Source of the DNA: an uncultured Candidatus Saccharibacteria bacterium
Lineage (GTDB): Bacteria; Patescibacteriota; Minisyncoccia; UBA6257; 2-01-FULL-56-20
Direction of reading: 5' to 3'
Length of the DNA: 64,000 nt
Assembly: GCA_965231155.1 (NCBI GenBank)
Contig: OZ246418.1
Coordinates: forward strand, 637,710-701,709
Part shown: in pieces, positions 1 through 64,000 of the stretch
How positions within the stretch are numbered: position 1 is the first letter of the stretch
Layout: every line of letters begins with the position of its first letter
The notes under the pieces: model-generated
The model's database searches: none
The model's input: only the letters and a program-made list of their open reading frames with translations
What the model was told of the DNA's origin: nothing
Translations under genes and position numbers: made by a program

Positions 1-867
1 GCTGGACGCGAGGGACAGTTTACGACTTCGCGACAGATTCGCGAGCGATTATACCGCGAGCTGGAGTCGGATATGTCTTTGCGAGTTGATGAAACGCCGG
101 ATGCGAAATGGATTATCTCGGGACGTGGCGAGTTGCACTTAGCAATTTTTATTGAACGATTGCGTCGCGAAGGATATGAGTTCCAGGTTTCGCGTCCTCA
201 GGTGATTGAGAAGGAAGAAAATGGAAAGAAGACTGTGCCGTTTGAACGGGTCTTTATTGAAGTGCCGGAAATGTATTACGGCGCGGTAATTCAGAAGCTT
301 GGTGGTCGTCATGGCGAGCTGAAGGACATGAAGAACGAGAATGGTACGGTTTTCTTGGAGTTTGCGATCCCAACTCGTGGACTTTTTGGATATCGCGATG
401 AATTTTTAACGGACACGAAAGGTTTGGGTATTATCAATACCATGTTTGACGAATATAGGGTTGATAGCCAGGCTTGGAAAGATGCCGAAAGGGGATCGTT
501 GGTGGTGTATGAGAGTGGCACTTCTAACCTTTACGGTCTTATCAATGTGCAGGATCGAGGAGTTTTGTTTATTGGCCCTGGCGTAGAGGTCTACAAAGGA
601 CAGGTGGTTGGCCAGAACTCTCGCACGCAGGATATGCGTATTAACGTGTGCAAGACGAAAGAGCTTTCCAATATGCGTTCCAAGAACGATGGCGCGAGTG
701 ATCACTTCGATACGCCAAAAGAAAAAGGCCTTGAGGACGCGCTCGAGTATATTGGTGACGATGAACTTGTGGAGGTAACGCCGAAGAGCGTGCGTATCCG
801 AAAAATGATTTTGGACGAGGCTGAGGAGAAACGCCTCAAATCTTTGAGCGGCCAGGCGAAGAAGTAG
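1..867 (+). CDS. typA: Translational GTPase TypA/BipA, C-terminal part. The 5' end is truncated by the window edge; the frame is open from position 1.
   Basis: The reading frame is open from nt 1 (…GQFTTSRQIRERLYRELESD…), and the C-terminal beta-barrel region resembles BipA domains IV/V-CTD. Confidence 0.7.
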   Translation, partial: AGREGQFTTSRQIRERLYRELESDMSLRVDETPDAKWIISGRGELHLAIFIERLRREGYEFQVSRPQVIEKEENGKKTVPFERVFIEVPEMYYGAVIQKLGGRHGELKDMKNENGTVFLEFAIPTRGLFGYRDEFLTDTKGLGIINTMFDEYRVDSQAWKDAERGSLVVYESGTSNLYGLINVQDRGVLFIGPGVEVYKGQVVGQNSRTQDMRINVCKTKELSNMRSKNDGASDHFDTPKEKGLEDALEYIGDDELVEVTPKSVRIRKMILDEAEEKRLKSLSGQAKK

Positions 868-885
868 GATTTATTAGGATTGAAA

Positions 886-925
886 TAAAAAAGCCCAGCC
901 AGAAATGAATTCCGGTTGGGCTTTG
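886..925. terminator. Bidirectional rho-independent terminator between typA and the convergent gene at 938-1249.
   Basis: The palindrome AAGCCCAGCC…GGTTGGGCTT is flanked by an A-run and a T-run. Confidence 0.55.
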
Positions 926-937
926 GCTTTTCAAGGC

Positions 938-1249
938 CTAAACTACCTTGAAGTTGGTGAACTTTGGGGCTAGAGGCTCGAGCTTTCCGACTGTGCCGTT
1001 GGGCAGGAAGGCCACGTGGGCGAAGCCTTCTTCCATGGCCACCGATGGGATTGGCCGCTCCATAGGGAGAATGACCGCTGCTGGTTTGAGTCTTCTACAG
1101 TCTTCAGCGTGTTCTCTGTAGTCTTTCGGGTCGCTTCGCTGCCATTCGAAGGCGGATCCTTTGGGGAAGCATCTTTGGAGTTCTGCCACTTCGAGACGCT
1201 CCAGATCCGCAGGATCTCTGCGTAGAACTAGTATCAAATAACGCGCCAT
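938..1249 (-). CDS. Hypothetical protein of 103 aa.
   Basis: ORF only, with slightly elevated GC (about 53%). No motif was recognised. Confidence 0.35.
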   Translation of the reverse strand: MARYLILVLRRDPADLERLEVAELQRCFPKGSAFEWQRSDPKDYREHAEDCRRLKPAAVILPMERPIPSVAMEEGFAHVAFLPNGTVGKLEPLAPKFTNFKVV

Positions 1250-1389
1250 AGCCTTGGTTCTCCTTTTGGCGTTTTAAACTCCGCATACTATCACATATAG
1301 ATAGATAGGAGTCAATTTTGTAAAAGCTCGAGATTCTTGGGTTATATTAAAAATAGGAAACTCAGAGTAGGATTAGAAGAATCAATTTT

Positions 1390-2784
1390 ATGCCACGGAA
1401 GAAAAATATTGTACAAGCGACGCTTTGGTCTTTGGGTGGCGAGCAGTCTCAACCGAAGAAAGAGCCCAAAGTGAGAAAAGAAAAAGTTCAGAAGTTGGTA
1501 CTACCCAAGATTCAGGAGCCTGAGCCGGAGTCTTTGGTGTTTTCGGTTGGCGACTATCTTTCGCATCTTTCGAGGCTGGTTGGCGCGAAAGAAGTTTTGG
1601 TGCAGGGAGAGATCTCGGGATACAAGACGCATCCGGCGGGAGCTTTTTTTTCATTAAAAGATCAGGAAGGCGATGGGCTTCTGCGGTGCTACATGCCACC
1701 CAGATATTTGCATCAGTTAGGATTTGATCTTGAGGATGGGTTATTGGTACAAGCAACCGGTGTTGCCAGTATTTACCGTCCGCGTGGCGAGCTAAGTTTT
1801 ACAGTTTCGAATATTTCTTTGGTTGGTGATGGATCGTTGCGACAGGCGTATGAGGCGTTGAAGAGAAAACTAGAAGAAGAGGGACTTTTCGTGCGTAAAC
1901 GTGAGCTACCAGAATTTATACAACGGATTGGTTTGGTGACCGCCAAGACGGGCGAGGTGATCCATGATTTTCGTCGTAATTTAAAAATGCTTGGTTTTAA
2001 AATTGATTTTATTGATGTTCGAGTGCAGGGATCTGAAGCCCCGGTACAGGTTGTTGAGGCTATCCAGACGTTTAATAGAAAACGAGAGGTGGAGATTATT
2101 GTGGTTATGCGTGGTGGAGGTAGTCTTGAGGATTTGCAGGCGTTTAATGATGAGCGGGTGGCGAGGGCGATATTTCGATCAGATATTCCAGTTTTAGCAG
2201 CTATTGGTCATGCGCGGGATATTCCGATTGCCTATATGGTTGCTGATGCGGCGGCTGATACGCCAACTGCGGCGGCCGTGACGATGAATCGTTCGTGGCA
2301 AAGATTAGAAAGTTCTCTGCCACTTTTACGGGTTGATTTGCTTAGTAATTTTCTAGTTGTTTTAGAGGAGAAGAAAAACGAAGTACGAGCCGGTCTTGAG
2401 CGTTTACTTTTTGGTATCGATCGGCTTTTGCAGATTCCGAAGGAGTTTCGTCGGAGGCTTATTCGTGAGATTCGGGCGATTGAAAAGAAGAGGTTTGAGA
2501 TTCGGGATCTGGCTCGCCGAGAGCTCGCGCGTATAGTACAATCACTAGGCATTTATATCAGGCAGGCAAGAGAAAGTGTGGGTTCTGCTCATGTCTATAT
2601 TCAGGGAGTAAGTCCGGAGCGGAATTTGCGTTTAGGGTATAGCATTGTGACGGGTGATGATGGCCGGGTAGTGAGACAGACTAAGGATGTCGTTGTCGGT
2701 TCCAGTCTGAAAACATTACTGTCTGATGGTTCGTTTGTGTCGAAGGTAGAAATTATTGATAAAACAAAAGATCACCATGAATAA
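1390..2784 (+). CDS. xseA: Exodeoxyribonuclease VII large subunit.
   Basis: An N-terminal OB-fold region (GEISGYKTHPAG-AFFSLKD) is followed by a catalytic core with VMRGGGSLEDLQAFNDERVARAI, both typical of XseA. Confidence 0.85.
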   Translation: MPRKKNIVQATLWSLGGEQSQPKKEPKVRKEKVQKLVLPKIQEPEPESLVFSVGDYLSHLSRLVGAKEVLVQGEISGYKTHPAGAFFSLKDQEGDGLLRCYMPPRYLHQLGFDLEDGLLVQATGVASIYRPRGELSFTVSNISLVGDGSLRQAYEALKRKLEEEGLFVRKRELPEFIQRIGLVTAKTGEVIHDFRRNLKMLGFKIDFIDVRVQGSEAPVQVVEAIQTFNRKREVEIIVVMRGGGSLEDLQAFNDERVARAIFRSDIPVLAAIGHARDIPIAYMVADAAADTPTAAAVTMNRSWQRLESSLPLLRVDLLSNFLVVLEEKKNEVRAGLERLLFGIDRLLQIPKEFRRRLIREIRAIEKKRFEIRDLARRELARIVQSLGIYIRQARESVGSAHVYIQGVSPERNLRLGYSIVTGDDGRVVRQTKDVVVGSSLKTLLSDGSFVSKVEIIDKTKDHHE

Positions 2785-2995
2785 AGATAAAAAAGATAGC
2801 GTGAGCGAATCACTTTCTAAACTGGAGCAGATTACTCGTTGGTTTGATGCTCAGAAGGAAATTGATGTGGAGGATGGAATGCGTAAGGTGAAGGAGGGAG
2901 CAGTGCTGGTCAAAGAGTTGGAAAAAAGACTGGCTGAAATTGAGAATGAGTTTCGAGAAGTCAAAAAAGATTTAGGAGTTGAGGAGGAGTCTTAG
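2756..2995 (+). CDS. xseB: Exodeoxyribonuclease VII small subunit. The start may instead be the internal Met at 2777.
   Basis: A 70-79 aa helical protein placed immediately after and overlapping xseA, which is the conserved xseAB arrangement. Confidence 0.7.
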   Translation: MIKQKITMNKDKKDSVSESLSKLEQITRWFDAQKEIDVEDGMRKVKEGAVLVKELEKRLAEIENEFREVKKDLGVEEES

Positions 2996-3004
2996 AGACT
3001 TATT

Positions 3005-3652
3005 ATGCAGGGCTTACTGGATAGAGTAATAGAGGCGATTACTCAGTATGGTGCCTGGGGTGTTTTTGTAATCGCTTTTTTAGAAGAGGTTATTGCGCCC
3101 ATTCCATCAACGCTCACCATTATGGCGGCTGGGTTTGTGTTGCTTAGCCCATATTCGACTTTTTGGGAGGCCCTTTTTCCAGCCATTCTCTATATTGCGA
3201 TTCCAACTTCTTTGGGAATGGTTTTAGGTGGATTAATTATTTATGCCCTAGGTTATTATGGAGGCAAAGCGATTATTGATCGGTGGGGGAAGTGGTTTGG
3301 ACTTTCCTGGAGTTCGGTAGAAAAAATGCAAAAGTATTTTGAGCGAGGGCATGGTGACGAAATGGTACTTGTTGGGCTGAGGGTTATTCCGATATTCCCT
3401 AACTCGCTTATATCCGGTGTGTGTGGAGTTCTAAGATATCCTTTAAAACCTTTTATTATCCTTAGTTTTCTGGGAGGTATTCCGCGGGCTTTGTTAATGG
3501 CCATGTTGGGTTGGTGGGCGGAAAATACATACAGAGTTTACGGCGAGGCGTTGTCTGGAGTGGAGAGTTGGGTGGTTGGTTTTGGTGGGTTAATCGGGGT
3601 GATTTTACTTATCTCTTTGATAGTCAAGAAGAAGAAAAATGAGAATTCCTAG
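3005..3652 (+). CDS. DedA/SNARE-associated (TVP38) family membrane protein.
   Basis: Polytopic membrane protein whose motif VFVIAFLEEVIAPIPS…GYYGG is typical of DedA. Confidence 0.65.
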   Translation: MQGLLDRVIEAITQYGAWGVFVIAFLEEVIAPIPSTLTIMAAGFVLLSPYSTFWEALFPAILYIAIPTSLGMVLGGLIIYALGYYGGKAIIDRWGKWFGLSWSSVEKMQKYFERGHGDEMVLVGLRVIPIFPNSLISGVCGVLRYPLKPFIILSFLGGIPRALLMAMLGWWAENTYRVYGEALSGVESWVVGFGGLIGVILLISLIVKKKKNENS

Positions 3653-4226
3653 TTCGATTATTACAACTCTTCGGAATGGTGGGGTGGGGGTAATGCCAAC
3701 TGATACAGTCTATGGCTTGGTTGGGATTGCTCGTAGCCCTGAAGCTGTGGAAAGAATCTTCAAGGTGAGGAAAAGAAATATTCATAAACCTTTTATTATT
3801 CTTATTTCGCACATTGACGAAATTGAGCTTTTTGGTGTTCATCTTAATGTTGAGGACAAAAAAATTCTCGGGCGAATTTGGCCAGGCCCAGTGAGTGTTG
3901 TCTTGCCGTGTGGAGATAAAAAGTTTCGTTACTTGCATCGTGGAAAAAAGTCTTTAGCGTTCCGTTTAGGAAAAGTTTCTTGGTTGCATAGTTTGATTAA
4001 AAAAACTGGCCCATTGGTTGCTCCTAGTGCTAATCCGTCCGGTCTCCCAACGGCGAGTTCTATTGCTATGGCAAAAAAATATTTTAAAAAGGATATCGAT
4101 TTTTATGTTGCTGGAAAGGTTTTATCCGGTTTACCATCGACCGTCATTCGTTTGAAGAATGGGAAAGTGATAGTGGAGAGAGAAGGGGTTATTTCTAAGA
4201 CAGATATCAGAAAGATGGTGTCATAA
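3639..4226 (+). CDS. tsaC: L-threonylcarbamoyladenylate synthase, YrdC/TsaC (Sua5) family.
   Basis: Motifs PTDTVYGL, KxR…KP, and SANxSG match the YrdC domain. Confidence 0.75.
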   Translation: MRIPSSIITTLRNGGVGVMPTDTVYGLVGIARSPEAVERIFKVRKRNIHKPFIILISHIDEIELFGVHLNVEDKKILGRIWPGPVSVVLPCGDKKFRYLHRGKKSLAFRLGKVSWLHSLIKKTGPLVAPSANPSGLPTASSIAMAKKYFKKDIDFYVAGKVLSGLPSTVIRLKNGKVIVEREGVISKTDIRKMVS

Positions 4227-4242
4227 GTTCTCCACAGCTATC

Positions 4243-4271
4243 TTTGACAATTCATCTGAGGCGGTTAGACT
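4243..4271 (+). promoter_or_regulatory. Candidate sigma70-like promoter (TTGACA N16 TAGACT) upstream of the 4278 gene.
   Basis: A -35 consensus hexamer is read directly in the sequence. The -10 hexamer is only a partial match. Confidence 0.3.
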
Positions 4272-4277
4272 GAAAAC

Positions 4278-5222
4278 ATGCGTAAAACATTATTATCGTT
4301 AGTATTAGTATCGTCAGTTGTGTCGCCAGTAGCGTATGCCCAAGATCCAGGAATGAGGACGCCACCACCGCCACGAGAAGTAGTTCGTGAACAGATTCAG
4401 AATACGAGGAAGGAGGGGCGTTCGGATATTCGAGAGATGCGAGCCAGTACCACAGAGCAGATGCGTCAAGCGCGAACAAATATGGTTTCTACAACCAGGG
4501 ATGTTCGGGATGGAGCACGTGATAGCATTCAGGATCTGAGGGAGGATGCTCGAGAGAGATTAAACAATGCAAGTGGTTCTGATCGTGAGGCTATTATGAA
4601 GCAGCTTCGAATGGAGTCTGAGGAGATTCGAGAGAAGGCTCGAGAAGAGGTGAAGAATGCCCGAGAGAAGTTTTTGAGTTCAATGGAGGAGAAGAGAGAG
4701 GCGCTTAAAACAAAAATTGAAGCTAGTCGTGAAGCTTTGAAGAAAAAGATTGAAGGCTTTAAGGATGAACGGAAGAAGGAGGTTGCCTCGAATGTAGGTG
4801 AGAATCTCAATAAAGTGAATGAGTCGGCTACGAATCAGTTGGGTAAGGCCTTGGATCAGTTGAGTGATGTTTTGGGAAGAGTATCTTCTCGGGCAGACAA
4901 AGCTTCTGATCGTGGTCTCGATGTTTCCGCAGTTCGAACAGAGATAGGGAATGCCAGTAGTGCTATTGGAGTGGCTCGAACTGCTGTTCTGGCACAGGTG
5001 GCAAAAACTTATTCGGTAACAATTACGACCGAGGAGAAACTCAAGAGCGACCTCGAAGCCGCTCGTAAGTCACTCCGAGGAGATATCGAGAAAGTACGGG
5101 AGCTGGTGAAGACCGCTCGCGAATCAGTGAGAAAAGCCGCTACCACACTTGCTCAGATTCCTCGTGTAGATGACGATTCGTCCGTGCCAGCTACTACTAC
5201 AGCAACTTCGTCAACCCAGTAG
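4278..5222 (+). CDS. Secreted protein rich in coiled-coil Arg/Glu repeats, with a signal peptide. Hypothetical.
   Basis: N-terminal signal peptide MRKTLLSLVLVSSVVSPVAYA, followed by a repetitive RE/AREE coiled-coil-like sequence and a Thr/Ser tail. Confidence 0.5.
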   Translation: MRKTLLSLVLVSSVVSPVAYAQDPGMRTPPPPREVVREQIQNTRKEGRSDIREMRASTTEQMRQARTNMVSTTRDVRDGARDSIQDLREDARERLNNASGSDREAIMKQLRMESEEIREKAREEVKNAREKFLSSMEEKREALKTKIEASREALKKKIEGFKDERKKEVASNVGENLNKVNESATNQLGKALDQLSDVLGRVSSRADKASDRGLDVSAVRTEIGNASSAIGVARTAVLAQVAKTYSVTITTEEKLKSDLEAARKSLRGDIEKVRELVKTARESVRKAATTLAQIPRVDDDSSVPATTTATSSTQ

Positions 5223-5251
5223 AATATTCCCCTAAAAATACTTACCATACT

Positions 5252-5506
5252 ATGGAAAATAACAAAGGCAGTCTCATTACTATCGTTATCATCATCGTTG
5301 TAGTCTTGCTTGGAGTAGCGTTATGGTGGTCGCAGAATAGCAGTGTGCCAACCACACCTACGGAATCGAACACTTCTTCGACGACAATGATCCAGCAACA
5401 AGCCGCAGATCTCACCGCGACGATTCAGGCGGATCTCGATAGTATCGATACCGGTAGCACAACCCAGGACCTGGAGGTCATTGATTCAAATATCAATTCT
5501 CTGTAG
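5252..5506 (+). CDS. Small membrane-anchored Ser/Thr-rich protein of 84 aa. Hypothetical.
   Basis: One N-terminal TM helix (LITIVIIIVVVLLGVALWW) and a following terminator hairpin. Confidence 0.45.
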   Translation: MENNKGSLITIVIIIVVVLLGVALWWSQNSSVPTTPTESNTSSTTMIQQQAADLTATIQADLDSIDTGSTTQDLEVIDSNINSL

Positions 5507-5531
5507 TTTTCGGGAATACTTTAAGAATTGA

Positions 5532-5565
5532 AAAGCCTAGCAGATAATGCTAGGCTTTTCATATT
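5532..5565 (+). terminator. Rho-independent terminator.
   Basis: The hairpin AAGCCTAGCA-GATAAT-GCTAGGCTT is followed by TTTC. Confidence 0.6.
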
Positions 5566-5582
5566 GTTTTTTAATTTTCTAT

Positions 5583-6986
5583 ATGCCACACACAAAAAAA
5601 ATAAAAATAGTTGCCACTCTTGGACCGGCTAGTGATAACGAGGAGATGATTGAGAAGTTGGTACGTGCGGGAGTTAATATCTTCCGTCTGAACTTTTCTC
5701 ATAGTGAATGGGACTATTTCAGTACGGTTATTGATCGAATTCGTAGGGTAGAGAAGCGGGTTGGTTTCCCTTTGGGGATTATCGGAGATGTTCCGGGGCC
5801 AAAGATTCGTATTGGTAGTGTTGGCGAAGGGGTGGAGTTACGTCCTGGAAATCGAATTCGAATTACCGGACAGTCAATGATCGGTTCTCGAGAAATTATT
5901 TCAGTTAATTTTCCGGCAATCTTAAAACATATCAAGAAAGGTACAGAGATTTATCTTTCCGATGGTATGATCAAGATGGAGGCTGAGAAGATTGATAGCG
6001 AGGGAGTAATTGCCAAGGTGACGGGAGGAGGACTTCTTCGCTCTCGAATGGGTTTTTCAGCCCAAGGGATGGCTCTTGATGCGTTTGCATTGACGGCTCG
6101 AGATCGACTTTTCATTAAAAAATTAGTTTCAGCTGGTTTGGATATGGTTGCGATTTCATTTGTACAGACAGATAAAGATGTCTTGAGAGTTTCCCGACTT
6201 CTTCCGAAAAAGAATCGTCCGATGTTGGTGGTGAAGATTGAGACAGCAAAAGCAGTTGAGAATATTGAATCCATCTTGGCAGTGTCCGATGGGTTGATGA
6301 TTGCACGTGGCGACTTAGGTTTTTCGATTCCTTATCCAGAACTTCCGCACGTACAGAAAAAACTTATTGATTTGTGTCTGAAGAATGCCAAGCCAGTAAT
6401 TACCGCGACTCAGATGCTTGAGTCTATGATTCATAATCATTTTCCGACTCGTGCTGAAGTGAGTGACGTAGCGAATGCTATTTTGGATGGGACCGACGCT
6501 GTTATGCTCTCGGCCGAGACGGCTATTGGTGATTTTCCTGAGGAAACGGTTAAAACTATGACGCGGATTATCCAGGGTGCGGTTCCTCGAGTAATCGAAC
6601 GAGAATTTTCTGATAAGAAGACGACTGCTGACGCAGTGGCAGCTTCGGCAGTGAAAATTGCTCATCAGCTTGATGCCCGATTAATTGTGGTTTTCACCCA
6701 TAGTGGTGCTACGGCTCGTCGAATTGCTCGTCATCGTACTACCCAGCCGATTATTGCTCTATCTTCTGAAGAAAGAACAGTTCGAGAATTAATACTGAGT
6801 GGTAATGTGACTGCTCTGAAGGCGCATGTGAGTAAAGATGTTGCCCAGCTTATTATTCAGGCCAGAGAAGTAGCTCGAAATAATCCTATCGTCCGACTGA
6901 AGAAGGGGGAATCTTTCGTGATTAGTGCGGGTTTGCCGTTTGGTCAGAGTGGAGGAACAAATTTGGTTTTAATTGAGAAGGCTTAA
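5583..6986 (+). CDS. pyk: Pyruvate kinase. The start is taken at MPHTKK; the ORF track begins 12 codons upstream.
   Basis: KIVATLGPAS…NIFRLNFSHS and the general PK barrel/C-domain layout. Confidence 0.85.
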   Translation: MPHTKKIKIVATLGPASDNEEMIEKLVRAGVNIFRLNFSHSEWDYFSTVIDRIRRVEKRVGFPLGIIGDVPGPKIRIGSVGEGVELRPGNRIRITGQSMIGSREIISVNFPAILKHIKKGTEIYLSDGMIKMEAEKIDSEGVIAKVTGGGLLRSRMGFSAQGMALDAFALTARDRLFIKKLVSAGLDMVAISFVQTDKDVLRVSRLLPKKNRPMLVVKIETAKAVENIESILAVSDGLMIARGDLGFSIPYPELPHVQKKLIDLCLKNAKPVITATQMLESMIHNHFPTRAEVSDVANAILDGTDAVMLSAETAIGDFPEETVKTMTRIIQGAVPRVIEREFSDKKTTADAVAASAVKIAHQLDARLIVVFTHSGATARRIARHRTTQPIIALSSEERTVRELILSGNVTALKAHVSKDVAQLIIQAREVARNNPIVRLKKGESFVISAGLPFGQSGGTNLVLIEKA

Positions 6987-7003
6987 GAGACGCGAAGAAT
7001 CTT

Positions 7004-8194
7004 GTGTTTAAAATAGTTAAAGAATCGAATACATCAAATGCTCGTTTGGGTGTGATCGAGACACCTCATGGCATCGTGGAGACGCCTGCCTATGTCATCG
7101 TCGGTACTCATGCCGAGGTGCGGTGTCTGACGCCGGTTGATCTGGAGGCTTCTGAAACGCAGTTGATTATTGCAAATACTTATCACCTTTGGCGGGAGCT
7201 GGGGGATGAAGGATTAGCGAGCTATCCGGGACTTCATGCGGATATGCAGTGGCCTCATCCGATTATGACCGATTCCGGCGGGTTTCAGGTTTTTAGTTTG
7301 GGCGTTGCGCGAGAGGATGGCATGGGCAAGGTGAAAAAAGAGAGTGGTGATGTGATCGAGCCAGGAGAGAATTTAGTGCGGGTGACTGAGTCGGGAGTGT
7401 ATTTTATGGAGGATGGCGAGGAACAGTATCTTGATGCTGAGCTTTCGGTACGTATTCAGGAGCAACTCGGTGCGGATATTATCGTGGCTTTTGATGAACC
7501 GACTTCGCCAAATCATAGTTATGAATATACGAAGGAGTCTTTGCGACGAACGCACAAGTGGGCGGAGCGTTCGCTTGAGGCGCGGGTGACTAAGCAAATT
7601 ATGTATGGTGTGGTTCAGGGTGGTGCTTTTCCTGATTTACGAAAAGAAAGTGCTGAGTTTATTGGGCGTTTGCCTTTTGAAGGATTTGCGATTGGCGGAG
7701 CTTTTGGTGATTCATTTGGCAGTAAAAAAGATCAGATGATCACTGAGCTCGAAGCTTCGATTCCATTTTTGCCAAAAGATCGTCCGCGGCATCTTTTGGG
7801 TATTGGAAGAATTGAGGATTTATTTGTTGGGGTTGAGGCAGGGATCGATACATTCGACTGTGTGATTCCTACGCGTGAGGCTCGGCATGGTTCAGTCTGG
7901 ACCCGAGCTGGTCGGTTCGATCTCAAGAAATCAATATACGAAAATGATGACTCGCCAATTGATGAATTGTGTACGTGTCCCGTGTGTACTATTCATCAGA
8001 TCGATCGTCGTTCTTTGCGAAAGTTATTCAAAGATAAAGATCCTTTAGCTGGCCAGATGGCTACATTGCATAATGTGTATTTCTTTAATAATTTGATGTC
8101 CGAGATGCGCGCCGCAATAAAAAATGATGCCTGGGCTGAGCTTAAGAATCAGTATCTTTCTAAGAAGGATGGAGATCAGAGTCTCTCCGGCTAA
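7004..8194 (+). CDS. tgt: Queuine tRNA-ribosyltransferase.
   Basis: TPHGIVETPAYVIVGTHAEVR is present, and the zinc motif CTCPVCT lies near the C-terminus. Confidence 0.85.
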   Translation: MFKIVKESNTSNARLGVIETPHGIVETPAYVIVGTHAEVRCLTPVDLEASETQLIIANTYHLWRELGDEGLASYPGLHADMQWPHPIMTDSGGFQVFSLGVAREDGMGKVKKESGDVIEPGENLVRVTESGVYFMEDGEEQYLDAELSVRIQEQLGADIIVAFDEPTSPNHSYEYTKESLRRTHKWAERSLEARVTKQIMYGVVQGGAFPDLRKESAEFIGRLPFEGFAIGGAFGDSFGSKKDQMITELEASIPFLPKDRPRHLLGIGRIEDLFVGVEAGIDTFDCVIPTREARHGSVWTRAGRFDLKKSIYENDDSPIDELCTCPVCTIHQIDRRSLRKLFKDKDPLAGQMATLHNVYFFNNLMSEMRAAIKNDAWAELKNQYLSKKDGDQSLSG

Positions 8195-8999
8195 GGTTCG
8201 GCAGTTTCAACAGAAGATATGGGGATATTATGAAGCGCATGGTCGTGATATGCCGTGGCGCAACACGAGGAATCCTTATCGGATTTTTGTTTCTGAGATA
8301 ATGCTCCAACAGACACAGGTGGAGCGAGTGAAAGAAAAATATTTACTTTTCTTAAAATCATTTCCTAGTTTTGAAGTGTTAGCGGAAGCTTCGCTTCCTG
8401 AAGTACTTCGTGTCTGGCAGGGGTTGGGCTATAACCGGCGCGCTGCTTATCTCTTGCGATCAGCTCAGATTATAGTCAATGAGCATGACGCAAAGCTTCC
8501 ACGGGAAGAGGAGATGCTAATAACCCTGCCTGGTATTGGTCGAGGAACAGCCGGTTCAGTGTTGGCTTTCGCTTTTAATCTCCCGACAGTTTTTATCGAA
8601 ACGAATATTCGTCGAGTATTTATTCATGAGTTTTTTAAAGATCAGAAAAATATTACCGACGAAGATATTAGAGAGTTAGTGCGGAGAACCTTAGTTAAGG
8701 ATAATCCTCGAGAGTGGTATTACGCTCTTATGGACTATGGGTCTTTTCTCGCCAAAGAACTTGAGGGGAATCCTAATCGTGTGAGTCTGACATATCGGAA
8801 GCAAGCGACTTTCAAGGGATCGAGAAGGGAGGTTCGTGGAATCATTATTCGATTACTTTTAAAACGTGATATGTCCGTTCGGGATCTCATTCAACAGACC
8901 GAAAAAGATTCAGATCTCGTGTTTCAGGCACTTCGGGATTTAGAAAAAGAGAGAATTGTTCAGCAGAAAGGGGAGCTGTATGTATTGTCGGGAGAGTAG
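8169..8999 (+). CDS. HhH-GPD superfamily DNA glycosylase (MutY/EndoIII-like N-terminus) with no Fe-S cysteine cluster. Its start overlaps the tgt 3' end.
   Basis: The N-terminus VRQFQQKIWGYYEAHGRDMPWR…IFVSEIMLQQTQVERV matches the MutY-type helix-hairpin-helix fold, and LPGIGRGTAGSVLAF is the HhH-GPD loop. The protein contains no cysteines at all. Confidence 0.6.
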   Translation: MEIRVSPAKVRQFQQKIWGYYEAHGRDMPWRNTRNPYRIFVSEIMLQQTQVERVKEKYLLFLKSFPSFEVLAEASLPEVLRVWQGLGYNRRAAYLLRSAQIIVNEHDAKLPREEEMLITLPGIGRGTAGSVLAFAFNLPTVFIETNIRRVFIHEFFKDQKNITDEDIRELVRRTLVKDNPREWYYALMDYGSFLAKELEGNPNRVSLTYRKQATFKGSRREVRGIIIRLLLKRDMSVRDLIQQTEKDSDLVFQALRDLEKERIVQQKGELYVLSGE

Positions 9000-9032
9000 A
9001 AAATATGTGGAATATGTAGTACAAAAGAAGGT

Positions 9033-9782
9033 ATGACTAAGACTTCCTGGGAGAGAGTGGCGCCTTGGTATGATGAACTGCTTAAAGGGGATGACACCTA
9101 CCAGCTCAAGGTGATTTTGCCACAGCTTGAACGCTTGATGGAGATTAAGCGAGGCGAGGCTATTTTAGACCTGGCGTGTGGGCAGGGTTTTTTCTCAAAT
9201 CATTTCGAGAGGGCTGGTGGTGAGGTGATTGGCGTCGATGCTTCTCGACAGCTTATTGCTCGAGCCAAGGAGGCTTTTCGTCGAGTGAAATTTTATGTCG
9301 GTCAGGCTGACAAACTTTCTTTTATAAAAAATAAAACTGTCGATAAGGTAGCTATTATTTTAGCCATCCAGAACATTCAGGAAGTTGGTTCAGTTTTGAA
9401 GGAGTGCGCTCGTGTGATGAAGCCGGGAGGACGTTTGTTTATCGTGATGAATCATCCGAGCTTCCGTATTCCGAAGGCGAGCGGTTGGGGGTGGGATGAG
9501 GAGTATAAAACGCAGTATCGAAGAATCGATCAGTATCTGAGCGAGTCTAAGGCGAAGATCCAGATGCATCCTGGAGATGATCCGGATAGCCATACACTTT
9601 CTTTTCATCGTCCGTTACAGTTTTATTTTAAAACTTTGAAAAATAATGGTTTTTTAGTACGAAATATGGAGGAGTGGGAGTCGCATAAAAAGAGTCAGCC
9701 GGGGCCGAGGGCTAAGGCAGAAGATAAGGCACGCAAGGAGATTCCTCTTTTCCTTTTCCTTGAAGCGGTTAAATCAGAATAA
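9033..9782 (+). CDS. Class I SAM-dependent methyltransferase.
   Basis: SAM-binding motif I is ILDLACGQGFFS and motif post-I is VIGVDAS. The substrate is unknown. Confidence 0.65.
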   Translation: MTKTSWERVAPWYDELLKGDDTYQLKVILPQLERLMEIKRGEAILDLACGQGFFSNHFERAGGEVIGVDASRQLIARAKEAFRRVKFYVGQADKLSFIKNKTVDKVAIILAIQNIQEVGSVLKECARVMKPGGRLFIVMNHPSFRIPKASGWGWDEEYKTQYRRIDQYLSESKAKIQMHPGDDPDSHTLSFHRPLQFYFKTLKNNGFLVRNMEEWESHKKSQPGPRAKAEDKARKEIPLFLFLEAVKSE

Positions 9783-9784
9783 AT

Positions 9785-10492
9785 ATGAAAGTCCATAGAT
9801 TCATTGGGGGGTTCGATCTTGGCGATAAGAATATCGTCGTTCAGGATACGGAGTTGGTTCATCAGATAGTGAAGGTTTTGAAGTTACAGAAAGGGGAGGC
9901 GGTGATTCTAAGCGACGGTCAGGGCATCGAGCGTCTTGGAGAAATTAAAAATATTGGTCGTAATCAGGTGATGATTGAGTTCAAGGAAAAGATGCGGAAA
10001 AATAGAATGGAAGGACCTGAGGTAGTGTTGTATTTAGCCATCCTTAAGAAAGAGAATTTTGAGTTGGTGGCACAGAAGGCCACTGAGGTGGGTGTTTCTA
10101 CGATTGTGCCGATTATTACCGAACGAACAGTAAAATTAAACCTCCAAAGTGAACGGATAAAAAAGATTATCAAGGAGGCGTCCGAGCAGTCTGGTCGAAG
10201 CAGTGTTCCACAGTTATTACCCACTATTTCTTTTTTAGAATCATTAGGACAAATACCAAAAAACGAGGAGAGATGGTTTTTTGATATCGAGGGGGAGTCG
10301 TTGCAGTCAGTTTCTCGAACGAAAGAAATGAAGGGCAGGATTCATATTTTTATTGGTCCAGAAGGTGGTTGGAGTGAGGAGGAGAAACTGCAGGCAAAAA
10401 AGAAAGGTTGCAAGATGATTTCTATGGGTAGTTTAACTTTGCGTGGAGAGACGGCGGCCATTATTGGTTCTTATCTCGCGGTTAACCAGTAA
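9785..10492 (+). CDS. rsmE: 16S rRNA (uracil1498-N3)-methyltransferase RsmE.
   Basis: An N-terminal PUA-like region is followed by the C-terminal SPOUT motif IFIGPEGGWSEEE. Confidence 0.75.
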   Translation: MKVHRFIGGFDLGDKNIVVQDTELVHQIVKVLKLQKGEAVILSDGQGIERLGEIKNIGRNQVMIEFKEKMRKNRMEGPEVVLYLAILKKENFELVAQKATEVGVSTIVPIITERTVKLNLQSERIKKIIKEASEQSGRSSVPQLLPTISFLESLGQIPKNEERWFFDIEGESLQSVSRTKEMKGRIHIFIGPEGGWSEEEKLQAKKKGCKMISMGSLTLRGETAAIIGSYLAVNQ

Positions 10493-10494
10493 CT

Positions 10495-11526
10495 ATGTCG
10501 AAGTTTTCCTTGGATCAGTATGATTTTTCTTTTCCTGAAAATCTGATTGCTCAGAAACCGGTTTCACCTCGGGATGCGGCCCGGTTAATGGTCTATGACC
10601 GAAAGGAGAAGAGGGTGGCGTTGGACACATTTGCCCACCTTGGTCGCTACCTTCCTCCACGTTCTGTGTTGGTTATTAATGAGACAAAAGTGGTGCCCGC
10701 TCGGCTGACTGTGCATAAGAGAACTGGTGGTCGGGTGAAGCTACTTTTTCTAAGAGAGCAGGATGGTTTCTGGGAGGTTTTGTCGGATAGAAAATTAAAA
10801 ATAGGGGAGGTGTTGAGTGTTGATGCGACTAAGAAATTAGTCGTTCAGAAACAGGCCGAAGCAATTTTTTATCTTCAGCCATCATTCCCAATCAGTCAGA
10901 CGTTTCGTTTGCTGGATATTTGTGGTGAAACTCCTATTCCGCCATATATTAAACACTCACCACTTTCTGAGAAGAAATTACGAGGAGAGTATCAGGCAGT
11001 TTTTGCAAAAAAGAAAGGTTCGGTGGCAGCGCCGACTGCTTCGTTGCATTTTACAAATAAGTTGATTCAAAGCTTGGAAAAGCAGGGTCATAGCGTGGTG
11101 CGACTGGTTTTGCATGTTGGACTCGGCACTTTTTCTCCGGTTACAGAGGAGCAGTTGAGAGCTAAAAAATTGCATCAGGAGTTTTATGAGATTACTCCTC
11201 GGGTCGCGGAATTTTTAGAGAGAGCAAAAAAGGAGGGAAGGCCGATTATCCCAGTGGGGACGACTGCCCTAAGAGCTCTTGAATCAGCGGCCGGGAGGGG
11301 ACCGAGACTTGAAAAATTATCTGGAGAGACAGACTTATTCATCCAGGAGGGGTACAAGTTTAAGTTTACGAGCGGGTTGATTACAAACTTCCATGTACCC
11401 CGTTCAAGTTTATTAATGCTTGTATCAGCTCTGGCCTCTCGGAAAGAGGTTCTGAGTCTTTATCGCCTGGCAGTTGAGGAAAAATTCAGGTTATTTTCCT
11501 TTGGTGATGGGATGCTTATTTTTTAG
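10495..11526 (+). CDS. queA: S-adenosylmethionine:tRNA ribosyltransferase-isomerase.
   Basis: FSFPENLIAQKPVSPRDAARLMV and …VVPARL match QueA. The 343 aa length is also typical of QueA. Confidence 0.85.
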   Translation: MSKFSLDQYDFSFPENLIAQKPVSPRDAARLMVYDRKEKRVALDTFAHLGRYLPPRSVLVINETKVVPARLTVHKRTGGRVKLLFLREQDGFWEVLSDRKLKIGEVLSVDATKKLVVQKQAEAIFYLQPSFPISQTFRLLDICGETPIPPYIKHSPLSEKKLRGEYQAVFAKKKGSVAAPTASLHFTNKLIQSLEKQGHSVVRLVLHVGLGTFSPVTEEQLRAKKLHQEFYEITPRVAEFLERAKKEGRPIIPVGTTALRALESAAGRGPRLEKLSGETDLFIQEGYKFKFTSGLITNFHVPRSSLLMLVSALASRKEVLSLYRLAVEEKFRLFSFGDGMLIF

Positions 11527-11587
11527 CCACAGAGAGGAAAAAATGCTACAATGCCGGGGTCGAACATTTAACTAAATTTAATCAAAA

Positions 11588-12385
11588 ATGACAGATTATA
11601 AAGCGAAGTTAGGGATAGTGTATGCCATTGTTGGTTTGGGCATTATGTATGCAGCGATTGTCTATGCTGGTGCTTTCGCGCGATCGATCCAGCCGTCTTC
11701 ATTTCGTAGTTTTTCGGTTGCTGGCGAGGGGAAGGTGGTGGCCGTGCCGGACGTGGCTCAGTTTTCTTTCGGTGTAGTCACTGAGGGAGGAAAAGATTTG
11801 GCTAAGATTAATACTGATAATACCAATCAGTACAACAAAGCCGTTGATTTTTTGAAGAGCAAAGGAGTGGCTAAGGAGGATATTGAAACAACTGAAAGTA
11901 GTATCCTTCCTCGTCAGCAGACCTATAACTGTTATCAGTCAGTGGTAGTTGGTGGCGCTGTTCGTCCATGTCCACCAGCAGAAGTTGTGGGGTATACCGT
12001 GAGAAAGAGTGTTTCGGTAAAGATTCGTGACTTTGCGAAGATTGGTGAGGTGATGGCCGGCGTCGTGGATAATGGCGCGAATGAGGTTAGCGGTTTGAGC
12101 TTTATGATTGATGATCGGAGCAAGGTAGAGAATCAGGCACGTGAGAAAGCCATTACTCAGGCTAAGGAAAAAGCGAAGGCTATTGCGAAGGCGGGCGGTT
12201 TCCGCTTGGGGAGACTCTTGGCTATCGAGGAGGGTGGAATGATGCCTTACTATGATCGTGGATATACTGTGGCAAATGAAATGCTAGGTTTTGGTGCAGG
12301 TGGAAAAGCATCTCCAGCAGCCTCGATTGAACCAGGCTCAGACAAGGTGATGATCAATGTTTCCTTGCGGTACGAAATCAACTAG
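11588..12385 (+). CDS. SIMPL-domain (DUF541) protein, anchored by an N-terminal TM helix.
   Basis: The layout resembles the 26 kDa periplasmic immunogenic protein family (…VPDVAQFSFGV…, SIEPGSDKVMINV…). Confidence 0.55.
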   Translation: MTDYKAKLGIVYAIVGLGIMYAAIVYAGAFARSIQPSSFRSFSVAGEGKVVAVPDVAQFSFGVVTEGGKDLAKINTDNTNQYNKAVDFLKSKGVAKEDIETTESSILPRQQTYNCYQSVVVGGAVRPCPPAEVVGYTVRKSVSVKIRDFAKIGEVMAGVVDNGANEVSGLSFMIDDRSKVENQAREKAITQAKEKAKAIAKAGGFRLGRLLAIEEGGMMPYYDRGYTVANEMLGFGAGGKASPAASIEPGSDKVMINVSLRYEIN

Positions 12386-12398
12386 CGCTCGCCTTTTC

Positions 12399-12437
12399 TT
12401 AATTTTCCATATCCGAAAGGCATAATGGAAAATTAAA
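12399..12437. repeat. Conserved palindromic hairpin element, copy 1: CTTAATTTTCCATATCCGAAAGGCATAATGGAAAATTAA.
   Basis: A perfect 12-bp inverted repeat (TTAATTTTCCAT/ATGGAAAATTAA) surrounds a CCGAAAGG core. A second copy with compensatory stem changes lies at 14203-14252. Confidence 0.6.
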
Positions 12438-12465
12438 AAAGGCTCGCTGAGTGTAACTGATTGTA

Positions 12466-12505
12466 ATCAAAAAACTCCTCATTGATTGAGGAGTTTTTTG
12501 ATACT
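12466..12505. terminator. Bidirectional rho-independent terminator shared by the convergent genes 11588-12385 (+) and tig (-).
   Basis: AAAAAACTCCTCA-TTGAT-TGAGGAGTTTTTTG is a perfect stem flanked by A-runs and T-runs. Confidence 0.7.
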
Positions 12506-12519
12506 AAGCGATCGAGATG

Positions 12520-13575
12520 CTAAGCAGTAACGTCTGGCTGGTTTTCGAGCGACCTTAGAACTGCTTCGTTACGAATGGCTAGTTCTACGTAGGATCGTAT
12601 TTGGTTTTCGTTGGCGTTTGGGTGGACTTTCTTGAGGCGGGCAATCTCGGCAGATACCTCGTCTTCGGGAGGATTAATCTTCTCAGCTTCGGCGATGTCT
12701 TCAAGAAGGAAACGGAGCTTTGTCTGATTTTCGATTTGTTCGCGCTTTTCTTTTTTGAACTGCTCCTCAGTTTTATTCAGTTTTTTTACATAATCCTCGA
12801 GACTCAGGTTGGCTTCTTTTAGGTCCTCCAAGATGCGATTGAAACTGGCATCAAATTCTTCGTCGACTACCTCTGGGGGGAGGACGATAGTGCTTGCCTG
12901 GATTAGCTCCTTGGCGAAGTTCTCTCGTTTCTCTCGGGCTCGTTCACTTTTTCTCTGAGCGAGCATATCTTCTCGGATTTTATTCTTGAAATCCTCAACA
13001 CTTTCGAAGGGTCCGAGTTTTTTTACAAACTCATCAGTGAGTTCGGCGGGAATCTGAGCTTCCTCATTTCCGGCTCGACTCCTGATCTGATTTTCCATAT
13101 CGAGGAGCTGTTTGATGAAAACTTCCACCTCTTCTTCTTTGAGTTCGGGAGGAATGTCATTCGCGAAAGCTTTTTTGCCAATTTTTTTATAGTCGGGGAG
13201 TTTGATCTCTGGACGAACGGCCACTTCAGCCTTGAATCCCATAGGATTATTGGGGGCAAGCTTAGTGATGGAGATCTGAGGAATGGCTAGTGGTTTCAAG
13301 TCGTGGTCAGCGATGATCTGAGGATAGACCCTGCGGAGGGCAGTTTCAGCTGCTTCTTCGAGGAGGTGTCCTTTATTGACCCGTTCAATGAAGATGTTTT
13401 CAGGGACGTGGCCTTTTCGGAAGCCAGGCGCTTCAAAGTCTTTGCGGAGGGTTTCAACTGTTTCTTGGTAACTTTCTGCAAATGCTTCGGCGGTGACTTC
13501 GCCTTCAATTGAGACTCGCGAATCGGCTAACTTTTTGATCTTTATATTTTGGTAATCTTTTTGTGTAGTAGTCAT
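12520..13575 (-). CDS. tig: Trigger factor, a short form of 351 aa.
   Basis: The N-terminal ribosome-binding region contains the FRKGHVP signature, followed by a C-terminal chaperone arm. A full PPIase domain appears to be missing or much reduced. Confidence 0.75.
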   Translation of the reverse strand: MTTTQKDYQNIKIKKLADSRVSIEGEVTAEAFAESYQETVETLRKDFEAPGFRKGHVPENIFIERVNKGHLLEEAAETALRRVYPQIIADHDLKPLAIPQISITKLAPNNPMGFKAEVAVRPEIKLPDYKKIGKKAFANDIPPELKEEEVEVFIKQLLDMENQIRSRAGNEEAQIPAELTDEFVKKLGPFESVEDFKNKIREDMLAQRKSERAREKRENFAKELIQASTIVLPPEVVDEEFDASFNRILEDLKEANLSLEDYVKKLNKTEEQFKKEKREQIENQTKLRFLLEDIAEAEKINPPEDEVSAEIARLKKVHPNANENQIRSYVELAIRNEAVLRSLENQPDVTA

Positions 13576-13631
13576 AGAATACGGATCAGTATCTCAAAAA
13601 AGATCCTGAAAAACAAGTGCAGTTTTGGTTT

Positions 13632-14162
13632 CTAGGCGGTCGTAAGACCAGAGAGGAACGAGTGTAAGAAGAAGGTGGTAAGAAGGATAATGGCGAGAAT
13701 GGCGAGTTGAATAGGGATGCCACTGGGCCAGGCTTCGAGTTTCTTTTTGGCATGGATGCTGATGTGGAGTCTTTGGAGCGTGGTGAGTGGTTCTCGGCGG
13801 ATTTTCCAGTAGGCGAACTGGAGAGGATCAGGCAGGATACCAAAGAAAGCGCCACCAACAATGAGCCATGGATTATAGAGATGGGACGGAAAGAGGAGGT
13901 AGCTTAGTCCGATGCCAAGGCAGAAGTCGATGCCGATTTTTGTGAGATCAACGACCGATTTTTTATTAATAACAAAATCGTTCTTGAGGGGATCTTTATT
14001 TCTGGTGAAGGATTTAGTTTTGTAGTCCCAGTGGGGGATGGCATCGGCAAAAAAATGACTGACAAAGGCCATTGACCAGGCAAGGGGATAGTATGGTGCA
14101 GGAAACAGAGAGGCGGTGGCGGCACCAATGAGGCCATGAGTGGTGAGTGTCATATGGGCCAC
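13632..14162 (-). CDS. Hypothetical polytopic membrane protein of 176 aa.
   Basis: Four or five predicted TM helices and a conserved-looking HWDYK motif. The family was not recognised. Confidence 0.45.
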   Translation of the reverse strand: MAHMTLTTHGLIGAATASLFPAPYYPLAWSMAFVSHFFADAIPHWDYKTKSFTRNKDPLKNDFVINKKSVVDLTKIGIDFCLGIGLSYLLFPSHLYNPWLIVGGAFFGILPDPLQFAYWKIRREPLTTLQRLHISIHAKKKLEAWPSGIPIQLAILAIILLTTFFLHSFLSGLTTA

Positions 14163-14202
14163 AATATACCGTATTTTTGACTTTCCGGCAAGACTTCATT
14201 AC

Positions 14203-14252
14203 CTTAATTTTCTATCCATATCCAAAAGGCATAATGGATAGGAAATTAAGGC
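14203..14252. repeat. Conserved palindromic hairpin element, copy 2: CCTTAATTTTCTATCCATATCCAAAAGGCATAATGGATAGGAAATTAAGG.
   Basis: The core is the same as at 12399-12437. Relative to copy 1 the stem carries a symmetric extra TATC/GATA pair, a compensatory change that extends the stem. Confidence 0.6.
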
Positions 14253-14312
14253 GGCTTTGAAAAGAAGGAGGGGGATGAATGGAAAAAATCTCACGAGTGG
14301 TATAATGGGCAT

Positions 14313-14639
14313 ATGATTTCATATGATGATTTTGTAAAAACAGAGTTGCGAGTGGCAAAGATTCTTGAGGCGGAGCGAGTCGAGGGGTCGGAGAAGCTTT
14401 TAAAGTTGAAAGTTGATATAGGGAGTGAGACGAGACAGATTATCGCCGGAATTGGGAAGCATTATAGCCCCGAAGATCTGGTGGGGACGTCGATTGTGAT
14501 TGTGGCGAATCTCGAACCAAGGGCCTTAATGGGCTTAGAGAGTCAGGGGATGCTTTTGGCTGCCAGTGACGAAGGGAAAACTTCCCTGGTCCTCGTTCGC
14601 CCGGACAAAGACATTGCTCCCGGCAGTCTTATTGGTTAA
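14313..14639 (+). CDS. tRNA-binding protein with a Myf/EMAP-type OB fold, CsaA-like.
   Basis: A 108 aa protein whose VAKILEAERVEGSEKLLKLKVDIGSETRQIIAGI…GMLLAA matches the MetRS C-terminal/CsaA tRNA-binding domain. Confidence 0.7.
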   Translation: MISYDDFVKTELRVAKILEAERVEGSEKLLKLKVDIGSETRQIIAGIGKHYSPEDLVGTSIVIVANLEPRALMGLESQGMLLAASDEGKTSLVLVRPDKDIAPGSLIG

Positions 14640-14647
14640 GGAGGAGG

Positions 14648-15295
14648 ATGATCGACCTTGGATTCCTGTCTCAGGTTGCTATTTGGTTACCACCAGTCAT
14701 ACATGGCTTCTTTTTTGCTGTTGTATGTCTCGCGTATCAGAGGAGGACTTATCTCGGTGATAAATATCTTTGGACACTCTATCTAATCACTTTTTCGGCC
14801 CTCATCTTTCGTGTCGGATATGCTATTTTTCTAACTACGACACAGTACCTCGTCTGGTCGGGACAGAGGATAGGTTCAATTCTCATTGACCTACCTCTCG
14901 CAAAGCCAGGCGGTACGAACTTTCTGGATTATCAGTTCAGTTATTTCACTTTTTATGCGTTTGATCGTTTTTGGTTGAATTTGATTTTCACCCTCCTCCT
15001 CACGTGTCTTTTCGTTCTTTTCCTTAGACTTCTTACTCACTACCGTGCCAGATTTTTTAATGTGGGAGAGATCGAGCTTGGAGGGTTATTAGTACTCCTT
15101 TCCGGTTGGCCGAATGGTCTCATTTTTATTGCACTAAGCTTAATTACCGTAATTTTCTTATCCCTCTATCGTCTTATTCGGCAAAAAGGCACCCTAACGA
15201 CCCTAGGTTTGCCGTTTTTGGTATCTGCCGGGATAGTTCTCATTTGGGGAGGCTTTCTCGCTTCCTCGTTTGGATTAGGGGTCTTCGTTGTTTGA
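14648..15295 (+). CDS. Hypothetical polytopic membrane protein of 215 aa.
   Basis: Six or more TM helices. A faint resemblance to A24 prepilin peptidases is not enough to call it one. Confidence 0.45.
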   Translation: MIDLGFLSQVAIWLPPVIHGFFFAVVCLAYQRRTYLGDKYLWTLYLITFSALIFRVGYAIFLTTTQYLVWSGQRIGSILIDLPLAKPGGTNFLDYQFSYFTFYAFDRFWLNLIFTLLLTCLFVLFLRLLTHYRARFFNVGEIELGGLLVLLSGWPNGLIFIALSLITVIFLSLYRLIRQKGTLTTLGLPFLVSAGIVLIWGGFLASSFGLGVFVV

Positions 15296-15359
15296 TTGAT
15301 GGCGAGATAGAAAAAAATACTAAGAAATTGAGTTATAAGATCGTCTTTTCCTTTACAAA

Positions 15360-18300
15360 GTGAAAACTAGGGAATATGATGGGGGCATGAAAAAATCCAT
15401 TTTGGGGTCAGTTGATTTAGGTCTCAAAAAGGTCGGAGCAGTTATCAATATCTTTGCTCTGGTTGCTATTTTGTTTTCTCCATTTTTAGTTAATGTACCA
15501 ATCGCTGCGGCTGCTGACACAGTTATCTTTACAGAAAACTTTGAACAATCTGGGAATGCGATAGCTAATAGTTGGCGAACTGCCTCCGGGTCTGATGCTC
15601 CAGGTAGTGATACTCGAATAAGCAGTACAGATGATTCATGGGGTGGTGTGGAAGTGAGTGGTAAGGCGCTTCTTATTGAAGGTGCTGCCGGTGGTAATCC
15701 TGATGAGGGGGTGGAGCGGGATATTTCTACGCATGGTTACGCCACACTAAAGATTCAGTACTCTCGAGCTTTAAATGGAGTTGAGTCGGATGATCTATTC
15801 GTTGCCCAGTATTCTTTAGATGATGGCGCTTTCACAAATCTAGAAACTTTAAATGCTGATCAAGTTCATGCCGTGTCTCCAGTTTTCACGATTTCTAATC
15901 CTGACCGGCACACCAAACTCACGTTACGTTTCTACATCAACGGAAGTAACGATAATGACGAGGTGGGTATCGACAACCTGACCGTGTCTGGAGATAATGC
16001 ACCGATTTTCTATGATGGTTTTGAAAGTGATAATTTCACGACTGGTGGATGGAATATTTCCTCTAGCCCTGACGTAACCACGACTGTTTATTGGACTGAT
16101 GATAATACGAGTACTGCTGGACACAGCGCCCACTTCGATGGTGGCGGTTCTGATGACACCATCCTAAAGGCTCAAAGCACTGTTGGGTACAAAAACATTC
16201 GAGTAAGATTCGCTCGTGATATTGATAACATGGGTTCCGGTGAGTATTTCCGTGGGCAGTATTCTACTGACGGAGGAAGTAACTGGACCAACTTAGAATC
16301 TACTGATAATGAATCATTTGCCTCTGTTCTCCCAGGAGTAGCAAACCCCTTGCCCGCAGCAGCAGACAATAATTCAAGTTTTCAGGTTAGATTTCAAACT
16401 AATGGTAATGACAGTGGAGACGATGCTTATTTCGATGATGTTGTTATCTGGGGAGAGGTCGCTGCTACCAGCACGGTGACTGTAGATAAGGTGACCGTAC
16501 CGAGCGCTGATCCGCAGGTGTTCAATTTCACTCTGACCGGCCCAAACAATGCAACCACCAGTCTCACTGATACGCAGACTCCAGTTGCTTTGACTGGTTT
16601 ATCAGCTGGTGACTACACACTCATTGAAACCCCAGTTTCTGATTGGACGCTTTCAAGCGCCAGCTGTAGCGTTGCAACCACCCCATCCAGCACAGGAGTT
16701 ATGTTTACTGTTGGCGAAGGAGCTTCAGTTTCTTGCACCTTCAACAACACCAAACTTGGTTCGATCACCGTGTATAAGAACGTGATCTCGCCGAGCGAGG
16801 CCGATGTTTCCGACGACCACAGTTTCACCGCAACCCTGGATGGCAGCAACCCACAGAGCATCTCTGAAAATGCTTCCTATACTTACAGCAATCTTTTGCC
16901 TGGGGATTACACGATTGGGGAGGAGGTAGACGGTGATTATGATTTTATGAGCTTTTCCGCTGATGCCGAGCCGGAGACTAGCGGCGCGCAGGTTACGGTA
17001 GTAGCGGGGACTGATTTGGCCTTAACGATCACGAATAAACAGAAGAGTGGTCGCTTGATGATCACGAAGAATGTTACGAATCATGGCATCGGTAGTTCAA
17101 CTGCTTCAGAGTTTACGATCAGCGTTACCGGTTCAAACGCCTCGCCTGCTTCTTTCCCGGCCAGTGAGGTTGCGACCGAGGTGACTCTTGATCCAGGAGC
17201 GTACAGCGTTGGCGAATCTGGTCCAAGTGGGTATGCCATGTCTCAGACCGCTGGTTGTTCCGGTACGATTGCCCCAAATCAAACAGTAAACTGTACTGTT
17301 ACAAACAGTGATATTCCAACTGGGCAGGGCGCGATCACCATCATTAAGAATGTTACGAATGACAACGGCGGTACGCTTGGCCCTAACGATTTTACTCTTC
17401 AGGTTACTCCGGAAGGAGGAAGCGTTCAGACGGTAGTGAGTGGCGAGGCTGGATTCTTTGCTACTGGCACCTACACGATTAGTGAAGCTTCGAGCACGGG
17501 ATACACACAGACTGGTCTTAGCTGTACCAACGGTAGTGAATCAAACAGCGGCACCTTCACGCTTGATGAGCAGGAGGCGTATGTTTGTACTATTACCAAC
17601 GATGACAATGTTCCATCGCTAACACTAACGAAGGTCGTTTCCAATCCTTTTGGTGGCTCGGCTACTGCTGCTGATTGGACTCTTTCGGCCACGAGCAGTG
17701 AGGCCAGTACCCTCAGTGGTGTTGGTCCAACCGTTTCGAGTGACAGCGAGTTTGAAGCGGGAACCTACACACTTTCTGAAGCTCCAACAAGTGAAACCTC
17801 GACAATTACCCAGGGGTACGGCGCTTCTGATTGGGTTTGTGTTGGCGGAACACAAGGAGATGGTAATCATGTGACTATCGCGCTTGGTGAATCAGTAACG
17901 TGTACAATTACGAACACTCGTCTTTCCGGAAGTCTTCGAGTAACTAAAGTAGTGGTTGGTGGTACGGCCTCTTCTTCCGCTTTCAGTGTTCACGTGAAGC
18001 AAGACGGGGATGAGATTGAGGGTAGCCCGGCTGCCGGCGATAGCGAAGGAACCCTCTACTCGAACCTTCTAACCGGCAGTTATGCGGTGAGTGAAACCGG
18101 TGGACCAGCAAACTACAACTCATCGTTTAGTGGAAGCTGTGATGAGAGTGGAAATGTGGCCGTAGCTTCGGGTGAGACTGCGAATTGTGTTTTGACGAAT
18201 ACTTTTGATGAGCCTGAACCAGAAACCCCAACACCTCCGAGTGGTGGTGGGGGAGGTGGAGGTTCGTTTGTTCTTGTGCCATCGAGTAATCCAGGCGGAA

Positions 18301-18761
18301 CAACCGGTGCAGGAGCAACTGGTGGAACAACCGGCGGTACAACAGGAGGTGGTCAGACTGGTGGAGGAACTACTGGGGGTGGCACAACTGGCGGAAATGA
18401 AACAGGTGGCGCCGGTGTTACTGGAGAAGGTAATGTTCCGGGTGGTCTTGCCGGAGGTCCTCAGAATCCAGGAGGAAACGTTGGTGGAGGGAATGTAGGA
18501 GGAGGTAATATCGGCGGCGGTAATGTTGGGGGAGCAGCTGGTGTGATCGGTGGCGGAGTAGCAGAAGTTGGTGGTGGTCTTGCCGAGGGGACTGGTGGTG
18601 TTCCAACCTCAACTCAGCTCGCAAACCTTGCCTCTTCGACCGAACAAGTATCTCTTCTCGCTTCTATTCTCGATACTCTTGGTGGCAATATGAATCTCTT
18701 AATTCTTCTCATCGCCATCTTTGGTATCTTGGGTCTTATCTATTACTTTAGTAGGGATTAG
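15360..18761 (+). CDS. Giant cell-surface protein of 1133 aa. It has a signal/TM start, two jelly-roll (CBM/galactose-binding-like) domains, about nine Ig-like repeats each carrying a conserved Cys pair (…CT[IV]TN…), a Gly-rich disordered stalk, and a C-terminal TM anchor.
   Basis: N-terminal hydrophobic segment. The repeated block motifs are GSITVYKNV, GRLMITKNVTN, GAITIIKNVTN, and CTITNTR. The stalk is GGTTGGTTGG/GGNVGGGN, and the C-terminal helix is LLILLIAIFGILGLIYYFSRD. Confidence 0.7.
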   Translation: MKTREYDGGMKKSILGSVDLGLKKVGAVINIFALVAILFSPFLVNVPIAAAADTVIFTENFEQSGNAIANSWRTASGSDAPGSDTRISSTDDSWGGVEVSGKALLIEGAAGGNPDEGVERDISTHGYATLKIQYSRALNGVESDDLFVAQYSLDDGAFTNLETLNADQVHAVSPVFTISNPDRHTKLTLRFYINGSNDNDEVGIDNLTVSGDNAPIFYDGFESDNFTTGGWNISSSPDVTTTVYWTDDNTSTAGHSAHFDGGGSDDTILKAQSTVGYKNIRVRFARDIDNMGSGEYFRGQYSTDGGSNWTNLESTDNESFASVLPGVANPLPAAADNNSSFQVRFQTNGNDSGDDAYFDDVVIWGEVAATSTVTVDKVTVPSADPQVFNFTLTGPNNATTSLTDTQTPVALTGLSAGDYTLIETPVSDWTLSSASCSVATTPSSTGVMFTVGEGASVSCTFNNTKLGSITVYKNVISPSEADVSDDHSFTATLDGSNPQSISENASYTYSNLLPGDYTIGEEVDGDYDFMSFSADAEPETSGAQVTVVAGTDLALTITNKQKSGRLMITKNVTNHGIGSSTASEFTISVTGSNASPASFPASEVATEVTLDPGAYSVGESGPSGYAMSQTAGCSGTIAPNQTVNCTVTNSDIPTGQGAITIIKNVTNDNGGTLGPNDFTLQVTPEGGSVQTVVSGEAGFFATGTYTISEASSTGYTQTGLSCTNGSESNSGTFTLDEQEAYVCTITNDDNVPSLTLTKVVSNPFGGSATAADWTLSATSSEASTLSGVGPTVSSDSEFEAGTYTLSEAPTSETSTITQGYGASDWVCVGGTQGDGNHVTIALGESVTCTITNTRLSGSLRVTKVVVGGTASSSAFSVHVKQDGDEIEGSPAAGDSEGTLYSNLLTGSYAVSETGGPANYNSSFSGSCDESGNVAVASGETANCVLTNTFDEPEPETPTPPSGGGGGGGSFVLVPSSNPGGTTGAGATGGTTGGTTGGGQTGGGTTGGGTTGGNETGGAGVTGEGNVPGGLAGGPQNPGGNVGGGNVGGGNIGGGNVGGAAGVIGGGVAEVGGGLAEGTGGVPTSTQLANLASSTEQVSLLASILDTLGGNMNLLILLIAIFGILGLIYYFSRD

Positions 18762-18791
18762 TTTCCGAAAGGAGGGTAAGTTGAGTTCCTC

Positions 18792-18822
18792 AAAACACCC
18801 CAATTGGGGTGTTTTGTTTGCC
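18792..18822 (+). terminator. Rho-independent terminator after the 1133-aa gene.
   Basis: The perfect palindrome AAAACACCCCAATTGGGGTGTTTT is followed by a run of Ts. Confidence 0.65.
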
Positions 18823-18849
18823 TTTTCGCAATCGGTGTATAATAGAGTC

Positions 18850-19269
18850 ATGAAGGTCATTCTTAGGGACGACCATAGATATATACTTCGGTTTGATCGT
18901 GGTGAGGATGTGATTGCGGAACTGAAACAGTTTGCGCTTGTAGAGAAGATTGGCGTGGGAACTTTTTCTGGTATTGGTACCACGGACGAGATTGTTATCG
19001 CCTGGTTTGATCCGGATGAAAAACAGTATCACGATCATCATCTTACGAAGAAGCTGGAGATTGTGAGTTTGAATGGGAATATCACACGTTTGGACGGTCA
19101 GCCGATCGTGCATGCGCATGGCAGTTTTTCTGATGTCGAACTACACAACAGATCAGGACACGTGAAGAAGCTCATTGTTTCAGCCACCTGTGAAGTTTCT
19201 TTGATTGCTATGGATGGGGAAATCGAGCGTAAGTTTGACGAGGAAAGTGGGTTATACTTAATGCAATGA
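18850..19269 (+). CDS. PPC/DUF296-domain protein. The start is moved to the Met downstream of the terminator; the ORF track begins at 18721.
   Basis: MKVILRDDHRYILRFDRGEDVIAELKQFA…GIGTTDEIVIAWFD matches the PCC (plants and prokaryotes conserved) domain, and the terminator lies inside the longer ORF. Confidence 0.6.
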   Translation: MKVILRDDHRYILRFDRGEDVIAELKQFALVEKIGVGTFSGIGTTDEIVIAWFDPDEKQYHDHHLTKKLEIVSLNGNITRLDGQPIVHAHGSFSDVELHNRSGHVKKLIVSATCEVSLIAMDGEIERKFDEESGLYLMQ

Positions 19270-19607
19270 TTATCAATGATTTAACAGCCAAGCGGTGTGT
19301 GGCGTGTGAGGGGGGAACTCCGGCACTCACGCCGGATGAGATTACCGCCTTTCAGACTAAGTTTTCCGAACCCTGGGAGGTGATCGAGAATAAACGAATC
19401 CAGAAGCCGTTTAGTTTTAATGATTTTAAGGGGGCGCTGGAGTTTGTGAATAAGGTGGGAGTTCTGGCCGAGGCGGAGGGGCATCATCCTGATATCCAGC
19501 TTTCGTATGGGAAGGTGATTATCGAACTATGGACACATGCAGTGAGTGGGTTGTCAGAAAACGATTTTATTTTGGCAGCAAAAATTGATGAACTAGTACA
19601 GGAATAA
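19266..19607 (+). CDS. Pterin-4a-carbinolamine dehydratase (PCD/DCoH).
   Basis: Contains the signature EGHHPD…W and is 113 aa long. Confidence 0.75.
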   Translation: MIINDLTAKRCVACEGGTPALTPDEITAFQTKFSEPWEVIENKRIQKPFSFNDFKGALEFVNKVGVLAEAEGHHPDIQLSYGKVIIELWTHAVSGLSENDFILAAKIDELVQE

Positions 19608-19611
19608 CAAT

Positions 19612-20322
19612 ATGGCTCGTTTGATTTTCGATATCGAAACTATTGGTGAGGATTTCGATAGACTCGATGAGACAACGCAGGAATCGTTAACGCGTTGGAT
19701 TAAAAAAGAATCGAATAACGACAAGGAGTATCGTGAGGCCCTACAGGAGCTGAAGGAGGGTTTGGGGTTTTCGCCGTTAACCGGAGAGATCGTGGCGATT
19801 GGTGTGTTGAACTATGAAAAAGATCAGGGTGTAGTGTATTTCCAGGCGCCGAACAAAAAGATAGAGGAGTTTGAGGAAGGGAAGTTTAAATACAAGCCGA
19901 TGACTGAGGCGGAGATGCTCGCAACCTTCTGGCAGGGAGCGATGAACTTTGATGAGTTCGTGACGTTTAATGGCCGGGGATTTGACGTGCCTTTTTTGAA
20001 TGTGCGCTCGGCGATTCATGGAATTAAGCCAACGAAAGACTTAATGTCGAATCGATATATTAGTAACCAGCGATTTGGCGCGGCACATGTCGATCTTTTG
20101 GATCAACTTTCTTATTATGGCGCCTTGCGAAGGAAGGGGAGTCTTCATTTATGGAGTCGAGCGTTTGGGATAGAGAGCCCAAAGACTGGAGGAGTTACTG
20201 GAGACGATGTTTCTGACTTATTTAAGAATAAAAAATATAAAGAAATTGCGGTATACAATGGTCGCGATCTTGAGGCGACGAAGGCGTTATATGATGTCTG
20301 GAACACCTATCTGAGGCTTTAA
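19612..20322 (+). CDS. Predicted 3'-5' exonuclease with an RNase H-like fold, similar to a DnaQ or PolB exonuclease domain.
   Basis: An Exo I-like acidic motif IFDIETIG sits at the N-terminus, with later acidic residues. The exact family is uncertain. Confidence 0.5.
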   Translation: MARLIFDIETIGEDFDRLDETTQESLTRWIKKESNNDKEYREALQELKEGLGFSPLTGEIVAIGVLNYEKDQGVVYFQAPNKKIEEFEEGKFKYKPMTEAEMLATFWQGAMNFDEFVTFNGRGFDVPFLNVRSAIHGIKPTKDLMSNRYISNQRFGAAHVDLLDQLSYYGALRRKGSLHLWSRAFGIESPKTGGVTGDDVSDLFKNKKYKEIAVYNGRDLEATKALYDVWNTYLRL

Positions 20323-20342
20323 AAACTGGGTATTTCTGGCCC

Positions 20343-20371
20343 TTGCAAAAAAGTAGGAAATATTGTATAGT
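20343..20371 (+). promoter_or_regulatory. Strong sigma70-like promoter TTGCAA-N17-TATAGT upstream of the cadherin-like surface protein gene.
   Basis: Near-consensus -35 and -10 hexamers at canonical 17-nt spacing, about 110 nt upstream of the ATG at 20481. Confidence 0.5.
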
Positions 20372-20480
20372 GTGCTGGCTTATAGCCCCTTGAAAAACAC
20401 CCCCAAAGACGCTGATCTTCTTGATGGAAAATTGTTAGTGAACGCATACAAAAAGGTCTAAGTTAGTTTTTACACATACT

Positions 20481-21968
20481 ATGAAGAAAGGAATCTTAAT
20501 TGCATTCTTTTCTCTTAGTCTTGTTTCTTTCTTTGTTCAGGCAAGTCCTGTTCGTGCAGATAACAATGGTCCCTCGTTCATTGGTTTTATGCCTCCGTCA
20601 ACGGCAACAGCGACGGTTGCATATAGCTATGACGTTGAAGCAACCGATGGTGATGTTCCTGCTGATCCGTTAACTTTCAGTCTATTGTCCGCACCAGCTG
20701 GTATGATAATAGATGGTGGAACCGGATTAATTTCCTGGTTACCCTCAGAAGCGGATATCGCATCGAATCCTCATCTCGTTACCGTTCAGGTACAAGATAC
20801 GTTTCCGGCAGAACCGAACCATGTCGTTACGGAGAGTTTCCAGATTACTGTAGGAGCGGTGTCGACTTCGACTCCATCTTCAACAAATCTCGGACCTTCG
20901 TTCATTGGTTTTGTTCCTCCAGCCACTGCCACCGCGACGGTAGCCTATAGCTACACCGCAGTAGCAACTGATCCGGAAAGCGACCCTTTGACTTTCAGTT
21001 TAGTCACTGGGCCAGCCGGTCTTACCATTAATGCTTCCAGTGGTCTGATTAGTTGGACTCCCGATGCTACCCAGGTCTCAAGTACTCCGTATCTCGTTAC
21101 CGTTCAGGTACAGGATACGTATCCCTTGGAACCAAATCACGTAGTAGTGGAGAACTTCCAGATTACTGTGGGAGCTGCACCAACGACCACGACACCAACA
21201 TCGACTCCGCCAACAACCTGTACCGTAAACTGCGGTGGGGGAGGTGGAGGTAGTGTAGTTATTGTTCCTAGTGGATGTATTTCGAACTGTGGAGGAGGTG
21301 GGGGAGGAGGAACGCCAACTCCAACTAACCTTCCGCCATATTTCGTGAATTTCAACCCGGGAACAGTGGTGACGCTTGGTCAGGTGTATCTGTATGATGT
21401 CGATGGAAAGGATCCTGAGAACCAGCCGGTTACTTTCAGTCTTTTGGAAGGACCGAGTGGTTTGAATATTCTGCCGAACAACGGATTTATCTACTGGACC
21501 CCGGTTGACGGACAAGTTCGCGCTGAACCATATAAAGTAGTACTGCAGATTTCCGATGGATTTCTGACTGCCACTACCTCGTATGCAATTACTGTGGTTC
21601 GTCCGCCTGTAGTCATTATTGATACAGTGCCAGAACCGCCGGTAATTGTTCCGCCAGTAATCGAGCCACCAGTAACTCCGACAACTACAATCGTAACGGT
21701 TGTGGACACTCGGGGAACGCTGTTGGCCAGCATCATTGACTGGTTCCGCGATAACTACTGTCTCCTTGGATATCTCCTGTGGCTCCTGACTCTCCTTGCC
21801 TGGTTGGCTTATCTCCTCCTTGATCACGAGGATAAAGACGACGAGCGCGAAGAGATCGCCAAAGAGCTTCAGGTTGATTCCGAAGCTCCAGTGGTATCCG
21901 CAGAGTCGGATGTCATTCCGCTTTTCTCGCACGAGAGAGAAACAGACGAGAGTAAAGAAATCGTCTAA
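20481..21968 (+). CDS. Cell-surface protein with three cadherin-like 'putative Ig' (He_PIG/dystroglycan-type) repeats, Gly6-7 linkers flanked by Cys, a C-terminal TM anchor, and an acidic tail.
   Basis: It opens with a signal peptide. The repeated motif is PSFIGF[MV]PP…ATVAYSY…DPLTFSL…PAG[ML][TI]I…SGLISWTP. It also contains CGGGGGGS, the helix YLLWLLTLLAWLAYLLL, and a DE-rich C-terminus. Confidence 0.7.
   Translation: MKKGILIAFFSLSLVSFFVQASPVRADNNGPSFIGFMPPSTATATVAYSYDVEATDGDVPADPLTFSLLSAPAGMIIDGGTGLISWLPSEADIASNPHLVTVQVQDTFPAEPNHVVTESFQITVGAVSTSTPSSTNLGPSFIGFVPPATATATVAYSYTAVATDPESDPLTFSLVTGPAGLTINASSGLISWTPDATQVSSTPYLVTVQVQDTYPLEPNHVVVENFQITVGAAPTTTTPTSTPPTTCTVNCGGGGGGSVVIVPSGCISNCGGGGGGGTPTPTNLPPYFVNFNPGTVVTLGQVYLYDVDGKDPENQPVTFSLLEGPSGLNILPNNGFIYWTPVDGQVRAEPYKVVLQISDGFLTATTSYAITVVRPPVVIIDTVPEPPVIVPPVIEPPVTPTTTIVTVVDTRGTLLASIIDWFRDNYCLLGYLLWLLTLLAWLAYLLLDHEDKDDEREEIAKELQVDSEAPVVSAESDVIPLFSHERETDESKEIV
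20560..21190 (+). repeat. Two tandem, near-identical intragenic repeats of about 320 bp, encoding cadherin-like domains 1 and 2.
   Basis: High nucleotide identity is visible between 20567-20860 and 20890-21180. Confidence 0.6.
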
Positions 21969-22005
21969 TACTAAAAACCACCCGAAAGGGTGGTTTTTAG
22001 TATCT
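21969..22005 (+). terminator. Rho-independent terminator.
   Basis: AAAAACCACCC-GAAA-GGGTGGTTTTT. Confidence 0.7.
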
Positions 22006-22049
22006 CGGTCTTTTAAAAATTATTTTTTTATTTAACTTTTGGAGAAATA

Positions 22050-22085
22050 AAAAAGGGTGAACGGGTCTTCCGTTCACCCTTTGAA
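22050..22085 (-). terminator. Rho-independent terminator for the minus-strand gene 22111-22797.
   Basis: GGGTGAACGG-GTCTTC-CGTTCACCC is preceded on the plus strand by AAAAAA, which reads as a U-run on the minus strand. Confidence 0.6.
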
Positions 22086-22110
22086 GGTGTGATGTGAGTC
22101 GTAGTCGAAA

Positions 22111-22797
22111 CTACGACCCGCAGTCAATGTCCGGCACGCCGTCGTGGGCGACCGGATCGTTCGGATCATCGGGGTCGCCACCCTCGACTAACTTTTTCAA
22201 CTCGTCGAGAGTGGAGAGCGAGGTTATCTTCTCCTGACTTTCTTCGAGGAGTTGAATCTGCCCCTCGACCAGGTCAAGAAGGTCCAAGATCCTGGGATAT
22301 GCGATCGTAACTGCCGAGACTAGATCGCATTTGGACTTTCTCTCCAGGCAACGAACCCAGGCGATCGGAGTATCAAGAACTCCTTCGCATAGGTTCTCCA
22401 GATTCCTGGAGTAGAGCGGTGCCGTCACTGACGGTGTCCCAACACTTGGGCCGACGACGTCGGCGTTGTTATGGGTGACACCAGTGTGTCCGGGTCCAGG
22501 GTGGCATTGTCTCTCGATGTGGCCGAAGTATCCATCGTGCTCTGTGCCTGAATGGATCTTTGGTAGTCCACTCAAGCAGGACTTTCCGGCCTTCTGCTGG
22601 CCTGTTTCGAGGTCAGCCTGTGCCTTGTCCAGGCACTTTGTCAGTACAGTGAATACGACCTTCCCATACCGACCCAGTCTCTTGCCCGCTTCTTTCTGGC
22701 AGGAGAGCAGGGACTTCTCCGGTGTCACGTTGGCAGCCTGAGAAGGAGCCGCCGCCAACACCGCCACCACCACCAACAACACTGCAAAGCGTTTCAT
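22111..22797 (-). CDS. Secreted Cys-rich hypothetical protein encoded in an island of about 59% GC, likely horizontally acquired. The start is set at MKRFAVLL.
   Basis: Signal peptide MKRFAVLLVVVAVLAAAPSQA and many Cys. GC counted over 100 nt at 22441-22540 is 59%, against about 43% in neighbouring genes. Confidence 0.55.
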   Translation of the reverse strand: MKRFAVLLVVVAVLAAAPSQAANVTPEKSLLSCQKEAGKRLGRYGKVVFTVLTKCLDKAQADLETGQQKAGKSCLSGLPKIHSGTEHDGYFGHIERQCHPGPGHTGVTHNNADVVGPSVGTPSVTAPLYSRNLENLCEGVLDTPIAWVRCLERKSKCDLVSAVTIAYPRILDLLDLVEGQIQLLEESQEKITSLSTLDELKKLVEGGDPDDPNDPVAHDGVPDIDCGS

Positions 22798-22960
22798 CGC
22801 GTCCTCCGTATTTGGGCTCCCGTAGGAGCACGTTGTGGTTTCGCACGCTAACCAATTTATAACACATATACGAGAAAAATCAAATTTCACAAAAAGAGGG
22901 GATAGATACACTTTTCCACAATAGGATAGATAAGAGTTCTGACCTATAATAAAACGACAG

Positions 22961-25900
22961 ATGAATAATCAATCGAGCTTCCGTAGATTCTTAGGATACT
23001 TTCTTTTAGTGGCCGTTTTTTTCTCTAGTTTTGGGAGTAGTTTTCTGGGACTTCATCAGACGGCAATGGCTGCGACGTACAATTTTTCGCAGACTACTTT
23101 TTCTGGCGGGGCAACGACAACGAGTTTCCCAACTCATGCGAGTAATTCTGTGAACTCTTACTCAGGAACCTGGTGGAACCAGTATTACAGTAAAGATGCC
23201 TCAACAACTGCCAGTACAGTTATTACTCTCGCTTCATCTTCGAGATCGATCACTCAAACTGACAATGGATCAACAAATACCGGGTTTAATATGGCGACTT
23301 CGAGTAATTCCTCGACTGCAGTGACTGGCTCGGGAGACGACGCTTTGGTTGAGTTAGCTCTTTCTTCAGCTCGTTTTCAGGATATTTTAGTAGCCACCTC
23401 TTCTTTGCCATCTAACAACGGCCTCGGAGTGGCATTCCATCCTAATGGTAAGTATATCGCAGTTGGTGGCGTGGGTTCGCCCTATCTCCATATTTATAAT
23501 TTTGATCCAGATACCTATACAATTGGGAATAAAATTACTGACTCAGTGACTAGTTGCGGAAGTTCTATTGATTCCGTTAGTTTCCATCCCGAAGGTAGAC
23601 ACTTGATGGTTTCTTGTGGAGGTACCTCGGTGATGATTTATGATTTCACTCCCTCTGCCACTTATAATGCAACGAGTGGGATTATTAGCGGAGGGGTTTC
23701 TCGTGGTTCAGTAGCTGGTGCTATGAATGAGGCAAAGTTCAGTCCGAATGGAAAATTCGTAGCCATTGCTCATGGTGGTTCTCCTTACTTATCTGTATAT
23801 TCCTTTAGTACGTCAACTAAAAATTTTGTAACGCTCATTAATCCAACCGACCTTCCTGATGGAACTGGTCGAGGGATAGACTTTTCTACTGATGGAGCCT
23901 ACATTGGTCTTGCGCATAGTATTAATCCGTTCGTATCGATTTATACTTTCAACTCGTCGACTGGAGCTATTGGGAGTACTAAAAAAAGTCCTAGCAATGT
24001 GCCTGGAGGAGCGGGATCTTCGATTTCTTTTCATCCCAGTAGTTCTTATGTAGCTGTAGGTAGCGCAGTTTCTAATGAAATAACAATCTATAACTTTAAC
24101 GGAAACTTTGGTAATAAATTGACTACGTCGACTCTGTTTGATGGTAGCGTTGAAGATGTTCGTTTTAGCCCCGATGGAAGTTATATTGCATTTGCAGTTT
24201 CTGATGCCGACACACCTTTTCATTACGTGCTTGGGTTCAATGCTACTTCCACTTGGAATGCAACTGCTAATGTAATCGGAGGGAACGTTCAGGCCGGAGA
24301 TAATTTGCCAGACGATGGAAATGGAATAGCCTTCCATCCAAGTAGCACTTTCCTTGCAATGGCTCATCACGGCTCTCCTTATTTTTCAGTCTATGCTCGT
24401 GTGCCACGTTATCCGACCGTGAGTGGTATCTATACTTCGGGTCCGATTGATTTTGGGAGTAAACAGAATTTTACGACACTGCAGTATGCGTCGAGTGGCT
24501 TATCAGGAACTAGCATAACGATTGATGTTCGTGCAGGTAACGATGCTTCACCTCCAACATCGTGGACAAGTTCGACAGCTAATTGGTCAACAAGCACGGC
24601 ATCGTATGTGAGTAACATCACTTCGAGTAGTGTGAGTATTGCTGGTCTTAGTGGATATCAGTATCTTCGTTATCGTGCGACTCTTTCAAACGGTGGTACT
24701 GATACGAAAACACCATCTTTGGAGAGTGTCACAATAAATTCGTATGCATTTCCGACGTCTTCGACCTTACTTGGATCTCCTTTTAATGCTGGTGACTCAA
24801 CTAATGTCTTTTCTGCATTCAAGTGGACGGATAACGCTTCCACTGCTTCGGGTACAGATGTTTTATTCCAAGTGCGTACCGGTGCAAGTACGGGTACGCT
24901 TGGCACGTTTGTCGGGCCAGGGGATTCAGCTAGTACGTATTTTTCTTCCAGTACTTGCAGTAAGGCAAGTGGTTTGGTTTCTTGTACTATTCCCAGCACT
25001 TCAACGCTTCGTGATGGTAGTAGTGATCAATGGATGCAGTATAAAACTTTCTTAATTTCACAGGGTCATAACGCACCAACGATTACTGGAGTAACGAGTA
25101 CATATGTAGTTAATGCCTCACCGGATTTTTCGAGCGTGACGGCAGCTACTACTACAACGACATCAACGCCAACTTCAACAGTTTCTATCCAGTTCCAAGT
25201 TCGAGATACTGACACGACAACAAATTACGTCACCTCTTCATATGAATATAGCACCTCGAGTGGGGTTAGTTGGACGAGCATTACGAGTGCCAGTTTAAAC
25301 AGTACTTCGACAGTCTCCACGACAGTCGATATATCTTCTTATACGAGTCGTACGGTAACCTGGAGTCCATCCGCTCAGATTCCTGGAGTATATGCAACGA
25401 GTGTCCAGGTTCGAGTCACGGCCAATGATTTTGAGTTAGCCAATAACCTTGGTCGAGCGACGGGGACTTTGTCTGTGCTGGATACGAAGAATCCGACAAG
25501 CGTATCGCTCAGTTTTGACTCGCGGAACGGGACCGATACTTTAACCATAGGTGCGAGCGATGACAGTAATTTACAATTTCTCCTTTCTAATTCAAGCGAT
25601 TTTTCTGCTGATGGATTAAATAGTTCAAGTGGTGTGTGGTCTGTGGCTACCACTCCGTCACTTTCAACAACCACAACGTGGAACGCGACAGGGACGCCAT
25701 CATACGAGAGGGTCTATCTGCAGGTGCGCGATATTTATGGAAATACCGCAACGACGAGTGTGGTGGCACCTCATACGCCACAGAGTGTGGTACTTTCTGA
25801 TATTTCAAATGTCAGCACCGGAGTCTATAGCGAGTATCTGAGTTGGGCAACTTCCACGGATACTACGGGCGCGACAACTGCTTTTTATGAAATTTATCGA

Positions 25901-28900
25901 TCGACAAACAATACTTCAAGCTTTGCATTTTTAGCTTCGACAACGGCGACTACCTATATCAACTCTGGACTGAATACTTCAATTACGTATTACTATCGTA
26001 TTACCACGAAAACGACTCAGGGGAACTACTCGAACTATTCGGATATTGTTGGTGATCAACCGAATGGGCGAGCGACAAATATTGCGCCGGAGTTTAATAC
26101 TAGTCTTGATAGTACAAACCAAACTGGTGTGATTATTAGTCAGGTGACGAGCACCGCTTCTTCTGACTGGGGGAAGGTCCAGATTCAGTATAGTGTTCGT
26201 GATGCCGATACTCATCTCGGATCATCAACGCCTGGTTATATTACTCCATCCTTTGCTTATAACATTGGCTCGGGTTGGGTAAGTATTTCTGGAGCAGCTC
26301 TGAATTCGACTTCGACTAATACCAAGGCAGTCTCGAGTTCAAGTTATACCACCTATACCGCTATTTGGAGTGCTTCGACGAGTCTTCCGAGCCAGTACAC
26401 TACAAACCTCCAGGTTCGGGTAACTGCCGATGATGGTGAATCAGCCAACAATACGACTCCTGGGGTGAGTACACCGATTACGCTCGACACCACTGCACCA
26501 ACACTAAGCTCTAGTCTTTTAGTTAATGGATATACAGCAAATGCACCAGCTACTTCGACCAGTGTGACTCTTCGAATTCAAAGTATTACAGGTGCTCCAT
26601 CAGGAGAGACAATTTATCCGCAATTTTCTAACGATGGTTCGACGTGGTATGGAATGAGTGGGGGAGCGACAACTACTGGCTTAGGAACGGCAGTATCTTC
26701 TACTGCTGGGGCGCTTTCTAGTCTTTCTTGGTCGTGGGTGCTGAGCGGTACAAATACGGTTTATTTAAGAGTTATTGATGCTCTGAATAACTATTCGGCG
26801 ACTTCTTCAGTTGATGTGCAGGGAATAAACCAAGCTCCTCAGGTTCAGACGCTCACTGTCTCGCAGAGTACGACTACGATTGGTCTTGTGAATATTAGTT
26901 ATCAGGTTCAGGACAGTGATCAGGGGAGTGTGTCCTCTTCTTTCGCCTATAGCACCGACGGTGCTAGTTGGACGACTCTTTCGGGAATGAATGCTACCGC
27001 CACCGCGCTTTCCAGTCTTTCAACAAGTTCTTGGAATACGATATATGCAACATGGAACGCCTCGTCTCAGATTCCGAATGCCTATACCAGTGGTTTGCAA
27101 GTTAGAGTGACACTGAATGATGCTCAGGCCGTCAATAGTTCAACAGTGGCCACCACCAGCCTAAATCTCGATACCTTAGCACCGACTCGTAGTTTGACCC
27201 TTGATGCGCGAACAACGACCGGAACAGTTACTCTCTCGCTTTCGGATAATAATAATCTTGAATATTTACTTTCTAACTCGAGTACTCTCGTTGCTGATGG
27301 ACAGAACGCTTCGAGCGGAGTCTGGATTACAGTAGGGGATACTTCGCTCTCGACGAGTACTGCTTGGAATCTCGCAGCTACTTCTTCGCACGCTACTGTA
27401 TATCTCCAGGTGCGAGATCTTTATGGCAATGTGACTTCAACTTCAGCCATTGCCCCTGGTGTTGTTTCCGGAATGACTTTGCAGGACATTTCTGAGCGAG
27501 CGTCTGGATTGTTCAAGCATTTGATTACCTGGACGGCCTATGAAGCGACAACTTCTGCTTCATTGGCACATTACGAAGTTTATCGTTCGAGTAATAACTC
27601 CAGTAGTTTTGCGCGAGTGGCAACTACAACAAATAATTCATATACCGATCTCAGCATTGCTTCGACTACTGTTTATTATTACCGAGTGGTAGTTGTGACA
27701 ACGAATGGAAATTATTCTGACTATTCGAGTATCGTGAGTGGTCAGCCGACCGGTTCAGCGAATACTGCTCCTAATTTTAATACAAGCCTTGATAGTACGA
27801 ACCAAACGGGTGCCACGATTTTACACAGCGCCACTTCAAGTAGTCCCGACTGGGGAAGAGTTCAGATTCAGTATAGTGTTCGGGATACCGATACGAACTT
27901 AGGTTCATCGACTCCTGGATATATCACCCCATCTTTTGAGTACAATATTGGCTCGGGTTGGGTGAACATCGCGACGTCGACTCTCAATAGTACATCGACG
28001 GATAACAAGACGGTTACTACTTCTAGCTACAACACCTATACAGCGGTTTGGAGTGCTTCGACCAGTCTTCCTTCGACCTACACAACTAATTTGCGAGTAC
28101 GGGTAACCGCTGATGACAATGAATCTTCAAATAACACCGGACAGGCGGTGACTGCACCGATCACCTTGGACACCACCGCGCCAACACTAGCTTCGACATC
28201 CTTATTGATTAACAATTCTAGTGATAATGCCGAAGCGACTTCGACTGCGGTAACTCTGAAACTTCAGAGTATCACTGGTACGCCATCGGGGGAGTCTGTT
28301 TATATTCAGTTTTCTAACGATGGTTCAACCTGGTATGCCGGGAATGCGGATGGAACGGTGACTTCAACTGCCGGTACTTTAGGGAGTTTAGTTTCCTCAA
28401 CTGCTGCATCATTGTCTGCAGTTTCTTGGCCTTGGGTCTTTAGTGGGAGTACTGTCTATGTTCGTGTGTTTGATGTCTTGGGAAATGGTCCAGGAACCGA
28501 CTCGAATACTGTGTATGGATATAATACCGCGCCAGAAATTCAGAATATGACGGCCTTGCAGATTGCCACCACGACTGATAGTAGTTGGGGTTCGTTGAGG
28601 ATTGATTTCGAAACAAGAGATACTGATTCTTCGAATAATTTAGTGAGTTCGACGTTTGCCTTTTCGACTTCAAGTGGAGTGACTTGGACGAGTATTCCAA
28701 CCTCAACGTTGAATGCTACAGCGACAGCCTCGTTTGCAGTTTCAACTTCGTCATACACTGCCTACAGTGTGGTATGGAATGTTTCCTCGACGCTTGTTGA
28801 TACTTATTCTACGGATTTGCGAATTCGAGTGACCGTGAATGATCGAGCAACTGTCAATAATATAACGAGTTCAACTGCTACCGTTACTCTTGATACTCGG

Positions 28901-31900
28901 TCGCCAAGTTTAGCTTCTGATTCTTTATTGGTGAACGATTCCGCCTCCAGTGGTCAGAGCACTTCTTCGGTGGTGACATTAAAGCTCCAGAATGTTACTG
29001 GTTTGCCGACAGGGGAGACGATCTACGCTCAGTTCTCTGATGACAACTCAACCTGGTATGGTGCGAACTCTTCAGGAACACTCGCTTCAAGTTCAGAGCT
29101 GGGAAGTGGTTTTAGTTCGGCGACAAGTACTTTGAGCGGTTTATCTTGGAGTTGGAACTTGGGGAGCGGGAGTTCGAGTAGATCGAAAGTGCTTCGAGTA
29201 AGAATTTATGATGCCTATGGAAATTCGGGAGGTTCGGATACTAACTCTGTCGGATATAACACTTCGCCAGATTTCAATCCTCTCTATGGTACGAATGGTT
29301 TGAGCGTAAGTCAGGTTTCTTCTTCGGCTGATTCAACTTGGGGGAAGGTGATAATTCAGTACAATGTTCGTGATACAGATACCAGTGTTGGCTCTTCAAC
29401 TCCTGGATATATCACACCATCTTTTGAGTATAGTATTGGCGCCGGGTGGTCTGCTATTCAGACTTCTACATTAGGAGAATCTGACATTAGTAATAAGGGA
29501 GTGAACGATTCATCCTATACGACTCACTCTGCTACTTGGCATGCCTCCTCGCAGATTTCCGGAACATATACGACCGCCTTACAGATTCGAGTTACGGCGA
29601 ATGATAATGAATCAGTTTCTAACACTGCCACAGCTACCTCTGGACTAGTTGTTCTCGACACGAAAGTTCCTTCAACGACAGTTCAGATTGACAGTAGGAC
29701 AGATAGTCTATCCATTACTGCTTCTGATGACTCGACTATTAGCTACAATCTCTCTAATGCCTCTTCTTTGATTGCGGATGGTTCTAATGCCTCTTCGGGG
29801 AGTTGGACTGAAACCAATGCAACCTCAACCAATACTTCAAGTAGTTGGACCTTGGTCGCTGGAGCGACATCAGTAGAGACTGTGTATTATGCCGTGCGTG
29901 ATCTTTTTGGAAATATTACGACTGGTTCGGCCAGTGCGCCTGCGGCGCCTGCTTCGACGACAGTGAGCGACATCTCGACTGCGAGTAGTTCGAACTTCAA
30001 GGAGCTGATAAGCTGGACCGCGTATACGGCAACTTCTGGTCCAACCTTTGCCAGTTACGAAGTCTTCAGAGCAACCAGTGCCGATCCTTCGACCTTTTCG
30101 TTACTTGCATCTGTTTCTGATTCTGCTCAGAACTACTACACAGATACTGGCTTAGCATCTTCAACAACCTATTACTATAAGGTAGCCATCAAAACTTCAA
30201 ATGGTGACTATTCTGGTTATGGAGAAACTGTTTCCGATCAGCCAGATGGTTTGTCTGGGGCGGCCGCCGAGGGACCAACTATTTCGGATGTGTCAGCAGC
30301 TGAGGTGCAAGCGTCATGGGCACGCTTTACTTGGACAACTGACCGAGTTTCTGATTCCAAGGTTGAGTATTCAGTTGCTACTTCTGGTACGCCATACAGC
30401 CTTTCGACCACTTCTCTTACTTTGGTGACTAGTCACGATATTACGGTGAATGATTTACTCCCGAATACGACCTATTCCTTCCGAGTAACCTCTAAGGATA
30501 TTAATAATAAACAGTCAACGACAGTTGGATCTGACTTCACGACAAGTGGCGGTCCAATTATCTCAGCGGTTACCACTGAAGCAGTGACTGATCATACCGC
30601 TTCGATTATTTGGAACACCAACAAAGATTCTGATTCCATTGTGGTATATGCAACGAGTACTCAGAATCTACGGAATGCCACTGGTACCTCAGAAGCTGGT
30701 AGCACTAGCTTAGTGGGTTCTCCATTCCAGCATCGTGTGACACTTTCCGGACTTAATACTCAGACGATTTATTACTACTATGTAAAATCAACTGACGCTT
30801 CAGCCAACGTTTCAACCGAAAAGAATAGTGGTAATTTCTACACCTTTAGTACTGCTCAAGATACAAAAGCGCCGGTTATCTCCAATATCTTAGTTGCTGC
30901 AAAAACACAAACGGCTGCGGTGATCACTTGGCAAACTGACGAACCAGCAAATACCCAAATTAGCTATGATACACGTTCGGCTTCTTCGACTGGTCTTGCT
31001 CATCGAAATCTAACTACCCTCGATGACACAATGACTGTCAGTCATGCTGGCGTCATTTCTGATTTGGTTGCCGGTAGGACGTATTATTACAGCGTGAAGT
31101 CAACTGATGCAGCAGGTAATATAACCACTGCCGATGAAGTAAGTTTTGAAACTGCGAATAGCGAAACACCGATTATTAATTACGTGAGTGTTGGTGGTGG
31201 AGCGTCTGCCCCTGCTGATCCAAAAGATAAGACTGCGCCTGGCATCTCGGATATAGAAATAACAGACATTACACCATTTTCTGCCAAGCTTACCTTTAAG
31301 ACCAACGAAGAGGCCATTGGCTTCGCTGCCTTTGGTGAAACTGATGAATATGGACGAGTTCTTGGTGAGCCTAAATTTAGAACTGACCATATGATTCCAT
31401 TGACTAATTTAAAGTTGGGAACGACCTATCACTTAGAGGTGAAGGCCAGCGACAAGGCAGGTAATTTTGGAACAGCGCCAGATCAAACATTCACTACTAA
31501 ATTCGCGGTGGAGAGTGCAGGTGACATCGCCAAGCTAGAAAATGTGGAACAGTATCAGAGTGAGATTGATCAGTTAATTGAGTCAATCACACCTTCTCTC
31601 ATCACTCCTTTTGTGGGCAAGGTTGATATTTCTGATGTTACTGAAGACTCGGCAGTTATTAAATGGGTAACGAATACGAAGACGTATGGCTCGGTGCTCT
31701 ATGTGGCGGATAAAGATTACGACGAGACAAAAGAAAATCCATATCTTGCTGAGGTAAGCGATACTCAGCCGAGGACGACTACTCATCAGGTGAAATTAAG
31801 TAATCTAGCTTTTGGACAACTTTATCGATTCAAAGTTAAGGCATACACCTTGCCTAACGTGACCGGTTTTAGTTCCGAGAGAACATTCACGACAAAGTCT

Positions 31901-32557
31901 TCGAAGATTCGTCCTGATGTAGTTAAGCTCTTAAATACAAGCTTCGTAGTAAGTTGGCAGACGCAGAAGAAGACTACTTCCTTTGTTGAATATCAGAACG
32001 TACGTACTGGTCAGATTAAACAGAGCGGAAATGATGCCTCAGTAACCGCTCACGTTGTTCAGGTTGAAAACCTTGAGCCAAATGCAACCTATCGAGTGAG
32101 AGCTTTTGGGTATGACGAAAAAAATAATATTGTGGAAAGTGAAACTATTACTGTGACGACGAAGCGAGATATCACTCCACCAGTTATTTCTGGACTGAAG
32201 ATCGATAATACGTTCGTGCCGGGTAGAAATGATCGCATTCAAACAGTTATCAGCTGGAAGACTGATGAGCCATCTACTTCTATGATTTTATATGGTGAAG
32301 GAGCAACTGCTGGGAAGAGAGGATTGTCAGACACTGCTAGCTCTACTGATGGTTCCCTGAATACTTCGCATAATGTGATTATCACCAACTTTAAGCCAGG
32401 CACAATTTATCAGATGCAGGTGGTGTCTGTTGATAGCGCTGGCAATAAGGCAACTTCACCACCTCGAGTGATTATTACACCAAAGCAGAATCAGTCGGTT
32501 TTTGATGTCATTGTGAAAAACTTTGAAGGCACGTTTAAATTCGTTAATCCGCAGTAG
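22961..32557 (+). CDS. Giant extracellular protein of 3198 aa. It has an N-terminal signal/TM, a 7-bladed beta-propeller (lactonase/YVTN-like), about six tandem modules of roughly 330-550 aa containing FN3-like domains, and about eight C-terminal FN3/PAP-N-like domains.
   Basis: Blade motif F[HS]P[ND]GKY[IV]A…GSPY[LF]S[VI]Y[NS]F x7. Repeated blocks include DWGKVQIQYSVRD…GYITPSF[AE]YNIGSGW…, LDTTAPTL, and YE[IV]YRS…YYYR. C-terminal repeats are T…V.W.T[DN]…S.V.Y and TYY[YF].V.S.D. No C-terminal anchor is present. Confidence 0.75.
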   Translation: MNNQSSFRRFLGYFLLVAVFFSSFGSSFLGLHQTAMAATYNFSQTTFSGGATTTSFPTHASNSVNSYSGTWWNQYYSKDASTTASTVITLASSSRSITQTDNGSTNTGFNMATSSNSSTAVTGSGDDALVELALSSARFQDILVATSSLPSNNGLGVAFHPNGKYIAVGGVGSPYLHIYNFDPDTYTIGNKITDSVTSCGSSIDSVSFHPEGRHLMVSCGGTSVMIYDFTPSATYNATSGIISGGVSRGSVAGAMNEAKFSPNGKFVAIAHGGSPYLSVYSFSTSTKNFVTLINPTDLPDGTGRGIDFSTDGAYIGLAHSINPFVSIYTFNSSTGAIGSTKKSPSNVPGGAGSSISFHPSSSYVAVGSAVSNEITIYNFNGNFGNKLTTSTLFDGSVEDVRFSPDGSYIAFAVSDADTPFHYVLGFNATSTWNATANVIGGNVQAGDNLPDDGNGIAFHPSSTFLAMAHHGSPYFSVYARVPRYPTVSGIYTSGPIDFGSKQNFTTLQYASSGLSGTSITIDVRAGNDASPPTSWTSSTANWSTSTASYVSNITSSSVSIAGLSGYQYLRYRATLSNGGTDTKTPSLESVTINSYAFPTSSTLLGSPFNAGDSTNVFSAFKWTDNASTASGTDVLFQVRTGASTGTLGTFVGPGDSASTYFSSSTCSKASGLVSCTIPSTSTLRDGSSDQWMQYKTFLISQGHNAPTITGVTSTYVVNASPDFSSVTAATTTTTSTPTSTVSIQFQVRDTDTTTNYVTSSYEYSTSSGVSWTSITSASLNSTSTVSTTVDISSYTSRTVTWSPSAQIPGVYATSVQVRVTANDFELANNLGRATGTLSVLDTKNPTSVSLSFDSRNGTDTLTIGASDDSNLQFLLSNSSDFSADGLNSSSGVWSVATTPSLSTTTTWNATGTPSYERVYLQVRDIYGNTATTSVVAPHTPQSVVLSDISNVSTGVYSEYLSWATSTDTTGATTAFYEIYRSTNNTSSFAFLASTTATTYINSGLNTSITYYYRITTKTTQGNYSNYSDIVGDQPNGRATNIAPEFNTSLDSTNQTGVIISQVTSTASSDWGKVQIQYSVRDADTHLGSSTPGYITPSFAYNIGSGWVSISGAALNSTSTNTKAVSSSSYTTYTAIWSASTSLPSQYTTNLQVRVTADDGESANNTTPGVSTPITLDTTAPTLSSSLLVNGYTANAPATSTSVTLRIQSITGAPSGETIYPQFSNDGSTWYGMSGGATTTGLGTAVSSTAGALSSLSWSWVLSGTNTVYLRVIDALNNYSATSSVDVQGINQAPQVQTLTVSQSTTTIGLVNISYQVQDSDQGSVSSSFAYSTDGASWTTLSGMNATATALSSLSTSSWNTIYATWNASSQIPNAYTSGLQVRVTLNDAQAVNSSTVATTSLNLDTLAPTRSLTLDARTTTGTVTLSLSDNNNLEYLLSNSSTLVADGQNASSGVWITVGDTSLSTSTAWNLAATSSHATVYLQVRDLYGNVTSTSAIAPGVVSGMTLQDISERASGLFKHLITWTAYEATTSASLAHYEVYRSSNNSSSFARVATTTNNSYTDLSIASTTVYYYRVVVVTTNGNYSDYSSIVSGQPTGSANTAPNFNTSLDSTNQTGATILHSATSSSPDWGRVQIQYSVRDTDTNLGSSTPGYITPSFEYNIGSGWVNIATSTLNSTSTDNKTVTTSSYNTYTAVWSASTSLPSTYTTNLRVRVTADDNESSNNTGQAVTAPITLDTTAPTLASTSLLINNSSDNAEATSTAVTLKLQSITGTPSGESVYIQFSNDGSTWYAGNADGTVTSTAGTLGSLVSSTAASLSAVSWPWVFSGSTVYVRVFDVLGNGPGTDSNTVYGYNTAPEIQNMTALQIATTTDSSWGSLRIDFETRDTDSSNNLVSSTFAFSTSSGVTWTSIPTSTLNATATASFAVSTSSYTAYSVVWNVSSTLVDTYSTDLRIRVTVNDRATVNNITSSTATVTLDTRSPSLASDSLLVNDSASSGQSTSSVVTLKLQNVTGLPTGETIYAQFSDDNSTWYGANSSGTLASSSELGSGFSSATSTLSGLSWSWNLGSGSSSRSKVLRVRIYDAYGNSGGSDTNSVGYNTSPDFNPLYGTNGLSVSQVSSSADSTWGKVIIQYNVRDTDTSVGSSTPGYITPSFEYSIGAGWSAIQTSTLGESDISNKGVNDSSYTTHSATWHASSQISGTYTTALQIRVTANDNESVSNTATATSGLVVLDTKVPSTTVQIDSRTDSLSITASDDSTISYNLSNASSLIADGSNASSGSWTETNATSTNTSSSWTLVAGATSVETVYYAVRDLFGNITTGSASAPAAPASTTVSDISTASSSNFKELISWTAYTATSGPTFASYEVFRATSADPSTFSLLASVSDSAQNYYTDTGLASSTTYYYKVAIKTSNGDYSGYGETVSDQPDGLSGAAAEGPTISDVSAAEVQASWARFTWTTDRVSDSKVEYSVATSGTPYSLSTTSLTLVTSHDITVNDLLPNTTYSFRVTSKDINNKQSTTVGSDFTTSGGPIISAVTTEAVTDHTASIIWNTNKDSDSIVVYATSTQNLRNATGTSEAGSTSLVGSPFQHRVTLSGLNTQTIYYYYVKSTDASANVSTEKNSGNFYTFSTAQDTKAPVISNILVAAKTQTAAVITWQTDEPANTQISYDTRSASSTGLAHRNLTTLDDTMTVSHAGVISDLVAGRTYYYSVKSTDAAGNITTADEVSFETANSETPIINYVSVGGGASAPADPKDKTAPGISDIEITDITPFSAKLTFKTNEEAIGFAAFGETDEYGRVLGEPKFRTDHMIPLTNLKLGTTYHLEVKASDKAGNFGTAPDQTFTTKFAVESAGDIAKLENVEQYQSEIDQLIESITPSLITPFVGKVDISDVTEDSAVIKWVTNTKTYGSVLYVADKDYDETKENPYLAEVSDTQPRTTTHQVKLSNLAFGQLYRFKVKAYTLPNVTGFSSERTFTTKSSKIRPDVVKLLNTSFVVSWQTQKKTTSFVEYQNVRTGQIKQSGNDASVTAHVVQVENLEPNATYRVRAFGYDEKNNIVESETITVTTKRDITPPVISGLKIDNTFVPGRNDRIQTVISWKTDEPSTSMILYGEGATAGKRGLSDTASSTDGSLNTSHNVIITNFKPGTIYQMQVVSVDSAGNKATSPPRVIITPKQNQSVFDVIVKNFEGTFKFVNPQ
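25090..29700 (+). repeat. Intragenic tandem repeat modules, about 1.5-1.7 kb apart and about 80% identical at the nucleotide level, inside the 3198-aa gene.
   Basis: Near-identical segments start at about 26166, 27849, and 29338 (…cagattcagtatagtgttcg[tg]gat…ggatatat[ct]ac[tc]ccatc[ct]tttg…). Confidence 0.6.
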
Positions 32558-32571
32558 GGAATGAATGTCTT

Positions 32572-33606
32572 ATGACGCTGATTGAACTTAAGGACGTTAA
32601 CGTCTATTACGATAAAGGAAAACCAAACGAGTTCTGGGCTTTAAGGAATGTTAGTCTTCAGATCGAGAATGGAACGTATGCGGCTTTCTTCGGTGCGTCC
32701 GGCTCTGGAAAGACGACGATGCTCTATACCATCTCTGGAATGGAGAAGCCGGAGAGTGGAGAAGTTTTAGTGAGCGGAAGAGATATCACTAAATTTTCCC
32801 AGAAGGAGTTAGCTATCTATAGGCAGATGACTGTGGGTATTGTCTTCCAACAGTTCAATCTTATTCCTTCGATTACAGTGCTCGATAATATTGCGTTGCC
32901 AATGGCATTCCTGGGAATGCCATTTGAAATGCGCCAAGCAAAAGCTCTCGATCTCCTTAAGCGTTTCGGCATCGATAATCTAGCCAAACGTTTACCATTC
33001 GAACTCTCCGGAGGACAGCAGCAGCGTGTCGGTATTGCGCGTTCCTTAGCCAACGATCCACCGATTGTTATAGCTGACGAACCGCTTGGAAACCTTGATT
33101 CAGAAAATGCCAATAAGGTTTTGGATTTTTTGTATGATTTACAGAAAAAAGATGGCCGGACCATTATTATGGTTACGCACGAATCCTGGAGTTTAAAAGA
33201 TGCAGAGCTTATTTTTCACATTAAGGACGGTACACTCGTGAAAACTGAACGTCGTGAGGGACGAAGTCAGCCTTTCGTGCCACCAAAATCCGCCAATCTT
33301 CCAGAAGAGGTTCTTGATAAAACTTTTAAAAATATCTTCGAAAATATTGAGAAGACTAATAAGCAGAGACACGAACACAAAGAAGATAGTAAGCATAAAA
33401 TCCTTGCCCTCCTTCAGGAGTCGGGTAGGATTACCAATAATCAGGTGGAGAGTACTCTCGGGGTATCTGATGCAACTGCGACCAGATATCTCGAGGAGTT
33501 GTGCCATGAAGATAAGTTGATTAAAGAGGGGACTATGGGAAGGAGTGTAGCTTATACACTCAAGCCCATTCCCCAAGCAACGGCTACCGTGAGCAGTGCG
33601 GTCTAG
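32572..33606 (+). CDS. ABC transporter ATP-binding protein of the MacB/LolD family, fused to a C-terminal winged-helix DNA-binding-like domain.
   Basis: Walker A is GASGSGKTT, the ABC signature is LSGGQQQRV, and Walker B is IVIADEP. Then comes an 80-100 aa extension, HKILALLQESGRITNNQVESTLGVSDATATRYLEELCHEDKLIKEG, with the HTH pattern. Confidence 0.8.
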   Translation: MTLIELKDVNVYYDKGKPNEFWALRNVSLQIENGTYAAFFGASGSGKTTMLYTISGMEKPESGEVLVSGRDITKFSQKELAIYRQMTVGIVFQQFNLIPSITVLDNIALPMAFLGMPFEMRQAKALDLLKRFGIDNLAKRLPFELSGGQQQRVGIARSLANDPPIVIADEPLGNLDSENANKVLDFLYDLQKKDGRTIIMVTHESWSLKDAELIFHIKDGTLVKTERREGRSQPFVPPKSANLPEEVLDKTFKNIFENIEKTNKQRHEHKEDSKHKILALLQESGRITNNQVESTLGVSDATATRYLEELCHEDKLIKEGTMGRSVAYTLKPIPQATATVSSAV

Positions 33607-33660
33607 TATATTCTCGTCAGGGAGGATGGCTTAGTGTAAAATGAGTAGGTATAGATTTCT

Positions 33661-34902
33661 ATGGCAAACGACTATGGTGATTTAAATGTCACCCACCGAC
33701 TTGGATATCTTGATCTTCTTAAACTCTCAATGAGGGTTTTTCGGACTAAGTTGATGCGCACGCTCCTTACCATTTTTGGTATGTCGGTTGGTATCGGCAC
33801 AGTCCTTTTTCTGGTTTCGCTTGGTTATGGCTTGCAGTACATTTTGATTGGTCGATTGGTTACCTCGGAGGACTCTCTCATTACTCTTGAAGCGTTGTAT
33901 CCACCTGAGGTAGCAAGAAGCCTCACTCCAGCTGATTTAGAAGATATTCGGAAGATACCAGAAGTGGCCGAGATGAGTCCAGTTGCGGAATTCCCCGGTG
34001 AAATACGATCTGGCGATTTGCCAGGTTTTGCTCTTGTCCAGATTGTGGGGAGTAATTATTTTCGTCTTGCTGGTGTAAAACCTGATATTGGATCGGCGTT
34101 TAACGATGCTGAACCAGGCTTGGTCCTCTCGAACTCAGCGATGCAGTTGTTCGATGTAAGTTCAACCCCGTCCTCTTTGGGTAAACAGTTCGCTTTAAAG
34201 ATTGCCTATCAGTCAGATAATGGAGAGGAGTTGGCATCGCCAATTGAAGTTTCGCTCTCTAGCACTGTTCCCCTGGTCGGTGTTTTGACTGAAGACTCTC
34301 AGACACCAACGGTGCTTATTTCTAATAAATTTGTCCCTCAAGCACCACCATTTTTCAGGAAGGTGCTTTTGAAGGCGACTAATATCGATACCGTGGAAAT
34401 TCTTCGTGATAAATTAATCAACAAAGGATTCTTTATTTCAGCGAAGATTGATCTGGTAAACCAAGCTAGGGGAGTTTTGAGAGCAATTACCATTACACTT
34501 GGGGTATTTGGTATTACTGCTCTTTTCGTAGCCGCTATTGGAATGTTTAACACTATGATTGTTGGTTTCTTGGAGAGGATTTACGAGGTGGGTATTATGA
34601 AGTCATTAGGTGCCACCGATCGAGATATTCGGAATCTTTTCTTGATGGAATCTTCGATGCTTGGTTTCTTGGGAGGCGTTGGTGGCATCGCTTTAGGCTT
34701 TAGTTTGGGTCAGATTGGAAATCTGATAGTTAGTACGCTTTCAAGGAGGTTAGGTGGGGAATCAATTCAGCTTTTCATCACGCCCCTTTGGTTTATGGGT
34801 ATGATTATTGCTTTTTCTATTCTCATTGGATTTATGGCTGGTTTTTGGCCAGCGCGCAAGGCTGCCACTCTGTCGCCGAAGGAAGCTTTCGTAAGAAAGT
34901 AA
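33661..34902 (+). CDS. ABC transporter permease of the FtsX/MacB type, with a large extracytoplasmic domain.
   Basis: It has an N-terminal TM helix and a periplasmic domain of about 230 aa. The three C-terminal TM helices carry the MacB-like motif …MKSLGATDRDIRNLF. Confidence 0.75.
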   Translation: MANDYGDLNVTHRLGYLDLLKLSMRVFRTKLMRTLLTIFGMSVGIGTVLFLVSLGYGLQYILIGRLVTSEDSLITLEALYPPEVARSLTPADLEDIRKIPEVAEMSPVAEFPGEIRSGDLPGFALVQIVGSNYFRLAGVKPDIGSAFNDAEPGLVLSNSAMQLFDVSSTPSSLGKQFALKIAYQSDNGEELASPIEVSLSSTVPLVGVLTEDSQTPTVLISNKFVPQAPPFFRKVLLKATNIDTVEILRDKLINKGFFISAKIDLVNQARGVLRAITITLGVFGITALFVAAIGMFNTMIVGFLERIYEVGIMKSLGATDRDIRNLFLMESSMLGFLGGVGGIALGFSLGQIGNLIVSTLSRRLGGESIQLFITPLWFMGMIIAFSILIGFMAGFWPARKAATLSPKEAFVRK

Positions 34903-34962
34903 GAGTTTTTTCTCTTAGTTGTTTGATTTTCTGCATTGTGTAACTATGAGTAGTGTAATCCT

Positions 34963-36132
34963 ATGAGAATCTTTATTAGTCGATTTCTTACTGTACTTTT
35001 TGTCCTGCTGGTACTTTCACCACTTTCTACCGAGGCGGCCGCTTTTAAGTATGCAGGGTGGCTGCCATTTTGGGAGAAGCAAAAAGGGGCTTTCGATCTG
35101 GCAGTGAATATCGATAGGCTTGATGAGGTCAGTCCATTTTCTTATGAGGTGCGTCCAAATGGTACCCTGGTTGATAAATTGAAGCTGAAAGAAGGTTTCT
35201 GGCCAATTTGGTTGCAATCAATGAGAGAGTTAGGAGTAAAGAATATTCCTACTGTTGCGTGGTTTGATGGTGAGGGGATACACAAACTACTGAGCAACAC
35301 CAAGAGTCGACGTGCTCACGAAGACGCGATTGCAAAGCTAGTAAAGGATATGAAGTTTGATGGTATTGATATTGACTACGAGGCTAAAAAAGCAGAAACC
35401 ATTGATTACTTCTCTCTATTTATAAAAGGACTAGCCATTCGTCTCCATCCGATGGGGAAGACTCTCTCTTGTACGATTGAGATTCGTATGCCAGTCAGTT
35501 CTCGGTACGGAGTAGTTCCTGGTGAGCCAATTGAATACGCGAATGATTACAAGGTTCTTAATAAGTACTGCGATCAAGTTCGGTTGATGGCTTATGACCA
35601 GGGTGGCGTCGATAAGTTGTTGAATACCGAGAAGGGCAATGGCCGTCTTTATGCACCGGTGGCTGATCCCGCTTGGGTGGAGAAGATTCTCCAGGAGGTT
35701 TTAAAGACAATTAGCCCAAAGAAGGTGATGCTCGGAATTCCGACCTATGGCTATGAGTATCAGGCGACTTGGGCAGATGGCATCACGACCTACCGTCGGT
35801 TGAGAAGTATTAATTTCTCTACGGCTATGACTTTGATGAACTCCTTAGGACTGACTCCTGAAAGAAATAGTGCTGGCGAGCTTGGTTTCTGGTATACCTC
35901 AAGTAGCCTCATCGAAGTCTCATCCTCTTTGAGGCGAGATGTTTCTTCTTCTTTACCCCCAGAAATTGCTTCTTCGACAGCCCGAGGAGGAATCACTCGT
36001 TTTGTTTCTTTGTCAGATGCCGAAGCCGTGGCTCAGAAAATTGCGTTAGCTAAAAAATACAAGTTGAGAGGCGTTGTTTTTTTCAAGTTTGACGGCGGAT
36101 TTGATCCCAATATTTGGACTAAAATTCAGTAG
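34963..36132 (+). CDS. Secreted glycoside hydrolase family 18 (chitinase-like) protein.
   Basis: A signal peptide and the GH18 catalytic motif FDGIDIDYE (DxxDxDxE). Confidence 0.7.
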   Translation: MRIFISRFLTVLFVLLVLSPLSTEAAAFKYAGWLPFWEKQKGAFDLAVNIDRLDEVSPFSYEVRPNGTLVDKLKLKEGFWPIWLQSMRELGVKNIPTVAWFDGEGIHKLLSNTKSRRAHEDAIAKLVKDMKFDGIDIDYEAKKAETIDYFSLFIKGLAIRLHPMGKTLSCTIEIRMPVSSRYGVVPGEPIEYANDYKVLNKYCDQVRLMAYDQGGVDKLLNTEKGNGRLYAPVADPAWVEKILQEVLKTISPKKVMLGIPTYGYEYQATWADGITTYRRLRSINFSTAMTLMNSLGLTPERNSAGELGFWYTSSSLIEVSSSLRRDVSSSLPPEIASSTARGGITRFVSLSDAEAVAQKIALAKKYKLRGVVFFKFDGGFDPNIWTKIQ

Positions 36133-36146
36133 AGAAGAAAACTTTT

Positions 36147-36707
36147 TTAGAGTTCTCTCATTATTGCCTTAAGGCCAATTTTTTTGGTTGATGAGAAGGG
36201 GACGATCAGGTGCGAGCCAGCGATTTCTTGAAGCTCAGCTATTCTCTTGGTGAACTCAGATTTTTTAATCTTATCTACCTTACTGGTGGCAATAAAGAAG
36301 TCTTTTTGATAGTTTTTGAGATCTTCAAGCATACTCAGATCTTTATCAGTAAAACCTACGTTAGCATCGATCACTAAGATTATTTTTTTCTGAGTATAGT
36401 TTTGGTTAAAAAGGTAAGAGCTTATCAGATCACCCATTTTTTCTCGTCCGAGTTTTGAGCCTCGGGCAAAACCGTAACCAGGGAGGTCGAGGAAGTAGAA
36501 GGATTTATTGATGAGAAAGGCGTTGATCTGTTGGGTGCTTCCAGGATAGGAACTGGTGCGGGATATTTTCGTGTGGGTGAGCGCATTAATTAGGCTCGAT
36601 TTACCAACATTCGATCGACCAATAAGAGCAATTTTTGGGAGTTTGTCATTCAGAATCTCGTCGTCCCCAACGATTCCCTTAATGAATATAGCGGATTTTA
36701 TCTCCAT
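36147..36707 (-). CDS. engB: Ribosome biogenesis GTP-binding protein YsxC/EngB.
   Basis: G1 is GRSNVGKSS, G3 is DLPGYG, and G4 is TKVDK. The 186 aa length is typical. Confidence 0.8.
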   Translation of the reverse strand: MEIKSAIFIKGIVGDDEILNDKLPKIALIGRSNVGKSSLINALTHTKISRTSSYPGSTQQINAFLINKSFYFLDLPGYGFARGSKLGREKMGDLISSYLFNQNYTQKKIILVIDANVGFTDKDLSMLEDLKNYQKDFFIATSKVDKIKKSEFTKRIAELQEIAGSHLIVPFSSTKKIGLKAIMREL

Positions 36708-36764
36708 GGTGCTTATGCTAGCAGGCTGGAGGATGACTGTCTATTTTTATGATAAAATTAGAGG

Positions 36765-37487
36765 ATGAGCAAAACACGTGATCCAATTATCCATACTGAG
36801 TTTGATGATGGAATTAGTGGCGGTAAATTAAACTGGCTTCGGGCAGCTGTTCTTGGTGCGAACGATGGTATTGTTTCTGTTTCCTCAGTGATTGTTGGTG
36901 TGGCCGGTGCGTCTAGCTCAACGAGCTTCATTCTGACGGCTGGCGTGGCGGCGCTGGTGGCTGGAGCGCTTTCGATGGCGGTCGGGGAGTATGTTTCAGT
37001 GAGTACTCAGCGTGATACAGAGAAAGCTCTTTTGGCGAAGGAGCGTTTTGAACTAGAGCATCTTCCTAACGAAGAACTAGAGGAGCTTACGACTATCTAC
37101 GAGGGTAAGGGTTTGTCTCGAGCGACAGCAGAGGTGGTGGCCAAGGAACTAACGGCTCACGATGCATTTTCTGCTCATGTTGATGCCGAGCTTGGTATAG
37201 ATCCCAATGACCTCACGAATCCTTGGCATGCTGCCTATGCCTCTGGTTTGGCGTTTTTCTGTGGTGCAGTGATTCCTCTTCTTGCGGTTATTATTTCTCC
37301 TGAAGACATTCTTGTCCCGGCAGTTTTCGGATCGGTGATTCTGGCCTTAGTCGCCACTGGTGGACTGAGTGCCTATGCGGGCGGTTCAAAGAAAAGAGTG
37401 GCTATCGTGCGTGTCGTCTTGGGTGGTGTCCTGGCGATGATTATCACCTTCGGTATCGGAAAGATTTTTGGCGTCTCAGGAATATAG
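36765..37487 (+). CDS. VIT1/CCC1-family iron/manganese transporter.
   Basis: The signature LRAAVLGANDGIVS…GEYVSV and five TM helices. Confidence 0.7.
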   Translation: MSKTRDPIIHTEFDDGISGGKLNWLRAAVLGANDGIVSVSSVIVGVAGASSSTSFILTAGVAALVAGALSMAVGEYVSVSTQRDTEKALLAKERFELEHLPNEELEELTTIYEGKGLSRATAEVVAKELTAHDAFSAHVDAELGIDPNDLTNPWHAAYASGLAFFCGAVIPLLAVIISPEDILVPAVFGSVILALVATGGLSAYAGGSKKRVAIVRVVLGGVLAMIITFGIGKIFGVSGI

Positions 37488-37495
37488 AATTTTTG

Positions 37496-37566
37496 CTGGG
37501 GGACAGGGAATCGAACCCCGATTCACGGCTTCAAAGGCCGCTGTCCTACCGTTAGACGATCCCCCA
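37496..37566 (-). tRNA. tRNA-Gln with anticodon UUG. CCA is not encoded.
   Basis: The minus strand reads TGGGGGATCGTCTAACGGTAGGACAGCGGCCTTTGAAGCCGTGAATCGGGGTTCGATTCCCTGTCCCCCAG. The 7-bp acceptor stem is UGGGGGA/UCCCCCA, the anticodon loop is CUUUGAA, and the T-loop is TTCGATT. Confidence 0.85.
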
Positions 37567-37804
37567 ATTTCATTTTCTCACTTAATAGCTTCTTTCCTTT
37601 TGGTGTTTTGTAGAATCTTTCTGTCCGAAAGGCTTCATATCTATCATCGAACATCTCACGATAGACAAGTTTAATTGGTAAGCGACCTTTCGTAGAACGT
37701 ACCCTTCCTTGACTATGGCTTCTTAGTCTTTCTTCAAGATTCGACGTACAACCAATATAGAGTTTACCATCTTTTTCTCCCTGGAGAACGTAGACAGAAT
37801 ACAT
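37523..37804 (-). CDS. Small GIY-YIG nuclease-family protein, YhbQ/UPF0213-like. The last 14 or so codons of the ORF read through the 5' half of tRNA-Gln, so the true 3' end is uncertain.
   Basis: MYSVYVLQGEKDGKLYIGCTSNLEERLRSHSQG…YKT matches the GIY-YIG core. The ORF continues through the tRNA sequence as LGDRLTVGQRPLKP* before reaching TGA. Confidence 0.6.
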   Translation of the reverse strand: MYSVYVLQGEKDGKLYIGCTSNLEERLRSHSQGRVRSTKGRLPIKLVYREMFDDRYEAFRTERFYKTPKGKKLLSEKMKLGDRLTVGQRPLKP

Positions 37805-37868
37805 AAAATTATTGTACCTACCGTTAGCCTCGCCCATAGGCTGGAGCCTTTAAGGGCTACGGCCGAGG

Positions 37869-37881
37869 GACGATCCCCCAA
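37869..37881. repeat. A 13-bp direct repeat, GACGATCCCCCAA, that duplicates the 5' end of tRNA-Gln. The other copy is at 37555-37567.
   Basis: An exact 13-nt match. An additional 11-nt match, CCTACCGTTAG (the D-loop segment), occurs at 37545-37555 and 37817-37827. Confidence 0.6.
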
Positions 37882-37957
37882 GTATGCGTACTACTCTATC
37901 ATAATTGTCATTTATCCGGCAATTACGTAAGGCTCTTTTTGTGCTATACTCTGGACT

Positions 37958-38449
37958 ATGAATTTTGCTAAAAAACTCTCTCAAATATTACCAATAGTAA
38001 CAGCTGAGGCCCACTGTGATGTGCCGTGTGGAGTCTATGAACCAACAACGGCAAAGATTGCCGCGAAAACCGTTGAAAAGATGGTTCTCCAGCTTCATGA
38101 GTTGAAGATGCCAGCTGACATGGCTGATGATCATTCGAGATTGGAGTATGCGAATGCCGTTTCTCGAAGGATTGCCACCAAGGAGAAGCATCTACAGATT
38201 TGCAAGGATGAACTCTCTTTGCTTTGGTCGGATTATTTCAAGCCAGAACATCTTGAGAAGTATCCAGAATTGCATACGATGTTCTGGAACGCCTTGAAAC
38301 TTTGTTCGAAGAACAAGCAAGCGGTGGATGGTGATCTGGCGAGAAAATTGACTGTGGCCGTTGATGAGATTGCGAAGATTTTTTATGAGACCAAAGGTGA
38401 TCCGAGTCGTTATGAAGCCTACCAGCAGATTACTGACAAACTTTTTTAA
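37958..38449 (+). CDS. sodN: Nickel-containing superoxide dismutase precursor.
   Basis: An N-terminal pro-peptide is followed by the Ni-hook motif HCDVPCGVYEP (His-Cys-x-x-Pro-Cys-Gly-x-Tyr) and then a four-helix bundle, about 14 kDa after cleavage. Confidence 0.8.
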   Translation: MNFAKKLSQILPIVTAEAHCDVPCGVYEPTTAKIAAKTVEKMVLQLHELKMPADMADDHSRLEYANAVSRRIATKEKHLQICKDELSLLWSDYFKPEHLEKYPELHTMFWNALKLCSKNKQAVDGDLARKLTVAVDEIAKIFYETKGDPSRYEAYQQITDKLF

Positions 38450-38726
38450 ACACCTTCTGTTCGTGGTCAAAGTGGAAGGGGAGAGTGCTTTCCCTGAGTT
38501 GATTCCGGGAAGATATTATCTGGCGAGTAGCCTCAAGAGACCACAAGTGGGGAGGTTTGTAGTTTTTTCGAATCCTTTGAATCACGGGCAGATTTTAGTG
38601 AAGAAGGTCCAAAGGTTTGAGGGTGATTCCCTCTGTGTCCAGGGGACTGTTTCTTGGGCAGTTTCTTCTCGTGAGATTGGTCGTATTCCTCTTCGATCTA
38701 CTCTTGGAGTTCTTCTAACGCATTAG
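38412..38726 (+). CDS. sodX: S26-family signal-peptidase-like NiSOD maturation protease. The start is uncertain; in-frame ATG 38412 and GTG 38463 both overlap or abut sodN.
   Basis: The SPase I box B-like motif VKVEGESAFPEL contains a Ser nucleophile. The box D-like motif is ILVKKVQRFEGDSL. The gene lies immediately downstream of sodN, as in described NiSOD operons. Confidence 0.65.
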   Translation: MKPTSRLLTNFFKHLLFVVKVEGESAFPELIPGRYYLASSLKRPQVGRFVVFSNPLNHGQILVKKVQRFEGDSLCVQGTVSWAVSSREIGRIPLRSTLGVLLTH

Positions 38727-38812
38727 AATAGATCTTGCGTTTTATCTAATATTGTTGTTTAATATTTTTAGCAGTCTTGGCGGATAGTCGAGACAAAAGA
38801 GAGGAGCTCGTC

Positions 38813-39562
38813 ATGAGGAAGTTGCTTGGAGTGGTCGCGCTATGCGTGGCCATGGTTGGTCCTCCTTTGGTCGTTTACGCTGGAGGTGAACCCTTGATTG
38901 CCGTCGTCGGCGACTACGGTATGCAGGTCTGTCCCGACGCAAAGGGGCAGACCGACCAGTACGGCCAGTGTGGCCGAGCGTCCGTCGCTCGGACGCTCGA
39001 GAGGATATTCCGGGATCAGCTCTCGGGATCGCCGTGGCGTCGAGGGAAGGTTGTCTCGTTGACCGGCGCTGGTTGGCCGGCCACCCAGTGGACGAACCCA
39101 CTAACGGAAATCGAGTGCCCGCCGTCGCTGACGCCGGATTCGCGATTCCCGTTTTCAGGCGTCCGCAAGCAGGCCTGCGACAGTGGGGTGTCGCTTAAGG
39201 ACTCGATCGTTACGTACTTGGGAGAAGTTCCAGACTACGTCTTGATCAGTTTTTCTAGCGATAATTACCTTTTCGTCACGCCGACCGAGGAGGTTGATGC
39301 GATCGAAGCGATCGCAAACACGCTGGAGACAGCGGGAGCGGAGGTGTTGATCTCCACTCCGCTCCTGGAGGATCTTTCGGGATCCATGTTCCCTTGGCGG
39401 GAACAGGTCGCGACGGAGCTTCGAAGTCGAGGGTTGGTGAATGGCCCCGACTTCATGCTCGTACCGCTTCCACGGTACGACGTACAGTACCTGTCACCCG
39501 AGGGAGCAACGGCAGTTGCTTACCTCTGGTGGGCGAAGTTGCAACCGCAACTCGTCTACTGA
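38813..39562 (+). CDS. Secreted hypothetical protein encoded in an island of about 60% GC, possibly an SGNH/GDSL-like hydrolase (weak). The start is set at MRKLLGVVAL.
   Basis: Signal peptide MRKLLGVVALCVAMVGPPLVVYAGG. The motif IAVVGDYGM resembles SGNH block I but lacks the canonical Ser. GC is far above the flanks. Confidence 0.5.
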   Translation: MRKLLGVVALCVAMVGPPLVVYAGGEPLIAVVGDYGMQVCPDAKGQTDQYGQCGRASVARTLERIFRDQLSGSPWRRGKVVSLTGAGWPATQWTNPLTEIECPPSLTPDSRFPFSGVRKQACDSGVSLKDSIVTYLGEVPDYVLISFSSDNYLFVTPTEEVDAIEAIANTLETAGAEVLISTPLLEDLSGSMFPWREQVATELRSRGLVNGPDFMLVPLPRYDVQYLSPEGATAVAYLWWAKLQPQLVY

Positions 39563-39564
39563 TT

Positions 39565-39600
39565 GATTTCTATCTCTTGCCCACCGTGCATTGCGCACAG
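39565..39600 (+). terminator. Rho-independent terminator.
   Basis: CCCACCGTGCA-TTGCG-CACAGTGGG is followed by TTTTTTATTT. Confidence 0.65.
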
Positions 39601-39664
39601 TGGGTTTTTTATTTCAAAATTAAGTTTTTCACAGGTAAATATCTGAATCTATGTGTTAAAATAA

Positions 39665-41428
39665 GTGGGAATGAAGACCTCCCGTCGTTTTAAAAAACAG
39701 AGGCAATTTTTTGACGTAGTAGAACATCCTTCCGCTCGACCGAAGAGGTTTTTCCCGCGATTCAGTAAGGGTTTTCTTGTGAATCTTCGTCCTCATTTCT
39801 TCCGTCGTTTTCCGTTGATTACCGCCTCGGGACTTTTGCTTATTTTTCTTGGAGCATTTTTTGGGAGAGATTTCTTCATCAAAGCAGAATCTGCGACTTT
39901 TTATCCCCAAACTTGTCTTGGGACTTGGCGGAATGCAATTCTCGCTCAGGCTCAGCCGGAAAGTGTTTCTATGAGTGGATCAATAGATGGAAGTAATGCC
40001 GCAATTTATCCTGGCAACAGAGAGGATATCTTTTGTGGTGGGTTTGTGGGTAACGATAGCCAGGAGTTGGGGAGTATTACCCATGTGGGAGTGACACTTG
40101 CTTGGAGGATTGGAGAAGAGGTGCCGGTTGCTTCAGGTACGCCAGGAGTATTTTTACCACTTCCGCCAGAAACGGAATCCACCAGTAGTAGCGAGTCTTC
40201 GATTACTGAAGAAGCTACTACTACTGAAGCGAAACCAGCAACAAGCGAAGAATCCAAGGAATCATCTCCTGTTCTTCCAGCTGAGGAGGCAGTAATCAAG
40301 GAGGAGTCTCGAGAAGAAACACCAGTTGCTTCTCCGGCTGAAAGTTCAGCGTCTGCACCGGTTGAAGAGACACCACCCCCGACTCCCGCTCCCGAACCTG
40401 TCTCGGAACCTGTTGTAACGCCAGTCGCTCCTGAAGCCTCTCTTTTTAATATTTTTATTTCCCGAGCATTTGCCGAGGAGATTGTGTCATCAGAATCTAC
40501 TACGGCTGAGGTTATAGTGCCTCTCGGTCCACCGATTCAGGCGGTCATTGAAGAACTTCCTAGCTCAACAGAGAAGATCGAAGAAATGGCGACTTCAACT
40601 ACCGAAACACCAATAAAAATTGAGACTGAAGTTTTGCCTCCCGATAATAACTTCTTGATGGTGAGTTATAGCTTTGATAGTTCGAACTGGACAGAGTTGG
40701 GCAAGGTGAATGTAGAAAATTGGCGTCAACTAACGTTTTCTCTGCCAGTATCCTCTTGGGCAGAACTGAGAAATTTACAGATTCGAGTCCAGGGAATTTC
40801 CTCAACAGTTGATCCCTTGCCTCCGGTTTTTCTGGATGGAATGTTGCTTGAAGTTCACTACGATAAAGGGATTCTTGAGGATCCTAATGATAAACCAGAG
40901 GTGGTAACGGTTGCTGGCCCAGCGTCTGTTTCTCCGGAAGAACTCCAGATGACTCAGTCGCAACTTCAGTTGGAGTTGGACAAGGATATCCGAGTTGCTC
41001 CGCACTATAAAGAGAAAGAATGGATTACATTCAATGCTCGAGAAGGGGAGCAGTATGAGGTATATCTGAAGAACGAAGCGACGGGAGAAATCAAACGCCT
41101 GACTACCACACCGAGCAATGAAACCTATCCGGTGATAAAGAATGGCCAGGTAGCCTGGGCGTATTCAGAGGGTTCTACTGGTCGTAAGCGTGGTGAGATT
41201 TTTTTGTATGATATTGCTTCTCAGATAACGATTCAGGTAACTGATGATGAGTTTGTTGATGAGCTTCCAGATTTTGATGAGCAGGGTGTTTTGAGCTGGC
41301 AGAAGACTGATGCTGCGGGAGTTACGCATGGATTTAGATATGACCTAGCTGAAAGGAAGGTGCATCAGATCGATACCACGCCTTTTACTACAGTCGCACC
41401 CTTAGATGAAGGAGGTGATAATCTATAG
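39665..41428 (+). CDS. Membrane-anchored extracellular protein of 587 aa with an acidic Ser/Thr/Glu/Pro-rich linker. Hypothetical.
   Basis: A basic N-terminus is followed by a TM helix (LITASGLLLIFLGAFFG). A long low-complexity linker (ETESTSSSESSITEEATTTEAKP…PPPTPAPEP) precedes a structured C-terminal region. Confidence 0.5.
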   Translation: MGMKTSRRFKKQRQFFDVVEHPSARPKRFFPRFSKGFLVNLRPHFFRRFPLITASGLLLIFLGAFFGRDFFIKAESATFYPQTCLGTWRNAILAQAQPESVSMSGSIDGSNAAIYPGNREDIFCGGFVGNDSQELGSITHVGVTLAWRIGEEVPVASGTPGVFLPLPPETESTSSSESSITEEATTTEAKPATSEESKESSPVLPAEEAVIKEESREETPVASPAESSASAPVEETPPPTPAPEPVSEPVVTPVAPEASLFNIFISRAFAEEIVSSESTTAEVIVPLGPPIQAVIEELPSSTEKIEEMATSTTETPIKIETEVLPPDNNFLMVSYSFDSSNWTELGKVNVENWRQLTFSLPVSSWAELRNLQIRVQGISSTVDPLPPVFLDGMLLEVHYDKGILEDPNDKPEVVTVAGPASVSPEELQMTQSQLQLELDKDIRVAPHYKEKEWITFNAREGEQYEVYLKNEATGEIKRLTTTPSNETYPVIKNGQVAWAYSEGSTGRKRGEIFLYDIASQITIQVTDDEFVDELPDFDEQGVLSWQKTDAAGVTHGFRYDLAERKVHQIDTTPFTTVAPLDEGGDNL

Positions 41429-41437
41429 ATTTTTCTT

Positions 41438-44400
41438 ATGCAATCCCATCGTTATCCTCGACATTTTCTTCTAGCCATTTTCCTTCTCTTTGCTTTTGGA
41501 TCTTCCTTGATTCCTCCTCGTTGGTTTTTTTCTGACCTTGGACAGCCACCAGAAAGTAAGGCGGCCTATTCAAGTCCGACACGTGCAAAAACGGTAGAGT
41601 TTTTTATTGGACAGTTTAGTGCTGATGGTACAACTGGAAAAAATACTAACACCAATAATACTTTGCCTAATGCGGCGAGCACGACTATTCGATTGGTTGA
41701 AAGTAATGTGGTGGTGAAGAACGCCTATGTTGAATATGAATTTCAGTTTAGCGCATATTCGGGAGCAACGATTAATAGTTCGACACTAACCTTTGATGCT
41801 TGTGTGGCTTCTTGTGCACCGGATGCTTGGTCGGGTACGGGGAGAGCCTCGACTACAGATTCCACTACACTAGAAACTGATTCGGGAGAGTCGAATACTG
41901 CGCGTATGTATTTGAATGTAACAAACGAGTCGCAGATTGCGAACTATAAGGGGTCAGCGAGTGGTTCTTTGGCTGTTCAGGCAGGGTATCGTTTTCGATT
42001 TACATCAGCTGCGAATAACATTGCCAATGCTTCGGCAAAATTAGTGATTACTTATACCTACGACGAGAGTTCTCCGGAAGTTACGAATACAATTATCTAT
42101 CCGCTAGAGTCACAACGATCGGGCGACCGAGGAACTCAGGGGGCTTTGGCTATCAGCAGTTGTACTGTTGGGTCAGACTGTCCAGCTTTTTCATACAATA
42201 TGATCCTCTCCGATCTTTCGACCAGCAGCAATCGTTTGGCTCAGTGGTTTTATTTAGGTGGGGTAAGTCGTGCCAATACCACAGCTGATCAGACTCTTTT
42301 TGCTCAGATAGGTGCGAATGCGGGAGCAACTACGACTCTCGAGGAAGCTCTCGGTGATAATGATGGAGGTTACTACTGGTATTTTAGCTCCTCTACTGGT
42401 TTTCTTGCCAACGCTACTCAGACTTTGAATGTGAAACCAGCTGGTACTAATGCTGATATGGCCCTTGTTGGTGGTGAAGTAGTGGAGACGTACCGCGCTT
42501 CAAGTAGTGCAGCAACTCGAATGAAAACTGTTCGGTATGGCTTGGGGGAGATTAATACGCTTTCCAACACGACAAAAACTAATAACTCGGTGAATGTATT
42601 TTTTCCAGAGAGTGGGGTATCAATTAAAAAAGCTTGGGTACGGTTGACCACCTCCTTCGACGGTACGGCGGTTACTAAAGAGCTTTATGTATCTACGAAA
42701 GTTGGAAGTAGCGGAAGTGAGAGTGCTAGTACAACTTATTTAGCCTCGTGTGGTGTGCAATGTGTCAGTAACGACATAAAAATATTTCATGTACTTCCTT
42801 CTTCCACATACGCAACCTTGGCAGCGGCGACTGCGGTGACTTCCACGCCGGTCACCGTATACACTGAGTGGGAGACAGCGAAGGGGGCTGTTTCTGGAGA
42901 GCTGCTCATCACCTATAGCTATACTGGAGAAACTGGAGGATATCAGGTGACGCATAGTATTTTTGCCGGTCAGGCGACATCCAGTCCAGCGACTTCTGTG
43001 ACATTTGCGAATATTGATCCAGCTCTCCCGGACACTGGAGGGACCCTCTCTGTTCCCGCCGCCTTTCTCGAGGCAAATATGCTGTACTCTGAGGCTGACG
43101 GAGTGCCAACTGCCGATCCTCAATTCGGGGCCAGTATGGCAAGTACAACCTGTAGTGTGGGGAATTCTTCCTCAACAAAAACAAGTGATACGGAAAATAC
43201 TCGTTTTCTTTTACATAAAGATGTCTCTTCGGCGTTTTATGCTTCCGACTCCGTAACTTATAAGACGTGCTATGCCAGTAATAGTACAGGTAAATTTAGT
43301 GGCACGTTGGTTTACACATATCAAAATGCATTTCCGAATCTCGCCCAAGCTTCGTATCACTGGCGAAACGATGATGATTTCCGGGATGCGATAGTGACGT
43401 CAACCCTCGATGCTCTTGGTGGCACATTTCCTTCTTTAGCGCTCACTTCAAGTGGCATCCCTGTTGTTGCTTATGTAGATTCTAACAGTAAACTGAGAGT
43501 TCTTTTGTGTGGGAATACGGAGTGCTCGAGTGGAAATACAACAAGTAGTCCTGATTCAGGGACAACTATTTTAGATACAACAATCGGTATACTGATTCGT
43601 TCTGACGGTAAGCCATTAATCTCCTATGGACGAAGTTCTGATGGTAATCTTATCTTTTTAAATTGTGGGAATAGTTCGTGTTCTAGCGGTAATGTGACGA
43701 GTAGCTTGATCTCTGGTGCTGGTTACTACTCCTCTATGGATTTTAATTCTTCCTCAAATCCAGTGATCCTTTCTTATCATTCAAGTGGTGGGAGTGTTCG
43801 CCTGTATCGTTGTGGCAATGCAACTTGTTCGAGTGGGAATAGTTCGAGTAGTATCTTGACCGAAACTTCAGCCTATCACTCTCTTGCCTTGTCTTCGGAT
43901 GATCTTCCCAATATGAGTTTTTACTCGGCGTTCGGCTTACGATTTGGTCATTGCACCATAGTCGCTTGCGCGAGTGTGACACCAACCACTCTCCATAACG
44001 CGGGAGTAAATCAGTACACATCACTCGCGCTCGATGCCAACAACATTCCTTCTGTTGCTTACTTTGATTCCTCGAATAATATCAGGCTTTATCGCTGTGA
44101 TGATGTGACTTGCAGTAGTGGCACCTCTACTATACTCAGTTCAGGCGGTGCTTTTTCTGGACATGTTTCGTTAGCTCTTGGTTCGAGTTCCTTGCCATTC
44201 ACAAGTTATGCTCTAGATGGAACGTTGAGACTTGCTCATTGTGGTAACCAAGGATGTTCCTCAACAAGCAGTGATTCTACGATTATAGACCAGAGTTCTT
44301 TTACCGGATTCTATTCTTCCCTCGAACTCGATACTAGTTATAATCCTGCTATTGTATACCAGGATGCAGGTGGGGGTAGTCTAAGATTTGCCAAGGTTTA

Positions 44401-46591
44401 TTTGGCTTCTTCGGCAACAGGTGGTATCCAGAATACGGCTTTTAGTACTGCCCAAAATGGGGTTTCTTATAAATTAAGAATTGGTCTTGATAACATCGGT
44501 GCGGGAATAGCCACTTCTACATTTCGTTTAGAATATGGCTTAAAAACTGGGGGAAGTTGTGAGGCGATTGGTGTCTGGACGACAGTTGGTGCACCGGGAG
44601 ATAGTACTGATATTGTTATGGCCAGTTCTTCGAATATGACGAATGGCTCGACCACTTTAGACATCTCTCGCGCTGATGGGGGAGTGACTAGTAACCAGAG
44701 TAGTACATTTACTGCGGGAGAAACGAAGAATACGACTTCCACTACTTCTGTCCTCTCGCTTTCCGGACAGACAATTACCGAGCTCGAATTTGCGATCAAA
44801 GGAACGGTCAACTCGACTTCGAGCAATCCCTACTGTTTCCGTTTGACTAAGGCGGGGACTGCGCTTGATGCCTATACGAACTATCCTCAGATTCAGTTTC
44901 ATTCAGTGCCGACAGTTGCTTCAATTTCTGTTAATAATTCCAATCCTATTACACTGATAGCGAATACGACCACCACTATTTCGGTCAATTTCCAGATTTC
45001 TGATAGCGATGGATGCAGTGATGTATTTACCAGCGGGAATGTGACCACCACTCTCTATAGGACTTCAAAGACATCAAGTTGTGAGGCGAATACTTTTAAT
45101 TGCTATAAAGCTTCTTCAGTTACAGTTCATAGTTGTAGTCCACCTGGTACGTCGGCAAATGCTACTACCACCTTCTATATTCAGTATTTCGCTGATGCAA
45201 CTGACGCAAGCTCGAGTTACACAACCGACAGTTGGCGGGCAACTATTGATTTTGTTGACTCGGCTGGTCTTGGAGGGAGTAGCTCTTCGGCCACCACCTC
45301 GTTAAGTACTTTAGTTGCTATAGATATTTCCACCTCATCTCTTAGCTATGGAACGGTAACGGCAGGGAGTGATACCAGTAGTACTAATCAGACGGTGACT
45401 ATCAAAAACGCGGGAAATTCTTCTACCACGCTCAAGATAAACGGAACAGCCCTGACTTTGAGCGGGAATTCTCTGGCCACAAGTTCTCAGCATTACGCTA
45501 CTTCGAGTTTCACTTTCGGGGGAAGCGAGCAGGCACTGAGCGACACAGCAACCACTATCTCAGGAGCTACTCTCTTGGGAAAACTGATCAGTCCTTGGGT
45601 GTCTAATACAGCACTTCCAAATTCCATTGTATATGATGGTTTTCTCGGAACTGACTCTTATCTTTATGTTCTTGGAGGGCGTAAAGATTTTGGTTCATCT
45701 GAAACTTCGACTGTTTGGTTTGCACCAGTCAGTCCAACGGGTACGGTAGGTTCCTGGGCCACGACTACCCCACTTCTCTATTCAAACGAAAATTTTGGGT
45801 CGACTAAATATGGGAATTATATTTATGTCGGAGGAGGAGCAAACGGTACTAGCACTATGACGTATGCGTTTATGAACAGTAGCGGTACACTGGGTTCCTG
45901 GGCTACCACCACTCCACTTCCTTATCTTGCAACATATCCTAGGTTCACTGCATACAATAACTATCTCTATTTAAGCGGTGGTTATGCAAATTTTGGCTTA
46001 CCGACTTCTAGCGTATTTTATGCACCAATTAATGCGAATGGTTCCATTGGCAGCTGGGCTACCACCACTCCATTAGATGTCACTTATGTTTCGAATCATG
46101 GTTTTGAGGCATACGACGGGTATCTTTATTTTGCTGCCGGTTCGGGAGTTGCTTCTCAGTCTTCTAGCTTTGCCGTTATAAACGCAAACGGCACTATTGG
46201 GAGTTGGACTGATGGTCCTCAAATCGGATTATTTTCAGGACATACTCTTATTCCTTTCCAGGGAGTACTTTATAGTCTTGGAGGATCTTTTGTAACAACT
46301 AACCAGCTACCGACCAGCACTCCTTTCGCAGTGATAAATTCGACTTCACCGAAGTTAAGTAACTGGTCGTTTGAACGTACTTCTCCTCATAATCTCAGCC
46401 TTAGTAAGGCTGCCAGATCGGGAAGATATGTATATCTAATAGGAGGAAGCGATGGTAGCACTGCCACTAGCTCTCTTTTTTCAGCAGAATTATCAGCTAG
46501 GGATCTTTATTTTGGCGCTTCGGTGAGTTCTAGCGCAAAAGTTGGCACATACACTGGAACAAATACCTTTACTCCGTTTTTCACGCCTTGA
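41438..46591 (+). CDS. Giant surface protein of 1717 aa. It has an N-terminal TM, about six tandem repeats of roughly 45 aa each carrying a Cys pair (CGNxxCSSGNxxSS), an Ig-like adhesin domain, and a C-terminal Kelch-type beta-propeller.
   Basis: TM helix HFLLAIFLLFAFGSSLI. Repeats LLCGNTECSSGNTTSS, FLNCGNSSCSSGNVTSS, LYRCGNATCSSGNSSSS, and LAHCGNQGCSSTSS. Kelch-like blades Y[IL]Y[VL].GG…S.V…[AP][IV]…G..GSW..TTPLP appear five or six times. Confidence 0.7.
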   Translation: MQSHRYPRHFLLAIFLLFAFGSSLIPPRWFFSDLGQPPESKAAYSSPTRAKTVEFFIGQFSADGTTGKNTNTNNTLPNAASTTIRLVESNVVVKNAYVEYEFQFSAYSGATINSSTLTFDACVASCAPDAWSGTGRASTTDSTTLETDSGESNTARMYLNVTNESQIANYKGSASGSLAVQAGYRFRFTSAANNIANASAKLVITYTYDESSPEVTNTIIYPLESQRSGDRGTQGALAISSCTVGSDCPAFSYNMILSDLSTSSNRLAQWFYLGGVSRANTTADQTLFAQIGANAGATTTLEEALGDNDGGYYWYFSSSTGFLANATQTLNVKPAGTNADMALVGGEVVETYRASSSAATRMKTVRYGLGEINTLSNTTKTNNSVNVFFPESGVSIKKAWVRLTTSFDGTAVTKELYVSTKVGSSGSESASTTYLASCGVQCVSNDIKIFHVLPSSTYATLAAATAVTSTPVTVYTEWETAKGAVSGELLITYSYTGETGGYQVTHSIFAGQATSSPATSVTFANIDPALPDTGGTLSVPAAFLEANMLYSEADGVPTADPQFGASMASTTCSVGNSSSTKTSDTENTRFLLHKDVSSAFYASDSVTYKTCYASNSTGKFSGTLVYTYQNAFPNLAQASYHWRNDDDFRDAIVTSTLDALGGTFPSLALTSSGIPVVAYVDSNSKLRVLLCGNTECSSGNTTSSPDSGTTILDTTIGILIRSDGKPLISYGRSSDGNLIFLNCGNSSCSSGNVTSSLISGAGYYSSMDFNSSSNPVILSYHSSGGSVRLYRCGNATCSSGNSSSSILTETSAYHSLALSSDDLPNMSFYSAFGLRFGHCTIVACASVTPTTLHNAGVNQYTSLALDANNIPSVAYFDSSNNIRLYRCDDVTCSSGTSTILSSGGAFSGHVSLALGSSSLPFTSYALDGTLRLAHCGNQGCSSTSSDSTIIDQSSFTGFYSSLELDTSYNPAIVYQDAGGGSLRFAKVYLASSATGGIQNTAFSTAQNGVSYKLRIGLDNIGAGIATSTFRLEYGLKTGGSCEAIGVWTTVGAPGDSTDIVMASSSNMTNGSTTLDISRADGGVTSNQSSTFTAGETKNTTSTTSVLSLSGQTITELEFAIKGTVNSTSSNPYCFRLTKAGTALDAYTNYPQIQFHSVPTVASISVNNSNPITLIANTTTTISVNFQISDSDGCSDVFTSGNVTTTLYRTSKTSSCEANTFNCYKASSVTVHSCSPPGTSANATTTFYIQYFADATDASSSYTTDSWRATIDFVDSAGLGGSSSSATTSLSTLVAIDISTSSLSYGTVTAGSDTSSTNQTVTIKNAGNSSTTLKINGTALTLSGNSLATSSQHYATSSFTFGGSEQALSDTATTISGATLLGKLISPWVSNTALPNSIVYDGFLGTDSYLYVLGGRKDFGSSETSTVWFAPVSPTGTVGSWATTTPLLYSNENFGSTKYGNYIYVGGGANGTSTMTYAFMNSSGTLGSWATTTPLPYLATYPRFTAYNNYLYLSGGYANFGLPTSSVFYAPINANGSIGSWATTTPLDVTYVSNHGFEAYDGYLYFAAGSGVASQSSSFAVINANGTIGSWTDGPQIGLFSGHTLIPFQGVLYSLGGSFVTTNQLPTSTPFAVINSTSPKLSNWSFERTSPHNLSLSKAARSGRYVYLIGGSDGSTATSSLFSAELSARDLYFGASVSSSAKVGTYTGTNTFTPFFTP

Positions 46592-46631
46592 TCTTTTATC
46601 CACACCTGAATATTCCAAGATCTGTGATATT

Positions 46632-47609
46632 ATGAAAAAGTATAAAGAGGGAACTCATATGCAACTTGAATCCAATAGATCATTAATCGGTTTTTCTTTG
46701 CTGTTCGCAATCTGTTTGATTAGTGCCTCTTTTATTTTTCAGACTGTTTTTGCGGCGAATTTAACAACTTCCTTGATAGTAGGTAACGCTAGTCCAACAG
46801 TTGATACCGTTACCGTCAATAATGCTACTACTACGATAAATCTTAACTCGGGGAGTACTTTGAATAATGGTACGACGACAGTAACTATCAATTTTTCCGT
46901 CACTGACAATAATGGTTGCTCGGATGTCTTTTCGAGTGGCTCGTTGGCAATCCTTTTTTATCGCACCACCATCACTTCTTCCAGCTGTAATAGTAGTCAG
47001 AGTAACCTCAATTGTTATAAAGTTACGACTTCAACAAACAGTTGTTCTGGTGCTAACGTGAATGCGAATGCCACAGCGACTGTCGATGTTTATTATTTTG
47101 CCAATGCCACTGATGCGAGTTCCAGCTTTCCGTCGACAGATTGGCGAGCGACAGTGATCGCCACTGATGGAAGTGCCGGGAGCGGCTTCCGTGATTCTTC
47201 TGGGATTGAAGTGAATACTTTAGTAGCTATAGATGTGACTACTTCTTCTATTAACTACGGAACGGTGACTGCCGGGTCCGACACTAGCTCCACTAATCAG
47301 ACGGCCACCACCACGAATGCTGGTAATGCTTCTACGACGCTACAACTTTCAGCACAGCAAACTTTGAAGTTTGGTGCGAATGCAATTGCCACTTCTAGTC
47401 AGCGATATGCGACTTCTGCCTTCACCTATGCAGGGGCTAGCGTACCACTTTCGGATTCTGCCACCACGGTTAGTGGTTTCTTATTGACCTCCCCAACGTC
47501 GACTACAAATGTGGCCGGGGCTTCGTTCTGGGGAGTTTCCGTTTCTAGTAGCTATCCGACCGGAACATATACTGGTACGACTATTTTTGGAGCCCTGTTC
47601 CAGCCCTAG
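46632..47609 (+). CDS. Secreted protein paralogous to an internal adhesin-like domain of the preceding giant protein. The start is set after the upstream stop.
   Basis: Signal peptide. NGCSDVFSSG…NCYK…YYFANATDASSS…DWRAT…LVAIDVTTSSINYGTVTAGSDTSSTNQT aligns with residues around 1180-1450 of the 1717-aa protein. The two proteins share the C-terminal motif S.SSS.P.GTYTGT…F.P. Confidence 0.65.
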   Translation: MKKYKEGTHMQLESNRSLIGFSLLFAICLISASFIFQTVFAANLTTSLIVGNASPTVDTVTVNNATTTINLNSGSTLNNGTTTVTINFSVTDNNGCSDVFSSGSLAILFYRTTITSSSCNSSQSNLNCYKVTTSTNSCSGANVNANATATVDVYYFANATDASSSFPSTDWRATVIATDGSAGSGFRDSSGIEVNTLVAIDVTTSSINYGTVTAGSDTSSTNQTATTTNAGNASTTLQLSAQQTLKFGANAIATSSQRYATSAFTYAGASVPLSDSATTVSGFLLTSPTSTTNVAGASFWGVSVSSSYPTGTYTGTTIFGALFQP

Positions 47610-47733
47610 TCGTTTACTAATCTAAGTACCAGAAGAAGTTTTTATGGCGATATTTTTTCACGCACGGGAAGCCCTAGGAAAGGGTTTTTCTTGTTTGCAT
47701 CCAGGTGAAGAAAGACGGTATAATTCAGTGGTA

Positions 47734-48639
47734 ATGGGCAAGTACCATGGTTTTTGGTGGGTATTTTTATTGATATTTTTTGTTTTCCCACTATCTCAGG
47801 TGGAGGCTGGTTTTGGTATCTCTCCGCCGTATTTCAGCGCCGAACATCTTGTACCAGGTGTTACTTATGGGCAGAGTATTTATTTGGTCAGAGATGATCC
47901 TAGTATGGATCTCCCTATGCGTGCTGAATTAGAGTTGAATCCACCAAGTGTCAAAGAGTGGCTAACCGTTGATCCAGGAATTGAGTTCGTCATTCCAAAA
48001 GGAGTGCGCCAGTTTCCAGTAACCATTAAGGCCAAGGTTCCTAAAGATATTAAACTTGCCTCATATGGAGGTAATATTCGTTTTGTTACAGTTCCTCCAA
48101 AAAATGGTCAGGTGACTATTGCCTATGGTGCAAATCTTCAGCTAAACCTGGTGGTTGGAGAGGGAATTTTTAAAAAGTTTTCTGTGCCACTGGTGAAGAT
48201 TCTAGATATCGAAGAGGGTTGGGATCCTCGTGTTTTGATTCGCTACAATAACGAAGGTAACGTTACAGAAAGTCTGACCGGCGCAACGTTTGAGGTTCGA
48301 GATCAGTTCGATAGTGTCCGTCTTGGATTTGTTCAAACTAAAGATAACTTCCCTGAAATTCCTGCTTTCGTATCTCAAGAACAAACCGTTGATTTCCCAA
48401 TCGATACTCACCTGAGTTTAGGGCAGTACTACGGCCTTATTAATCTTTATCAGGGTGATAAGCTAGTCGCCAGTCAGAAAATGGTTTTCAATGTTCTCCC
48501 GCCAGGAACCTTTTCTGGTTTGTGGGGAAAAATTTTGGGATATTTGAAGATTCGACAGTTCGGCCCTTACTACCTAATTGGAATTTTAATCTTAGGGTAT
48601 ATCTTTATTTTTTCGAAGCGTAGGAAAGATCGTCGCTGA
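47734..48639 (+). CDS. Secreted protein with a C-terminal TM anchor. Hypothetical surface protein. The start is set at MGKYHGFWWVFL.
   Basis: An N-terminal hydrophobic signal and a C-terminal helix YYLIGILILGYIFIF followed by the basic tail SKRRKDRR. Confidence 0.5.
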   Translation: MGKYHGFWWVFLLIFFVFPLSQVEAGFGISPPYFSAEHLVPGVTYGQSIYLVRDDPSMDLPMRAELELNPPSVKEWLTVDPGIEFVIPKGVRQFPVTIKAKVPKDIKLASYGGNIRFVTVPPKNGQVTIAYGANLQLNLVVGEGIFKKFSVPLVKILDIEEGWDPRVLIRYNNEGNVTESLTGATFEVRDQFDSVRLGFVQTKDNFPEIPAFVSQEQTVDFPIDTHLSLGQYYGLINLYQGDKLVASQKMVFNVLPPGTFSGLWGKILGYLKIRQFGPYYLIGILILGYIFIFSKRRKDRR

Positions 48640-48656
48640 GTGGTCGGAATTTCGTA

Positions 48657-49871
48657 GTGAACATTATAATAATCTATATGCTGCGCCAAGGAAGACGGAT
48701 AACTTTTTTACTTCTACTGCTTCTTGGTTGCACTGTAGCTCTTGGAGCTTCTGCCGAAGTGATTACCTTTGGATTGACTGTCGTGGTTACTCCAGCACCT
48801 CCTACTAGTTTAGGGGCAACGGCTATTTCTGCGAGTCAGATTAATCTTTCTTGGAGTGATAATTCTTCTAATGAGGATGGATTTGCGATTGAAAGAAAAC
48901 TTGGTTCTGGGGGAAGCTATGTTCAAATTGCCACAACGGGCAGTAATATTGCGACATATTCAGATACGGGTCTTTCTGCGGCTACCACTTATTTCTATCG
49001 AGTAAGTTCTTTTAATACTGATGGATCATCTATCTATAGTGATGAGGTGAGTGCGACAACAGCCTCTTCTGGGGTAACTCCAAGCGGGGGTGGGGGAGGT
49101 GGCGGCGCAGGAGGAGGTGGTGCGCCTTCTACCGTTACTGCTGCCTTACTGAGGGGTGTGGCCTATCCTGGAAGTCTGGTTTCCCTCCTTAAGGATGCTC
49201 AGCTCGTAGCCACCACGACAGCGAACGCCAGTGGAGCTTTTCAGTTTAGTTTATCCAATCTTACTGCTGGTATGTATAATTTTGGCGTCTGGGCGCAAGA
49301 TGCACGAGGCAATCGATCTTTGACCATCGGTTTTAATATCGTGATGATTGGTGGTATGACGAATACCGTGAGTGGTATATTTCTTCCGCCAATTATTGCT
49401 ATTGATAAAAGCGAGGTGAAACGGGGTGATATTTTAACAATTTACGGACAGAGTGCTTCGGAGGCTCGGATAAATCTCCTTATTAACTCTTCGAATACTT
49501 TGTATAAAGATGCCAGCGCTGATGCGAATGGCTTGTGGACTTATAAATTTAATACCGAAGAGATTGAGCTGGGGGATCATACTACACGTGCGAAAGCCCT
49601 CAAAGACAATGAGGCAAGTACTTATTCGCAACCACTGCCATTTAAAGTTGGATCAAAGAATGTTGCGATTAAGCCATCAGATAAATGTCCGCTGAAGGGT
49701 GATTTAAATAATGACTGTCGAGTTAACCTAGTCGATTTTTCAATTGCTGCCTACTGGTGGAAGCGTCCGTTAACTGAACGTGCGAGATCGACTGTCGATG
49801 GAAAATTATTTTCCGATGGTGTAATAAATCTTCGAGATTTCAGTGTTATGGCTTATTATTGGACTGGATAG
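48657..49871 (+). CDS. Secreted FN3-domain protein with a Gly-rich linker, Ig-like domains, and a C-terminal dockerin-like module.
   Basis: Signal peptide. The FN3 domain is PPTSLGATAISASQINLSWSDNSSNEDGFAIERK…YFYRVSSFN. The linker is GGGGGGGAGGGG. The C-terminus GDLNNDCRVNLVDFSIAAYWW…DGKLFSDGVINLRDFSVMAYYW matches a duplicated Ca-binding dockerin pattern (D.N.D..VN..D). Confidence 0.6.
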   Translation: MNIIIIYMLRQGRRITFLLLLLLGCTVALGASAEVITFGLTVVVTPAPPTSLGATAISASQINLSWSDNSSNEDGFAIERKLGSGGSYVQIATTGSNIATYSDTGLSAATTYFYRVSSFNTDGSSIYSDEVSATTASSGVTPSGGGGGGGAGGGGAPSTVTAALLRGVAYPGSLVSLLKDAQLVATTTANASGAFQFSLSNLTAGMYNFGVWAQDARGNRSLTIGFNIVMIGGMTNTVSGIFLPPIIAIDKSEVKRGDILTIYGQSASEARINLLINSSNTLYKDASADANGLWTYKFNTEEIELGDHTTRAKALKDNEASTYSQPLPFKVGSKNVAIKPSDKCPLKGDLNNDCRVNLVDFSIAAYWWKRPLTERARSTVDGKLFSDGVINLRDFSVMAYYWTG

Positions 49872-50833
49872 CGATGAATTATTTTTTCATGATGAGAACA
49901 AAAAAAGATAGTTGGGGATATATCGAGGTGGTAGGTTTTTTTTCTGCTCTTATTCTTTTTTCAAATCCCTTAATTACCTCGGCAGCAGAACTACGGTTTA
50001 GCAACTATCCATCCCTAGTGCACTCTGGAGATCGATTTAGTGTCGACGTCCGACTTTCTACTGAGGGAAGTAATGTGAATGCGCTTGGTGGTAAAGTGCT
50101 TGTGAGTTCGAATTTGAAGATTGAAAATATCAAAGATGGGCAGTCCTTAGTTGGAGTTTGGACCGAACGTCCTGAGGCTTTGCCTAATATGTTGGAGAGT
50201 TCTTTCTCGGGGATTATTCCAGGAGGTTATCTCGGGGAGAATGGAGCCATATTTACGCTTGATTTAGAGGCACATGGAACCGGTCCGGCCAAGATTGAAT
50301 TTTCCAATTTGACCGTGTTTGGAAATGATGGAATAGCAACACCAGTTGAGGTAACTTCTGCGCCTCTCGTGTTCACTATCGACCCACGAAACACTTCTTT
50401 GGCTAACCCTAGGATTCCTGATCTTTTTCCGCCAGAGTCATTTGTTCCAGAGATAGCCCGTAACGAAGATATTTTCGATAATAGATATTTTCTGGTTTTC
50501 CAGACAGTTGATAAGCAATCTGGGATAGACCACTATGAAGTTGCTGAGATTTCAACGCTAGGAAAAGCGTCGACTATCTCTTCGGCCTGGCAAAAGACAA
50601 CTAGTCCCTATCTCCTAAAAGATCAGAATCTTCAGAGTGATGTATACGTGAGAGCCGTGGATCGAGCTGGAAATTTTATTGTAATCAAATTACCAGCTCG
50701 CTTCGCCAATGTTTCTCCAAGAAAAGACTTCCTTCTGGTTTGGATAGCGATCTTTGGCTTCGTTCTTCTTCTCATCTTTTCTCTGATGCGGAAGGGTAAG
50801 GAGTTTTTAAATAGTCGAAAAACTATTCAATGA
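49859..50833 (+). CDS. Cohesin-like domain protein with a C-terminal TM anchor. The start may be an internal Met at 49874, 49889 or 49892.
   Basis: An N-terminal hydrophobic segment precedes a beta-sandwich of about 130 aa (LRFSNYPSLVHSGDRFSVDVRLS…GAIFTLDLEAHGTGPAKIEFSNLTVFGNDG) whose pattern matches the cohesin fold. The C-terminal helix is LLVWIAIFGFVLLLIFSLM. Confidence 0.55.
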   Translation: MDWIAMNYFFMMRTKKDSWGYIEVVGFFSALILFSNPLITSAAELRFSNYPSLVHSGDRFSVDVRLSTEGSNVNALGGKVLVSSNLKIENIKDGQSLVGVWTERPEALPNMLESSFSGIIPGGYLGENGAIFTLDLEAHGTGPAKIEFSNLTVFGNDGIATPVEVTSAPLVFTIDPRNTSLANPRIPDLFPPESFVPEIARNEDIFDNRYFLVFQTVDKQSGIDHYEVAEISTLGKASTISSAWQKTTSPYLLKDQNLQSDVYVRAVDRAGNFIVIKLPARFANVSPRKDFLLVWIAIFGFVLLLIFSLMRKGKEFLNSRKTIQ

Positions 50834-52341
50834 TATTCATGAACATATCGAAGATCGGAGTATCGCTATTTATTTTGAGTTCGATTTTTCTTTTACCACT
50901 GACTAGCCAAGCAGCCGATATCTCTCTTTCTCCGCAGACTGGTAGTTTTAGTGTTGGGGAGAATTTCCCCGTTCGAATTCTCTTAGATTCTCCTGGGGAG
51001 GCGGCAAATGCAATTTCTGGCCAGATCGTTTTCCCCGTAGATCTCCTTGCGGTAGTGAACTTGTCCAAGGGCCCACTAATAAACTTCTGGGTAGAGCAAC
51101 CAAACTTTTCTAATAATCAGGGTACTATTCGATTCGAAGGAGTCACATTCAATCCTGGGTTTAGTGGCACTAATGGACAGATAGCAACTGTTATTTTCCG
51201 AGGAAAAAGAACTGGCGAAGCAAATATTAGATTTCAGAATGCTACGGTACTTGCGAATGATGGGGAGGGAACTGACATTACCGATGAAAAAAGAGGGGCT
51301 TTCATTACTATCTCCCCTCAGAAAGTTTTTCCTACTTCTTCTACGCTTAAGGTAGTGGCAATTACCTCGCCAACACACCCAGACTCTGCCCATTGGTATA
51401 GCAAGCGGTCGGCTGATTTCTCCCTTAGTTTTGTTTCTGGCACAGAAGCAATTGCCCTTACAGTAGATACTCAGCCGGGGACTATTCCTTCTACCAGCCT
51501 CAAAGAATTAGTATCCTCCTATAAAACTTCTGAACTTTCAGATGGTGAATGGTATCTCCACGCTCGAGCAAGGAGTTCTGGACGATGGGGAGAAAGTAGC
51601 CATTTCCTTTTCCGGATTGATAGTCAGCCTCCTCAGTCCTTCCCCATCAAGCTCGTTAATGGCCTAGAGACAACTGTTAGTCGTCCAGAAATCGTTTTCG
51701 GAACTATTGATACACTTTCTGGTGTCAATCGTTATGAAATCTTAATCGATGATCAATTAGTAACTATTGTAAAAGCTAAGTCGGGAGAGCTATATCATCT
51801 TTTCCAGTTGCCGTATCAATTTTGGGGTGAAAAGAAGGTTCAGGTTTCAGCCATTGATAACGCTGGCAATAGTCAGCACTCAACAGTGGTATTCACGATC
51901 AATCCAAATCCGTGGCTCTACTTCTTCTTGATCCTGCTACTCTTCCTTGTTATTGCTTTCTCTTGGTTGATGATCAAACGTCGAAGAATAGTGCAACCAG
52001 AAGCTCCTAAGCCAGTTGTTTCTCGAGGGATTCCTCCAGAGAAATCAACGAGTCTATTCGAGACATCGTATCGAGTAGAGAAAGATATTTCCGCTCTTGA
52101 ATTAGACTTGAAAAATCTGATTGACCTAAAAAACGAACAAAAAGCTTTTGCCTATCTTAAGAGTGCGCGATCACGACAATTATCTGATGCGGATATCCAT
52201 AAAGAGTTAGTTGAGGTTGGTTGGAGCGAAGAAGAAATTAGAACATTACTCCAGGAAGAACTCATGTTGAGTGCCATCCATAAAAAAGTTCAGGATAATC
52301 TTGGGGAAATCAACGAAGAGAGCCAGGAGGTGGCGAGCTAG
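50830..52341 (+). CDS. Cohesin-like domain protein, paralogous to the preceding gene, with a TM anchor and a cytoplasmic tail of about 130 aa.
   Basis: Signal peptide. The cohesin-like region is ISLSPQTGSFSVGENFPVRILLDSPGEAANAISGQIVFPVDLL…GQIATVIFRGKRTGEANIRFQNATVLANDG. The TM helix is WLYFFLILLLFLVIAFSWLMI. The tail is helical and charged. Confidence 0.55.
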   Translation: MIFMNISKIGVSLFILSSIFLLPLTSQAADISLSPQTGSFSVGENFPVRILLDSPGEAANAISGQIVFPVDLLAVVNLSKGPLINFWVEQPNFSNNQGTIRFEGVTFNPGFSGTNGQIATVIFRGKRTGEANIRFQNATVLANDGEGTDITDEKRGAFITISPQKVFPTSSTLKVVAITSPTHPDSAHWYSKRSADFSLSFVSGTEAIALTVDTQPGTIPSTSLKELVSSYKTSELSDGEWYLHARARSSGRWGESSHFLFRIDSQPPQSFPIKLVNGLETTVSRPEIVFGTIDTLSGVNRYEILIDDQLVTIVKAKSGELYHLFQLPYQFWGEKKVQVSAIDNAGNSQHSTVVFTINPNPWLYFFLILLLFLVIAFSWLMIKRRRIVQPEAPKPVVSRGIPPEKSTSLFETSYRVEKDISALELDLKNLIDLKNEQKAFAYLKSARSRQLSDADIHKELVEVGWSEEEIRTLLQEELMLSAIHKKVQDNLGEINEESQEVAS

Positions 52342-53216
52342 AACCTCACGATACTTTTTCCTTCGATCTGGAAACTCTCTAGCTGAAGACAGTTGGCTGC
52401 TACTTTTGCAGAAATCAATTTTATCCTTTTTTTAGCTGGCAGTGTATAACTACTCATTCCAATTGGTTTTTCGAGAAGCGTCCAGGCTATAGGTTCGGTA
52501 GAAAAAGCAAGTATTTTTCTTAGAATAACTATATTCTTTGGATGATCCTTCACGAGAAGGGCATTTCTTAAATCTTCTTCGGTAATAAAGGCGTCTTCGG
52601 TTTTAAATTTTTTAGTAAAACTAGCCAACTGCTCTTCCTGGGGGAGTAGAAGAATAGTCCCTTTTAGGTAGTCGGGAATAATTTTTATGAAAGTTTCTGC
52701 ACCCAATACTGCAAGTTTTTCTTCGAGAGTTTTATAGTTCAGAGTGTCAGCTTCATAATTTCTAAGAAGCGCAAGATTGAGAACTGGACCATGATCAACT
52801 TCGGCATCCATTTTATAAATTGAGACTCCAGTTTCTTTCTCTCCACTTAAGATCACTGATTGGATAGGCGAACTACCTCGGAAAGAGGGGAGGAGGGAGG
52901 GATGAATACCCAACGTTCCAAGCCTGGGCAGTGCGAGGATGGAAGATGGAATAATTTTGGCATAGGCAGCGACGAGAAAAAAATCGGCGGTCGTGAAGAT
53001 CTCTGAAAATTCAAAATCTTTGAGGCGTTCTGGCTGAAAAACTGGAATATTTTTTTCTTCACCAATCACTTTTGTTGATGGTGATGTCATTATCATCTTC
53101 CTCCCAGACTGACGATCGGGACTGGCAACGATTGCTGAAGGTGGCAGTTTCGCCTCGATTAATTTTTGTAAAACAATGGAAGCAAATCGAGGGCTTCCAA
53201 AAAATACATACTTCAT
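52338..53216 (-). CDS. fmt: Methionyl-tRNA formyltransferase.
   Basis: The N-terminal motif is FFGSP.F. The formyltransferase core runs HPSLLP…RG.SPIQ. The C-terminal domain is present. Confidence 0.8.
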   Translation of the reverse strand: MKYVFFGSPRFASIVLQKLIEAKLPPSAIVASPDRQSGRKMIMTSPSTKVIGEEKNIPVFQPERLKDFEFSEIFTTADFFLVAAYAKIIPSSILALPRLGTLGIHPSLLPSFRGSSPIQSVILSGEKETGVSIYKMDAEVDHGPVLNLALLRNYEADTLNYKTLEEKLAVLGAETFIKIIPDYLKGTILLLPQEEQLASFTKKFKTEDAFITEEDLRNALLVKDHPKNIVILRKILAFSTEPIAWTLLEKPIGMSSYTLPAKKRIKLISAKVAANCLQLESFQIEGKSIVRF

Positions 53217-53232
53217 AGTTTAAAGAATGAAA

Positions 53233-53772
53233 CTAATCTTCTTTTTTCAACTCCCTCTTCTTTAACCGTTCAGAAGCGGGAACGTTCTGGATATTTCTTG
53301 CTTTTTCGATAAAAAGTTTCCCATCAAGATGATCCACTTCGTGCTGAAACACATGGGCCAGTAGTCCCCAAGCCCTAATCTTCACTGTTTTTCCATTCTT
53401 ATCCTGGCCCTTGAGAACTACTTCGAGAGATCGTTTTACTTCACCATATGTCCCAGGAACACTTAAACAACCCTCTTCGAGAAAATCAGTTTCCTCTGAA
53501 TATTTCTCTATGGTGGGGTTGAAAATTGCATAGAACTTCATTTTTCCATCCGGATAAGAAGGTACTTCAGCAACAAAAAGACGGTAAGAAAGTCCTATTT
53601 GATTGGCGCTCAATCCCACGCCATTAGCCTTACGCATCATGTTGCGCATTTTCTGAAGAAGCGGTTTGATATCTTCAGTGGGGAACTTTGATAAGTCGAC
53701 CTCCTTTGTTTTTTTATGGAGGAAGATGTCTTCGGTTGATTGGCTATGGACGAGGATGTGATCGTTTTCCAT
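53233..53772 (-). CDS. def: Peptide deformylase.
   Basis: Motifs GLSANQIG, EGCLSVPG, and HEVDHLDG are present. Confidence 0.85.
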   Translation of the reverse strand: MENDHILVHSQSTEDIFLHKKTKEVDLSKFPTEDIKPLLQKMRNMMRKANGVGLSANQIGLSYRLFVAEVPSYPDGKMKFYAIFNPTIEKYSEETDFLEEGCLSVPGTYGEVKRSLEVVLKGQDKNGKTVKIRAWGLLAHVFQHEVDHLDGKLFIEKARNIQNVPASERLKKRELKKED

Positions 53773-54034
53773 TGGTCTTTTTCTGAGTGAGGAGGCTCAT
53801 AAAATAGGCTCCCTTACTAATAATATTCTTTCTTTCCTGGACCTCTTTCGCGAGAGCAAGGAGTCTACTGGGATCGTTATTTTTGGCAAGTTTAATGTAG
53901 AGAGCTTTATGTTTCTCGTCTTCTAGGATCTGAGATATCTCGAGGCCCAGAAGCTGATAGGGCTTGTAGACTTTCGATTTTCTGCCACGCTCTCGAAGCG
54001 TTTCCAAAAAATCTTTATCCATCTTGCCGTTCAT
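53744..54034 (-). CDS. Hypothetical protein of about 96 aa. The start is set at MNGKMDKDF.
   Basis: ORF only. It overlaps the def start, and no family was recognised. Confidence 0.35.
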   Translation of the reverse strand: MNGKMDKDFLETLRERGRKSKVYKPYQLLGLEISQILEDEKHKALYIKLAKNNDPSRLLALAKEVQERKNIISKGAYFMSLLTQKKTNGKRSHPRP

Positions 54035-54102
54035 TGTACTCGAAAGCGAGATTTTATCAAAATTTGTGTGAATCAACTAATTCTATTAGAATTAACAGCA
54101 TT

Positions 54103-55353
54103 ATGCCTCGTAAAATCGCTTCTTCCTTCGTTATTTTGATGGGTATTATCGTTCTTTTCGGTGGTGGATACTTTTTTGGCTTTGTAGTTGGCCAGGAGAC
54201 TCCAAAGACTATCCTGGTGCAAGGAGTTTCTAACCTCCAGAAAGACGCTCCACCGGCTATTGATTTTTCAGTTTTTTGGCAGGCCTGGGATCTTCTTGGT
54301 CGTGAACATTTAAAACATGCGGAAGCCAACGATCAGAAAAAAGTTTATGGGGCAATTCGTGGTTTAGTACAGTCGGTTGGTGATCCTTACACGCAGTATT
54401 TCACTCCCGCTGACAACACACGATTCAAAGAAGATGTCGGGGGAAGTTTCGGAGGTATCGGTGCAGAACTAGGCATACGGGATCAGGGACTAACGATCAT
54501 TGCACCACTCAAGGATACTCCTGCGAGCCGAGCTGGGCTTAAGGCCGGAGATCTTATTGTAAAAATTAATTCGACTTCAACTGAAAACCTGCAGATTGAT
54601 GAGGCGATTAGTTTTATTCGCGGTCCTCAAAATTCGACTGTTACCTTGTCAGTTTTCCGAAAAAGCTGGGGGAAAACTAAAGACTTTGTCCTAAATCGAG
54701 AGGTGATTAATCTCCCCACCTTAGATTCCGAGGTATTGGATGGCAATATCCTTTATGTGCATCTTTATAGCTTCAATGCCATTGCTAATAGGAAATTAGG
54801 AGAAACTCTACAAGAAACTCTCAGTAAAAAACCAATTGGAGGTATTATTTTTGACTTAAGAGATAATCCTGGAGGGTATTTAGAAGTGGCAGTTAATATG
54901 GCAAATTGGTTCTTGCCTAAGGGGACACTCATTGTCACCGAACAGGGACTAGGGAAGAAGGAAGAGTTTCGAGCTGAGAAAGAACCTCCACTCAGTACTA
55001 TTCCGATAGTTGTGCTGATCAACAAAGGATCAGCTTCAGCTTCTGAGATTCTTGCAGGAGCTTTACAGACTCACAAACGAGCGGTGCTTATTGGAGAACA
55101 AAGTTACGGCAAAGGGACTGTCCAGGAGTTGAAGGCGCTTAAAGATGGATCAGCGATTAAAATGACTATCGCGCACTGGGTTCTTCCTAATGGACAAATT
55201 CTCGAAGGGAATGGACTGAAGCCAGACTATCCAGTAGTTATTCCCGAGGAGATATTGAACTCTTCATCATCTTCGAAGATAGACCCTCAGTTGAATAAAG
55301 CGAAAGAAATTATCAAACCAAAAATTACCACACTTTTTAGAGCTTCTCCTTAA
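54103..55353 (+). CDS. ctpA: Carboxyl-terminal processing (S41, tail-specific) protease.
   Basis: An N-terminal TM helix, a PDZ domain (GIGAELG…GLKAGDLIVKIN), and the S41 catalytic region (VVLINKGSASASEILAGALQ…K). Confidence 0.8.
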   Translation: MPRKIASSFVILMGIIVLFGGGYFFGFVVGQETPKTILVQGVSNLQKDAPPAIDFSVFWQAWDLLGREHLKHAEANDQKKVYGAIRGLVQSVGDPYTQYFTPADNTRFKEDVGGSFGGIGAELGIRDQGLTIIAPLKDTPASRAGLKAGDLIVKINSTSTENLQIDEAISFIRGPQNSTVTLSVFRKSWGKTKDFVLNREVINLPTLDSEVLDGNILYVHLYSFNAIANRKLGETLQETLSKKPIGGIIFDLRDNPGGYLEVAVNMANWFLPKGTLIVTEQGLGKKEEFRAEKEPPLSTIPIVVLINKGSASASEILAGALQTHKRAVLIGEQSYGKGTVQELKALKDGSAIKMTIAHWVLPNGQILEGNGLKPDYPVVIPEEILNSSSSSKIDPQLNKAKEIIKPKITTLFRASP

Positions 55354-55364
55354 TTTTTTAAACT

Positions 55365-55814
55365 ATGAAGGTCATTTTTCTCCAAGATGTTCGGGGTGTC
55401 GGACGTCGTTCTGAAATAAAAGAAGTTTCTCCTGGCTATGCAAGAAACTTCCTTTTTCCAAAGAAACTTGCTGTTCTTGCGACTCCTGAGTTGGTGGTAG
55501 AGTTTGAAAAGAAGAAAGAGTTTGAAAAGAAGAGCGAAGCAGAGTTGTTAGTGCATCTTAAAGAGCTGGCACAGAAATTAAAGGAAAATAAAGTTTCTAT
55601 TCCAGTAAAGACTGATGCCCATGGCCGGATTTTTGGATCCGTTACTAAAGAAGCTATTCTTCAGGATATGAAGGATAGGGGAGTGATTACTGTTGAAAAA
55701 ATTGAGATCATTCTTTCCCGGCCTCTTAAAAAGGTAGGAGAGTATGAAGTCGAAGTTGACCTCAAGAAAGGAATCCGCTCGAAGTTGACCGTTATACTAC
55801 AGAAACAAGTTTAA
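55365..55814 (+). CDS. rplI: 50S ribosomal protein L9.
   Basis: [36 protein letters not shown]. Confidence 0.85.
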
Positions 55815-56064
55815 TCTGACGACGGGTGCCATCAAAATTGGTTTTCTGCTTCGTGGAGAACTTAACACGACCATCCTTCATGGCGTAGAGAGTATCGTCG
55901 CCACCTCGTTTTACATTAGTACCCTCGGAATATTTTGAACCGCGCTGACGAATGATGATCTGCCCCACTTTAATCACCTGACCATCCTGAATCTTGACGC
56001 CTAAACGCTTGGATTCTGAATCTCGTCCTAATTTAGTAGAGCCTAGGGCTTTGGTATGTGCCAT
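55792..56064 (-). CDS. rpmA: 50S ribosomal protein L27.
   Basis: [24 protein letters not shown]…GSKY…[16 protein letters not shown]. Confidence 0.85.
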
Positions 56065-56123
56065 TTCTGTTTAATATATAATCTAAATCTTATAGATGAA
56101 TATTCTATGGTATAATCGCATAA

Positions 56124-56270
56124 ATGTCAAAATATCGTCGAGAGATTATCTTCTTTTTGCTAGTATTTCTGACTGTAACCACCAGTTTCGCTATGGGCTA
56201 TATTCTGGGGAGGGGGGATAGCCACACACCTATCATAATACAGCAATTATCGCCTAAAAATGCCCTTTAA
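56124..56270 (+). CDS. Possible small membrane protein of 48 aa, not in the ORF track. TATAAT lies 8 nt upstream of its ATG.
   Basis: ATG…TAA with a single TM helix (IIFFLLVFLTVTTSFAMGYIL), in a 200-nt intergenic gap. Confidence 0.25.
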   Translation: MSKYRREIIFFLLVFLTVTTSFAMGYILGRGDSHTPIIIQQLSPKNAL

Positions 56271-57031
56271 AAGGCATATCCAGCTCGTTTTAGCCAGGAT
56301 TCATTCTCCCATTCCCAAAGCTTCTTAGCAGCTAAAAAACCGCTAAAATCTGCCTCCCATAGAGGGAATTCCTGTAACTCAACCTCGCCTATGACTGGGC
56401 CCCATTCGTGGAGACCTCCAGGGCAGGAGAAACCTCCATTATATTTAATCTTTTCCCGACCGCCCTTAGTGCGACGAGTGGCTCGACAGCGAGTACAGGG
56501 TTCTATTTGGTCAATTCTCAGAATCCAGCGATTCTGAAGATTGAATTCGTGTTTTAGAGCGTCCATATAGGCAGCAGTTTGTAGATTATAGTCTCGATAG
56601 ATGGCCTGGGAGGTTTTTATGTCGAGTACCCCAAACTGACCGTCGATCAATGCGAGAGCATCAATAGTTCCCGCATAGCGATGATCGTAGTGAATGATTC
56701 TCCGTTCGATATACTCTGGAGCAGTTTGGATATTCTTTTCTTCTAAAAATCGACGGAAGGCATCGATGGCTGGCTTGATCGATATATCAACTTCCGGATC
56801 TTGTCCAAGAAGAATTGCCTGAGATATTTCATGAACTAAGGTTCCTTCCTCAGCGGATTTTTCAGTGACATTTTGAGCGGCCTTAAAGCTGGCGGCTTCT
56901 CCATAGAAACGTAAAAGTGCGGGCTTCGCTTTTATCGAAAGGATTTTAGTTACTCGTGGATACCAGGCGCCATCAATAGCATACCCGCACGTCTCCTTAA
57001 AATCTTCTAAGCTAGAGTAAGTATCAAACAT
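56267..57031 (-). CDS. PD-(D/E)XK nuclease superfamily protein (Cas4/RecB-nuclease-like) with a C-terminal Cys cluster. It is stand-alone, with no CRISPR nearby.
   Basis: The core motifs are …HYDHRYAGTIDALALIDGQFGVLDIKTS… (D…D.K). The C-terminal Cys-rich region is CTRCR…GGFSC. Confidence 0.55.
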   Translation of the reverse strand: MFDTYSSLEDFKETCGYAIDGAWYPRVTKILSIKAKPALLRFYGEAASFKAAQNVTEKSAEEGTLVHEISQAILLGQDPEVDISIKPAIDAFRRFLEEKNIQTAPEYIERRIIHYDHRYAGTIDALALIDGQFGVLDIKTSQAIYRDYNLQTAAYMDALKHEFNLQNRWILRIDQIEPCTRCRATRRTKGGREKIKYNGGFSCPGGLHEWGPVIGEVELQEFPLWEADFSGFLAAKKLWEWENESWLKRAGYAF

Positions 57032-57034
57032 ATA

Positions 57035-58441
57035 TTATCGAGAGATCAGAGGGGCGGTAAATTCAACAACACTGCCTGCTCCCATCATAATTACTACTGG
57101 CGGATGATTAATCAATTTTTTCTGGTAGAGGGTGCATATCGTTTCTTTTATTTTTTTCGGATCAGCAAGATATATAATTTCTTTTTTCGGAGACTTCTTC
57201 TTCAGATCCTCGGAAAGTTTTTTTGAAGTAAGTGGATTTTTTTTATCATCCCGACCGGCTACTTCATAGGTGGGAAGGAGGATGAGGGTGTCGGCATCTT
57301 CGAAAGCCCCTACGAACTCTTTATAAAGAGCTTTCAATCTTTTTGCTTGGTGTGTTTGGTAGACGCAAATTATTTTTGATTTTGGAAACTTCTCTCGAAA
57401 AGCCTGCAGAGTAGCTTTTATTTCTGTTGGATGATGCGCATAGTCGTCATACACCTGCATGCTTGCAGATAGCTTTTTATCTCGAAGTTCTCCTCGGTAT
57501 TCCATCCTCCTCCAAGCACCTTGATAGGCACCAAGTCGCTTTAAGACATCCGCTTCTTTCACCTTTAAAACCGCATGCGTCACAAGATAGGCAGCTAAGG
57601 CGTTTGAGAGATTATGAATACCAGAAAGGAAAAGGTGTTTTTTAATTTTGGAAATTGTTTTTTCGTCTTTGAGGCTATACCAGAGGATAGTGAGGGAGTT
57701 TTTTTGAGCAATTCGATCAATCTTAGAGGAGAGGGAGAAAAGATTTTTATCGTCTCGATTGAGAACTAAGCAGCCCCCCGGCTTCGTTCTTCCGATAAAA
57801 GAAAGGAAGTTTTTCTTTACATCATTGAGATCACGGTAGAAATCGAGGTGTTCTCGGTCAATATTAGTAATGACCACAATGTCTGGATGGTAATGAAGAA
57901 AAGCCCCACGCCATTCGTCAGATTCGAGGACTAACCAGTTTGTTTTACCAAGCCGGAAATTTTTCCCACCAAGTTCTCGGAGTTTAGTACCCACAACAAT
58001 GGTCGGATCGATTGATGAATCCTTGAGAACCAGACCAATCAAGGCGGTGGTTGTACTTTTTCCATGACTTCCGGCAATAGAAATCGTTTTATACACCTCA
58101 GTTAGACAACCCAGTGTCTGAGGATAAGACATTGGCCTCAAGTTTCGTTTTCTTGCTTCTTCGAGCTCTGGATATCCTGGAGAACCATCGGTAATCGCAT
58201 TTGAGTAGACGACCATATCTAAGCGAGCCGGAAGATTTGATTTATTATGTCCAATTTTAATCCGTGCACCCTCAGCTTGTAATTCTTTGGTGGTGGCATT
58301 TTCTGAAAGATCTGAACCGCTCACCGTCCATCCTTGAGCTAAAAACCAGCGGGCAAGCGCACTGATGCCAATCCCGCCAATACCGATAAAGTGAATCTTT
58401 TGTGAAGTAGTTTTTCTTTTATCTGCCGTCATACATTTCAT
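57035..58441 (-). CDS. murC: UDP-N-acetylmuramate--L-alanine ligase.
   Basis: IHFIGIGGIGISALARWFLAQGWTVSGSD, the Mur ligase P-loop GSHGKSTTTALI, and the C-terminal domain. Confidence 0.85.
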   Translation of the reverse strand: MKCMTADKRKTTSQKIHFIGIGGIGISALARWFLAQGWTVSGSDLSENATTKELQAEGARIKIGHNKSNLPARLDMVVYSNAITDGSPGYPELEEARKRNLRPMSYPQTLGCLTEVYKTISIAGSHGKSTTTALIGLVLKDSSIDPTIVVGTKLRELGGKNFRLGKTNWLVLESDEWRGAFLHYHPDIVVITNIDREHLDFYRDLNDVKKNFLSFIGRTKPGGCLVLNRDDKNLFSLSSKIDRIAQKNSLTILWYSLKDEKTISKIKKHLFLSGIHNLSNALAAYLVTHAVLKVKEADVLKRLGAYQGAWRRMEYRGELRDKKLSASMQVYDDYAHHPTEIKATLQAFREKFPKSKIICVYQTHQAKRLKALYKEFVGAFEDADTLILLPTYEVAGRDDKKNPLTSKKLSEDLKKKSPKKEIIYLADPKKIKETICTLYQKKLINHPPVVIMMGAGSVVEFTAPLISR

Positions 58442-58452
58442 TATATGCGAAC

Positions 58453-58722
58453 TTGTCTTTTTTGAATAAATCTATTATAAAAGTTCGAGCAACTGTACCA
58501 GACACAGAAGGAGGCGAGGGGATATGGGCAATGGCAGACACAATCACGTCCCAAAGGCCCGGCAGAAGCCGAGCTGGAAAGATCGAGGCAAGAGTGGCCA
58601 AAACCCTAAGAAAAAGAAAGAAAAGGCTAAGGGATAAGCCTAGGCCAAAATCGAAAAGAAGATACCGCCAGAGACGTGGTGTTTGTCTGAAAACACCAAT
58701 CAAGAAGAAAAAGCAGGGCTAA
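58453..58722 (+). CDS. Possible small, highly basic protein of 89 aa. It is low-confidence and competes with the overlapping minus-strand ORF 58419-58703.
   Basis: It is the only sizeable ORF in the 420-nt gap between murC and the next gene, and its C-terminus is Arg/Lys-rich. Confidence 0.2.
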   Translation: MSFLNKSIIKVRATVPDTEGGEGIWAMADTITSQRPGRSRAGKIEARVAKTLRKRKKRLRDKPRPKSKRRYRQRRGVCLKTPIKKKKQG

Positions 58723-58862
58723 TATTCAACTTGAATTTTGGCCTTTTTTATTAGGGGAGCGGGTTTCCGTCATCCTTATATATGTCGCACAATATACCTT
58801 TTACGACACAGACAAGGGAGATTCCTAAAGAGGTTCACGTAGTCTTTGTCTAATGAGGATTC

Positions 58863-59276
58863 TTAAACTGTTTCGTTTCCCACTGATGGGATGAGTGATA
58901 CGAGCCACTGAATAACACTGACGACTATTCCCATAGCATGAATCGCTAAGTTGATAATAAATACCAAAATATTTCCGATGACTTTGAGTAGACTCAAAAT
59001 GTCTAACCCAGTTCTTTCTTTTAACCAATCATTAGCGTTATTCCAGTAGTCTTTTGCTACCTCGGGATTTGGCAGGTCAAATTTCTGACTGGAACTTCCA
59101 CTCACATCTATTTGAGAAACGTCATTAAGAAAGTTCGAAAAAGGCTCCTGGAGTTGGTTGAGTCCAGTTTCGGTATCGATTCCTAGTTTCAAGTCCTGAT
59201 CGAGTTCTTGGGCGTGAACTATGGGAGTTAGTAGAACTATTCCCAGAAGAAGTCCAGAAAAAATTCGCCAATTCAT
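58863..59276 (-). CDS. Small secreted or membrane-anchored hypothetical protein of 137 aa.
   Basis: Signal peptide MNWRIFSGLLLGIVLLTPIVHA and a C-terminal hydrophobic helix. Confidence 0.45.
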   Translation of the reverse strand: MNWRIFSGLLLGIVLLTPIVHAQELDQDLKLGIDTETGLNQLQEPFSNFLNDVSQIDVSGSSSQKFDLPNPEVAKDYWNNANDWLKERTGLDILSLLKVIGNILVFIINLAIHAMGIVVSVIQWLVSLIPSVGNETV

Positions 59277-59294
59277 TCTTCAAATTATATCACA

Positions 59295-60617
59295 CTATAG
59301 GTATTTTAATGGACTCAGATCTCCACCCTGAGGCATTGGCCCGCACGTTTTGCTTCCGCCCATCTTAAATGTTTGTTGAGCAAACACAGTGAAATGGAGA
59401 TGGGGTCCAGTAGCCCACCCAGTTGCTCCGGAATACGCTATTGTCTGTCCTTGTTTGACTGGATCACCGACACTCATTACAACTCGAGATAAATGAGCAT
59501 ATAACGTTGTGAGATTATTATTATGCTTGACCACGATAAATTTTCCGTACGCGCCACGAGGACAGTATCGATCCTGATCGCCAGTAGCTACAACTTGGCC
59601 ATCAGCAGCGGCCATTACCGGTGTTCCCACTGAACCTCCAATATCTAGACCATTATGCCATTTCCCTCGGTATGTAGATTTTGCAAAAGAGGTGTTTCCG
59701 TATCCCTGAGTGATTCTGCCCTTAGCGATTGGTAGAATAAGAATCTTCCCTACTGTCGGAAGTTTTGCGTAGTCGATCTCCCCTCTTAATTTTGCGTCCA
59801 GAGCTTCGATTTCAGCTGCAATCAATTCTTGCTGGGCATAGACCTGCTTCAGATGTTCTTGATAAATAGCTTCCTGATTTTTCGTTTCTTTAAGTAGTGT
59901 TTGTCGCTGGGCTTCTTGATTTGTCAAAATGACTTTGCGATTTTTTAAATTAAATGCTTCCGAAGTAACTTCTGCTTGTTTTATATTCAGATCCTTTAAT
60001 TTTCCACCATATTGAACATTAAGTTTTCTAAGATCCTGAATGTCAGTGGTTAGTCTGGCGTTCAGATCGATTAGATTCTTTACCTCGCCAGCAGCTTCTG
60101 ATAAAGAGTTACTTCGTAAGATAACGGTCAGCATATCGATGTTTTCTGATCGTTGCATCAGACGAATTAATTCTTCAACCCCTCGTCGTTTGTTAATAAT
60201 TTCTTCTTGAATATCCTGAATGTTATACGTCAGTGATTTTATTTCTAATCCTAATTTCTCAAGATTGACCTGATCTTTTTTAATCTGGCTAGTCAGGACT
60301 GCTTGTTGTCGTTGAAGGGTAGTCAGCTCTTTCTGTAATGAAGCCTTCTGACTGCCAGTCTGCGCTAAGGCATCTTCATTTTTTTTGATAGCGGTTTTTA
60401 TTGCTTCCAGTTCCGCATTTTTTTTACGAATTTCGAATTCTAGTTGCTGTTTAGCAATTTCCTCTGGGCTTTGTTCAACTGTGTCGCTGGGAGAAGATTC
60501 GCTCGTAGCGACCGTGCTAGTTGTGGCTATAGCCTTATGGTACCCATATACGCCGAAAAAGGTACTCGAAAGAAAAAACCACGCAAAAAGAGTTTGCAGT
60601 CTTTTATGTAATTTCAT
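59295..60617 (-). CDS. M23-family (LytM/EnvC-like) peptidoglycan endopeptidase with an N-terminal coiled-coil.
   Basis: A signal/TM start and a long coiled-coil region. The M23 motifs are HNGLDIG…G.PV.A.ADG.V and LYAHLS…G.TG.ATGPHLHF. Confidence 0.8.
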   Translation of the reverse strand: MKLHKRLQTLFAWFFLSSTFFGVYGYHKAIATTSTVATSESSPSDTVEQSPEEIAKQQLEFEIRKKNAELEAIKTAIKKNEDALAQTGSQKASLQKELTTLQRQQAVLTSQIKKDQVNLEKLGLEIKSLTYNIQDIQEEIINKRRGVEELIRLMQRSENIDMLTVILRSNSLSEAAGEVKNLIDLNARLTTDIQDLRKLNVQYGGKLKDLNIKQAEVTSEAFNLKNRKVILTNQEAQRQTLLKETKNQEAIYQEHLKQVYAQQELIAAEIEALDAKLRGEIDYAKLPTVGKILILPIAKGRITQGYGNTSFAKSTYRGKWHNGLDIGGSVGTPVMAAADGQVVATGDQDRYCPRGAYGKFIVVKHNNNLTTLYAHLSRVVMSVGDPVKQGQTIAYSGATGWATGPHLHFTVFAQQTFKMGGSKTCGPMPQGGDLSPLKYL

Positions 60618-62076
60618 TGAGTTTATTGATAGCCAACTGAAGACGTTTATCCACCTCTTCTTTGGAAAGTATTTTTAGAATGTCTAGTGGATCTGGTGAG
60701 GCAGCTTTCCCTGAGAGAGCGACCCGCAAAGGCCAAAGGACTCCTCCCCTGCCCTGTTTCTCTACAAGAGGATCAATGCTTGACCCAAAAACTGCTCGAT
60801 CAAATGGTCCGGTGGATTCTTCTAGTATTGTTTTTATGTTCCGCAAAACTTCCAGAGTAGTATCTTTTGTTTGATTTTTAGGAATCAGAAGAATCGCCGA
60901 ATAGTTCTCTAATGTAAAGAAAAAATCTGTTGCTTCTATGAAGTCATTTAACGTTTTCATCCGAGGTTGTTCTAGGGCAACTAAGTTGAGAAAAATTTCT
61001 TCAGGGATATCTGTGAGTCCTTTCAGAGAGAGAAAAATTCGTAATCGGTGTGCCAAGTCTTCTATTGGTAGTTTTCGAATGTGTTGAGTATTTAACCAAA
61101 GTAATTTTTCTTCGTTAAATATAGCGCCCCCCTTCTGAACTTTCTTGAGATCGAAGAGATTAATTATCTCAGCTGGTGATAGAACTTCTTCGTTATCTTT
61201 TGGATGCCAACCAAGAAAGCTGACGAAGTTAATCAAAGCCTCGGGGAGGTATCCTTTATCTCGATATTCAATGAGTGAGGAGTTGAGATATCTTTTGGAG
61301 AGCTTTTCTCGGTTCTGTCCTAAAACTAACGGAAGGTGAGCATAGAGTGGTTCGGGAAAACCAAGCGCTTTGGCGATAAGAATCTGTTTTGGAGTATTTG
61401 ATGTATGATCTTCGCCACGAATGACGTGAGAGATTTTCATAAGATAGTCATCCACTACGACGGCAAAATGGAAAAGAGGGTTTTCGGTATTTTTTGCAAT
61501 CACGAAATCACCAAAAAGAGTGGCATCGAATTTGATACTCCCACGTATGATGTCTTTAAACTCAACCTCTACTTCCGGTGTTTTGAAGCGTATGACTTGC
61601 GGCTCTTTTTTAGAGTTTGAAGAATTACTGTTCCTGCAATGACCGCTATATTTTGGTGGGACACCACTCGCAATCATCCCCTGACGCTCAGCTTCGAGTT
61701 CTTCTTTCGTACAGTAGCAGTAGTAGGCCTTGCCTTCTTCGAGTAGTTGTTCTAAATATTTTTTATAGATACCTGTCCGTTCGCTTTGTCGGTAAGGAGC
61801 ATAAGGGCCAACTTGCTTCTCGGCGAGATTGCCACAAGAAACCGGACCCTCATCCCAGTCGATACCCAACCAGGATAATCCTTCGAAGATTCCTTCCTCG
61901 AATTTTTTCTCAGAACGTTCTTTATCGGTATCTTCTATGCGCACCACAAAACTACCGTTATATTTTCTGGCAAAAAGCCAGTTAAAAATGGCGGTTCGAG
62001 CTGTTCCCCAGTGGAATGGCCCAGTAGGGCTAGGAGCCATCCGCACTCGTGGTGGGTTTGTTTTTTCTGTAGTCAC
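60604..62076 (-). CDS. gltX: Glutamyl-tRNA synthetase.
   Basis: RMAPSPTGPFHWGTARTAIFNWLFAR (HIGH region), the KMSKR-like motif LSKR, and the anticodon-binding C-terminal domain. Confidence 0.85.
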   Translation of the reverse strand: MTTEKTNPPRVRMAPSPTGPFHWGTARTAIFNWLFARKYNGSFVVRIEDTDKERSEKKFEEGIFEGLSWLGIDWDEGPVSCGNLAEKQVGPYAPYRQSERTGIYKKYLEQLLEEGKAYYCYCTKEELEAERQGMIASGVPPKYSGHCRNSNSSNSKKEPQVIRFKTPEVEVEFKDIIRGSIKFDATLFGDFVIAKNTENPLFHFAVVVDDYLMKISHVIRGEDHTSNTPKQILIAKALGFPEPLYAHLPLVLGQNREKLSKRYLNSSLIEYRDKGYLPEALINFVSFLGWHPKDNEEVLSPAEIINLFDLKKVQKGGAIFNEEKLLWLNTQHIRKLPIEDLAHRLRIFLSLKGLTDIPEEIFLNLVALEQPRMKTLNDFIEATDFFFTLENYSAILLIPKNQTKDTTLEVLRNIKTILEESTGPFDRAVFGSSIDPLVEKQGRGGVLWPLRVALSGKAASPDPLDILKILSKEEVDKRLQLAINKLNEIT

Positions 62077-62122
62077 TCCCCTATTCTACCATATCAAACC
62101 AGCCCCAGAAAGCCTCTTTTTT

Positions 62123-63358
62123 CTATGATTTATTACTTATTTTCAGTATCTCCTGCGCCAGAACTTCAGCGGCATTAGGAATAAAGAAACTGGCAGATCC
62201 CTTGGACATCTCTTCTTTCCGAGCTTCATCTGCTAAGACTTCTTTTATCTGTTCGATGAAGATTCCGGGCATCAGATTAGTTTGCTCAACGACGATCGCT
62301 CCGCCACATTTAGCAAATTCATAGGCATTTAATCGTTGGTGGTCACGAGCAGATCCGGGTAAAGGAACCAGGATAGCTGGTTTTTTGAAGGCAGCAATAT
62401 CAAAAAGCGCGCCACTTCCTGCTCGACTAATCACCACATCAGCAGCGGCCAGGGCATTTTTCATGTCTTCAGTTTTTAGATAGGCCAGGAGACGGTATCT
62501 TTTTGGTAAGCCAGTCTTTGGAGATATTTCAAGAATTGCTACTCGAGAGAGTTTCTGAATTTCAGCAAAATTCGCGGTACCAGTCTGATGGATGACCTGA
62601 GCAACTGCAGTAATATCCTCAAGATTTGTCACAACGAATTCGTTTATGGGCTGAGCTCCTTGGGAGCCACCGATTATTAAAACAACTGGTTCATTAATCT
62701 CAAATCCCAAGACTTCCTTGGCTGCTTTTTGAGAAAGTACATTTTGAAGAAGTGCGGGAAGAATAGGAGTGCCAACTACCGCCGTTTTTTTCGGTGGGAA
62801 GTAGTTTTTCGCTCGATCAAAACTGAGGGCGATACGTTTGGCGAACCGTCCGGAGATAGCGTTGGTGAGTCCTGGCACCGAATCTGATTCATGAATAATG
62901 ATTGGAATACGATAAAGCCAACCAGCAAGGACTACTGGCAAAGCGCCAGTGCCACCTTTGGAAAAAATAGCGTCCGGCATGAACACGAGAAGTTTTATAA
63001 GAGCTTGAGCAAAGCCAATAAAGAAAACTGGAATATCTAGAATATTCTTGACTGAAGCATAACGGCGCCATTTTGCGCTTGCTAGAGGCGATATCTCAAC
63101 TTCGGCTGCTTTTAGTATTTCAGAATAATCATCTTCTGGACCAAGATAGCGTACGCGAAGATCGATTTTCTTTTCTGTCGTAACAACGCGCAATGCTTCA
63201 GTAACCGCAAGAAGTGGCATGACATGGCCACCACTACCACCACCAGTGAGTACTACACGAAGAATAGCTTCTGAGTTTTCTTTCGTAGAAGTTTGATCTT
63301 CTGGAGACTGGCCCGCCTTTACTGGCTCGCTATAATCAATTGTCTTAAACGTAGGCAT
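62123..63358 (-). CDS. murG: Undecaprenyldiphospho-muramoylpentapeptide beta-N-acetylglucosaminyltransferase, with an N-terminal extension of about 30 aa.
   Basis: LTGGGSGGHVMP (G-loop), the GT28 N- and C-domains, and …GGSQGA…. Confidence 0.8.
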   Translation of the reverse strand: MPTFKTIDYSEPVKAGQSPEDQTSTKENSEAILRVVLTGGGSGGHVMPLLAVTEALRVVTTEKKIDLRVRYLGPEDDYSEILKAAEVEISPLASAKWRRYASVKNILDIPVFFIGFAQALIKLLVFMPDAIFSKGGTGALPVVLAGWLYRIPIIIHESDSVPGLTNAISGRFAKRIALSFDRAKNYFPPKKTAVVGTPILPALLQNVLSQKAAKEVLGFEINEPVVLIIGGSQGAQPINEFVVTNLEDITAVAQVIHQTGTANFAEIQKLSRVAILEISPKTGLPKRYRLLAYLKTEDMKNALAAADVVISRAGSGALFDIAAFKKPAILVPLPGSARDHQRLNAYEFAKCGGAIVVEQTNLMPGIFIEQIKEVLADEARKEEMSKGSASFFIPNAAEVLAQEILKISNKS

Positions 63359-63367
63359 CTTTCTAGC

Positions 63368-64000
63368 TTAGGAGTATTTTGAAATATTCGCAATGATTCC
63401 AGCCATAGTCATAAATACTGCGAGTGCGGTACCACCATAGCTAATAAATGGGAGAGGTACGCCGGTGAGAGGCACCACTCCGGAAATAGCCCCCATATGC
63501 ATAAAGGCCTGGGCACCAATAATCATTCCAAAACCAATAAGGATAAGTTGCCCGAAACGATCTCGCATATTTTTTGCCAACCAAAGGATTTTGAAAATTA
63601 AAAAGATAAATAGTATGGCAACGAGCGCACTCCCAACGAATCCTAGCTCCTGACCAATAACGGCAAAAATGGAATCAGCGATCGGGTCGGGAAGAAATTT
63701 AACCTTGGCGGTGGACTGTCCATAGCCGACTCCCCAAATTCGACCAGAACCGATCGCAATCAATGCTTGATTAAGGTGATAGCCGACACCTTTCTGATCT
63801 TCTGAATACTGAAAAAAGCCCATTACTCGCTCGAAACGATATGGAGTAATCAGTACCAGTAATGCCAAGGCCATGAGGCCTAGCGCAATCGTGCCGAGGA
63901 TGTATTTCCAGGGTGCATCACTCAGAAAGTACATAGTCAGTCCGGCACCAAGGAGAATGGCGACAGTTGAGGTGGCAGGTTGCATAATGAGAATTCCTCC
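63368..64000 (-). CDS. ftsW: SEDS-family peptidoglycan glycosyltransferase FtsW/RodA, C-terminal part. The gene continues beyond the window end.
   Basis: …PLPFISYGGTALAVFMTMAGIIANI is the SEDS C-terminal signature. The frame remains open from 63985 to the window edge. Confidence 0.7.
   Translation of the reverse strand, partial: GGILIMQPATSTVAILLGAGLTMYFLSDAPWKYILGTIALGLMALALLVLITPYRFERVMGFFQYSEDQKGVGYHLNQALIAIGSGRIWGVGYGQSTAKVKFLPDPIADSIFAVIGQELGFVGSALVAILFIFLIFKILWLAKNMRDRFGQLILIGFGMIIGAQAFMHMGAISGVVPLTGVPLPFISYGGTALAVFMTMAGIIANISKYS

Follow-up and report, generated by a model that had tools for sequence, protein, structure and literature searches.

A GC-rich gene for a secreted helical protein, of probable foreign origin and with an apparently replaced core, at a fixed slot in Patescibacteria genomes

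Where did a gene whose base composition differs from that of its genome come from, and how long has it been there? The gene in question lies at 22111-22797 of the window (the whole 64-kb stretch of DNA that was analysed), in a bacterium of the Patescibacteria (CPR), as judged from a neighbouring 3'-5' exonuclease-like gene whose homologs carry the source labels Patescibacteria, Candidatus Pacebacteria or Parcubacteria. An initial annotation, made from the letters alone, described the gene as a single-gene GC-rich island encoding a secreted Cys-rich protein, acquired recently from a high-GC donor. Most Patescibacteria, whose genomes are tiny, are believed to live attached to other microbes, and their partners are rarely known. 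A compositionally foreign secreted-protein gene that purifying selection maintains amid giant surface proteins is a lead to a Binatia-like donor or partner and to the molecules of the interface.

The compositional anomaly is real. The ORF has 56.5% GC against a 64-kb mean of 44.8%, and only 0.5% of sliding 687-nt windows (mean 44.7%, SD 3.1%) attain the ORF's value, which is about 3.8 SD above their mean. The figure of about 59% that was first given for the whole island holds only for its richest 100 nt (22441-22540). GC steps abruptly at both gene borders. Third-position GC (GC3) is 0.655 (z=3.5 against the 48 other window genes, which range from 0.33 to 0.57 with the single exception of 38777-39562 at 0.687), GC2 is normal (0.419, z=0.4) and GC1 is 0.62. 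With GC2 normal and GC3 raised, the GC excess is synonymous and does not come from amino-acid composition.

Codon usage and tetranucleotides are atypical too. Relative to the rest of the window, the ORF favours GGC (codon fraction 0.35 vs 0.16), CTG (0.26 vs 0.11), GTC (0.36 vs 0.14), CCG (0.50 vs 0.23), GAC (0.62 vs 0.24) and AAG (0.73 vs 0.42), as well as CTC, TCC and GAG. A switch to GCC, GGC and CTG had been proposed; GGC and CTG bear this out, but GCC is nearly unchanged (0.29 vs 0.25). The tetranucleotide correlation of 22101-22800 with the window is 0.12-0.13 (window mean 0.60, SD 0.16), ranking as the fourth most atypical of 633 segments, and its correlation with the Binatia locus described below is 0.42. 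The sliding-window check suggested at the outset (GC, GC3 and tetranucleotides) thus gave a non-uniform profile in which this gene stands out.

It does not stand out alone. The three segments with still lower tetranucleotide correlations all lie inside a second GC-rich single-gene island, 38813-39562, which is richer than the gene under study (59% GC, GC3 0.69) and for which no high-GC homolog was found; secreted-protein genes might thus become GC-rich for some reason peculiar to this lineage. The third such patch, 17760-18761, encodes a low-complexity Gly/Thr/Pro tail with GC1 and GC2 of about 0.61 and a GC3 of 0.335, so there the amino-acid composition drives the GC. The gene for ribosomal protein L9 has a GC3 of 0.367, which indicates that highly expressed genes here have no preference for G/C-ending codons.

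The features of the locus are collected in Table 1. The annotated terminator and the opposite direction of transcription both held up, as both neighbouring genes are on the plus strand. The gene order at the slot runs trigger factor, tRNA-binding protein, large surface protein, PCC, pterin dehydratase, exonuclease, He_PIG protein, the gene under study, the giant surface protein and an ABC transporter; this transporter is a MacB-type exporter and is followed by a GH18 enzyme. No direct repeats or integrase were found at the gene borders, and the nearest (and only) tRNA is 15 kb away. A classical genomic island or mobile element was rejected because both neighbours are surface-protein genes and no repeat, tRNA or mobility gene borders the locus, and an origin by transposon or target-site duplication was dropped for want of flanking direct repeats. 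Nothing matched in a tblastn search against plasmids or in JGI metagenomes, which were scanned once for peptide patterns and once for the conserved 5'UTR sequence.

Table 1. Features at and around the gene, in window coordinates
Feature	Position	Strand	Basis
CDS, 228 aa, secreted all-alpha protein with 8 conserved Cys	22111..22797	-	ORF call, composition, purifying selection in orthologs, AF2 model
Signal peptide, residues 1-21 (MKRFAVLLVVVAVLAAAPSQA)	22735..22797	-	read from sequence; predicted cleavage after SQA
Hyper-divergent core, codes for mature domain (about codons 40-217); apparently replaced mosaic segment	22145..22680	-	nucleotide identities vs L001, L005
Conserved 3' end: ...DGVPDIDCGS motif and stop codon; 3' boundary of variable core	22111..22144	-	nucleotide identity
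Putative 5'UTR, CPR-specific	22798..22860	-	conserved among CPR relatives; overlaps putative -10
RBS GGAGG	22803-22807	-	5-nt spacer to ATG 22797
Small conserved hairpin in putative 5'UTR	22816-22829	-	
Putative extended -10 promoter element TGTGTTATAAAT	22855..22866	-	read by eye; inference only
Intrinsic terminator: 13-bp stem, 5-nt loop, T-run	22052..22082	-	
Terminator hairpin of upstream He_PIG surface-protein gene; left edge of slot	21968..22003	+	16-bp perfect inverted repeat
Gene for 3198-aa surface protein; right edge of slot in all three CPR species	22961..32557	+	divergently transcribed
He_PIG Ig-domain surface-protein gene	20481-21968	+	Pfam

The start codon matters here, as it decides how many cysteines the product has. 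A mechanical ORF from GTG 22911 would give 266 aa, and the public gene call for the locus (P0078) gives 259 aa with 11 Cys. Conservation and the RBS support the ATG at 22797 over the longer GTG ORF, and the resulting 228-aa product has 8 cysteines, not the 12 or more that had been counted. The N-terminus MKRFAVLLVVVAVLAAAPSQA/A is of the Sec type, in line with the classical signal peptide first noted: residues 4-17 have a mean Kyte-Doolittle hydropathy of 3.16, and AlphaFold2 pLDDT is low over residues 1-20. There is no lipobox (the sequence around the cleavage site reads ...AAAPSQA/ANV, and Cys first occurs at residue 33), so the product is not a bacterial lipoprotein.

The expression signals are of a type shared by the CPR relatives. 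The putative -10 element TGTGTTATAAAT is identical in 4/4 CPR loci; a consensus scan found no complete sigma-70 site. The putative 5'UTR is 81-90% identical among CPR relatives (0.87, 0.81 and 0.75 by block alignment; Table 2), and its conserved motif at the slot is AAACCACAACGTGCTCC...ATGAAACG. Rfam returned only sub-threshold, terminator-like chance matches for the 5'UTR and intergenic DNA, and the 5'UTR fold showed no covariation among four sequences. The terminator, AAAGGGTGAACGGAAGACCCGTTCACCCTTTTTTATTTCTC, is kept in all CPR relatives, and the changes in L005 are all G-U-compatible. The 3' end of the gene has a nucleotide identity of 0.71-0.82 to the CPR relatives, and its DGVPDIDCGS motif also occurs in the Binatia protein. 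Neither the 5'UTR nor the signal peptide of the CPR genes shows any relation to the DNA upstream of the Binatia gene.

The protein itself gave no match in Pfam, NCBIfam or PDB sequence searches, and a 63-sequence family profile run against the same databases left the N-terminal domain without a match (the only profile match was in the Lcl_C part). An AlphaFold2 model built with the family alignment (pLDDT 90.8, pTM 0.83) is all-alpha, with about ten helices, one of them 40 residues long, and a Foldseek search of this model against PDB and BFVD returned nothing better than an E-value of about 0.5-1. Four disulfides probably brace the mature fold as modelled, and all 8 Cys are conserved in orthologs. 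Ala, Gly and Val are abundant in the mature protein.

Relatives are few. A homolog search returned 3 clusters among 5.8 billion protein clusters, and phmmer returned 75 hits at E<=1e-3 among 1.84 billion cluster representatives, three of them at E<=1e-30; the sole exact database copy of the protein is on an NCBI contig, and a look-up of it (P0001) in a contig index returned no record. Two strong phmmer matches (P0006 and P0007) were treated as spurious, being made of 15-20 short stretches with unrelated domains. Distant family members (23-35% identity, phmmer E down to 2.5e-12) have the same N-terminal domain of about 200 aa. Seven residues are invariant in the 63 aligned sequences (C33, C55, C74, C98, C137, W147 and C150) and P100, H109 and P168 are near-invariant. 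The window protein fits this family pattern of a signal peptide, an all-alpha domain of about 200 aa, 7-8 conserved Cys and the four conserved W, P and H positions.

What the domain is joined to varies. An Lcl_C/DUF1566 domain (PF07603) lies C-terminal to it in 32/63 aligned relatives, and in others it is followed by ephrin-receptor-like Cys repeats or FG-GAP repeats. Where the N-terminus of an Lcl_C-bearing relative is complete, it opens with a hydrophobic stretch like that of a signal peptide, so these proteins appear to be secreted. Pfam finds no Lcl_C in the window protein, which, like the Binatia protein, consists of the N-terminal domain alone: it is a stand-alone copy of an uncharacterised extracellular helical domain. 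Going by the fusion partners and the genomic company, the most likely role, though a very tentative one, would be that of a binding or adaptor protein outside the cell, at its surface or at the interface with a host. In the Legionella adhesin Lcl, DUF1566 forms the head that binds glycosaminoglycans (PMC11162425), and, by a list of titles, several surveys of diversity-generating retroelements (DGRs) mention it in their text. The likeness to Lcl/DUF1566 adhesins and DGR-diversified binding proteins is that 32/63 relatives pair the same N-terminal domain with Lcl_C; unlike them, the window protein has no Lcl_C and the window has no DGR template repeat.

Outside the CPR, the nearest homolog is in a MAG labelled Candidatus Binatia and is 44% identical over the whole protein. 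It lies among ordinary metabolic genes on a 217-kb contig of about 65% GC, a context that was recovered in five assemblies, and its GC3 is 0.78, compared with 0.83-0.93 for most of its neighbours. Two more distant members were placed in high-GC DNA: one on a 63.6% GC contig with a tandem paralog and one, with Lcl_C, on a 66.7% GC contig. All three non-CPR carriers whose DNA was examined, the MAG of Binatia and one contig each from JGI and ENA, are at 63-67% GC. In other high-GC genomes too, the GC of family members is a few percent below that of their flanks, which fits an effect of amino-acid composition.

Neighbour joining (NJ) on the mature domains of 63 sequences groups the five closest proteins, namely those of the window, of the other CPR bacteria and of Binatia, in a clade with 100% bootstrap. 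The branching inside this clade is another matter. The core of the window allele matches Binatia in 74/162 columns and the L1-class allele (see below) in 63/162, NJ bootstrap is 72% for window with Binatia and 26% for window with the L1 class, and quartet counts are 2.95 vs 2.67. On these figures, the window, L1-class and Binatia proteins form a trichotomy that neither the quartet nor the NJ analysis resolves, which would fit one import or several. Transfer would have been into the CPR lineage, because family diversity, architectures and paralogy are seen in the high-GC members examined and the CPR copies are compositionally alien. Placement of homologs, proposed as the way to identify the donor lineage, allows no more precise name than "Binatia-like", since it offers one sampled relative. 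The donor side consists of that single MAG protein at 44% identity, and no near-identical donor sequence exists.

The same slot is occupied in three CPR species: the window strain (L006-8), L001/2/3 and L005. Below, L1 denotes L001, L002 and L016, and L5 denotes L005; the orthologs P0002, P0003 and P0004 were placed in Logan contigs by exact-protein look-up, and the gene order on those contigs matches that of the window. In each of the three species, the gene has 57-60% GC and its flanks about 45%. The gene and the giant gene are both missing at the slot in L014 (a groundwater MAG) and in the more distant L017. L006-L008 are three assemblies of the window strain from separate SRA runs, with 100% identity and identical junctions, and four further assemblies from the two other species have orthologous junctions. 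By housekeeping genes, the window strain and L1 are sisters (trigger factor 95% and exonuclease 98% amino-acid identity, dS 1.3-1.5) and L5 is far more distant (trigger factor 67% identity, dS saturated). The gene is under purifying selection (dN/dS about 0.1): values of 0.08-0.14 within the L1/L3/L5 allele class indicate that it is functional in CPR cells.

An alignment of four loci, scored block by block, shows that not all of the locus has the same history (Table 2). The signal peptide codons of the window and L001 have 100% nucleotide identity (18/18 aligned codons of the first 20 columns), and blastn leaves the window's core unaligned to any relative. At the protein level, core alleles are 39% identical between the sister species and 85% identical between distant ones, and the L1-L5 core has a dS of 1.07 although the L1 and L5 genomes are saturated. 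On these alignments, the promoter, 5'UTR, signal peptide and terminator follow the species tree and the core contradicts it in both directions. The simplest reading of this conflict is that recombination within the gene replaced the mature-domain core, breaking near codon 40 at one end and near the DGVPDIDC motif at the other. Codons 1-39 are also GC-rich (GC3 0.54-0.74), which is unexpected for a very old resident flank.

Table 2. Nucleotide identity between loci, by block
Block	window-L1	window-L5	L1-L5
Promoter/intergenic	0.83	0.68	0.63
5'UTR	0.87	0.81	0.75
Codons 1-39	0.82	0.78	0.77
Core 22145-22680	0.46	0.45	0.79

Known systems for varying a gene from within the genome were looked for at the locus. 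No second copy of any part of the gene, and no silent cassette of the pilE/pilS type (promoterless partial copies), occurs within the 64-kb window. The gene was rejected as a DGR target: the window holds no template repeat, and divergence extends over the whole mature domain at about 50% nucleotide identity. A Pfam scan covered 29 ORFs of the window, beside which it has about 20 more of at least 100 aa, and none of the 29 matched a reverse transcriptase.

Other surface-protein genes are well known to be mosaics in which a centre replaced by horizontal transfer lies between conserved ends, e.g., enterobacterial flagellin fliC. This gene resembles them in that its ends follow the species tree and its centre is about 50% divergent between sisters and similar in distant species. 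It differs from them in family and fold and in having a compositionally foreign core, and three allele lineages have been sampled. Single surface-related CPR genes can, on this evidence, turn over by intragenic recombination.

How recent the import was is a separate question from where it came from. Compositional detection of transferred genes, together with their amelioration (the Lawrence and Ochman model), is textbook. Polarised GC->AT vs AT->GC substitutions number 33:19 on the L001 and L003 branches and 30:5 for L001/L005 with two outgroups; the lean is the one that amelioration predicts, but the numbers are low and parsimony is biased towards counting too many changes from common to rare bases. 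Decay from GC to AT appears to be under way. Rough relaxation arithmetic puts the GC3 of the L1/L5-class ancestor at about 0.8, which is donor-like, and puts a gene resident since the window/L5 split near 0.5, compared with 0.62-0.73 observed in the cores. The gap speaks for core alleles of more recent date than the slot, possibly from two imports, though selection for GC may also contribute. The GC-rich state of every allele likewise suggests that the cores were imported relatively recently, possibly more than once.

The gene is thus like ameliorating transferred genes in its one-gene anomaly of GC3, codons and tetranucleotides, its distant high-GC homologs, its seemingly patchy distribution at this site and its GC->AT bias. 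It is unlike them in lacking an integrase, tRNA or repeat border, in its native-type expression signals, in its fixed slot in several species and in a GC decay that is less than the age of the slot predicts. Of the proposed recent acquisition from a high-GC donor, the foreign high-GC origin is supported, but "recent" is not, and neither is a single event: the same slot is occupied in three CPR species with saturated synonymous divergence in housekeeping genes, and the core has apparently been replaced.

We consider a foreign high-GC origin combined with mosaic replacement of alleles the likely explanation of this locus. The alternative that deserves most discussion is that the common ancestor of the three CPR species acquired the gene once, long ago; the gene would then have been inherited vertically while its surface protein diverged fast, L1 and L5 would later have exchanged alleles once, and selection on mRNA or codons would have kept GC high. 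In its favour, slot and expression signals are common to all CPR alleles, and the 5' block roughly tracks the species tree yet is GC3-rich. Fast divergence would not be unusual either, since other surface proteins of the window are also only 45-54% identical to those of distant relatives (He_PIG 54% and a SpaA-like protein 48% to L005, a 215-aa protein 45% to L014), and monophyly of the CPR alleles retains its 26% bootstrap. However, saturated housekeeping dS to L5 predicts a lower GC3 than the cores have, the substitutions lean from GC to AT and so are not stationary, the window core is no nearer to the L1 class than to Binatia, and L9 gives no sign of codon selection favouring GC. We regard this alternative as rather unlikely.

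The remaining alternatives fare worse. That the gene is native, its GC raised by amino-acid composition or translational codon bias, is hardly probable: the mature protein is indeed Ala/Gly/Val-rich with a high GC1, and patch 17760-18761 is truly composition-driven, but the gene's excess is in GC3 and not GC2, L9 lacks such a codon bias, the tetranucleotide signature is foreign, and all homologs with DNA examined outside the three CPR species are in high-GC genomes. Transfer in the reverse direction, from CPR to Binatia or other high-GC bacteria, could draw on the slightly GC-poorer Binatia copy, but other high-GC members are slightly GC-poorer than their flanks as well; the CPR copies are the ones that are compositionally foreign at home, and the wider family is diverse and multi-domain, with paralogs in high-GC contigs, compared with one small clade in CPR. 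We find this very hard to credit. An assembly chimera or contamination, i.e., a high-GC fragment mis-joined to a CPR contig, is suggested by the abrupt GC steps and the metagenomic source of the sequences, but its probability is negligible: at least 7 independent assemblies share these junctions (three of the same strain, identical, and four more, orthologous), which settles the concern about chimerism raised at the outset, and the borders carry the conserved CPR-type promoter, 5'UTR and terminator.

Under foreign origin with mosaic replacement, events may have run as follows. A gene of high-GC bacterial origin, with its nearest sampled relative in a Binatia MAG, would have entered a CPR genome and come to lie between two surface-protein genes, where it would be run by a CPR-type promoter region, 5'UTR, RBS, Sec signal peptide and terminator. 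The product would be exported and its signal peptide removed, and the mature protein of about 206 aa would fold as a helical bundle. The slot would predate the present allele, its core having been swapped by recombination at least once among related CPR species.

One can go further and picture a fixed expression site, through which an episymbiotic Patescibacterium repeatedly captures the mature domain from a high-GC (Binatia-like) partner or host and displays this host-derived module on or near its surface. We think this improbable as matters stand, but if it were true, the allele would record, and perhaps determine, the host lineage of each CPR species. The repeated-capture reading rests on three allele lineages and one donor-side sequence.

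A survey of groundwater MAGs describes single-gene transfer into Patescibacteria as mostly CPR-to-CPR, with occasional donors in other phyla (PMC12455944); the donor phyla it tabulates are Patescibacteria, Omnitrophota, Bacteroidota, Nanoarchaeota, Pseudomonadota and five others. In the survey's text, a term search finds no Binatia, and no intragenic mosaic came up. The cross-phylum origin and the CPR-to-CPR exchange of alleles proposed here match both of the patterns that it describes.

As a phenomenon, horizontal transfer spotted by GC is ordinary. The new points are the Binatia-like source, the intragenic mosaic at a fixed slot and a domain family that is undescribed and has a confident model with an unmatched fold. 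This all-alpha, disulfide-containing domain recurs in high-GC bacteria ahead of DUF1566 and other binding modules, which makes it suitable for a Pfam entry and for structure determination.

The stretch contains a second single-gene island that is GC-rich and exceeds the first (22111-22797, the gene for the 228-aa secreted protein, hereafter the target gene) in compositional strength. In tetranucleotide profile it correlates at -0.07 with its own genome and at 0.64 with the Binatia locus, the high-GC contig that carries the nearest non-CPR homolog of the target protein. Its product, 249 aa long, carries a signal peptide. A single homolog turned up in 5.8 billion protein clusters; it is 58% identical and encoded on another CPR-like contig, L019, by a gene that is likewise GC-rich (55% vs 45%). 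Its AF2 model (pLDDT 72) matches SGNH/GDSL hydrolases, e.g., TesA (E ~2e-4), despite the GDS serine motif being GDY instead.

Coordinates of the features discussed (window positions unless a contig is named)
Feature	Position	Strand	Composition
GC-rich patch, C-terminal part of ORF 15360-18761	17760-18761	+	GC ~52-58%
Target-gene 5'UTR	22798-22860	-	
Nickel superoxide dismutase gene (Sod_Ni) and S26-type maturation-peptidase-like ORF (SodX-peptidase)	37958-38726	+	GC 0.43-0.45
Second single-gene high-GC island	38813-39562	+	GC 59%, GC3 0.69
P0013 gene and second, partial-length paralog (also present in L021)	L020 6127-6750 and 7127-7513		

Directly upstream of this island, in an ultra-small CPR genome, lie Sod_Ni and the S26-type peptidase-like ORF, both of host-typical GC.

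A further GC-rich patch is not foreign. It lies in the gene for a 1133-aa surface protein with SpaA/prealbumin-fold repeats and encodes that protein's Gly/Thr/Pro/Ala low-complexity stalk and membrane anchor. GC1 and GC2 of the patch are ~0.61, and its GC3 is 0.335.

P0013, a distant member of the target protein's domain family, is followed directly downstream by its paralog in a metagenome contig of 63.6% GC, and this pair means that at least one high-GC genome carries the family in more than one copy.

The 5'UTR of the target gene is 81-90% identical among CPR species, even though four-fold sites are saturated between these species, and it contains a small hairpin (GCUCC...GGAGC, 22816-22829). 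Rfam returned nothing matching the 5'UTR, and covariation was not detectable in the four sequences available. The 5'UTR may act as a regulatory element.

We also compared 19612-41428 with two more distant Patescibacteria relatives, L014 and L017. In L017, uvrB directly follows the exonuclease gene, and in L014 two genes of ~700 aa stand between them. Scanning of window ORFs as far as 41.4 kb turned up no uvrB; in the window's clade, the exonuclease gene is instead followed by a surface-protein block (He_PIG, the target gene and the 3198-aa protein), an ABC exporter and GH18. With such differing gene content after the exonuclease gene, the region resembles a hotspot for the variable insertion of surface-protein genes.

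Follow-up and report, generated by a model that had tools for sequence, protein, structure and literature searches.

Type VII ABC systems act on extracytoplasmic partners, for example in FtsEX-EnvC (PMC7668044) and YbbAP-TesA (PMC12646458). YtrEF of B. subtilis, another member, has no established function (PMC12772383). Giant repeat adhesins whose genes adjoin an ABC system have been described for type I secretion, as in LapA and SiiE (PMC6272769). Type VII ABC systems may also be wired to two-component signaling, as in BceAB-BceRS, in which the 10-TM permease BceB signals to a histidine kinase. To our knowledge, the partners of type VII ABC mechanotransmitters have so far been hydrolase activators, lipoprotein chaperones, efflux ducts, and kinases. 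Attachment to other microbes is the presumed way of life of CPR/Patescibacteria; as far as we know, however, few of the molecules which make and control this contact have been identified in the Parcubacteria branch. Our literature search found no description of a module consisting of a giant secreted protein and a type VII ABC pair, such as the one reported here.

The window, that is, the whole 64,000-nucleotide stretch of DNA which was analyzed, comes from an ultra-small bacterium of the Patescibacteria/CPR and contains four consecutive genes at 22961-36132, all on the forward strand (table 1). The ORF list confirmed their order, with spacers of 14 nt between the giant protein and the ATPase, 54 nt between ATPase and permease, and 60 nt between permease and GH18 enzyme. 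ORF coordinates, Pfam searches, and sequence reading all reproduced the ORFs, spacers, and domain content given in an earlier note on this DNA. A consensus scan gave little information: there were 12 promoter-like sites vs. 23.9 expected and, in the three gaps between the four genes, no terminator-like site.

Table 1. Features of the four-gene locus, with coordinates in the window.
Feature	Coordinates	Strand	Evidence
Giant secreted FN3-stalk protein, 3198 aa	22961..32557	+	ORF, hydropathy, Pfam, homolog comparison
Signal peptide, aa 1-37 (h-region aa 10-32; putative AMA/A cleavage-type site)	22961..23071	+	Sequence reading, hydropathy; cleavage inferred
Conserved mature N-terminal motif ATY(N/T)F(S/T)Q..(W/F).GG...H..N...W..Y	23072..23245	+	Family comparison
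Seven-bladed beta-propeller head, lineage-variable part	23378..24430	+	Repeats, weak Pfam, comparison of relatives
Post-propeller region, aa 491-717	24431..25111	+	Homolog alignments
Six long tandem modules, aa 718-2440, Ser/Thr/Asn-rich	25112..30280	+	Windowed self-BLAST
Conserved FN3/Pur_ac_phosph_N-type stalk, about 8 domains	30281..32479	+	Pfam, model, Foldseek
Conserved helical linker within stalk (ENVEQYQSEIDQLIESITPSL)	31535..31600	+	Predicted helix, low confidence
Family-specific C-terminal tail (..QSVFDVIVKNFEGTFKFVNPQ); predicted amphipathic helix, candidate docking element	32480..32554	+	Motif scan, predicted structure
ABC ATPase, 344 aa; NBD (LolD/MacB/YtrE type) at 32572-33267	32572..33606	+	ORF, Pfam, equivalog profiles, PDB profile matches
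MarR-like winged helix-turn-helix fused to ATPase, aa 266-323	33367..33540	+	Pfam, profile comparison
Type VII ABC (MacB/YtrF-like) permease, 413 aa, 4 TM helices	33661..34902	+	ORF, Pfam, profile matches, AF2 model, Foldseek
Extracytoplasmic MacB_PCD domain between TM1 and TM2, aa ~60-268	33838..34464	+	Pfam, AF2 model, Foldseek
Secreted GH18 enzyme, 389 aa; catalytic DGIDIDYE at 35359-35382	34963..36132	+	ORF, Pfam, motif reading

The ABC pair is a type VII (MacB-superfamily) system in its permease, its ectodomain, and its NBD. The ATPase, previously described as MacB/LolD-type, indeed has an NBD of the LolD/MacB/YtrE type whose catalytic motifs are intact by sequence reading (Walker A GASGSGKT, signature LSGGQQQR, Walker B IADEP with its Glu, and H-loop TH). 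Its closest solved homolog is the YtrE side of B. subtilis YtrEF (PDB 9o9x; profile E = 3e-51). The permease contains an FtsX-type domain (PF02687, 63.9 bits vs. a cutoff of 25.5) and a MacB_PCD domain (PF12704, 52.1 bits vs. 27), and its best profile match is YtrF over the full length (9e-39), followed by MacB and LolE/C/F. Many positions of the ectodomain are invariant among 20 diverse homologs. Foldseek comparison of the AF2 model (pLDDT 78, four long TM helices) returned MacB (5gko at 2e-19; 5nik with a TM-score of 0.67) as well as isolated MacB, LolE, and YknZ ectodomains; MacB, LolE, and YtrF as a group were matched at 1e-17 to 2e-19 with TM-scores up to 0.67, whereas FtsX was matched at just 2e-7. 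The earlier note, which had proposed comparing the predicted ectodomain structure with MacB and FtsX, spoke of an FtsX-type permease with a large extracytoplasmic domain: the FtsX Pfam domain and the large ectodomain are both there, but the fold is that of MacB/LolE/YtrF.

YtrEF is the closest solved homolog of both subunits, and shares with the window pair a 4-TM permease, a large ectodomain, and a monoderm-type envelope. However, it is only about 19% identical to the window permease in structural alignment, it lies in the ytrGABCDEF operon, which also encodes a GntR repressor and another ABC system, and it has no giant FN3 protein, receiver, or ATPase C-terminal domain. Other known systems were rejected as identities of the pair. 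For FtsEX, both subunits score below the equivalog cutoffs (FtsE 187.5 vs. 264.85, FtsX 33.6 vs. 255); in a Wolfebacteria relative, a separate FtsE which passes the cutoff (273.7) and an FtsX-like protein are encoded elsewhere. MacAB-TolC and LolCDE share the fold of the window permease and provide the top Foldseek matches, but genes for a MacA/HlyD adaptor, TolC, or a LolA-like protein are not among the conserved neighbors. Scores for LolCDE are again below the cutoffs (LolD 192.3 vs. 307.75, lolCE 44.4 vs. 362.45) and the giant protein has no lipobox cysteine, and for the MacAB-TolC pump no adaptor or outer-membrane duct domain was found in flanking genes, nor a conserved fifth family in 80 loci. 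BceAB-type sensors have 10 TM helices, an ectodomain between TM7 and TM8, and a histidine kinase, whereas here a 413-aa permease with 4 TM helices is accompanied, in relatives, by a receiver alone, with no kinase among the conserved neighbors.

To assess the conservation of this neighborhood, whose absence from relatives had been named as a refutation of the module, we used genome loci anchored on permease homologs 38-80% identical to that of the window, counted from our own ORF calls. A giant homolog lies no more than 10 kb from the ABC pair in 46 of the 75 permease-anchored loci, and in 27 of the 34 whose flanks are full (8 kb or more on each side). It is on the same strand either upstream (29 cases) or downstream (9), or else it is divergent (8). 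Conversely, a metagenome scan with a 12-sequence alignment (a 30-sequence version was too diverse) revealed the ABC pair in 41 of 59 informative giant-anchored loci. The giant-ABC neighborhood is thus conserved in both directions. All-against-all clustering of neighbors in 80 loci yielded the permease in 76, the ATPase in 75, and the giant protein and a receiver in 50 each; the next family reached 9. Independent gene calls and Pfam gave a giant protein (2551 aa), Response_reg (143 aa), and ABC_tran (431 aa), then MacB_PCD/FtsX. Giant homologs, 1346-3463 aa long, were detected in many Paceibacteria.

The same loci bear on a rival explanation: the ABC pair would be a transporter in its own right, for housekeeping or resistance (YtrEF/MacB/antimicrobial-peptide type), and the giant protein a long-standing, vertically inherited neighbor without functional coupling. 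The pair is far more widespread than the 80 loci examined, with matches in at least 583 species, and some source annotations call its permease an antimicrobial-peptide transport permease. No giant gene was found in the available flanks of 29 of the 75 ABC loci (7 of the 34 with full flanks), and the ABC pair is missing at 18 of the 59 giant-anchored loci; therefore, the parts are not always encoded together, and the ABC pair may serve other purposes as well or instead. In a mirror-tree test, which is weak and not counted as support, the distance matrices of all parts correlate strongly (r 0.79-0.90), as plain vertical co-inheritance predicts, and the partial correlation between giant C-terminus and permease is weak (0.27-0.31). 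On the other hand, neighbors beyond the ABC pair and receiver do not approach the frequency at which the giant gene is kept (at most 9 vs. 50 of 80), and this gene still adjoins the pair after having switched side and strand. Moreover, in two rearranged loci (L031 and L090) the receiver moves together with the giant gene, and the conserved neighbors include neither a MacA/HlyD-type adaptor nor another export partner. We thus consider an uncoupled transporter unlikely.

The giant protein has the architecture described in the earlier note, as repeat analysis and Pfam recovered the 7-bladed propeller, the six or so long tandem modules, and about eight FN3 domains. Seven propeller-blade repeats occupy aa ~140-490, with weak WD40-type Pfam matches; relatives have Lactonase-type or LVIVD propellers as heads, or no detectable propeller, and the alignment of many homologs to the window protein starts at about aa 480. 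The tandem modules, which were found by windowed self-BLAST (plain self-BLAST gave none), start at aa ~718, 1040, 1290, 1602, 1846, and 2090 and consist of units of ~245 or ~320 aa with 30-70% mutual identity. The FN3/Pur_ac_phosph_N-type domains span aa 2441-3173. Foldseek analysis of the giant C-terminus gave generic tandem FN3 matches only, and a homolog search with the same region returned only 21 short fragments. Members of the family share a conserved mature N-terminus, a variable head, an FN3 stalk which is likewise conserved, and at the C-terminus an amphipathic tail unique to them.

The sole hydrophobic segment of the giant protein (aa 10-32) is followed by an AMA/ATY signal-peptidase-type site. 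Hydropathy analysis revealed no further TM segment, and none of hydrophobic character at the C-terminus of the protein, which also has no LPxTG-like motif of the kind used for sortase anchoring and no lipobox cysteine. The absence of a membrane anchor beyond the N-terminal signal/TM, as noted before, is therefore upheld; neighboring SpaA-like and He_PIG proteins, unlike the giant family, have C-terminal TM segments. The accompanying statement that there is no recognizable sorting signal is correct for LPxTG, but needs revision because a specific C-terminal tail is present in the family and the mature N-terminus is conserved. The tail motif, DVIxKNFExTFxF, has hydrophobic residues spaced 3-4 apart and is predicted to form an amphipathic helix. 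A scan of all ORFs of 83 loci gave 45 occurrences, each of them in a giant homolog at 15-20 residues from its C-terminal end; in the window the motif is found once, as is the mature N-terminal one. In the monomer model of the giant C-terminus, the pLDDT of both tail and linker helices is low (~50). These conserved terminal motifs had previously been overlooked.

The giant protein was also rejected as a type I secretion adhesin. Although LapA and SiiE likewise are giant repeat adhesins encoded beside an ABC system, they have no N-terminal signal peptide, carry a C-terminal secretion signal, and use an HlyB-type exporter with a membrane-fusion protein and TolC, whereas the window protein has an N-terminal Sec signal and its ABC system is MacB-type with separate subunits. 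Another possibility is that the ABC pair serves the biogenesis of the giant protein, either extracting or handing over a signal-anchored N-terminus in a LolCDE-like way, or aiding release and wall passage of the 3198-aa chain. Such a role would agree with the permease model, which matches LolE/LolC as well as MacB, and with the strong conservation of the mature N-terminus right after the hydrophobic segment. However, the signal-peptidase site is of the canonical A-x-A type without a lipobox cysteine, the LolD and LolCE scores are far under the equivalog cutoffs (192 vs. 308 and 44 vs. 362), no LolA-like gene is among the conserved neighbors, and the conserved unique tail lies at the opposite end of the protein. 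A biogenesis role seems quite unlikely to us.

The giant-ABC pairing is probably a previously undescribed device to hold or control a surface fiber. We see about an even chance that giant protein and ABC pair form, without the GH18 enzyme, one conserved Paceibacteria module in which a fiber is docked or actuated by a type VII ABC mechanotransmitter. The docking, actuation, and regulatory route that we infer would be as follows. The giant protein would be exported by Sec, probably cleaved at AMA/ATY, and form a long fiber with a variable head (here the propeller and the six tandem modules), a conserved FN3 stalk, and a short amphipathic end helix. The ABC pair, with its MacB/YtrEF fold, would act as a mechanotransmitter and not as a through-membrane exporter; the label of exporter given to it in the earlier note is not established. 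The permease ectodomain may bind the conserved C-terminal end of the fiber via the tail, and possibly also via the linker helix; such binding would retain the giant protein, which has no anchor of its own, and cytoplasmic ATP binding and hydrolysis could alter the position or conformation of the fiber.

The proposed likeness to FtsEX with EnvC/PcsB/CwlO/RipC is that the ATPase cycle would be relayed via the ectodomain to a partner which attaches by means of helices (PMC7668044, PMC6355983); it differs in that the window ectodomain is of the MacB_PCD type and the partner would be a giant FN3 fiber instead of a coiled-coil hydrolase activator. If so, the module would add a structural surface fiber to the partners of type VII ABC mechanotransmitters and assign a context to the YtrEF-like branch. 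With a receiver in most lineages and a fast-evolving head, it would be a concrete and testable candidate for the cell-contact interface of CPR bacteria.

The fourth gene encodes a secreted GH18 enzyme, as claimed in the earlier note: it has a signal peptide by sequence reading, a PF00704 match of 81.4 bits vs. a cutoff of 29.6, and the catalytic DxxDxDxE signature (FDGIDIDYE at aa 132-140, DGIDIDYE at aa 133-140). Its relatives in the PDB include YdhD, chitinases, and SleL. As a recurrent module member it was rejected, since none of 160 related loci (80 genome and 80 metagenome loci) contains it, not even those of relatives with 73-80% identity in permease or giant C-terminus. Hence, of the module previously suggested, the giant protein and MacB-type ABC pair stand and the GH18 enzyme does not. 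The GH18 enzyme is a lineage-specific neighbor which was acquired in the window lineage, at most a strain-level add-on and not part of the module.

Along the lines of the earlier note, one could nevertheless argue for a three-part system in which activating or positioning the GH18 enzyme is a further task of the ABC pair, in the style of FtsEX-hydrolase or YbbAP-TesA systems, remodeling the wall or host surface around the fiber. The enzyme lies close behind the permease on the same strand with no terminator-like site between them, type VII ABC systems often partner hydrolases (PMC7668044), and YbbAP-TesA is a precedent for such a system in complex with a secreted hydrolase (PMC12646458). Furthermore, the closest solved relatives of the enzyme include the peptidoglycan-active YdhD and SleL, and the window encodes MurC, MurG, and an M23 peptidase; therefore, the organism makes peptidoglycan. 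However, the linkage is not conserved even in the closest relatives, other genes follow the permease at three loci of the winged-helix clade (L004, L085, and L088), and no coiled-coil or other known FtsX-binding element was found in the enzyme. A three-part system is thus very unlikely in our view, and the two-part module of giant protein and ABC pair is preferred.

Regarding control of this module, a stand-alone CheY-like receiver adjoins the ATPase in 44 of 75 relatives' loci, retaining the phospho-acceptor Asp in 45 and the Lys in 52 of 54 sequences, and the ATPases of relatives have a C-terminal domain (CTD) of ~200 aa. In the window the receiver is absent (tblastn E > 0.8), as it is from six other loci of the winged-helix clade (L004, L084-L088), and the CTD position is occupied by a winged helix (HTH_24 27.3 bits vs. 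21.9 and DUF977 29.1 vs. 22.1, Pfam gathering cutoffs) whose profile matches AdcR at 2.5e-4. The winged helix was rejected as a divergent copy of the CTD: there is no profile similarity between them (hhalign probability 0.2%), and it is therefore treated as a replacement. In most relatives, the input would probably come from the receiver acting on the CTD, and in the window lineage, where the receiver is missing, the MarR-like winged helix stands in place of the CTD. A bolder proposal, to which we give little credence, is that a CheY-gated, ATP-driven type VII ABC motor mechanically switches a giant adhesin fiber (attach/release, extend/retract, or step), and that the window lineage rewired this control via a putatively DNA-binding winged helix on its ATPase. 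If true, such a motor would mean controllable host attachment or surface movement for flagellum-less, host-dependent CPR bacteria.

The winged helix, the receiver, and the novel CTD of relatives had been overlooked in the earlier note. No Pfam or PDB sequence match was found for the CTD, and a search with its alignment returned 7 proteins only. By eye alone, its GGxGL turns resemble helix-hairpin-helix or HTH motifs.

An earlier note, made from the sequence of the window, proposed that a giant propeller/FN3 protein, a MacB-type ABC ATPase and permease, and a GH18 enzyme form one coupled surface module. All four ORFs were recovered where it placed them, on a single strand, with intergenic gaps of 14, 54 and 60 nt (see table).

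Features of the window (positions in nt)
Feature	Position	Strand	Basis or remark
SpaA-type (prealbumin-fold) protein, 1133 aa	15360-18761		N-terminal signal, C-terminal TM
He_PIG Ig-domain protein, 495 aa	20481-21968		N-terminal signal, C-terminal TM
Giant protein, 3198 aa	22961-32557	+	ORF call
ABC ATPase, 344 aa	32572-33606	+	ORF call
Winged helix, MarR/HTH_24-like, fused to ATPase (aa 266-323)	33367-33540	+	HTH_24 and DUF977, both above gathering cutoffs
Permease, 413 aa	33661-34902	+	ORF call
GH18 enzyme, 389 aa	34963-36132	+	ORF call
VIT1 iron/manganese transporter, tRNA-Gln, nickel superoxide dismutase	36765-38449		
tRNA-Gln	37495-37566	-	
Run of mostly unannotated genes	38777-52341		all on same strand
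Protein with Kelch-like repeats, 1717 aa	41438-46591		
FN3/Big-domain protein	48657-49871		
S41 C-terminal processing peptidase	54034-55353		PDZ domain
MurC, 440-aa M23 peptidase, class I Glu/Gln-type tRNA synthetase (tRNA-synt_1c), MurG	57035-63358	-	

We collected 80 genome loci around homologues of the permease (38-80% identical), called their ORFs and compared these with the window proteins. A giant homologue lies no more than 10 kb away in 46 of the 75 loci with a clear permease, and likewise in 27 of the 34 loci whose flanks each reach 8 kb or more. Its position is directly upstream, on the same strand, in 29 loci; 9 others have it downstream and a further 8 in divergent orientation, indicating that the genes stay together through rearrangements. 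All-against-all clustering of every neighbouring ORF revealed that the only families common to many loci were the permease (76), the ATPase (75), the giant (50) and a ~145-aa protein (50), with no other family in more than nine loci. In the reverse scan, which took the giant C-terminus as anchor in 80 metagenome loci, the ABC pair was detected in 41 of the 59 with at least 3 kb downstream (two of the 41, L100 and L102, have only a different ABC ATPase) and was absent in 18. Independent gene calls and precomputed Pfam assignments of an NCBI genome gave a giant (2551 aa), Response_reg (143 aa), ABC_tran (431 aa) and MacB_PCD/FtsX (402 aa), in that order. These counts indicate that the link between the giant and the ABC pair is real but not obligatory; that the pair is a self-contained transporter and the giant merely a syntenic neighbour remains an alternative reading.

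None of the 160 related loci (80 genome and 80 metagenome) yielded a GH18 gene, not even those of relatives 73-80% identical. Gene order in relatives, named beforehand in the earlier note as the refuting test, thus upheld the giant-ABC part of the proposed system (46/75 loci), and the GH18 link is not conserved. A three-part system with GH18 as hydrolase partner remains as a rival with precedent in principle, and the closest solved relatives of the enzyme include the peptidoglycan-active YdhD and SleL. Its sequence begins with a signal peptide, and the DGIDIDYE motif is intact. The MurC/MurG block indicates that the organism makes peptidoglycan, which bears on the possible target of such a secreted enzyme. 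However, because conservation is entirely lacking, GH18 is at best a strain-level addition.

Windowed self-comparison reproduced the anatomy described for the giant: seven propeller-blade repeats (aa ~140-490), six long modules in tandem (starts close to aa 718, 1040, 1290, 1602, 1846 and 2090) and a C-terminal FN3-like array (Pfam: Pur_ac_phosph_N 2.8e-24, fn3 1.5e-19). When the C-terminal 441 residues were modelled with AlphaFold2 (pLDDT 82.9), the model contained five beta-sandwich domains and resembled tandem FN3 arrays in structure search. The protein has a single hydrophobic segment (aa 10-32, followed by AMA|ATY); neither a second TM segment nor an LPxTG-like motif was found in the whole 3198 aa. 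The SpaA-type and He_PIG proteins just upstream, probably conventionally anchored surface or pilin-like proteins, do have C-terminal TM segments, which points to a different route by which the giant is held at the cell.

In giant homologues, 1346-3463 aa long, conservation of the stalk and of a ~20-residue tail extends to the last residues (consensus ESIvDVIFKNFEeTFxFlxN; QSVFDVIVKNFEGTFKFVNPQ in the window). Applied to every ORF of 50 aa or more in 83 loci, a regular expression for the tail gave 45 matching ORFs, all of them giant homologues with the match 15-20 residues before the C-terminus; the window gave one match. The tail is predicted with low confidence to be helical, and its hydrophobic moment is higher as a helix than as a beta strand. 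A second conserved helix (ENxEQFQ...LPSLxPPF) breaks up the stalk, and the mature N-terminus is also conserved (ATYxFxQxxWxGG...H..NQxGWxxY). The part between these ends is not: relatives have a Lactonase-type propeller, an LVIVD propeller or no detectable propeller. Adhesins usually carry a variable distal head on a conserved module near the cell, and the giant family matches this design. One homologue of 471 aa (P0135) has little beyond a signal peptide and a stalk of a few FN3 domains that includes the linker helix and ends in the tail, suggesting that the conserved C-terminal ~450 aa is the functional core to which heads are added. S41 C-terminal processing peptidases recognise C-terminal tails, so the one encoded in the window could in principle process that of the giant; L164, a related locus, also has this gene close to the module.

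The permease carries MacB_PCD and FtsX domains. Its closest profile match is YtrF of Bacillus subtilis (full length, 9e-39), followed by MacB, Spr0695 and LolF/E/C, with FtsX reached only at 1e-4. An AlphaFold2 model (pLDDT 78.3) bore out the suggested likeness to MacB: its matches to MacB, LolE, Spr0695 and YtrF lie between 1e-17 and 2e-19, with TM-scores reaching 0.67, against 2e-7 for FtsX. For FtsE/FtsX, LolD/LolCE and MacB, the pair's equivalog scores all fall far short of the cutoffs. Since a genuine FtsE (273.7 bits vs 264.85) and an FtsX-like gene occur in a Wolfebacteria relative 8 kb from its ABC pair, the window's pair represents a YtrEF-like branch of its own within the type VII ABC superfamily. 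YtrEF has no settled function (PMC12772383). Neither a MacA/HlyD adaptor nor another conserved partner was found among flanking genes or by neighbour clustering in the 80 loci.

Four Wolfebacteria loci (L011, L016, L021, L053) have 230-aa and 302-aa ORFs at about 350-2500, ~8 kb upstream of the receiver-ABC pair, and no giant gene within 10 kb; those of L016 score as genuine FtsE and FtsX-like permease. All permease relatives belong to Patescibacteria of the Parcubacteria/Paceibacteria branch, and an identical permease occurs only on metagenome contigs of runs SRR14271365, SRR14271373 and SRR14271353. Two loci filed as "Nanoarchaeota archaeon" (L036) and "Burkholderiales bacterium" (L049) have a Paceibacteria-type pair (permease 50-51% identical), L049 also a giant and an ORF at the receiver's position; both are probably mis-binned contigs.

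The ~145-aa neighbour is a stand-alone CheY-like receiver (PF00072) with a family-specific insertion, which retains the phospho-acceptor Asp in 45 of 54 sequences, the Lys in 52 of 54, and also the Ser/Thr. Where the giant is downstream of the permease in L031 (11218-12066) and L090 (4832-5254), the receiver lies between them, adjoining the giant; L031 has, in addition, an inserted PD-(D/E)XK nuclease-family gene at this place.

The ATPase is a LolD/MacB/YtrE-type NBD with every catalytic motif. At its C-terminal end is a winged helix, overlooked in the earlier note, whose profile matches MarR-family regulators such as AdcR. ATPases of relatives reach ~430-480 aa owing to a ~200-aa C-terminal domain (CTD) of two similar halves, each closed by GGxGL, with no match in Pfam or among PDB sequences. 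This domain is rare (136 cluster representatives at E <= 0.001 among 1.84 billion), its matches sitting mostly at the C-terminus of 420-450-aa proteins. In the clade of the window, L004 and L084-L088, the winged helix takes the CTD's place and the receiver is absent, both changes coinciding in 7/7 members. By profile comparison, the winged helix and the CTD are unrelated.

Type VII ABC systems pass ATP-driven movement to an extracytoplasmic partner rather than carrying a substrate across the membrane, as in FtsEX-EnvC (PMC7668044), MacB (PMC5985334) and YbbAP-TesA (PMC12646458). Given this background, a linkage that is conserved, and a fibre that lacks an anchor but ends in a unique helix, we infer that the permease ectodomain would dock the C-terminal end of the fibre, whose state the ATPase cycle would alter. 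In most lineages the phosphorylatable receiver may act on the CTD, whose place is taken by the winged helix in the window lineage. All of these functional statements draw on genomic context. Mirror-tree analysis weakly supports this mechanism: all parts co-vary (r 0.79-0.90), and the giant C-terminus has a partial correlation of 0.27-0.31 with the permease and 0.06 with the NBD. A role of the ABC pair in biogenesis or release of the giant remains an alternative, which the conserved mature N-terminus and the LolE-like permease fold would fit.

Mechanotransmitters of this type with extracytoplasmic partners are known; full-text literature searches found no case described in CPR bacteria in which such a system goes with a giant FN3 protein and a CheY-like receiver. 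This module occurs widely, and it is relevant to host contact by CPR bacteria.

Beyond GH18, this small-genome CPR bacterium has VIT1 and nickel superoxide dismutase genes, then a run of genes that looks like an insertion in the window's lineage, given that in L164 the ABC module is ~6 kb from the fmt-def-S41-rplI block. A hydrophobic segment at the N-terminus is present in all three proteins tested from the run (261, 587 and 1717 aa). Besides several other secreted proteins, the rest of the window encodes housekeeping functions: pyruvate kinase, TGT, QueA, trigger factor, MurC, MurG and a Glu/Gln-type tRNA synthetase. The + strand has a strongly positive GC skew (0.15-0.33) at 1-15000, which drops to ~0 beyond ~20 kb even though most genes there are still on the + strand.

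Follow-up and report, generated by a model that had tools for sequence, protein, structure and literature searches.

What placed a small nuclease gene directly against the only tRNA gene in a 64-kb stretch of DNA (the window), with its reading frame running into the tRNA and with part of the tRNA repeated on its far side? The tRNA gene, like every feature located below, lies on the minus strand. It is a tRNA-Gln(UUG) at 37496–37566, placed by ARAGORN at 37495–37566 and matched over its full length by Rfam RF00005 at 37496–37566 (61.8 bits), and neither program found another tRNA in the window. The gene is 100% identical over 74 nt to the tRNA-Gln of a relative that lacks the nuclease gene (L085), and we take it to be the intact, functional copy, as the original prediction had it. 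The neighbouring ORF (37523–37804) encodes a single-domain, Ssn-like GIY-YIG nuclease of 93 amino acids plus a stop codon, as judged from Pfam, homologues and a structural model. Its conserved start, fixed by homologues, is the ATG at 37804 (MYSVYVLQ...). A mechanical ORF list gives a 104-residue version that begins at an ATG inside the hairpin described below, and this was rejected because homologues conserve the 93-residue start instead. The TGA stop codon at 37523–37525 lies inside the tRNA gene, and the 3′ end of the ORF overlaps tRNA nt 1–44 (37523–37566; 14 codons and the stop), with nt 1–41 encoding the final 14 codons. Pfam and the sequence thus bear out the earlier description of a GIY-YIG gene directly upstream of the tRNA, on the same strand, with its last 14 codons inside it.

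Upstream of the ORF, the 5′ part of the tRNA is present a second time in two pieces. The outer piece, which abuts the ancestral upstream flank, corresponds to tRNA nt −1 to 12 (TTGGGGGATCGTC, 37869–37881) and is an exact 13-nt repeat; this 13-mer occurs exactly twice in 64 kb, at 37555–37567 and 37869–37881, compared with a chance expectation in the window of 0.13 with one mismatch allowed. The inner piece, from the D-loop and D-stem (nt 12–22, CTAACGGTAGG, 37817–37827), is an exact 11-nt repeat of 37545–37555 and is separated from the start codon by a 12-nt spacer (tacaataatttt, 37805–37816). Both repeats had been recognized from the outset, and both hold as described. The gap between the two upstream pieces was originally given as 39 nt and is in fact 41 nt (37828–37868); because C12 is common to both repeats, the upstream copy exceeds the tRNA sequence by a net 42 nt. 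The gap is occupied by a GC-rich hairpin, here termed H (CCTCGGCCGTAG-17 nt-CTATGGGCGAGG), which is present in the window as a single copy (CCTCGGCCGTAG...CTAYGGGCGAGG). Its conservation among homologous cassettes identifies this apparent insertion as a hairpin belonging to the element, a feature that the original prediction had missed. Farther upstream, the alignment of the window with L085 contains conserved columns forming a promoter-like block, TTGCCG-18 nt-TAGAGT (37893–37922), which falls below the threshold of a consensus promoter scan and was not called by it. Promoter function is inferred, and the block probably drives a single transcript that spans the relic, the hairpin, the ORF and the tRNA.

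Relatives that lack the nuclease gene reveal the probable earlier state of the locus. When metagenomes were scanned with nt 1–47 of the tRNA-Gln, 18 loci were obtained, and in 15 of them the nuclease gene was absent upstream of the tRNA. One of the 15 (L091) retains only TTGGGGGAT fused to the final codons of the ORF, and represents a decayed cassette, so 14 loci are truly empty. In L085, a 384-kb contig with the identical 74-nt tRNA-Gln and no cassette, a divergent Ni-SOD gene 74% identical to that of the window lies 86 nt upstream of the tRNA. In the window, 77 nt separate the Ni-SOD gene from the relic, followed by H, the ORF and the tRNA. The two loci share a block, TAATTGCCG..TGATAGAGTA..CGCA, between Ni-SOD and tRNA and are collinear up to tRNA nt 12, beyond which the window continues with H and L085 with the remainder of the tRNA. 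At the empty site, the counterpart of the relic of nt −1 to 12 in the alignment is the beginning of the real tRNA, and this collinearity shows the upstream relic to be the original 5′ end of the tRNA gene. What L085 lacks is exactly the 314-bp segment 37568–37881, with boundaries that are ambiguous within the repeats, and an empty locus of this kind is what the original prediction had proposed to look for. A second lineage, in which the Dus-DnaX...tRNA-Gln neighbourhood is conserved, has two filled loci (L004 and L006) and two empty ones (L092 and L087), with a conserved upstream flank and a break once more after nt 12.

These alignments provide good support for the view that the 314 bp are a true insertion, whose traces are a relic of the tRNA 5′ end beside a tRNA that is still intact. 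The proposal of a past insertion beside the tRNA is supported in both lineages; of the further reading as a mobile element, the insertion itself stands on the empty and filled alleles, a target-site duplication in the transposon sense was not shown, and any mechanism of movement is only inferred. Three Logan contigs that contain the neighbouring VIT1 gene and all stop at window position 37549, inside the tRNA, were also considered as evidence of a population polymorphism and discarded. Their ends are caused by a co-occurring relative that has the same 5′ part of the tRNA and a different T-stem (in-branch 31 nt back), and they therefore carry no information on empty sites.

The design of the cassette is that of a widespread family, which had also gone unnoticed. 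The window protein is identical to a database protein (P0001), with relatives labelled Kaiserbacteria, Parcubacteria and Patescibacteria in their annotation. The Logan contigs L004 and L006 encode relatives of 67–70% identity in different gene neighbourhoods with the same layout, in the order tRNA nt 1–12, hairpin CCTCGGCCGTAG..CTACGGGCGAGG, nt 13–25, ATG, ORF and complete tRNA-Gln. A recombinase island is located 3′ of the cassette-bearing tRNA in L004. A homologue scan with one genome per species gave 75 loci, the closest set of which comprises 45 genome loci (L007–L051) with proteins 51–68% identical to the window ORF. A tRNA-Gln (CUG or UUG) or tRNA-Glu begins no more than 50 nt from the ORF body in 42 of these 45, and in the remaining three a tRNA pseudo-copy lies between the ORF and the tRNA. 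In most cassettes the relic piece of the nt 12–22 type comes after the hairpin, and the spacer from relic to ATG ranges from 0 to 25 nt. In 28 of 49 cassettes the tRNA sequence contains the stop codon of the ORF, mostly as the TAA of the D-loop TCTAAT, and in nearly all of the others this codon is located 0–12 nt ahead of the tRNA. More distant nuclease clades adjoin tRNA-Tyr, tRNA-Ser or tRNA-Phe and have other hairpins in the D-loop relic. The D-arms themselves fall into sequence classes, with ATCGTCTAAYGGT common to Gln and Glu and another class formed by Tyr and Ser. A strong specificity of the family for the 5′ regions of tRNA genes is well supported by these associations. The mixing of Gln-CUG and Gln-UUG types in the GIY-YIG tree (nearest-neighbour agreement 26 of 48) was not counted as proof of mobility since anticodon switching could produce it.

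Of the 47 homologous ORFs scored for the hairpin H (the 45 loci L007–L051 together with L004 and L006), 45 have it no more than 160 nt upstream, and the surroundings of H are highly constrained. All 63 instances have a C immediately 5′ of H, 62 have a C immediately 3′ of it and 51 have a T at position −2. Relative to an intact tRNA, each insertion of H doubles one C that follows a T (GTC^TAA, D-stem). Full-length pseudo-copies of tRNA-Gln also carry H in the T-loop, where it follows a TTC (L043, L044 and L052). Further copies are inverted on the other side of GATCGTC (L009, L013, L015, L023, L036, L042 and L048), arranged in tandem arrays of five (L012) or two copies (L040), nested one inside another (L009, L026 and L029) or located downstream of tRNAs. 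The non-template strand of tRNA genes carries 51 of the 63 copies. The tRNA copies that bear H decay, as in L009, where A7 is lost and the T-loop is mutated, and an intact tRNA is close by wherever the contig permits. Solo insertions of H, as mapped in these alignments, follow TC in the D-stem (after C12) and in the T-loop of extra, decaying tRNAs. A group I or archaeal-type (bulge-helix-bulge) tRNA intron was considered and rejected because an intact tRNA is always present and the hairpin-bearing copies are decaying.

Each copy of H that was seen has a GIY-YIG gene of the window clade at a distance of a few hundred nt at most, and none was found outside cassettes in the 6-kb loci, the 64-kb window, 190 kb of control loci or IMG/VR. 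Since IMG/VR contained no H and just distant GIY-YIG relatives, carriage by phages was rejected. The clades linked to tRNA-Tyr and tRNA-Ser have a different hairpin, with CTTGCCCCGCCAGGGCGGGGTGAAG in place of the D-loop TGG, and the Phe-linked clade has yet another, and therefore nuclease clade and hairpin change together. RNA and DNA folding of relic plus hairpin was no better than that of shuffled sequences (z = −1.4, −0.2 and −1.35) and, with unremarkable folding energies, the case for the hairpin rests on conservation. Its arms are nearly invariant, being conserved in sequence and not through covariation, with no strand-specific compensatory pattern (25 wobble versus 25 A·C variants), and pairs that at first appeared compensatory were spurious, arising from matched inner palindromes. 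No Rfam family besides tRNA matches the window locus. We presume that H is the recognition motif of the nuclease, in the absence of any binding data.

The nuclease is a minimal member of the GIY-YIG superfamily (Pfam PF01541, E=7e-13). Only GIY-YIG and T5orf172 were matched by Pfam in the window ORF, and no specific family for the nuclease was found in NCBIfam. Residues Y5, Y16, R26, H30 and E62 are invariant across the family and correspond to the catalytic Tyr, Tyr, Arg, His/Lys and Glu that characterize the superfamily together with its beta-beta-alpha-alpha-beta-alpha fold. In the AlphaFold model, pLDDT exceeds 89 for residues 1–80 and is 40–51 in the tRNA-encoded tail, which is predicted to be disordered and not part of the fold. 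The best fold matches of the model are UPF0213 BH0048, Slx1 and the catalytic domain of I-TevI, and the best sequence match among solved structures is again BH0048 (E=1e-12). The likeness to UPF0213/YhbQ that had been suggested is therefore real, while a DNA-binding domain of the homing type is absent, as no DNA-binding domain beyond the catalytic domain was found in the 93 residues (78–80 of them in the fold). The UPF0213/YhbQ proteins (BH0048, 1ZG2; EF2693, 1YWL; E. coli YhbQ) are similar in size to the window protein and have an R-x-P-x-x-L segment in common with it, although at an identity of no more than about 31%. The annotation of YhbQ is that of a nuclease of the DNA-damage response, and neither a hairpin partner nor a link to tRNA genes is known to us for any of these proteins.

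A system in which a GIY-YIG nuclease and a hairpin do belong together has been described for the Ssn family (cd10448), represented by SsnA of Neisseria meningitidis, by Chenal et al. in 2025 (PMC11893778). Ssn proteins are single-domain GIY-YIG enzymes of ∼94 residues whose target is the NTS/SRM hairpin (CGTC-ATTCCCGCG-N3-GCGGGAAT-C..), recognized only as single-stranded DNA and in one orientation, and which cut a few nucleotides 5′ of it (PMC11893778). For SsnA, the three nucleotides 5′ of the palindrome govern cutting, the C just after it is the key binding base, and RNA is not a substrate (PMC11893778). The residues mutated in that study were Y6, Y17 and E64, and Ssn genes have the motif on their flanks; the authors raised the idea of motif–gene–motif units as domesticated mobile elements as speculation only, and the role of a family described only in 2025 remains open outside Neisseria (PMC11893778).

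A set of Ssn references was obtained by probing the protein database with a consensus sequence, keeping only real matches. Residues Y6, Y17 and E64 are invariant in these, and their loci are flanked by near-canonical NTS that fit the published pattern. An hhalign comparison of the window family with the Ssn proteins (98.8%, E=7e-17, 36% identity over 69 columns) establishes, at the level of sequence profiles, that the nuclease is homologous to the Ssn family, to which it is about as similar as it is to UPF0213/YhbQ. It lacks the Ssn C-terminal tail, KKWxRxWKIELIExxNPEW. Ssn proteins resemble the window nuclease in being single-domain GIY-YIG enzymes of ∼80–95 residues with the same catalytic Tyr/Tyr/Glu, and their loci resemble the cassettes in having a GC-rich hairpin on the coding strand ∼10–25 nt before the gene, with flanks ..TC and C, as well as hairpin arrays and hairpins in both orientations. 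At the control Ssn loci (L100–L106) the motif ends ∼9 nt before the ATG and is found again 1–3 nt past the stop codon; in the cassettes, whose anatomy is equally tight, H is followed by 11–13 nt of relic, a short spacer and the ATG, and the 5′ end of the tRNA occupies the downstream position. However, the cassette hairpin differs in sequence and fails the SRM pattern: HGTCWYN(0-2)YYVSBRHN(0-5)WNVSBRGN(0-2)RNCYNB matches nothing in the window or in 426 kb of cassette loci, as against 2–9 matches around most of the control Ssn loci (1 in the short locus L105). Unlike the Ssn motif, which occurs hundreds of times per genome, H is present in one or a few copies per locus, and the cassettes are embedded in tRNA genes with relics, a setting never mentioned for Ssn (PMC11893778).

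On balance, and without great assurance, we favour the view that the window contains a selfish, Ssn-like nuclease/hairpin module specialized for tRNA genes that inserted in the D-arm region of tRNA-Gln(UUG). Such a module would consist of a minimal, Ssn-related GIY-YIG nuclease (core of ∼78 residues) and its own conserved hairpin. The ancestral 5′ end of the tRNA (nt −1 to 22) would stay by the old promoter as a dead relic, split by H after C12, followed by the nuclease ORF and by a complete tRNA regenerated directly downstream, so that the host keeps its only tRNA-Gln. We infer that, as SsnA does with the NTS, the nuclease binds the single-stranded form of H and introduces a nick a few nucleotides 5′ of it, and that heavy transcription of tRNA genes may expose single-stranded DNA at the non-template strand. 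The breaks would be repaired with the filled allele as template for tRNA-homologous DNA, which would allow the cassette to spread, and repeated cutting and copying could lead to local tRNA duplications and hairpin arrays. The module would be transcribed from the tRNA promoter, with RNase P freeing the tRNA from the tail of the ORF. By analogy, the protein likely recognizes H as Ssn enzymes do their motif, although there are no binding data, and in its logic the nuclease appears closer to these hairpin-binding, single-strand-specific enzymes than to classical homing endonucleases, with both binding and cleavage inferred. Several facts speak against an Ssn-like module. H is not a genome-wide repeat, unlike the NTS, the Ssn tail is missing and the SRM pattern is not matched. 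The about equal closeness to UPF0213/YhbQ, the folding energies and the lack of strand-specific compensation in the arms of H count against it as well. A hydrolytic nuclease cannot join DNA, which leaves the copying step unexplained, and no expression or biochemical data are available.

The same locus could instead be the work of a classical free-standing GIY-YIG homing endonuclease that cuts the double-stranded D-arm in empty tRNA-Gln and tRNA-Glu genes, so that double-strand-break repair copies its gene into the site; the hairpin would do no more than destroy the target in the relic. We consider this unlikely, though it remains a serious possibility. There is a precedent in T4 SegB, a free-standing GIY-YIG homing endonuclease encoded in the T4 tRNA cluster (PMC2330249), and SegB and I-TevI are like the cassette in combining a GIY-YIG catalytic domain, a selfish gene by tRNAs and presence/absence polymorphism. 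Filled and empty alleles at a conserved target are expected of a homing endonuclease and are found here at an essential gene (window versus L085; L004 and L006 versus L092 and L087), and the association with tRNAs tracks the D-arm sequence classes, ATCGTCTAAYGGT in Gln/Glu and another in Tyr/Ser. A DNA-binding domain joined to the catalytic domain is equally expected, however, and the window protein consists of the catalytic domain only; SegB and I-TevI carry a DNA-binding domain at the C-terminus, act on double-stranded DNA and are accompanied neither by a hairpin partner nor by a duplication of the tRNA 5′ end. Moreover, the relic target is split by H, yet an unaltered tRNA 5′ region, and with it an uninterrupted putative target, remains directly downstream of the gene. 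Retention of the presumed target in the intact tRNA fits an H-dependent enzyme, for which the invasion of empty alleles is in turn left unexplained. The conservation of H, its invariant C flanks, its arrays and its solo insertion would all be needless for a passive disruptor.

A host-serving origin of the arrangement appears doubtful. The module would in this case be domesticated and mostly vertically inherited, with a nuclease whose host function is linked to the expression of tRNA-Gln or tRNA-Glu and a hairpin acting at the RNA level as a 5′-UTR stabilizer, processing site or translational signal. The ORF is under purifying selection over many phyla-level lineages, it is placed downstream of the tRNA promoter and upstream of the tRNA, which often supplies its stop codon, and the hairpin would form in RNA whichever its orientation. 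A domesticated module is nonetheless hard to reconcile with a sporadic distribution that includes empty sites and a decayed copy in close relatives, or with hairpins in the T-loops of dead tRNAs, in arrays and downstream of tRNAs, where a 5′-UTR role is impossible. The inactivity of SsnA on RNA also argues against it (PMC11893778).

It is improbable, in our judgement, that H is an independent miniature palindrome of the MITE or REP type, served by another enzyme and brought close to GIY-YIG genes by a shared preference for tRNA hotspots. The solo, nested, tandem and inverted copies do resemble a small mobile repeat, but all of them are near a GIY-YIG gene of the window clade with none elsewhere, cousin nuclease clades have different hairpins, and the pairing of Ssn enzymes with their motif is a direct precedent for a dedicated partner (PMC11893778). 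The REP/BIME-RAYT and IS200/IS605 systems are like the cassette in having a small nuclease gene and a palindrome thought to be recognized on single-stranded DNA, in arrays and in both orientations. They differ in using HUH/Y1 enzymes with covalent strand transfer, without homology to the nuclease and without tRNA specificity, and the HUH (Y1) transposase by which they would be known was not found by Pfam. Finally, a remnant of an integrase island or an assembly artefact with att-like repeats, for which the tRNA-derived direct repeats flanking the insert and the recombinase island 3′ of the L004 tRNA might be cited, is effectively refuted by the comparative data, as the 314 bp encode no integrase, the repeats involve the tRNA 5′ end and are split by a conserved hairpin, and the same structure is present in more than 45 independent assemblies. 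Integrative elements that target tRNA genes are comparable in the duplicated tRNA segment and the intact tRNA that remains, whereas they are kilobases long, usually duplicate the 3′ part and encode tyrosine or serine recombinases; the 314 bp contain no ORF other than the GIY-YIG gene and hence no such recombinase.

Returning to the Ssn-like module, we propose tentatively, and with rather more doubt than conviction, that it represents an undescribed class of tRNA-gene-specific mobile elements. In these, a hairpin-guided nuclease of single-stranded DNA and its hairpin would invade the D-arms of tRNA-Gln and tRNA-Glu genes (Tyr, Ser and Phe for the cousins), inactivating redundant copies by insertion of H after TC in the D-stem and T-loop and always carrying or regenerating one working tRNA, so that the host could not lose it. 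Patescibacteria have minimal genomes that usually contain just one copy of each tRNA gene. Full-text searches yielded no description of GIY-YIG or Ssn cassettes within tRNA genes, nor of such cassettes in Patescibacteria and, if correct, the proposal would be the first natural evidence for the mobility of an Ssn-type module, with a defined target. Mobility is made testable by filled and empty alleles resolved to the base, a defined target at the 5′ end of tRNA-Gln and tRNA-Glu, decayed copies and duplicates killed by the hairpin, and the family is also a source of new pairs of hairpin and enzyme for tools that act on single-stranded DNA. The cassettes explain several recurrent oddities in the annotation of Patescibacteria, namely ORFs that enter tRNAs, tRNA 5′ fragments and tRNA pseudogenes with GC-rich inserts. 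In many database proteins homologous to the nuclease, the C-terminus is a translated tRNA 5′ end (..HCGIV* or ..WGVV*), and some database homologues start with the translated relic and hairpin.

The relic, the duplicated tRNA 5′ piece upstream of the nuclease ORF, differs in acceptor sequence from the neighbouring intact tRNA in a few of the closest-homologue loci (L007, and also L033 and L014). In L007, the relic (2925-3000) reads GGGGGA versus GCCGGA in the intact tRNA (3239-3310), and the relic and hairpin of the cassette in the filled relative L004 match those of L007. As far as sequence comparison goes, this hints that, when a cassette passes from one tRNA-Gln gene to a different one, the relic moves with it. 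Directly 3′ of the same tRNA-Gln, L004 also carries an island (5273-10276) encoding an N6/N4 DNA methyltransferase, a DUF87 ATPase and a serine recombinase. This island is missing from a second filled relative, L006, and the tRNA is therefore an insertion point on both sides. Window position 37549, inside the tRNA, is the common end base of three Logan contigs (L001-L003), each from a different run. Their shared end was rejected as an allele boundary and is attributed to assembly, because a co-occurring relative has the same tRNA 5′ part with a different T-stem.

The D-arm (37545-37566) and T-arm (37497-37520) of the window tRNA-Gln each take the form of ATC followed by a hairpin (GGGGGATC-GTCTAACGGTAGGAC and GTGAATC-GGGGTTCGATTCCCT). 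In this they resemble the nuclease motif with its TC-palindrome grammar, a resemblance that may be the reason why tRNA genes are targeted. At comparison locus L080 (3001-3637), a tRNA-Ser is preceded by two tandem GIY-YIG genes, the first of which has upstream of it a tRNA-Ser 5′ relic containing the alternative hairpin. More distant GIY-YIG genes (L053 and L056-L075) have no nearby tRNA and carry conserved motifs immediately 5′ of the ATG, ∼30 nt ahead of the ORF start (3001), for example ACCCCCACACCATAACGAnnTTTGAATT-ATG, CACCCCACAAACTTT.. and CCCGCCAAAATTTT.. Such motifs could represent a further target, or a partner sequence, for a sister clade.

In three control loci (L104-L106), a canonical Ssn gene (3001-3291 in L104) has one NTS-like motif on each side and is flanked by two Mur-ligase genes, with mraY downstream, within a cell-wall (dcw-type) cluster. 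The arrangement resembles an insertion and is consistent with mobility of Ssn modules.

The plus strand of the window also carries, at 37958-38726, a gene for nickel superoxide dismutase (PF09055, E=2e-41) and, overlapping and following it, an ORF (38361-38726) supported by a mechanical call only. This ORF might encode a signal-peptidase-like Ni-SOD maturation protease; if so, this small Patescibacteria genome would have the two genes as a pair for oxidative stress.
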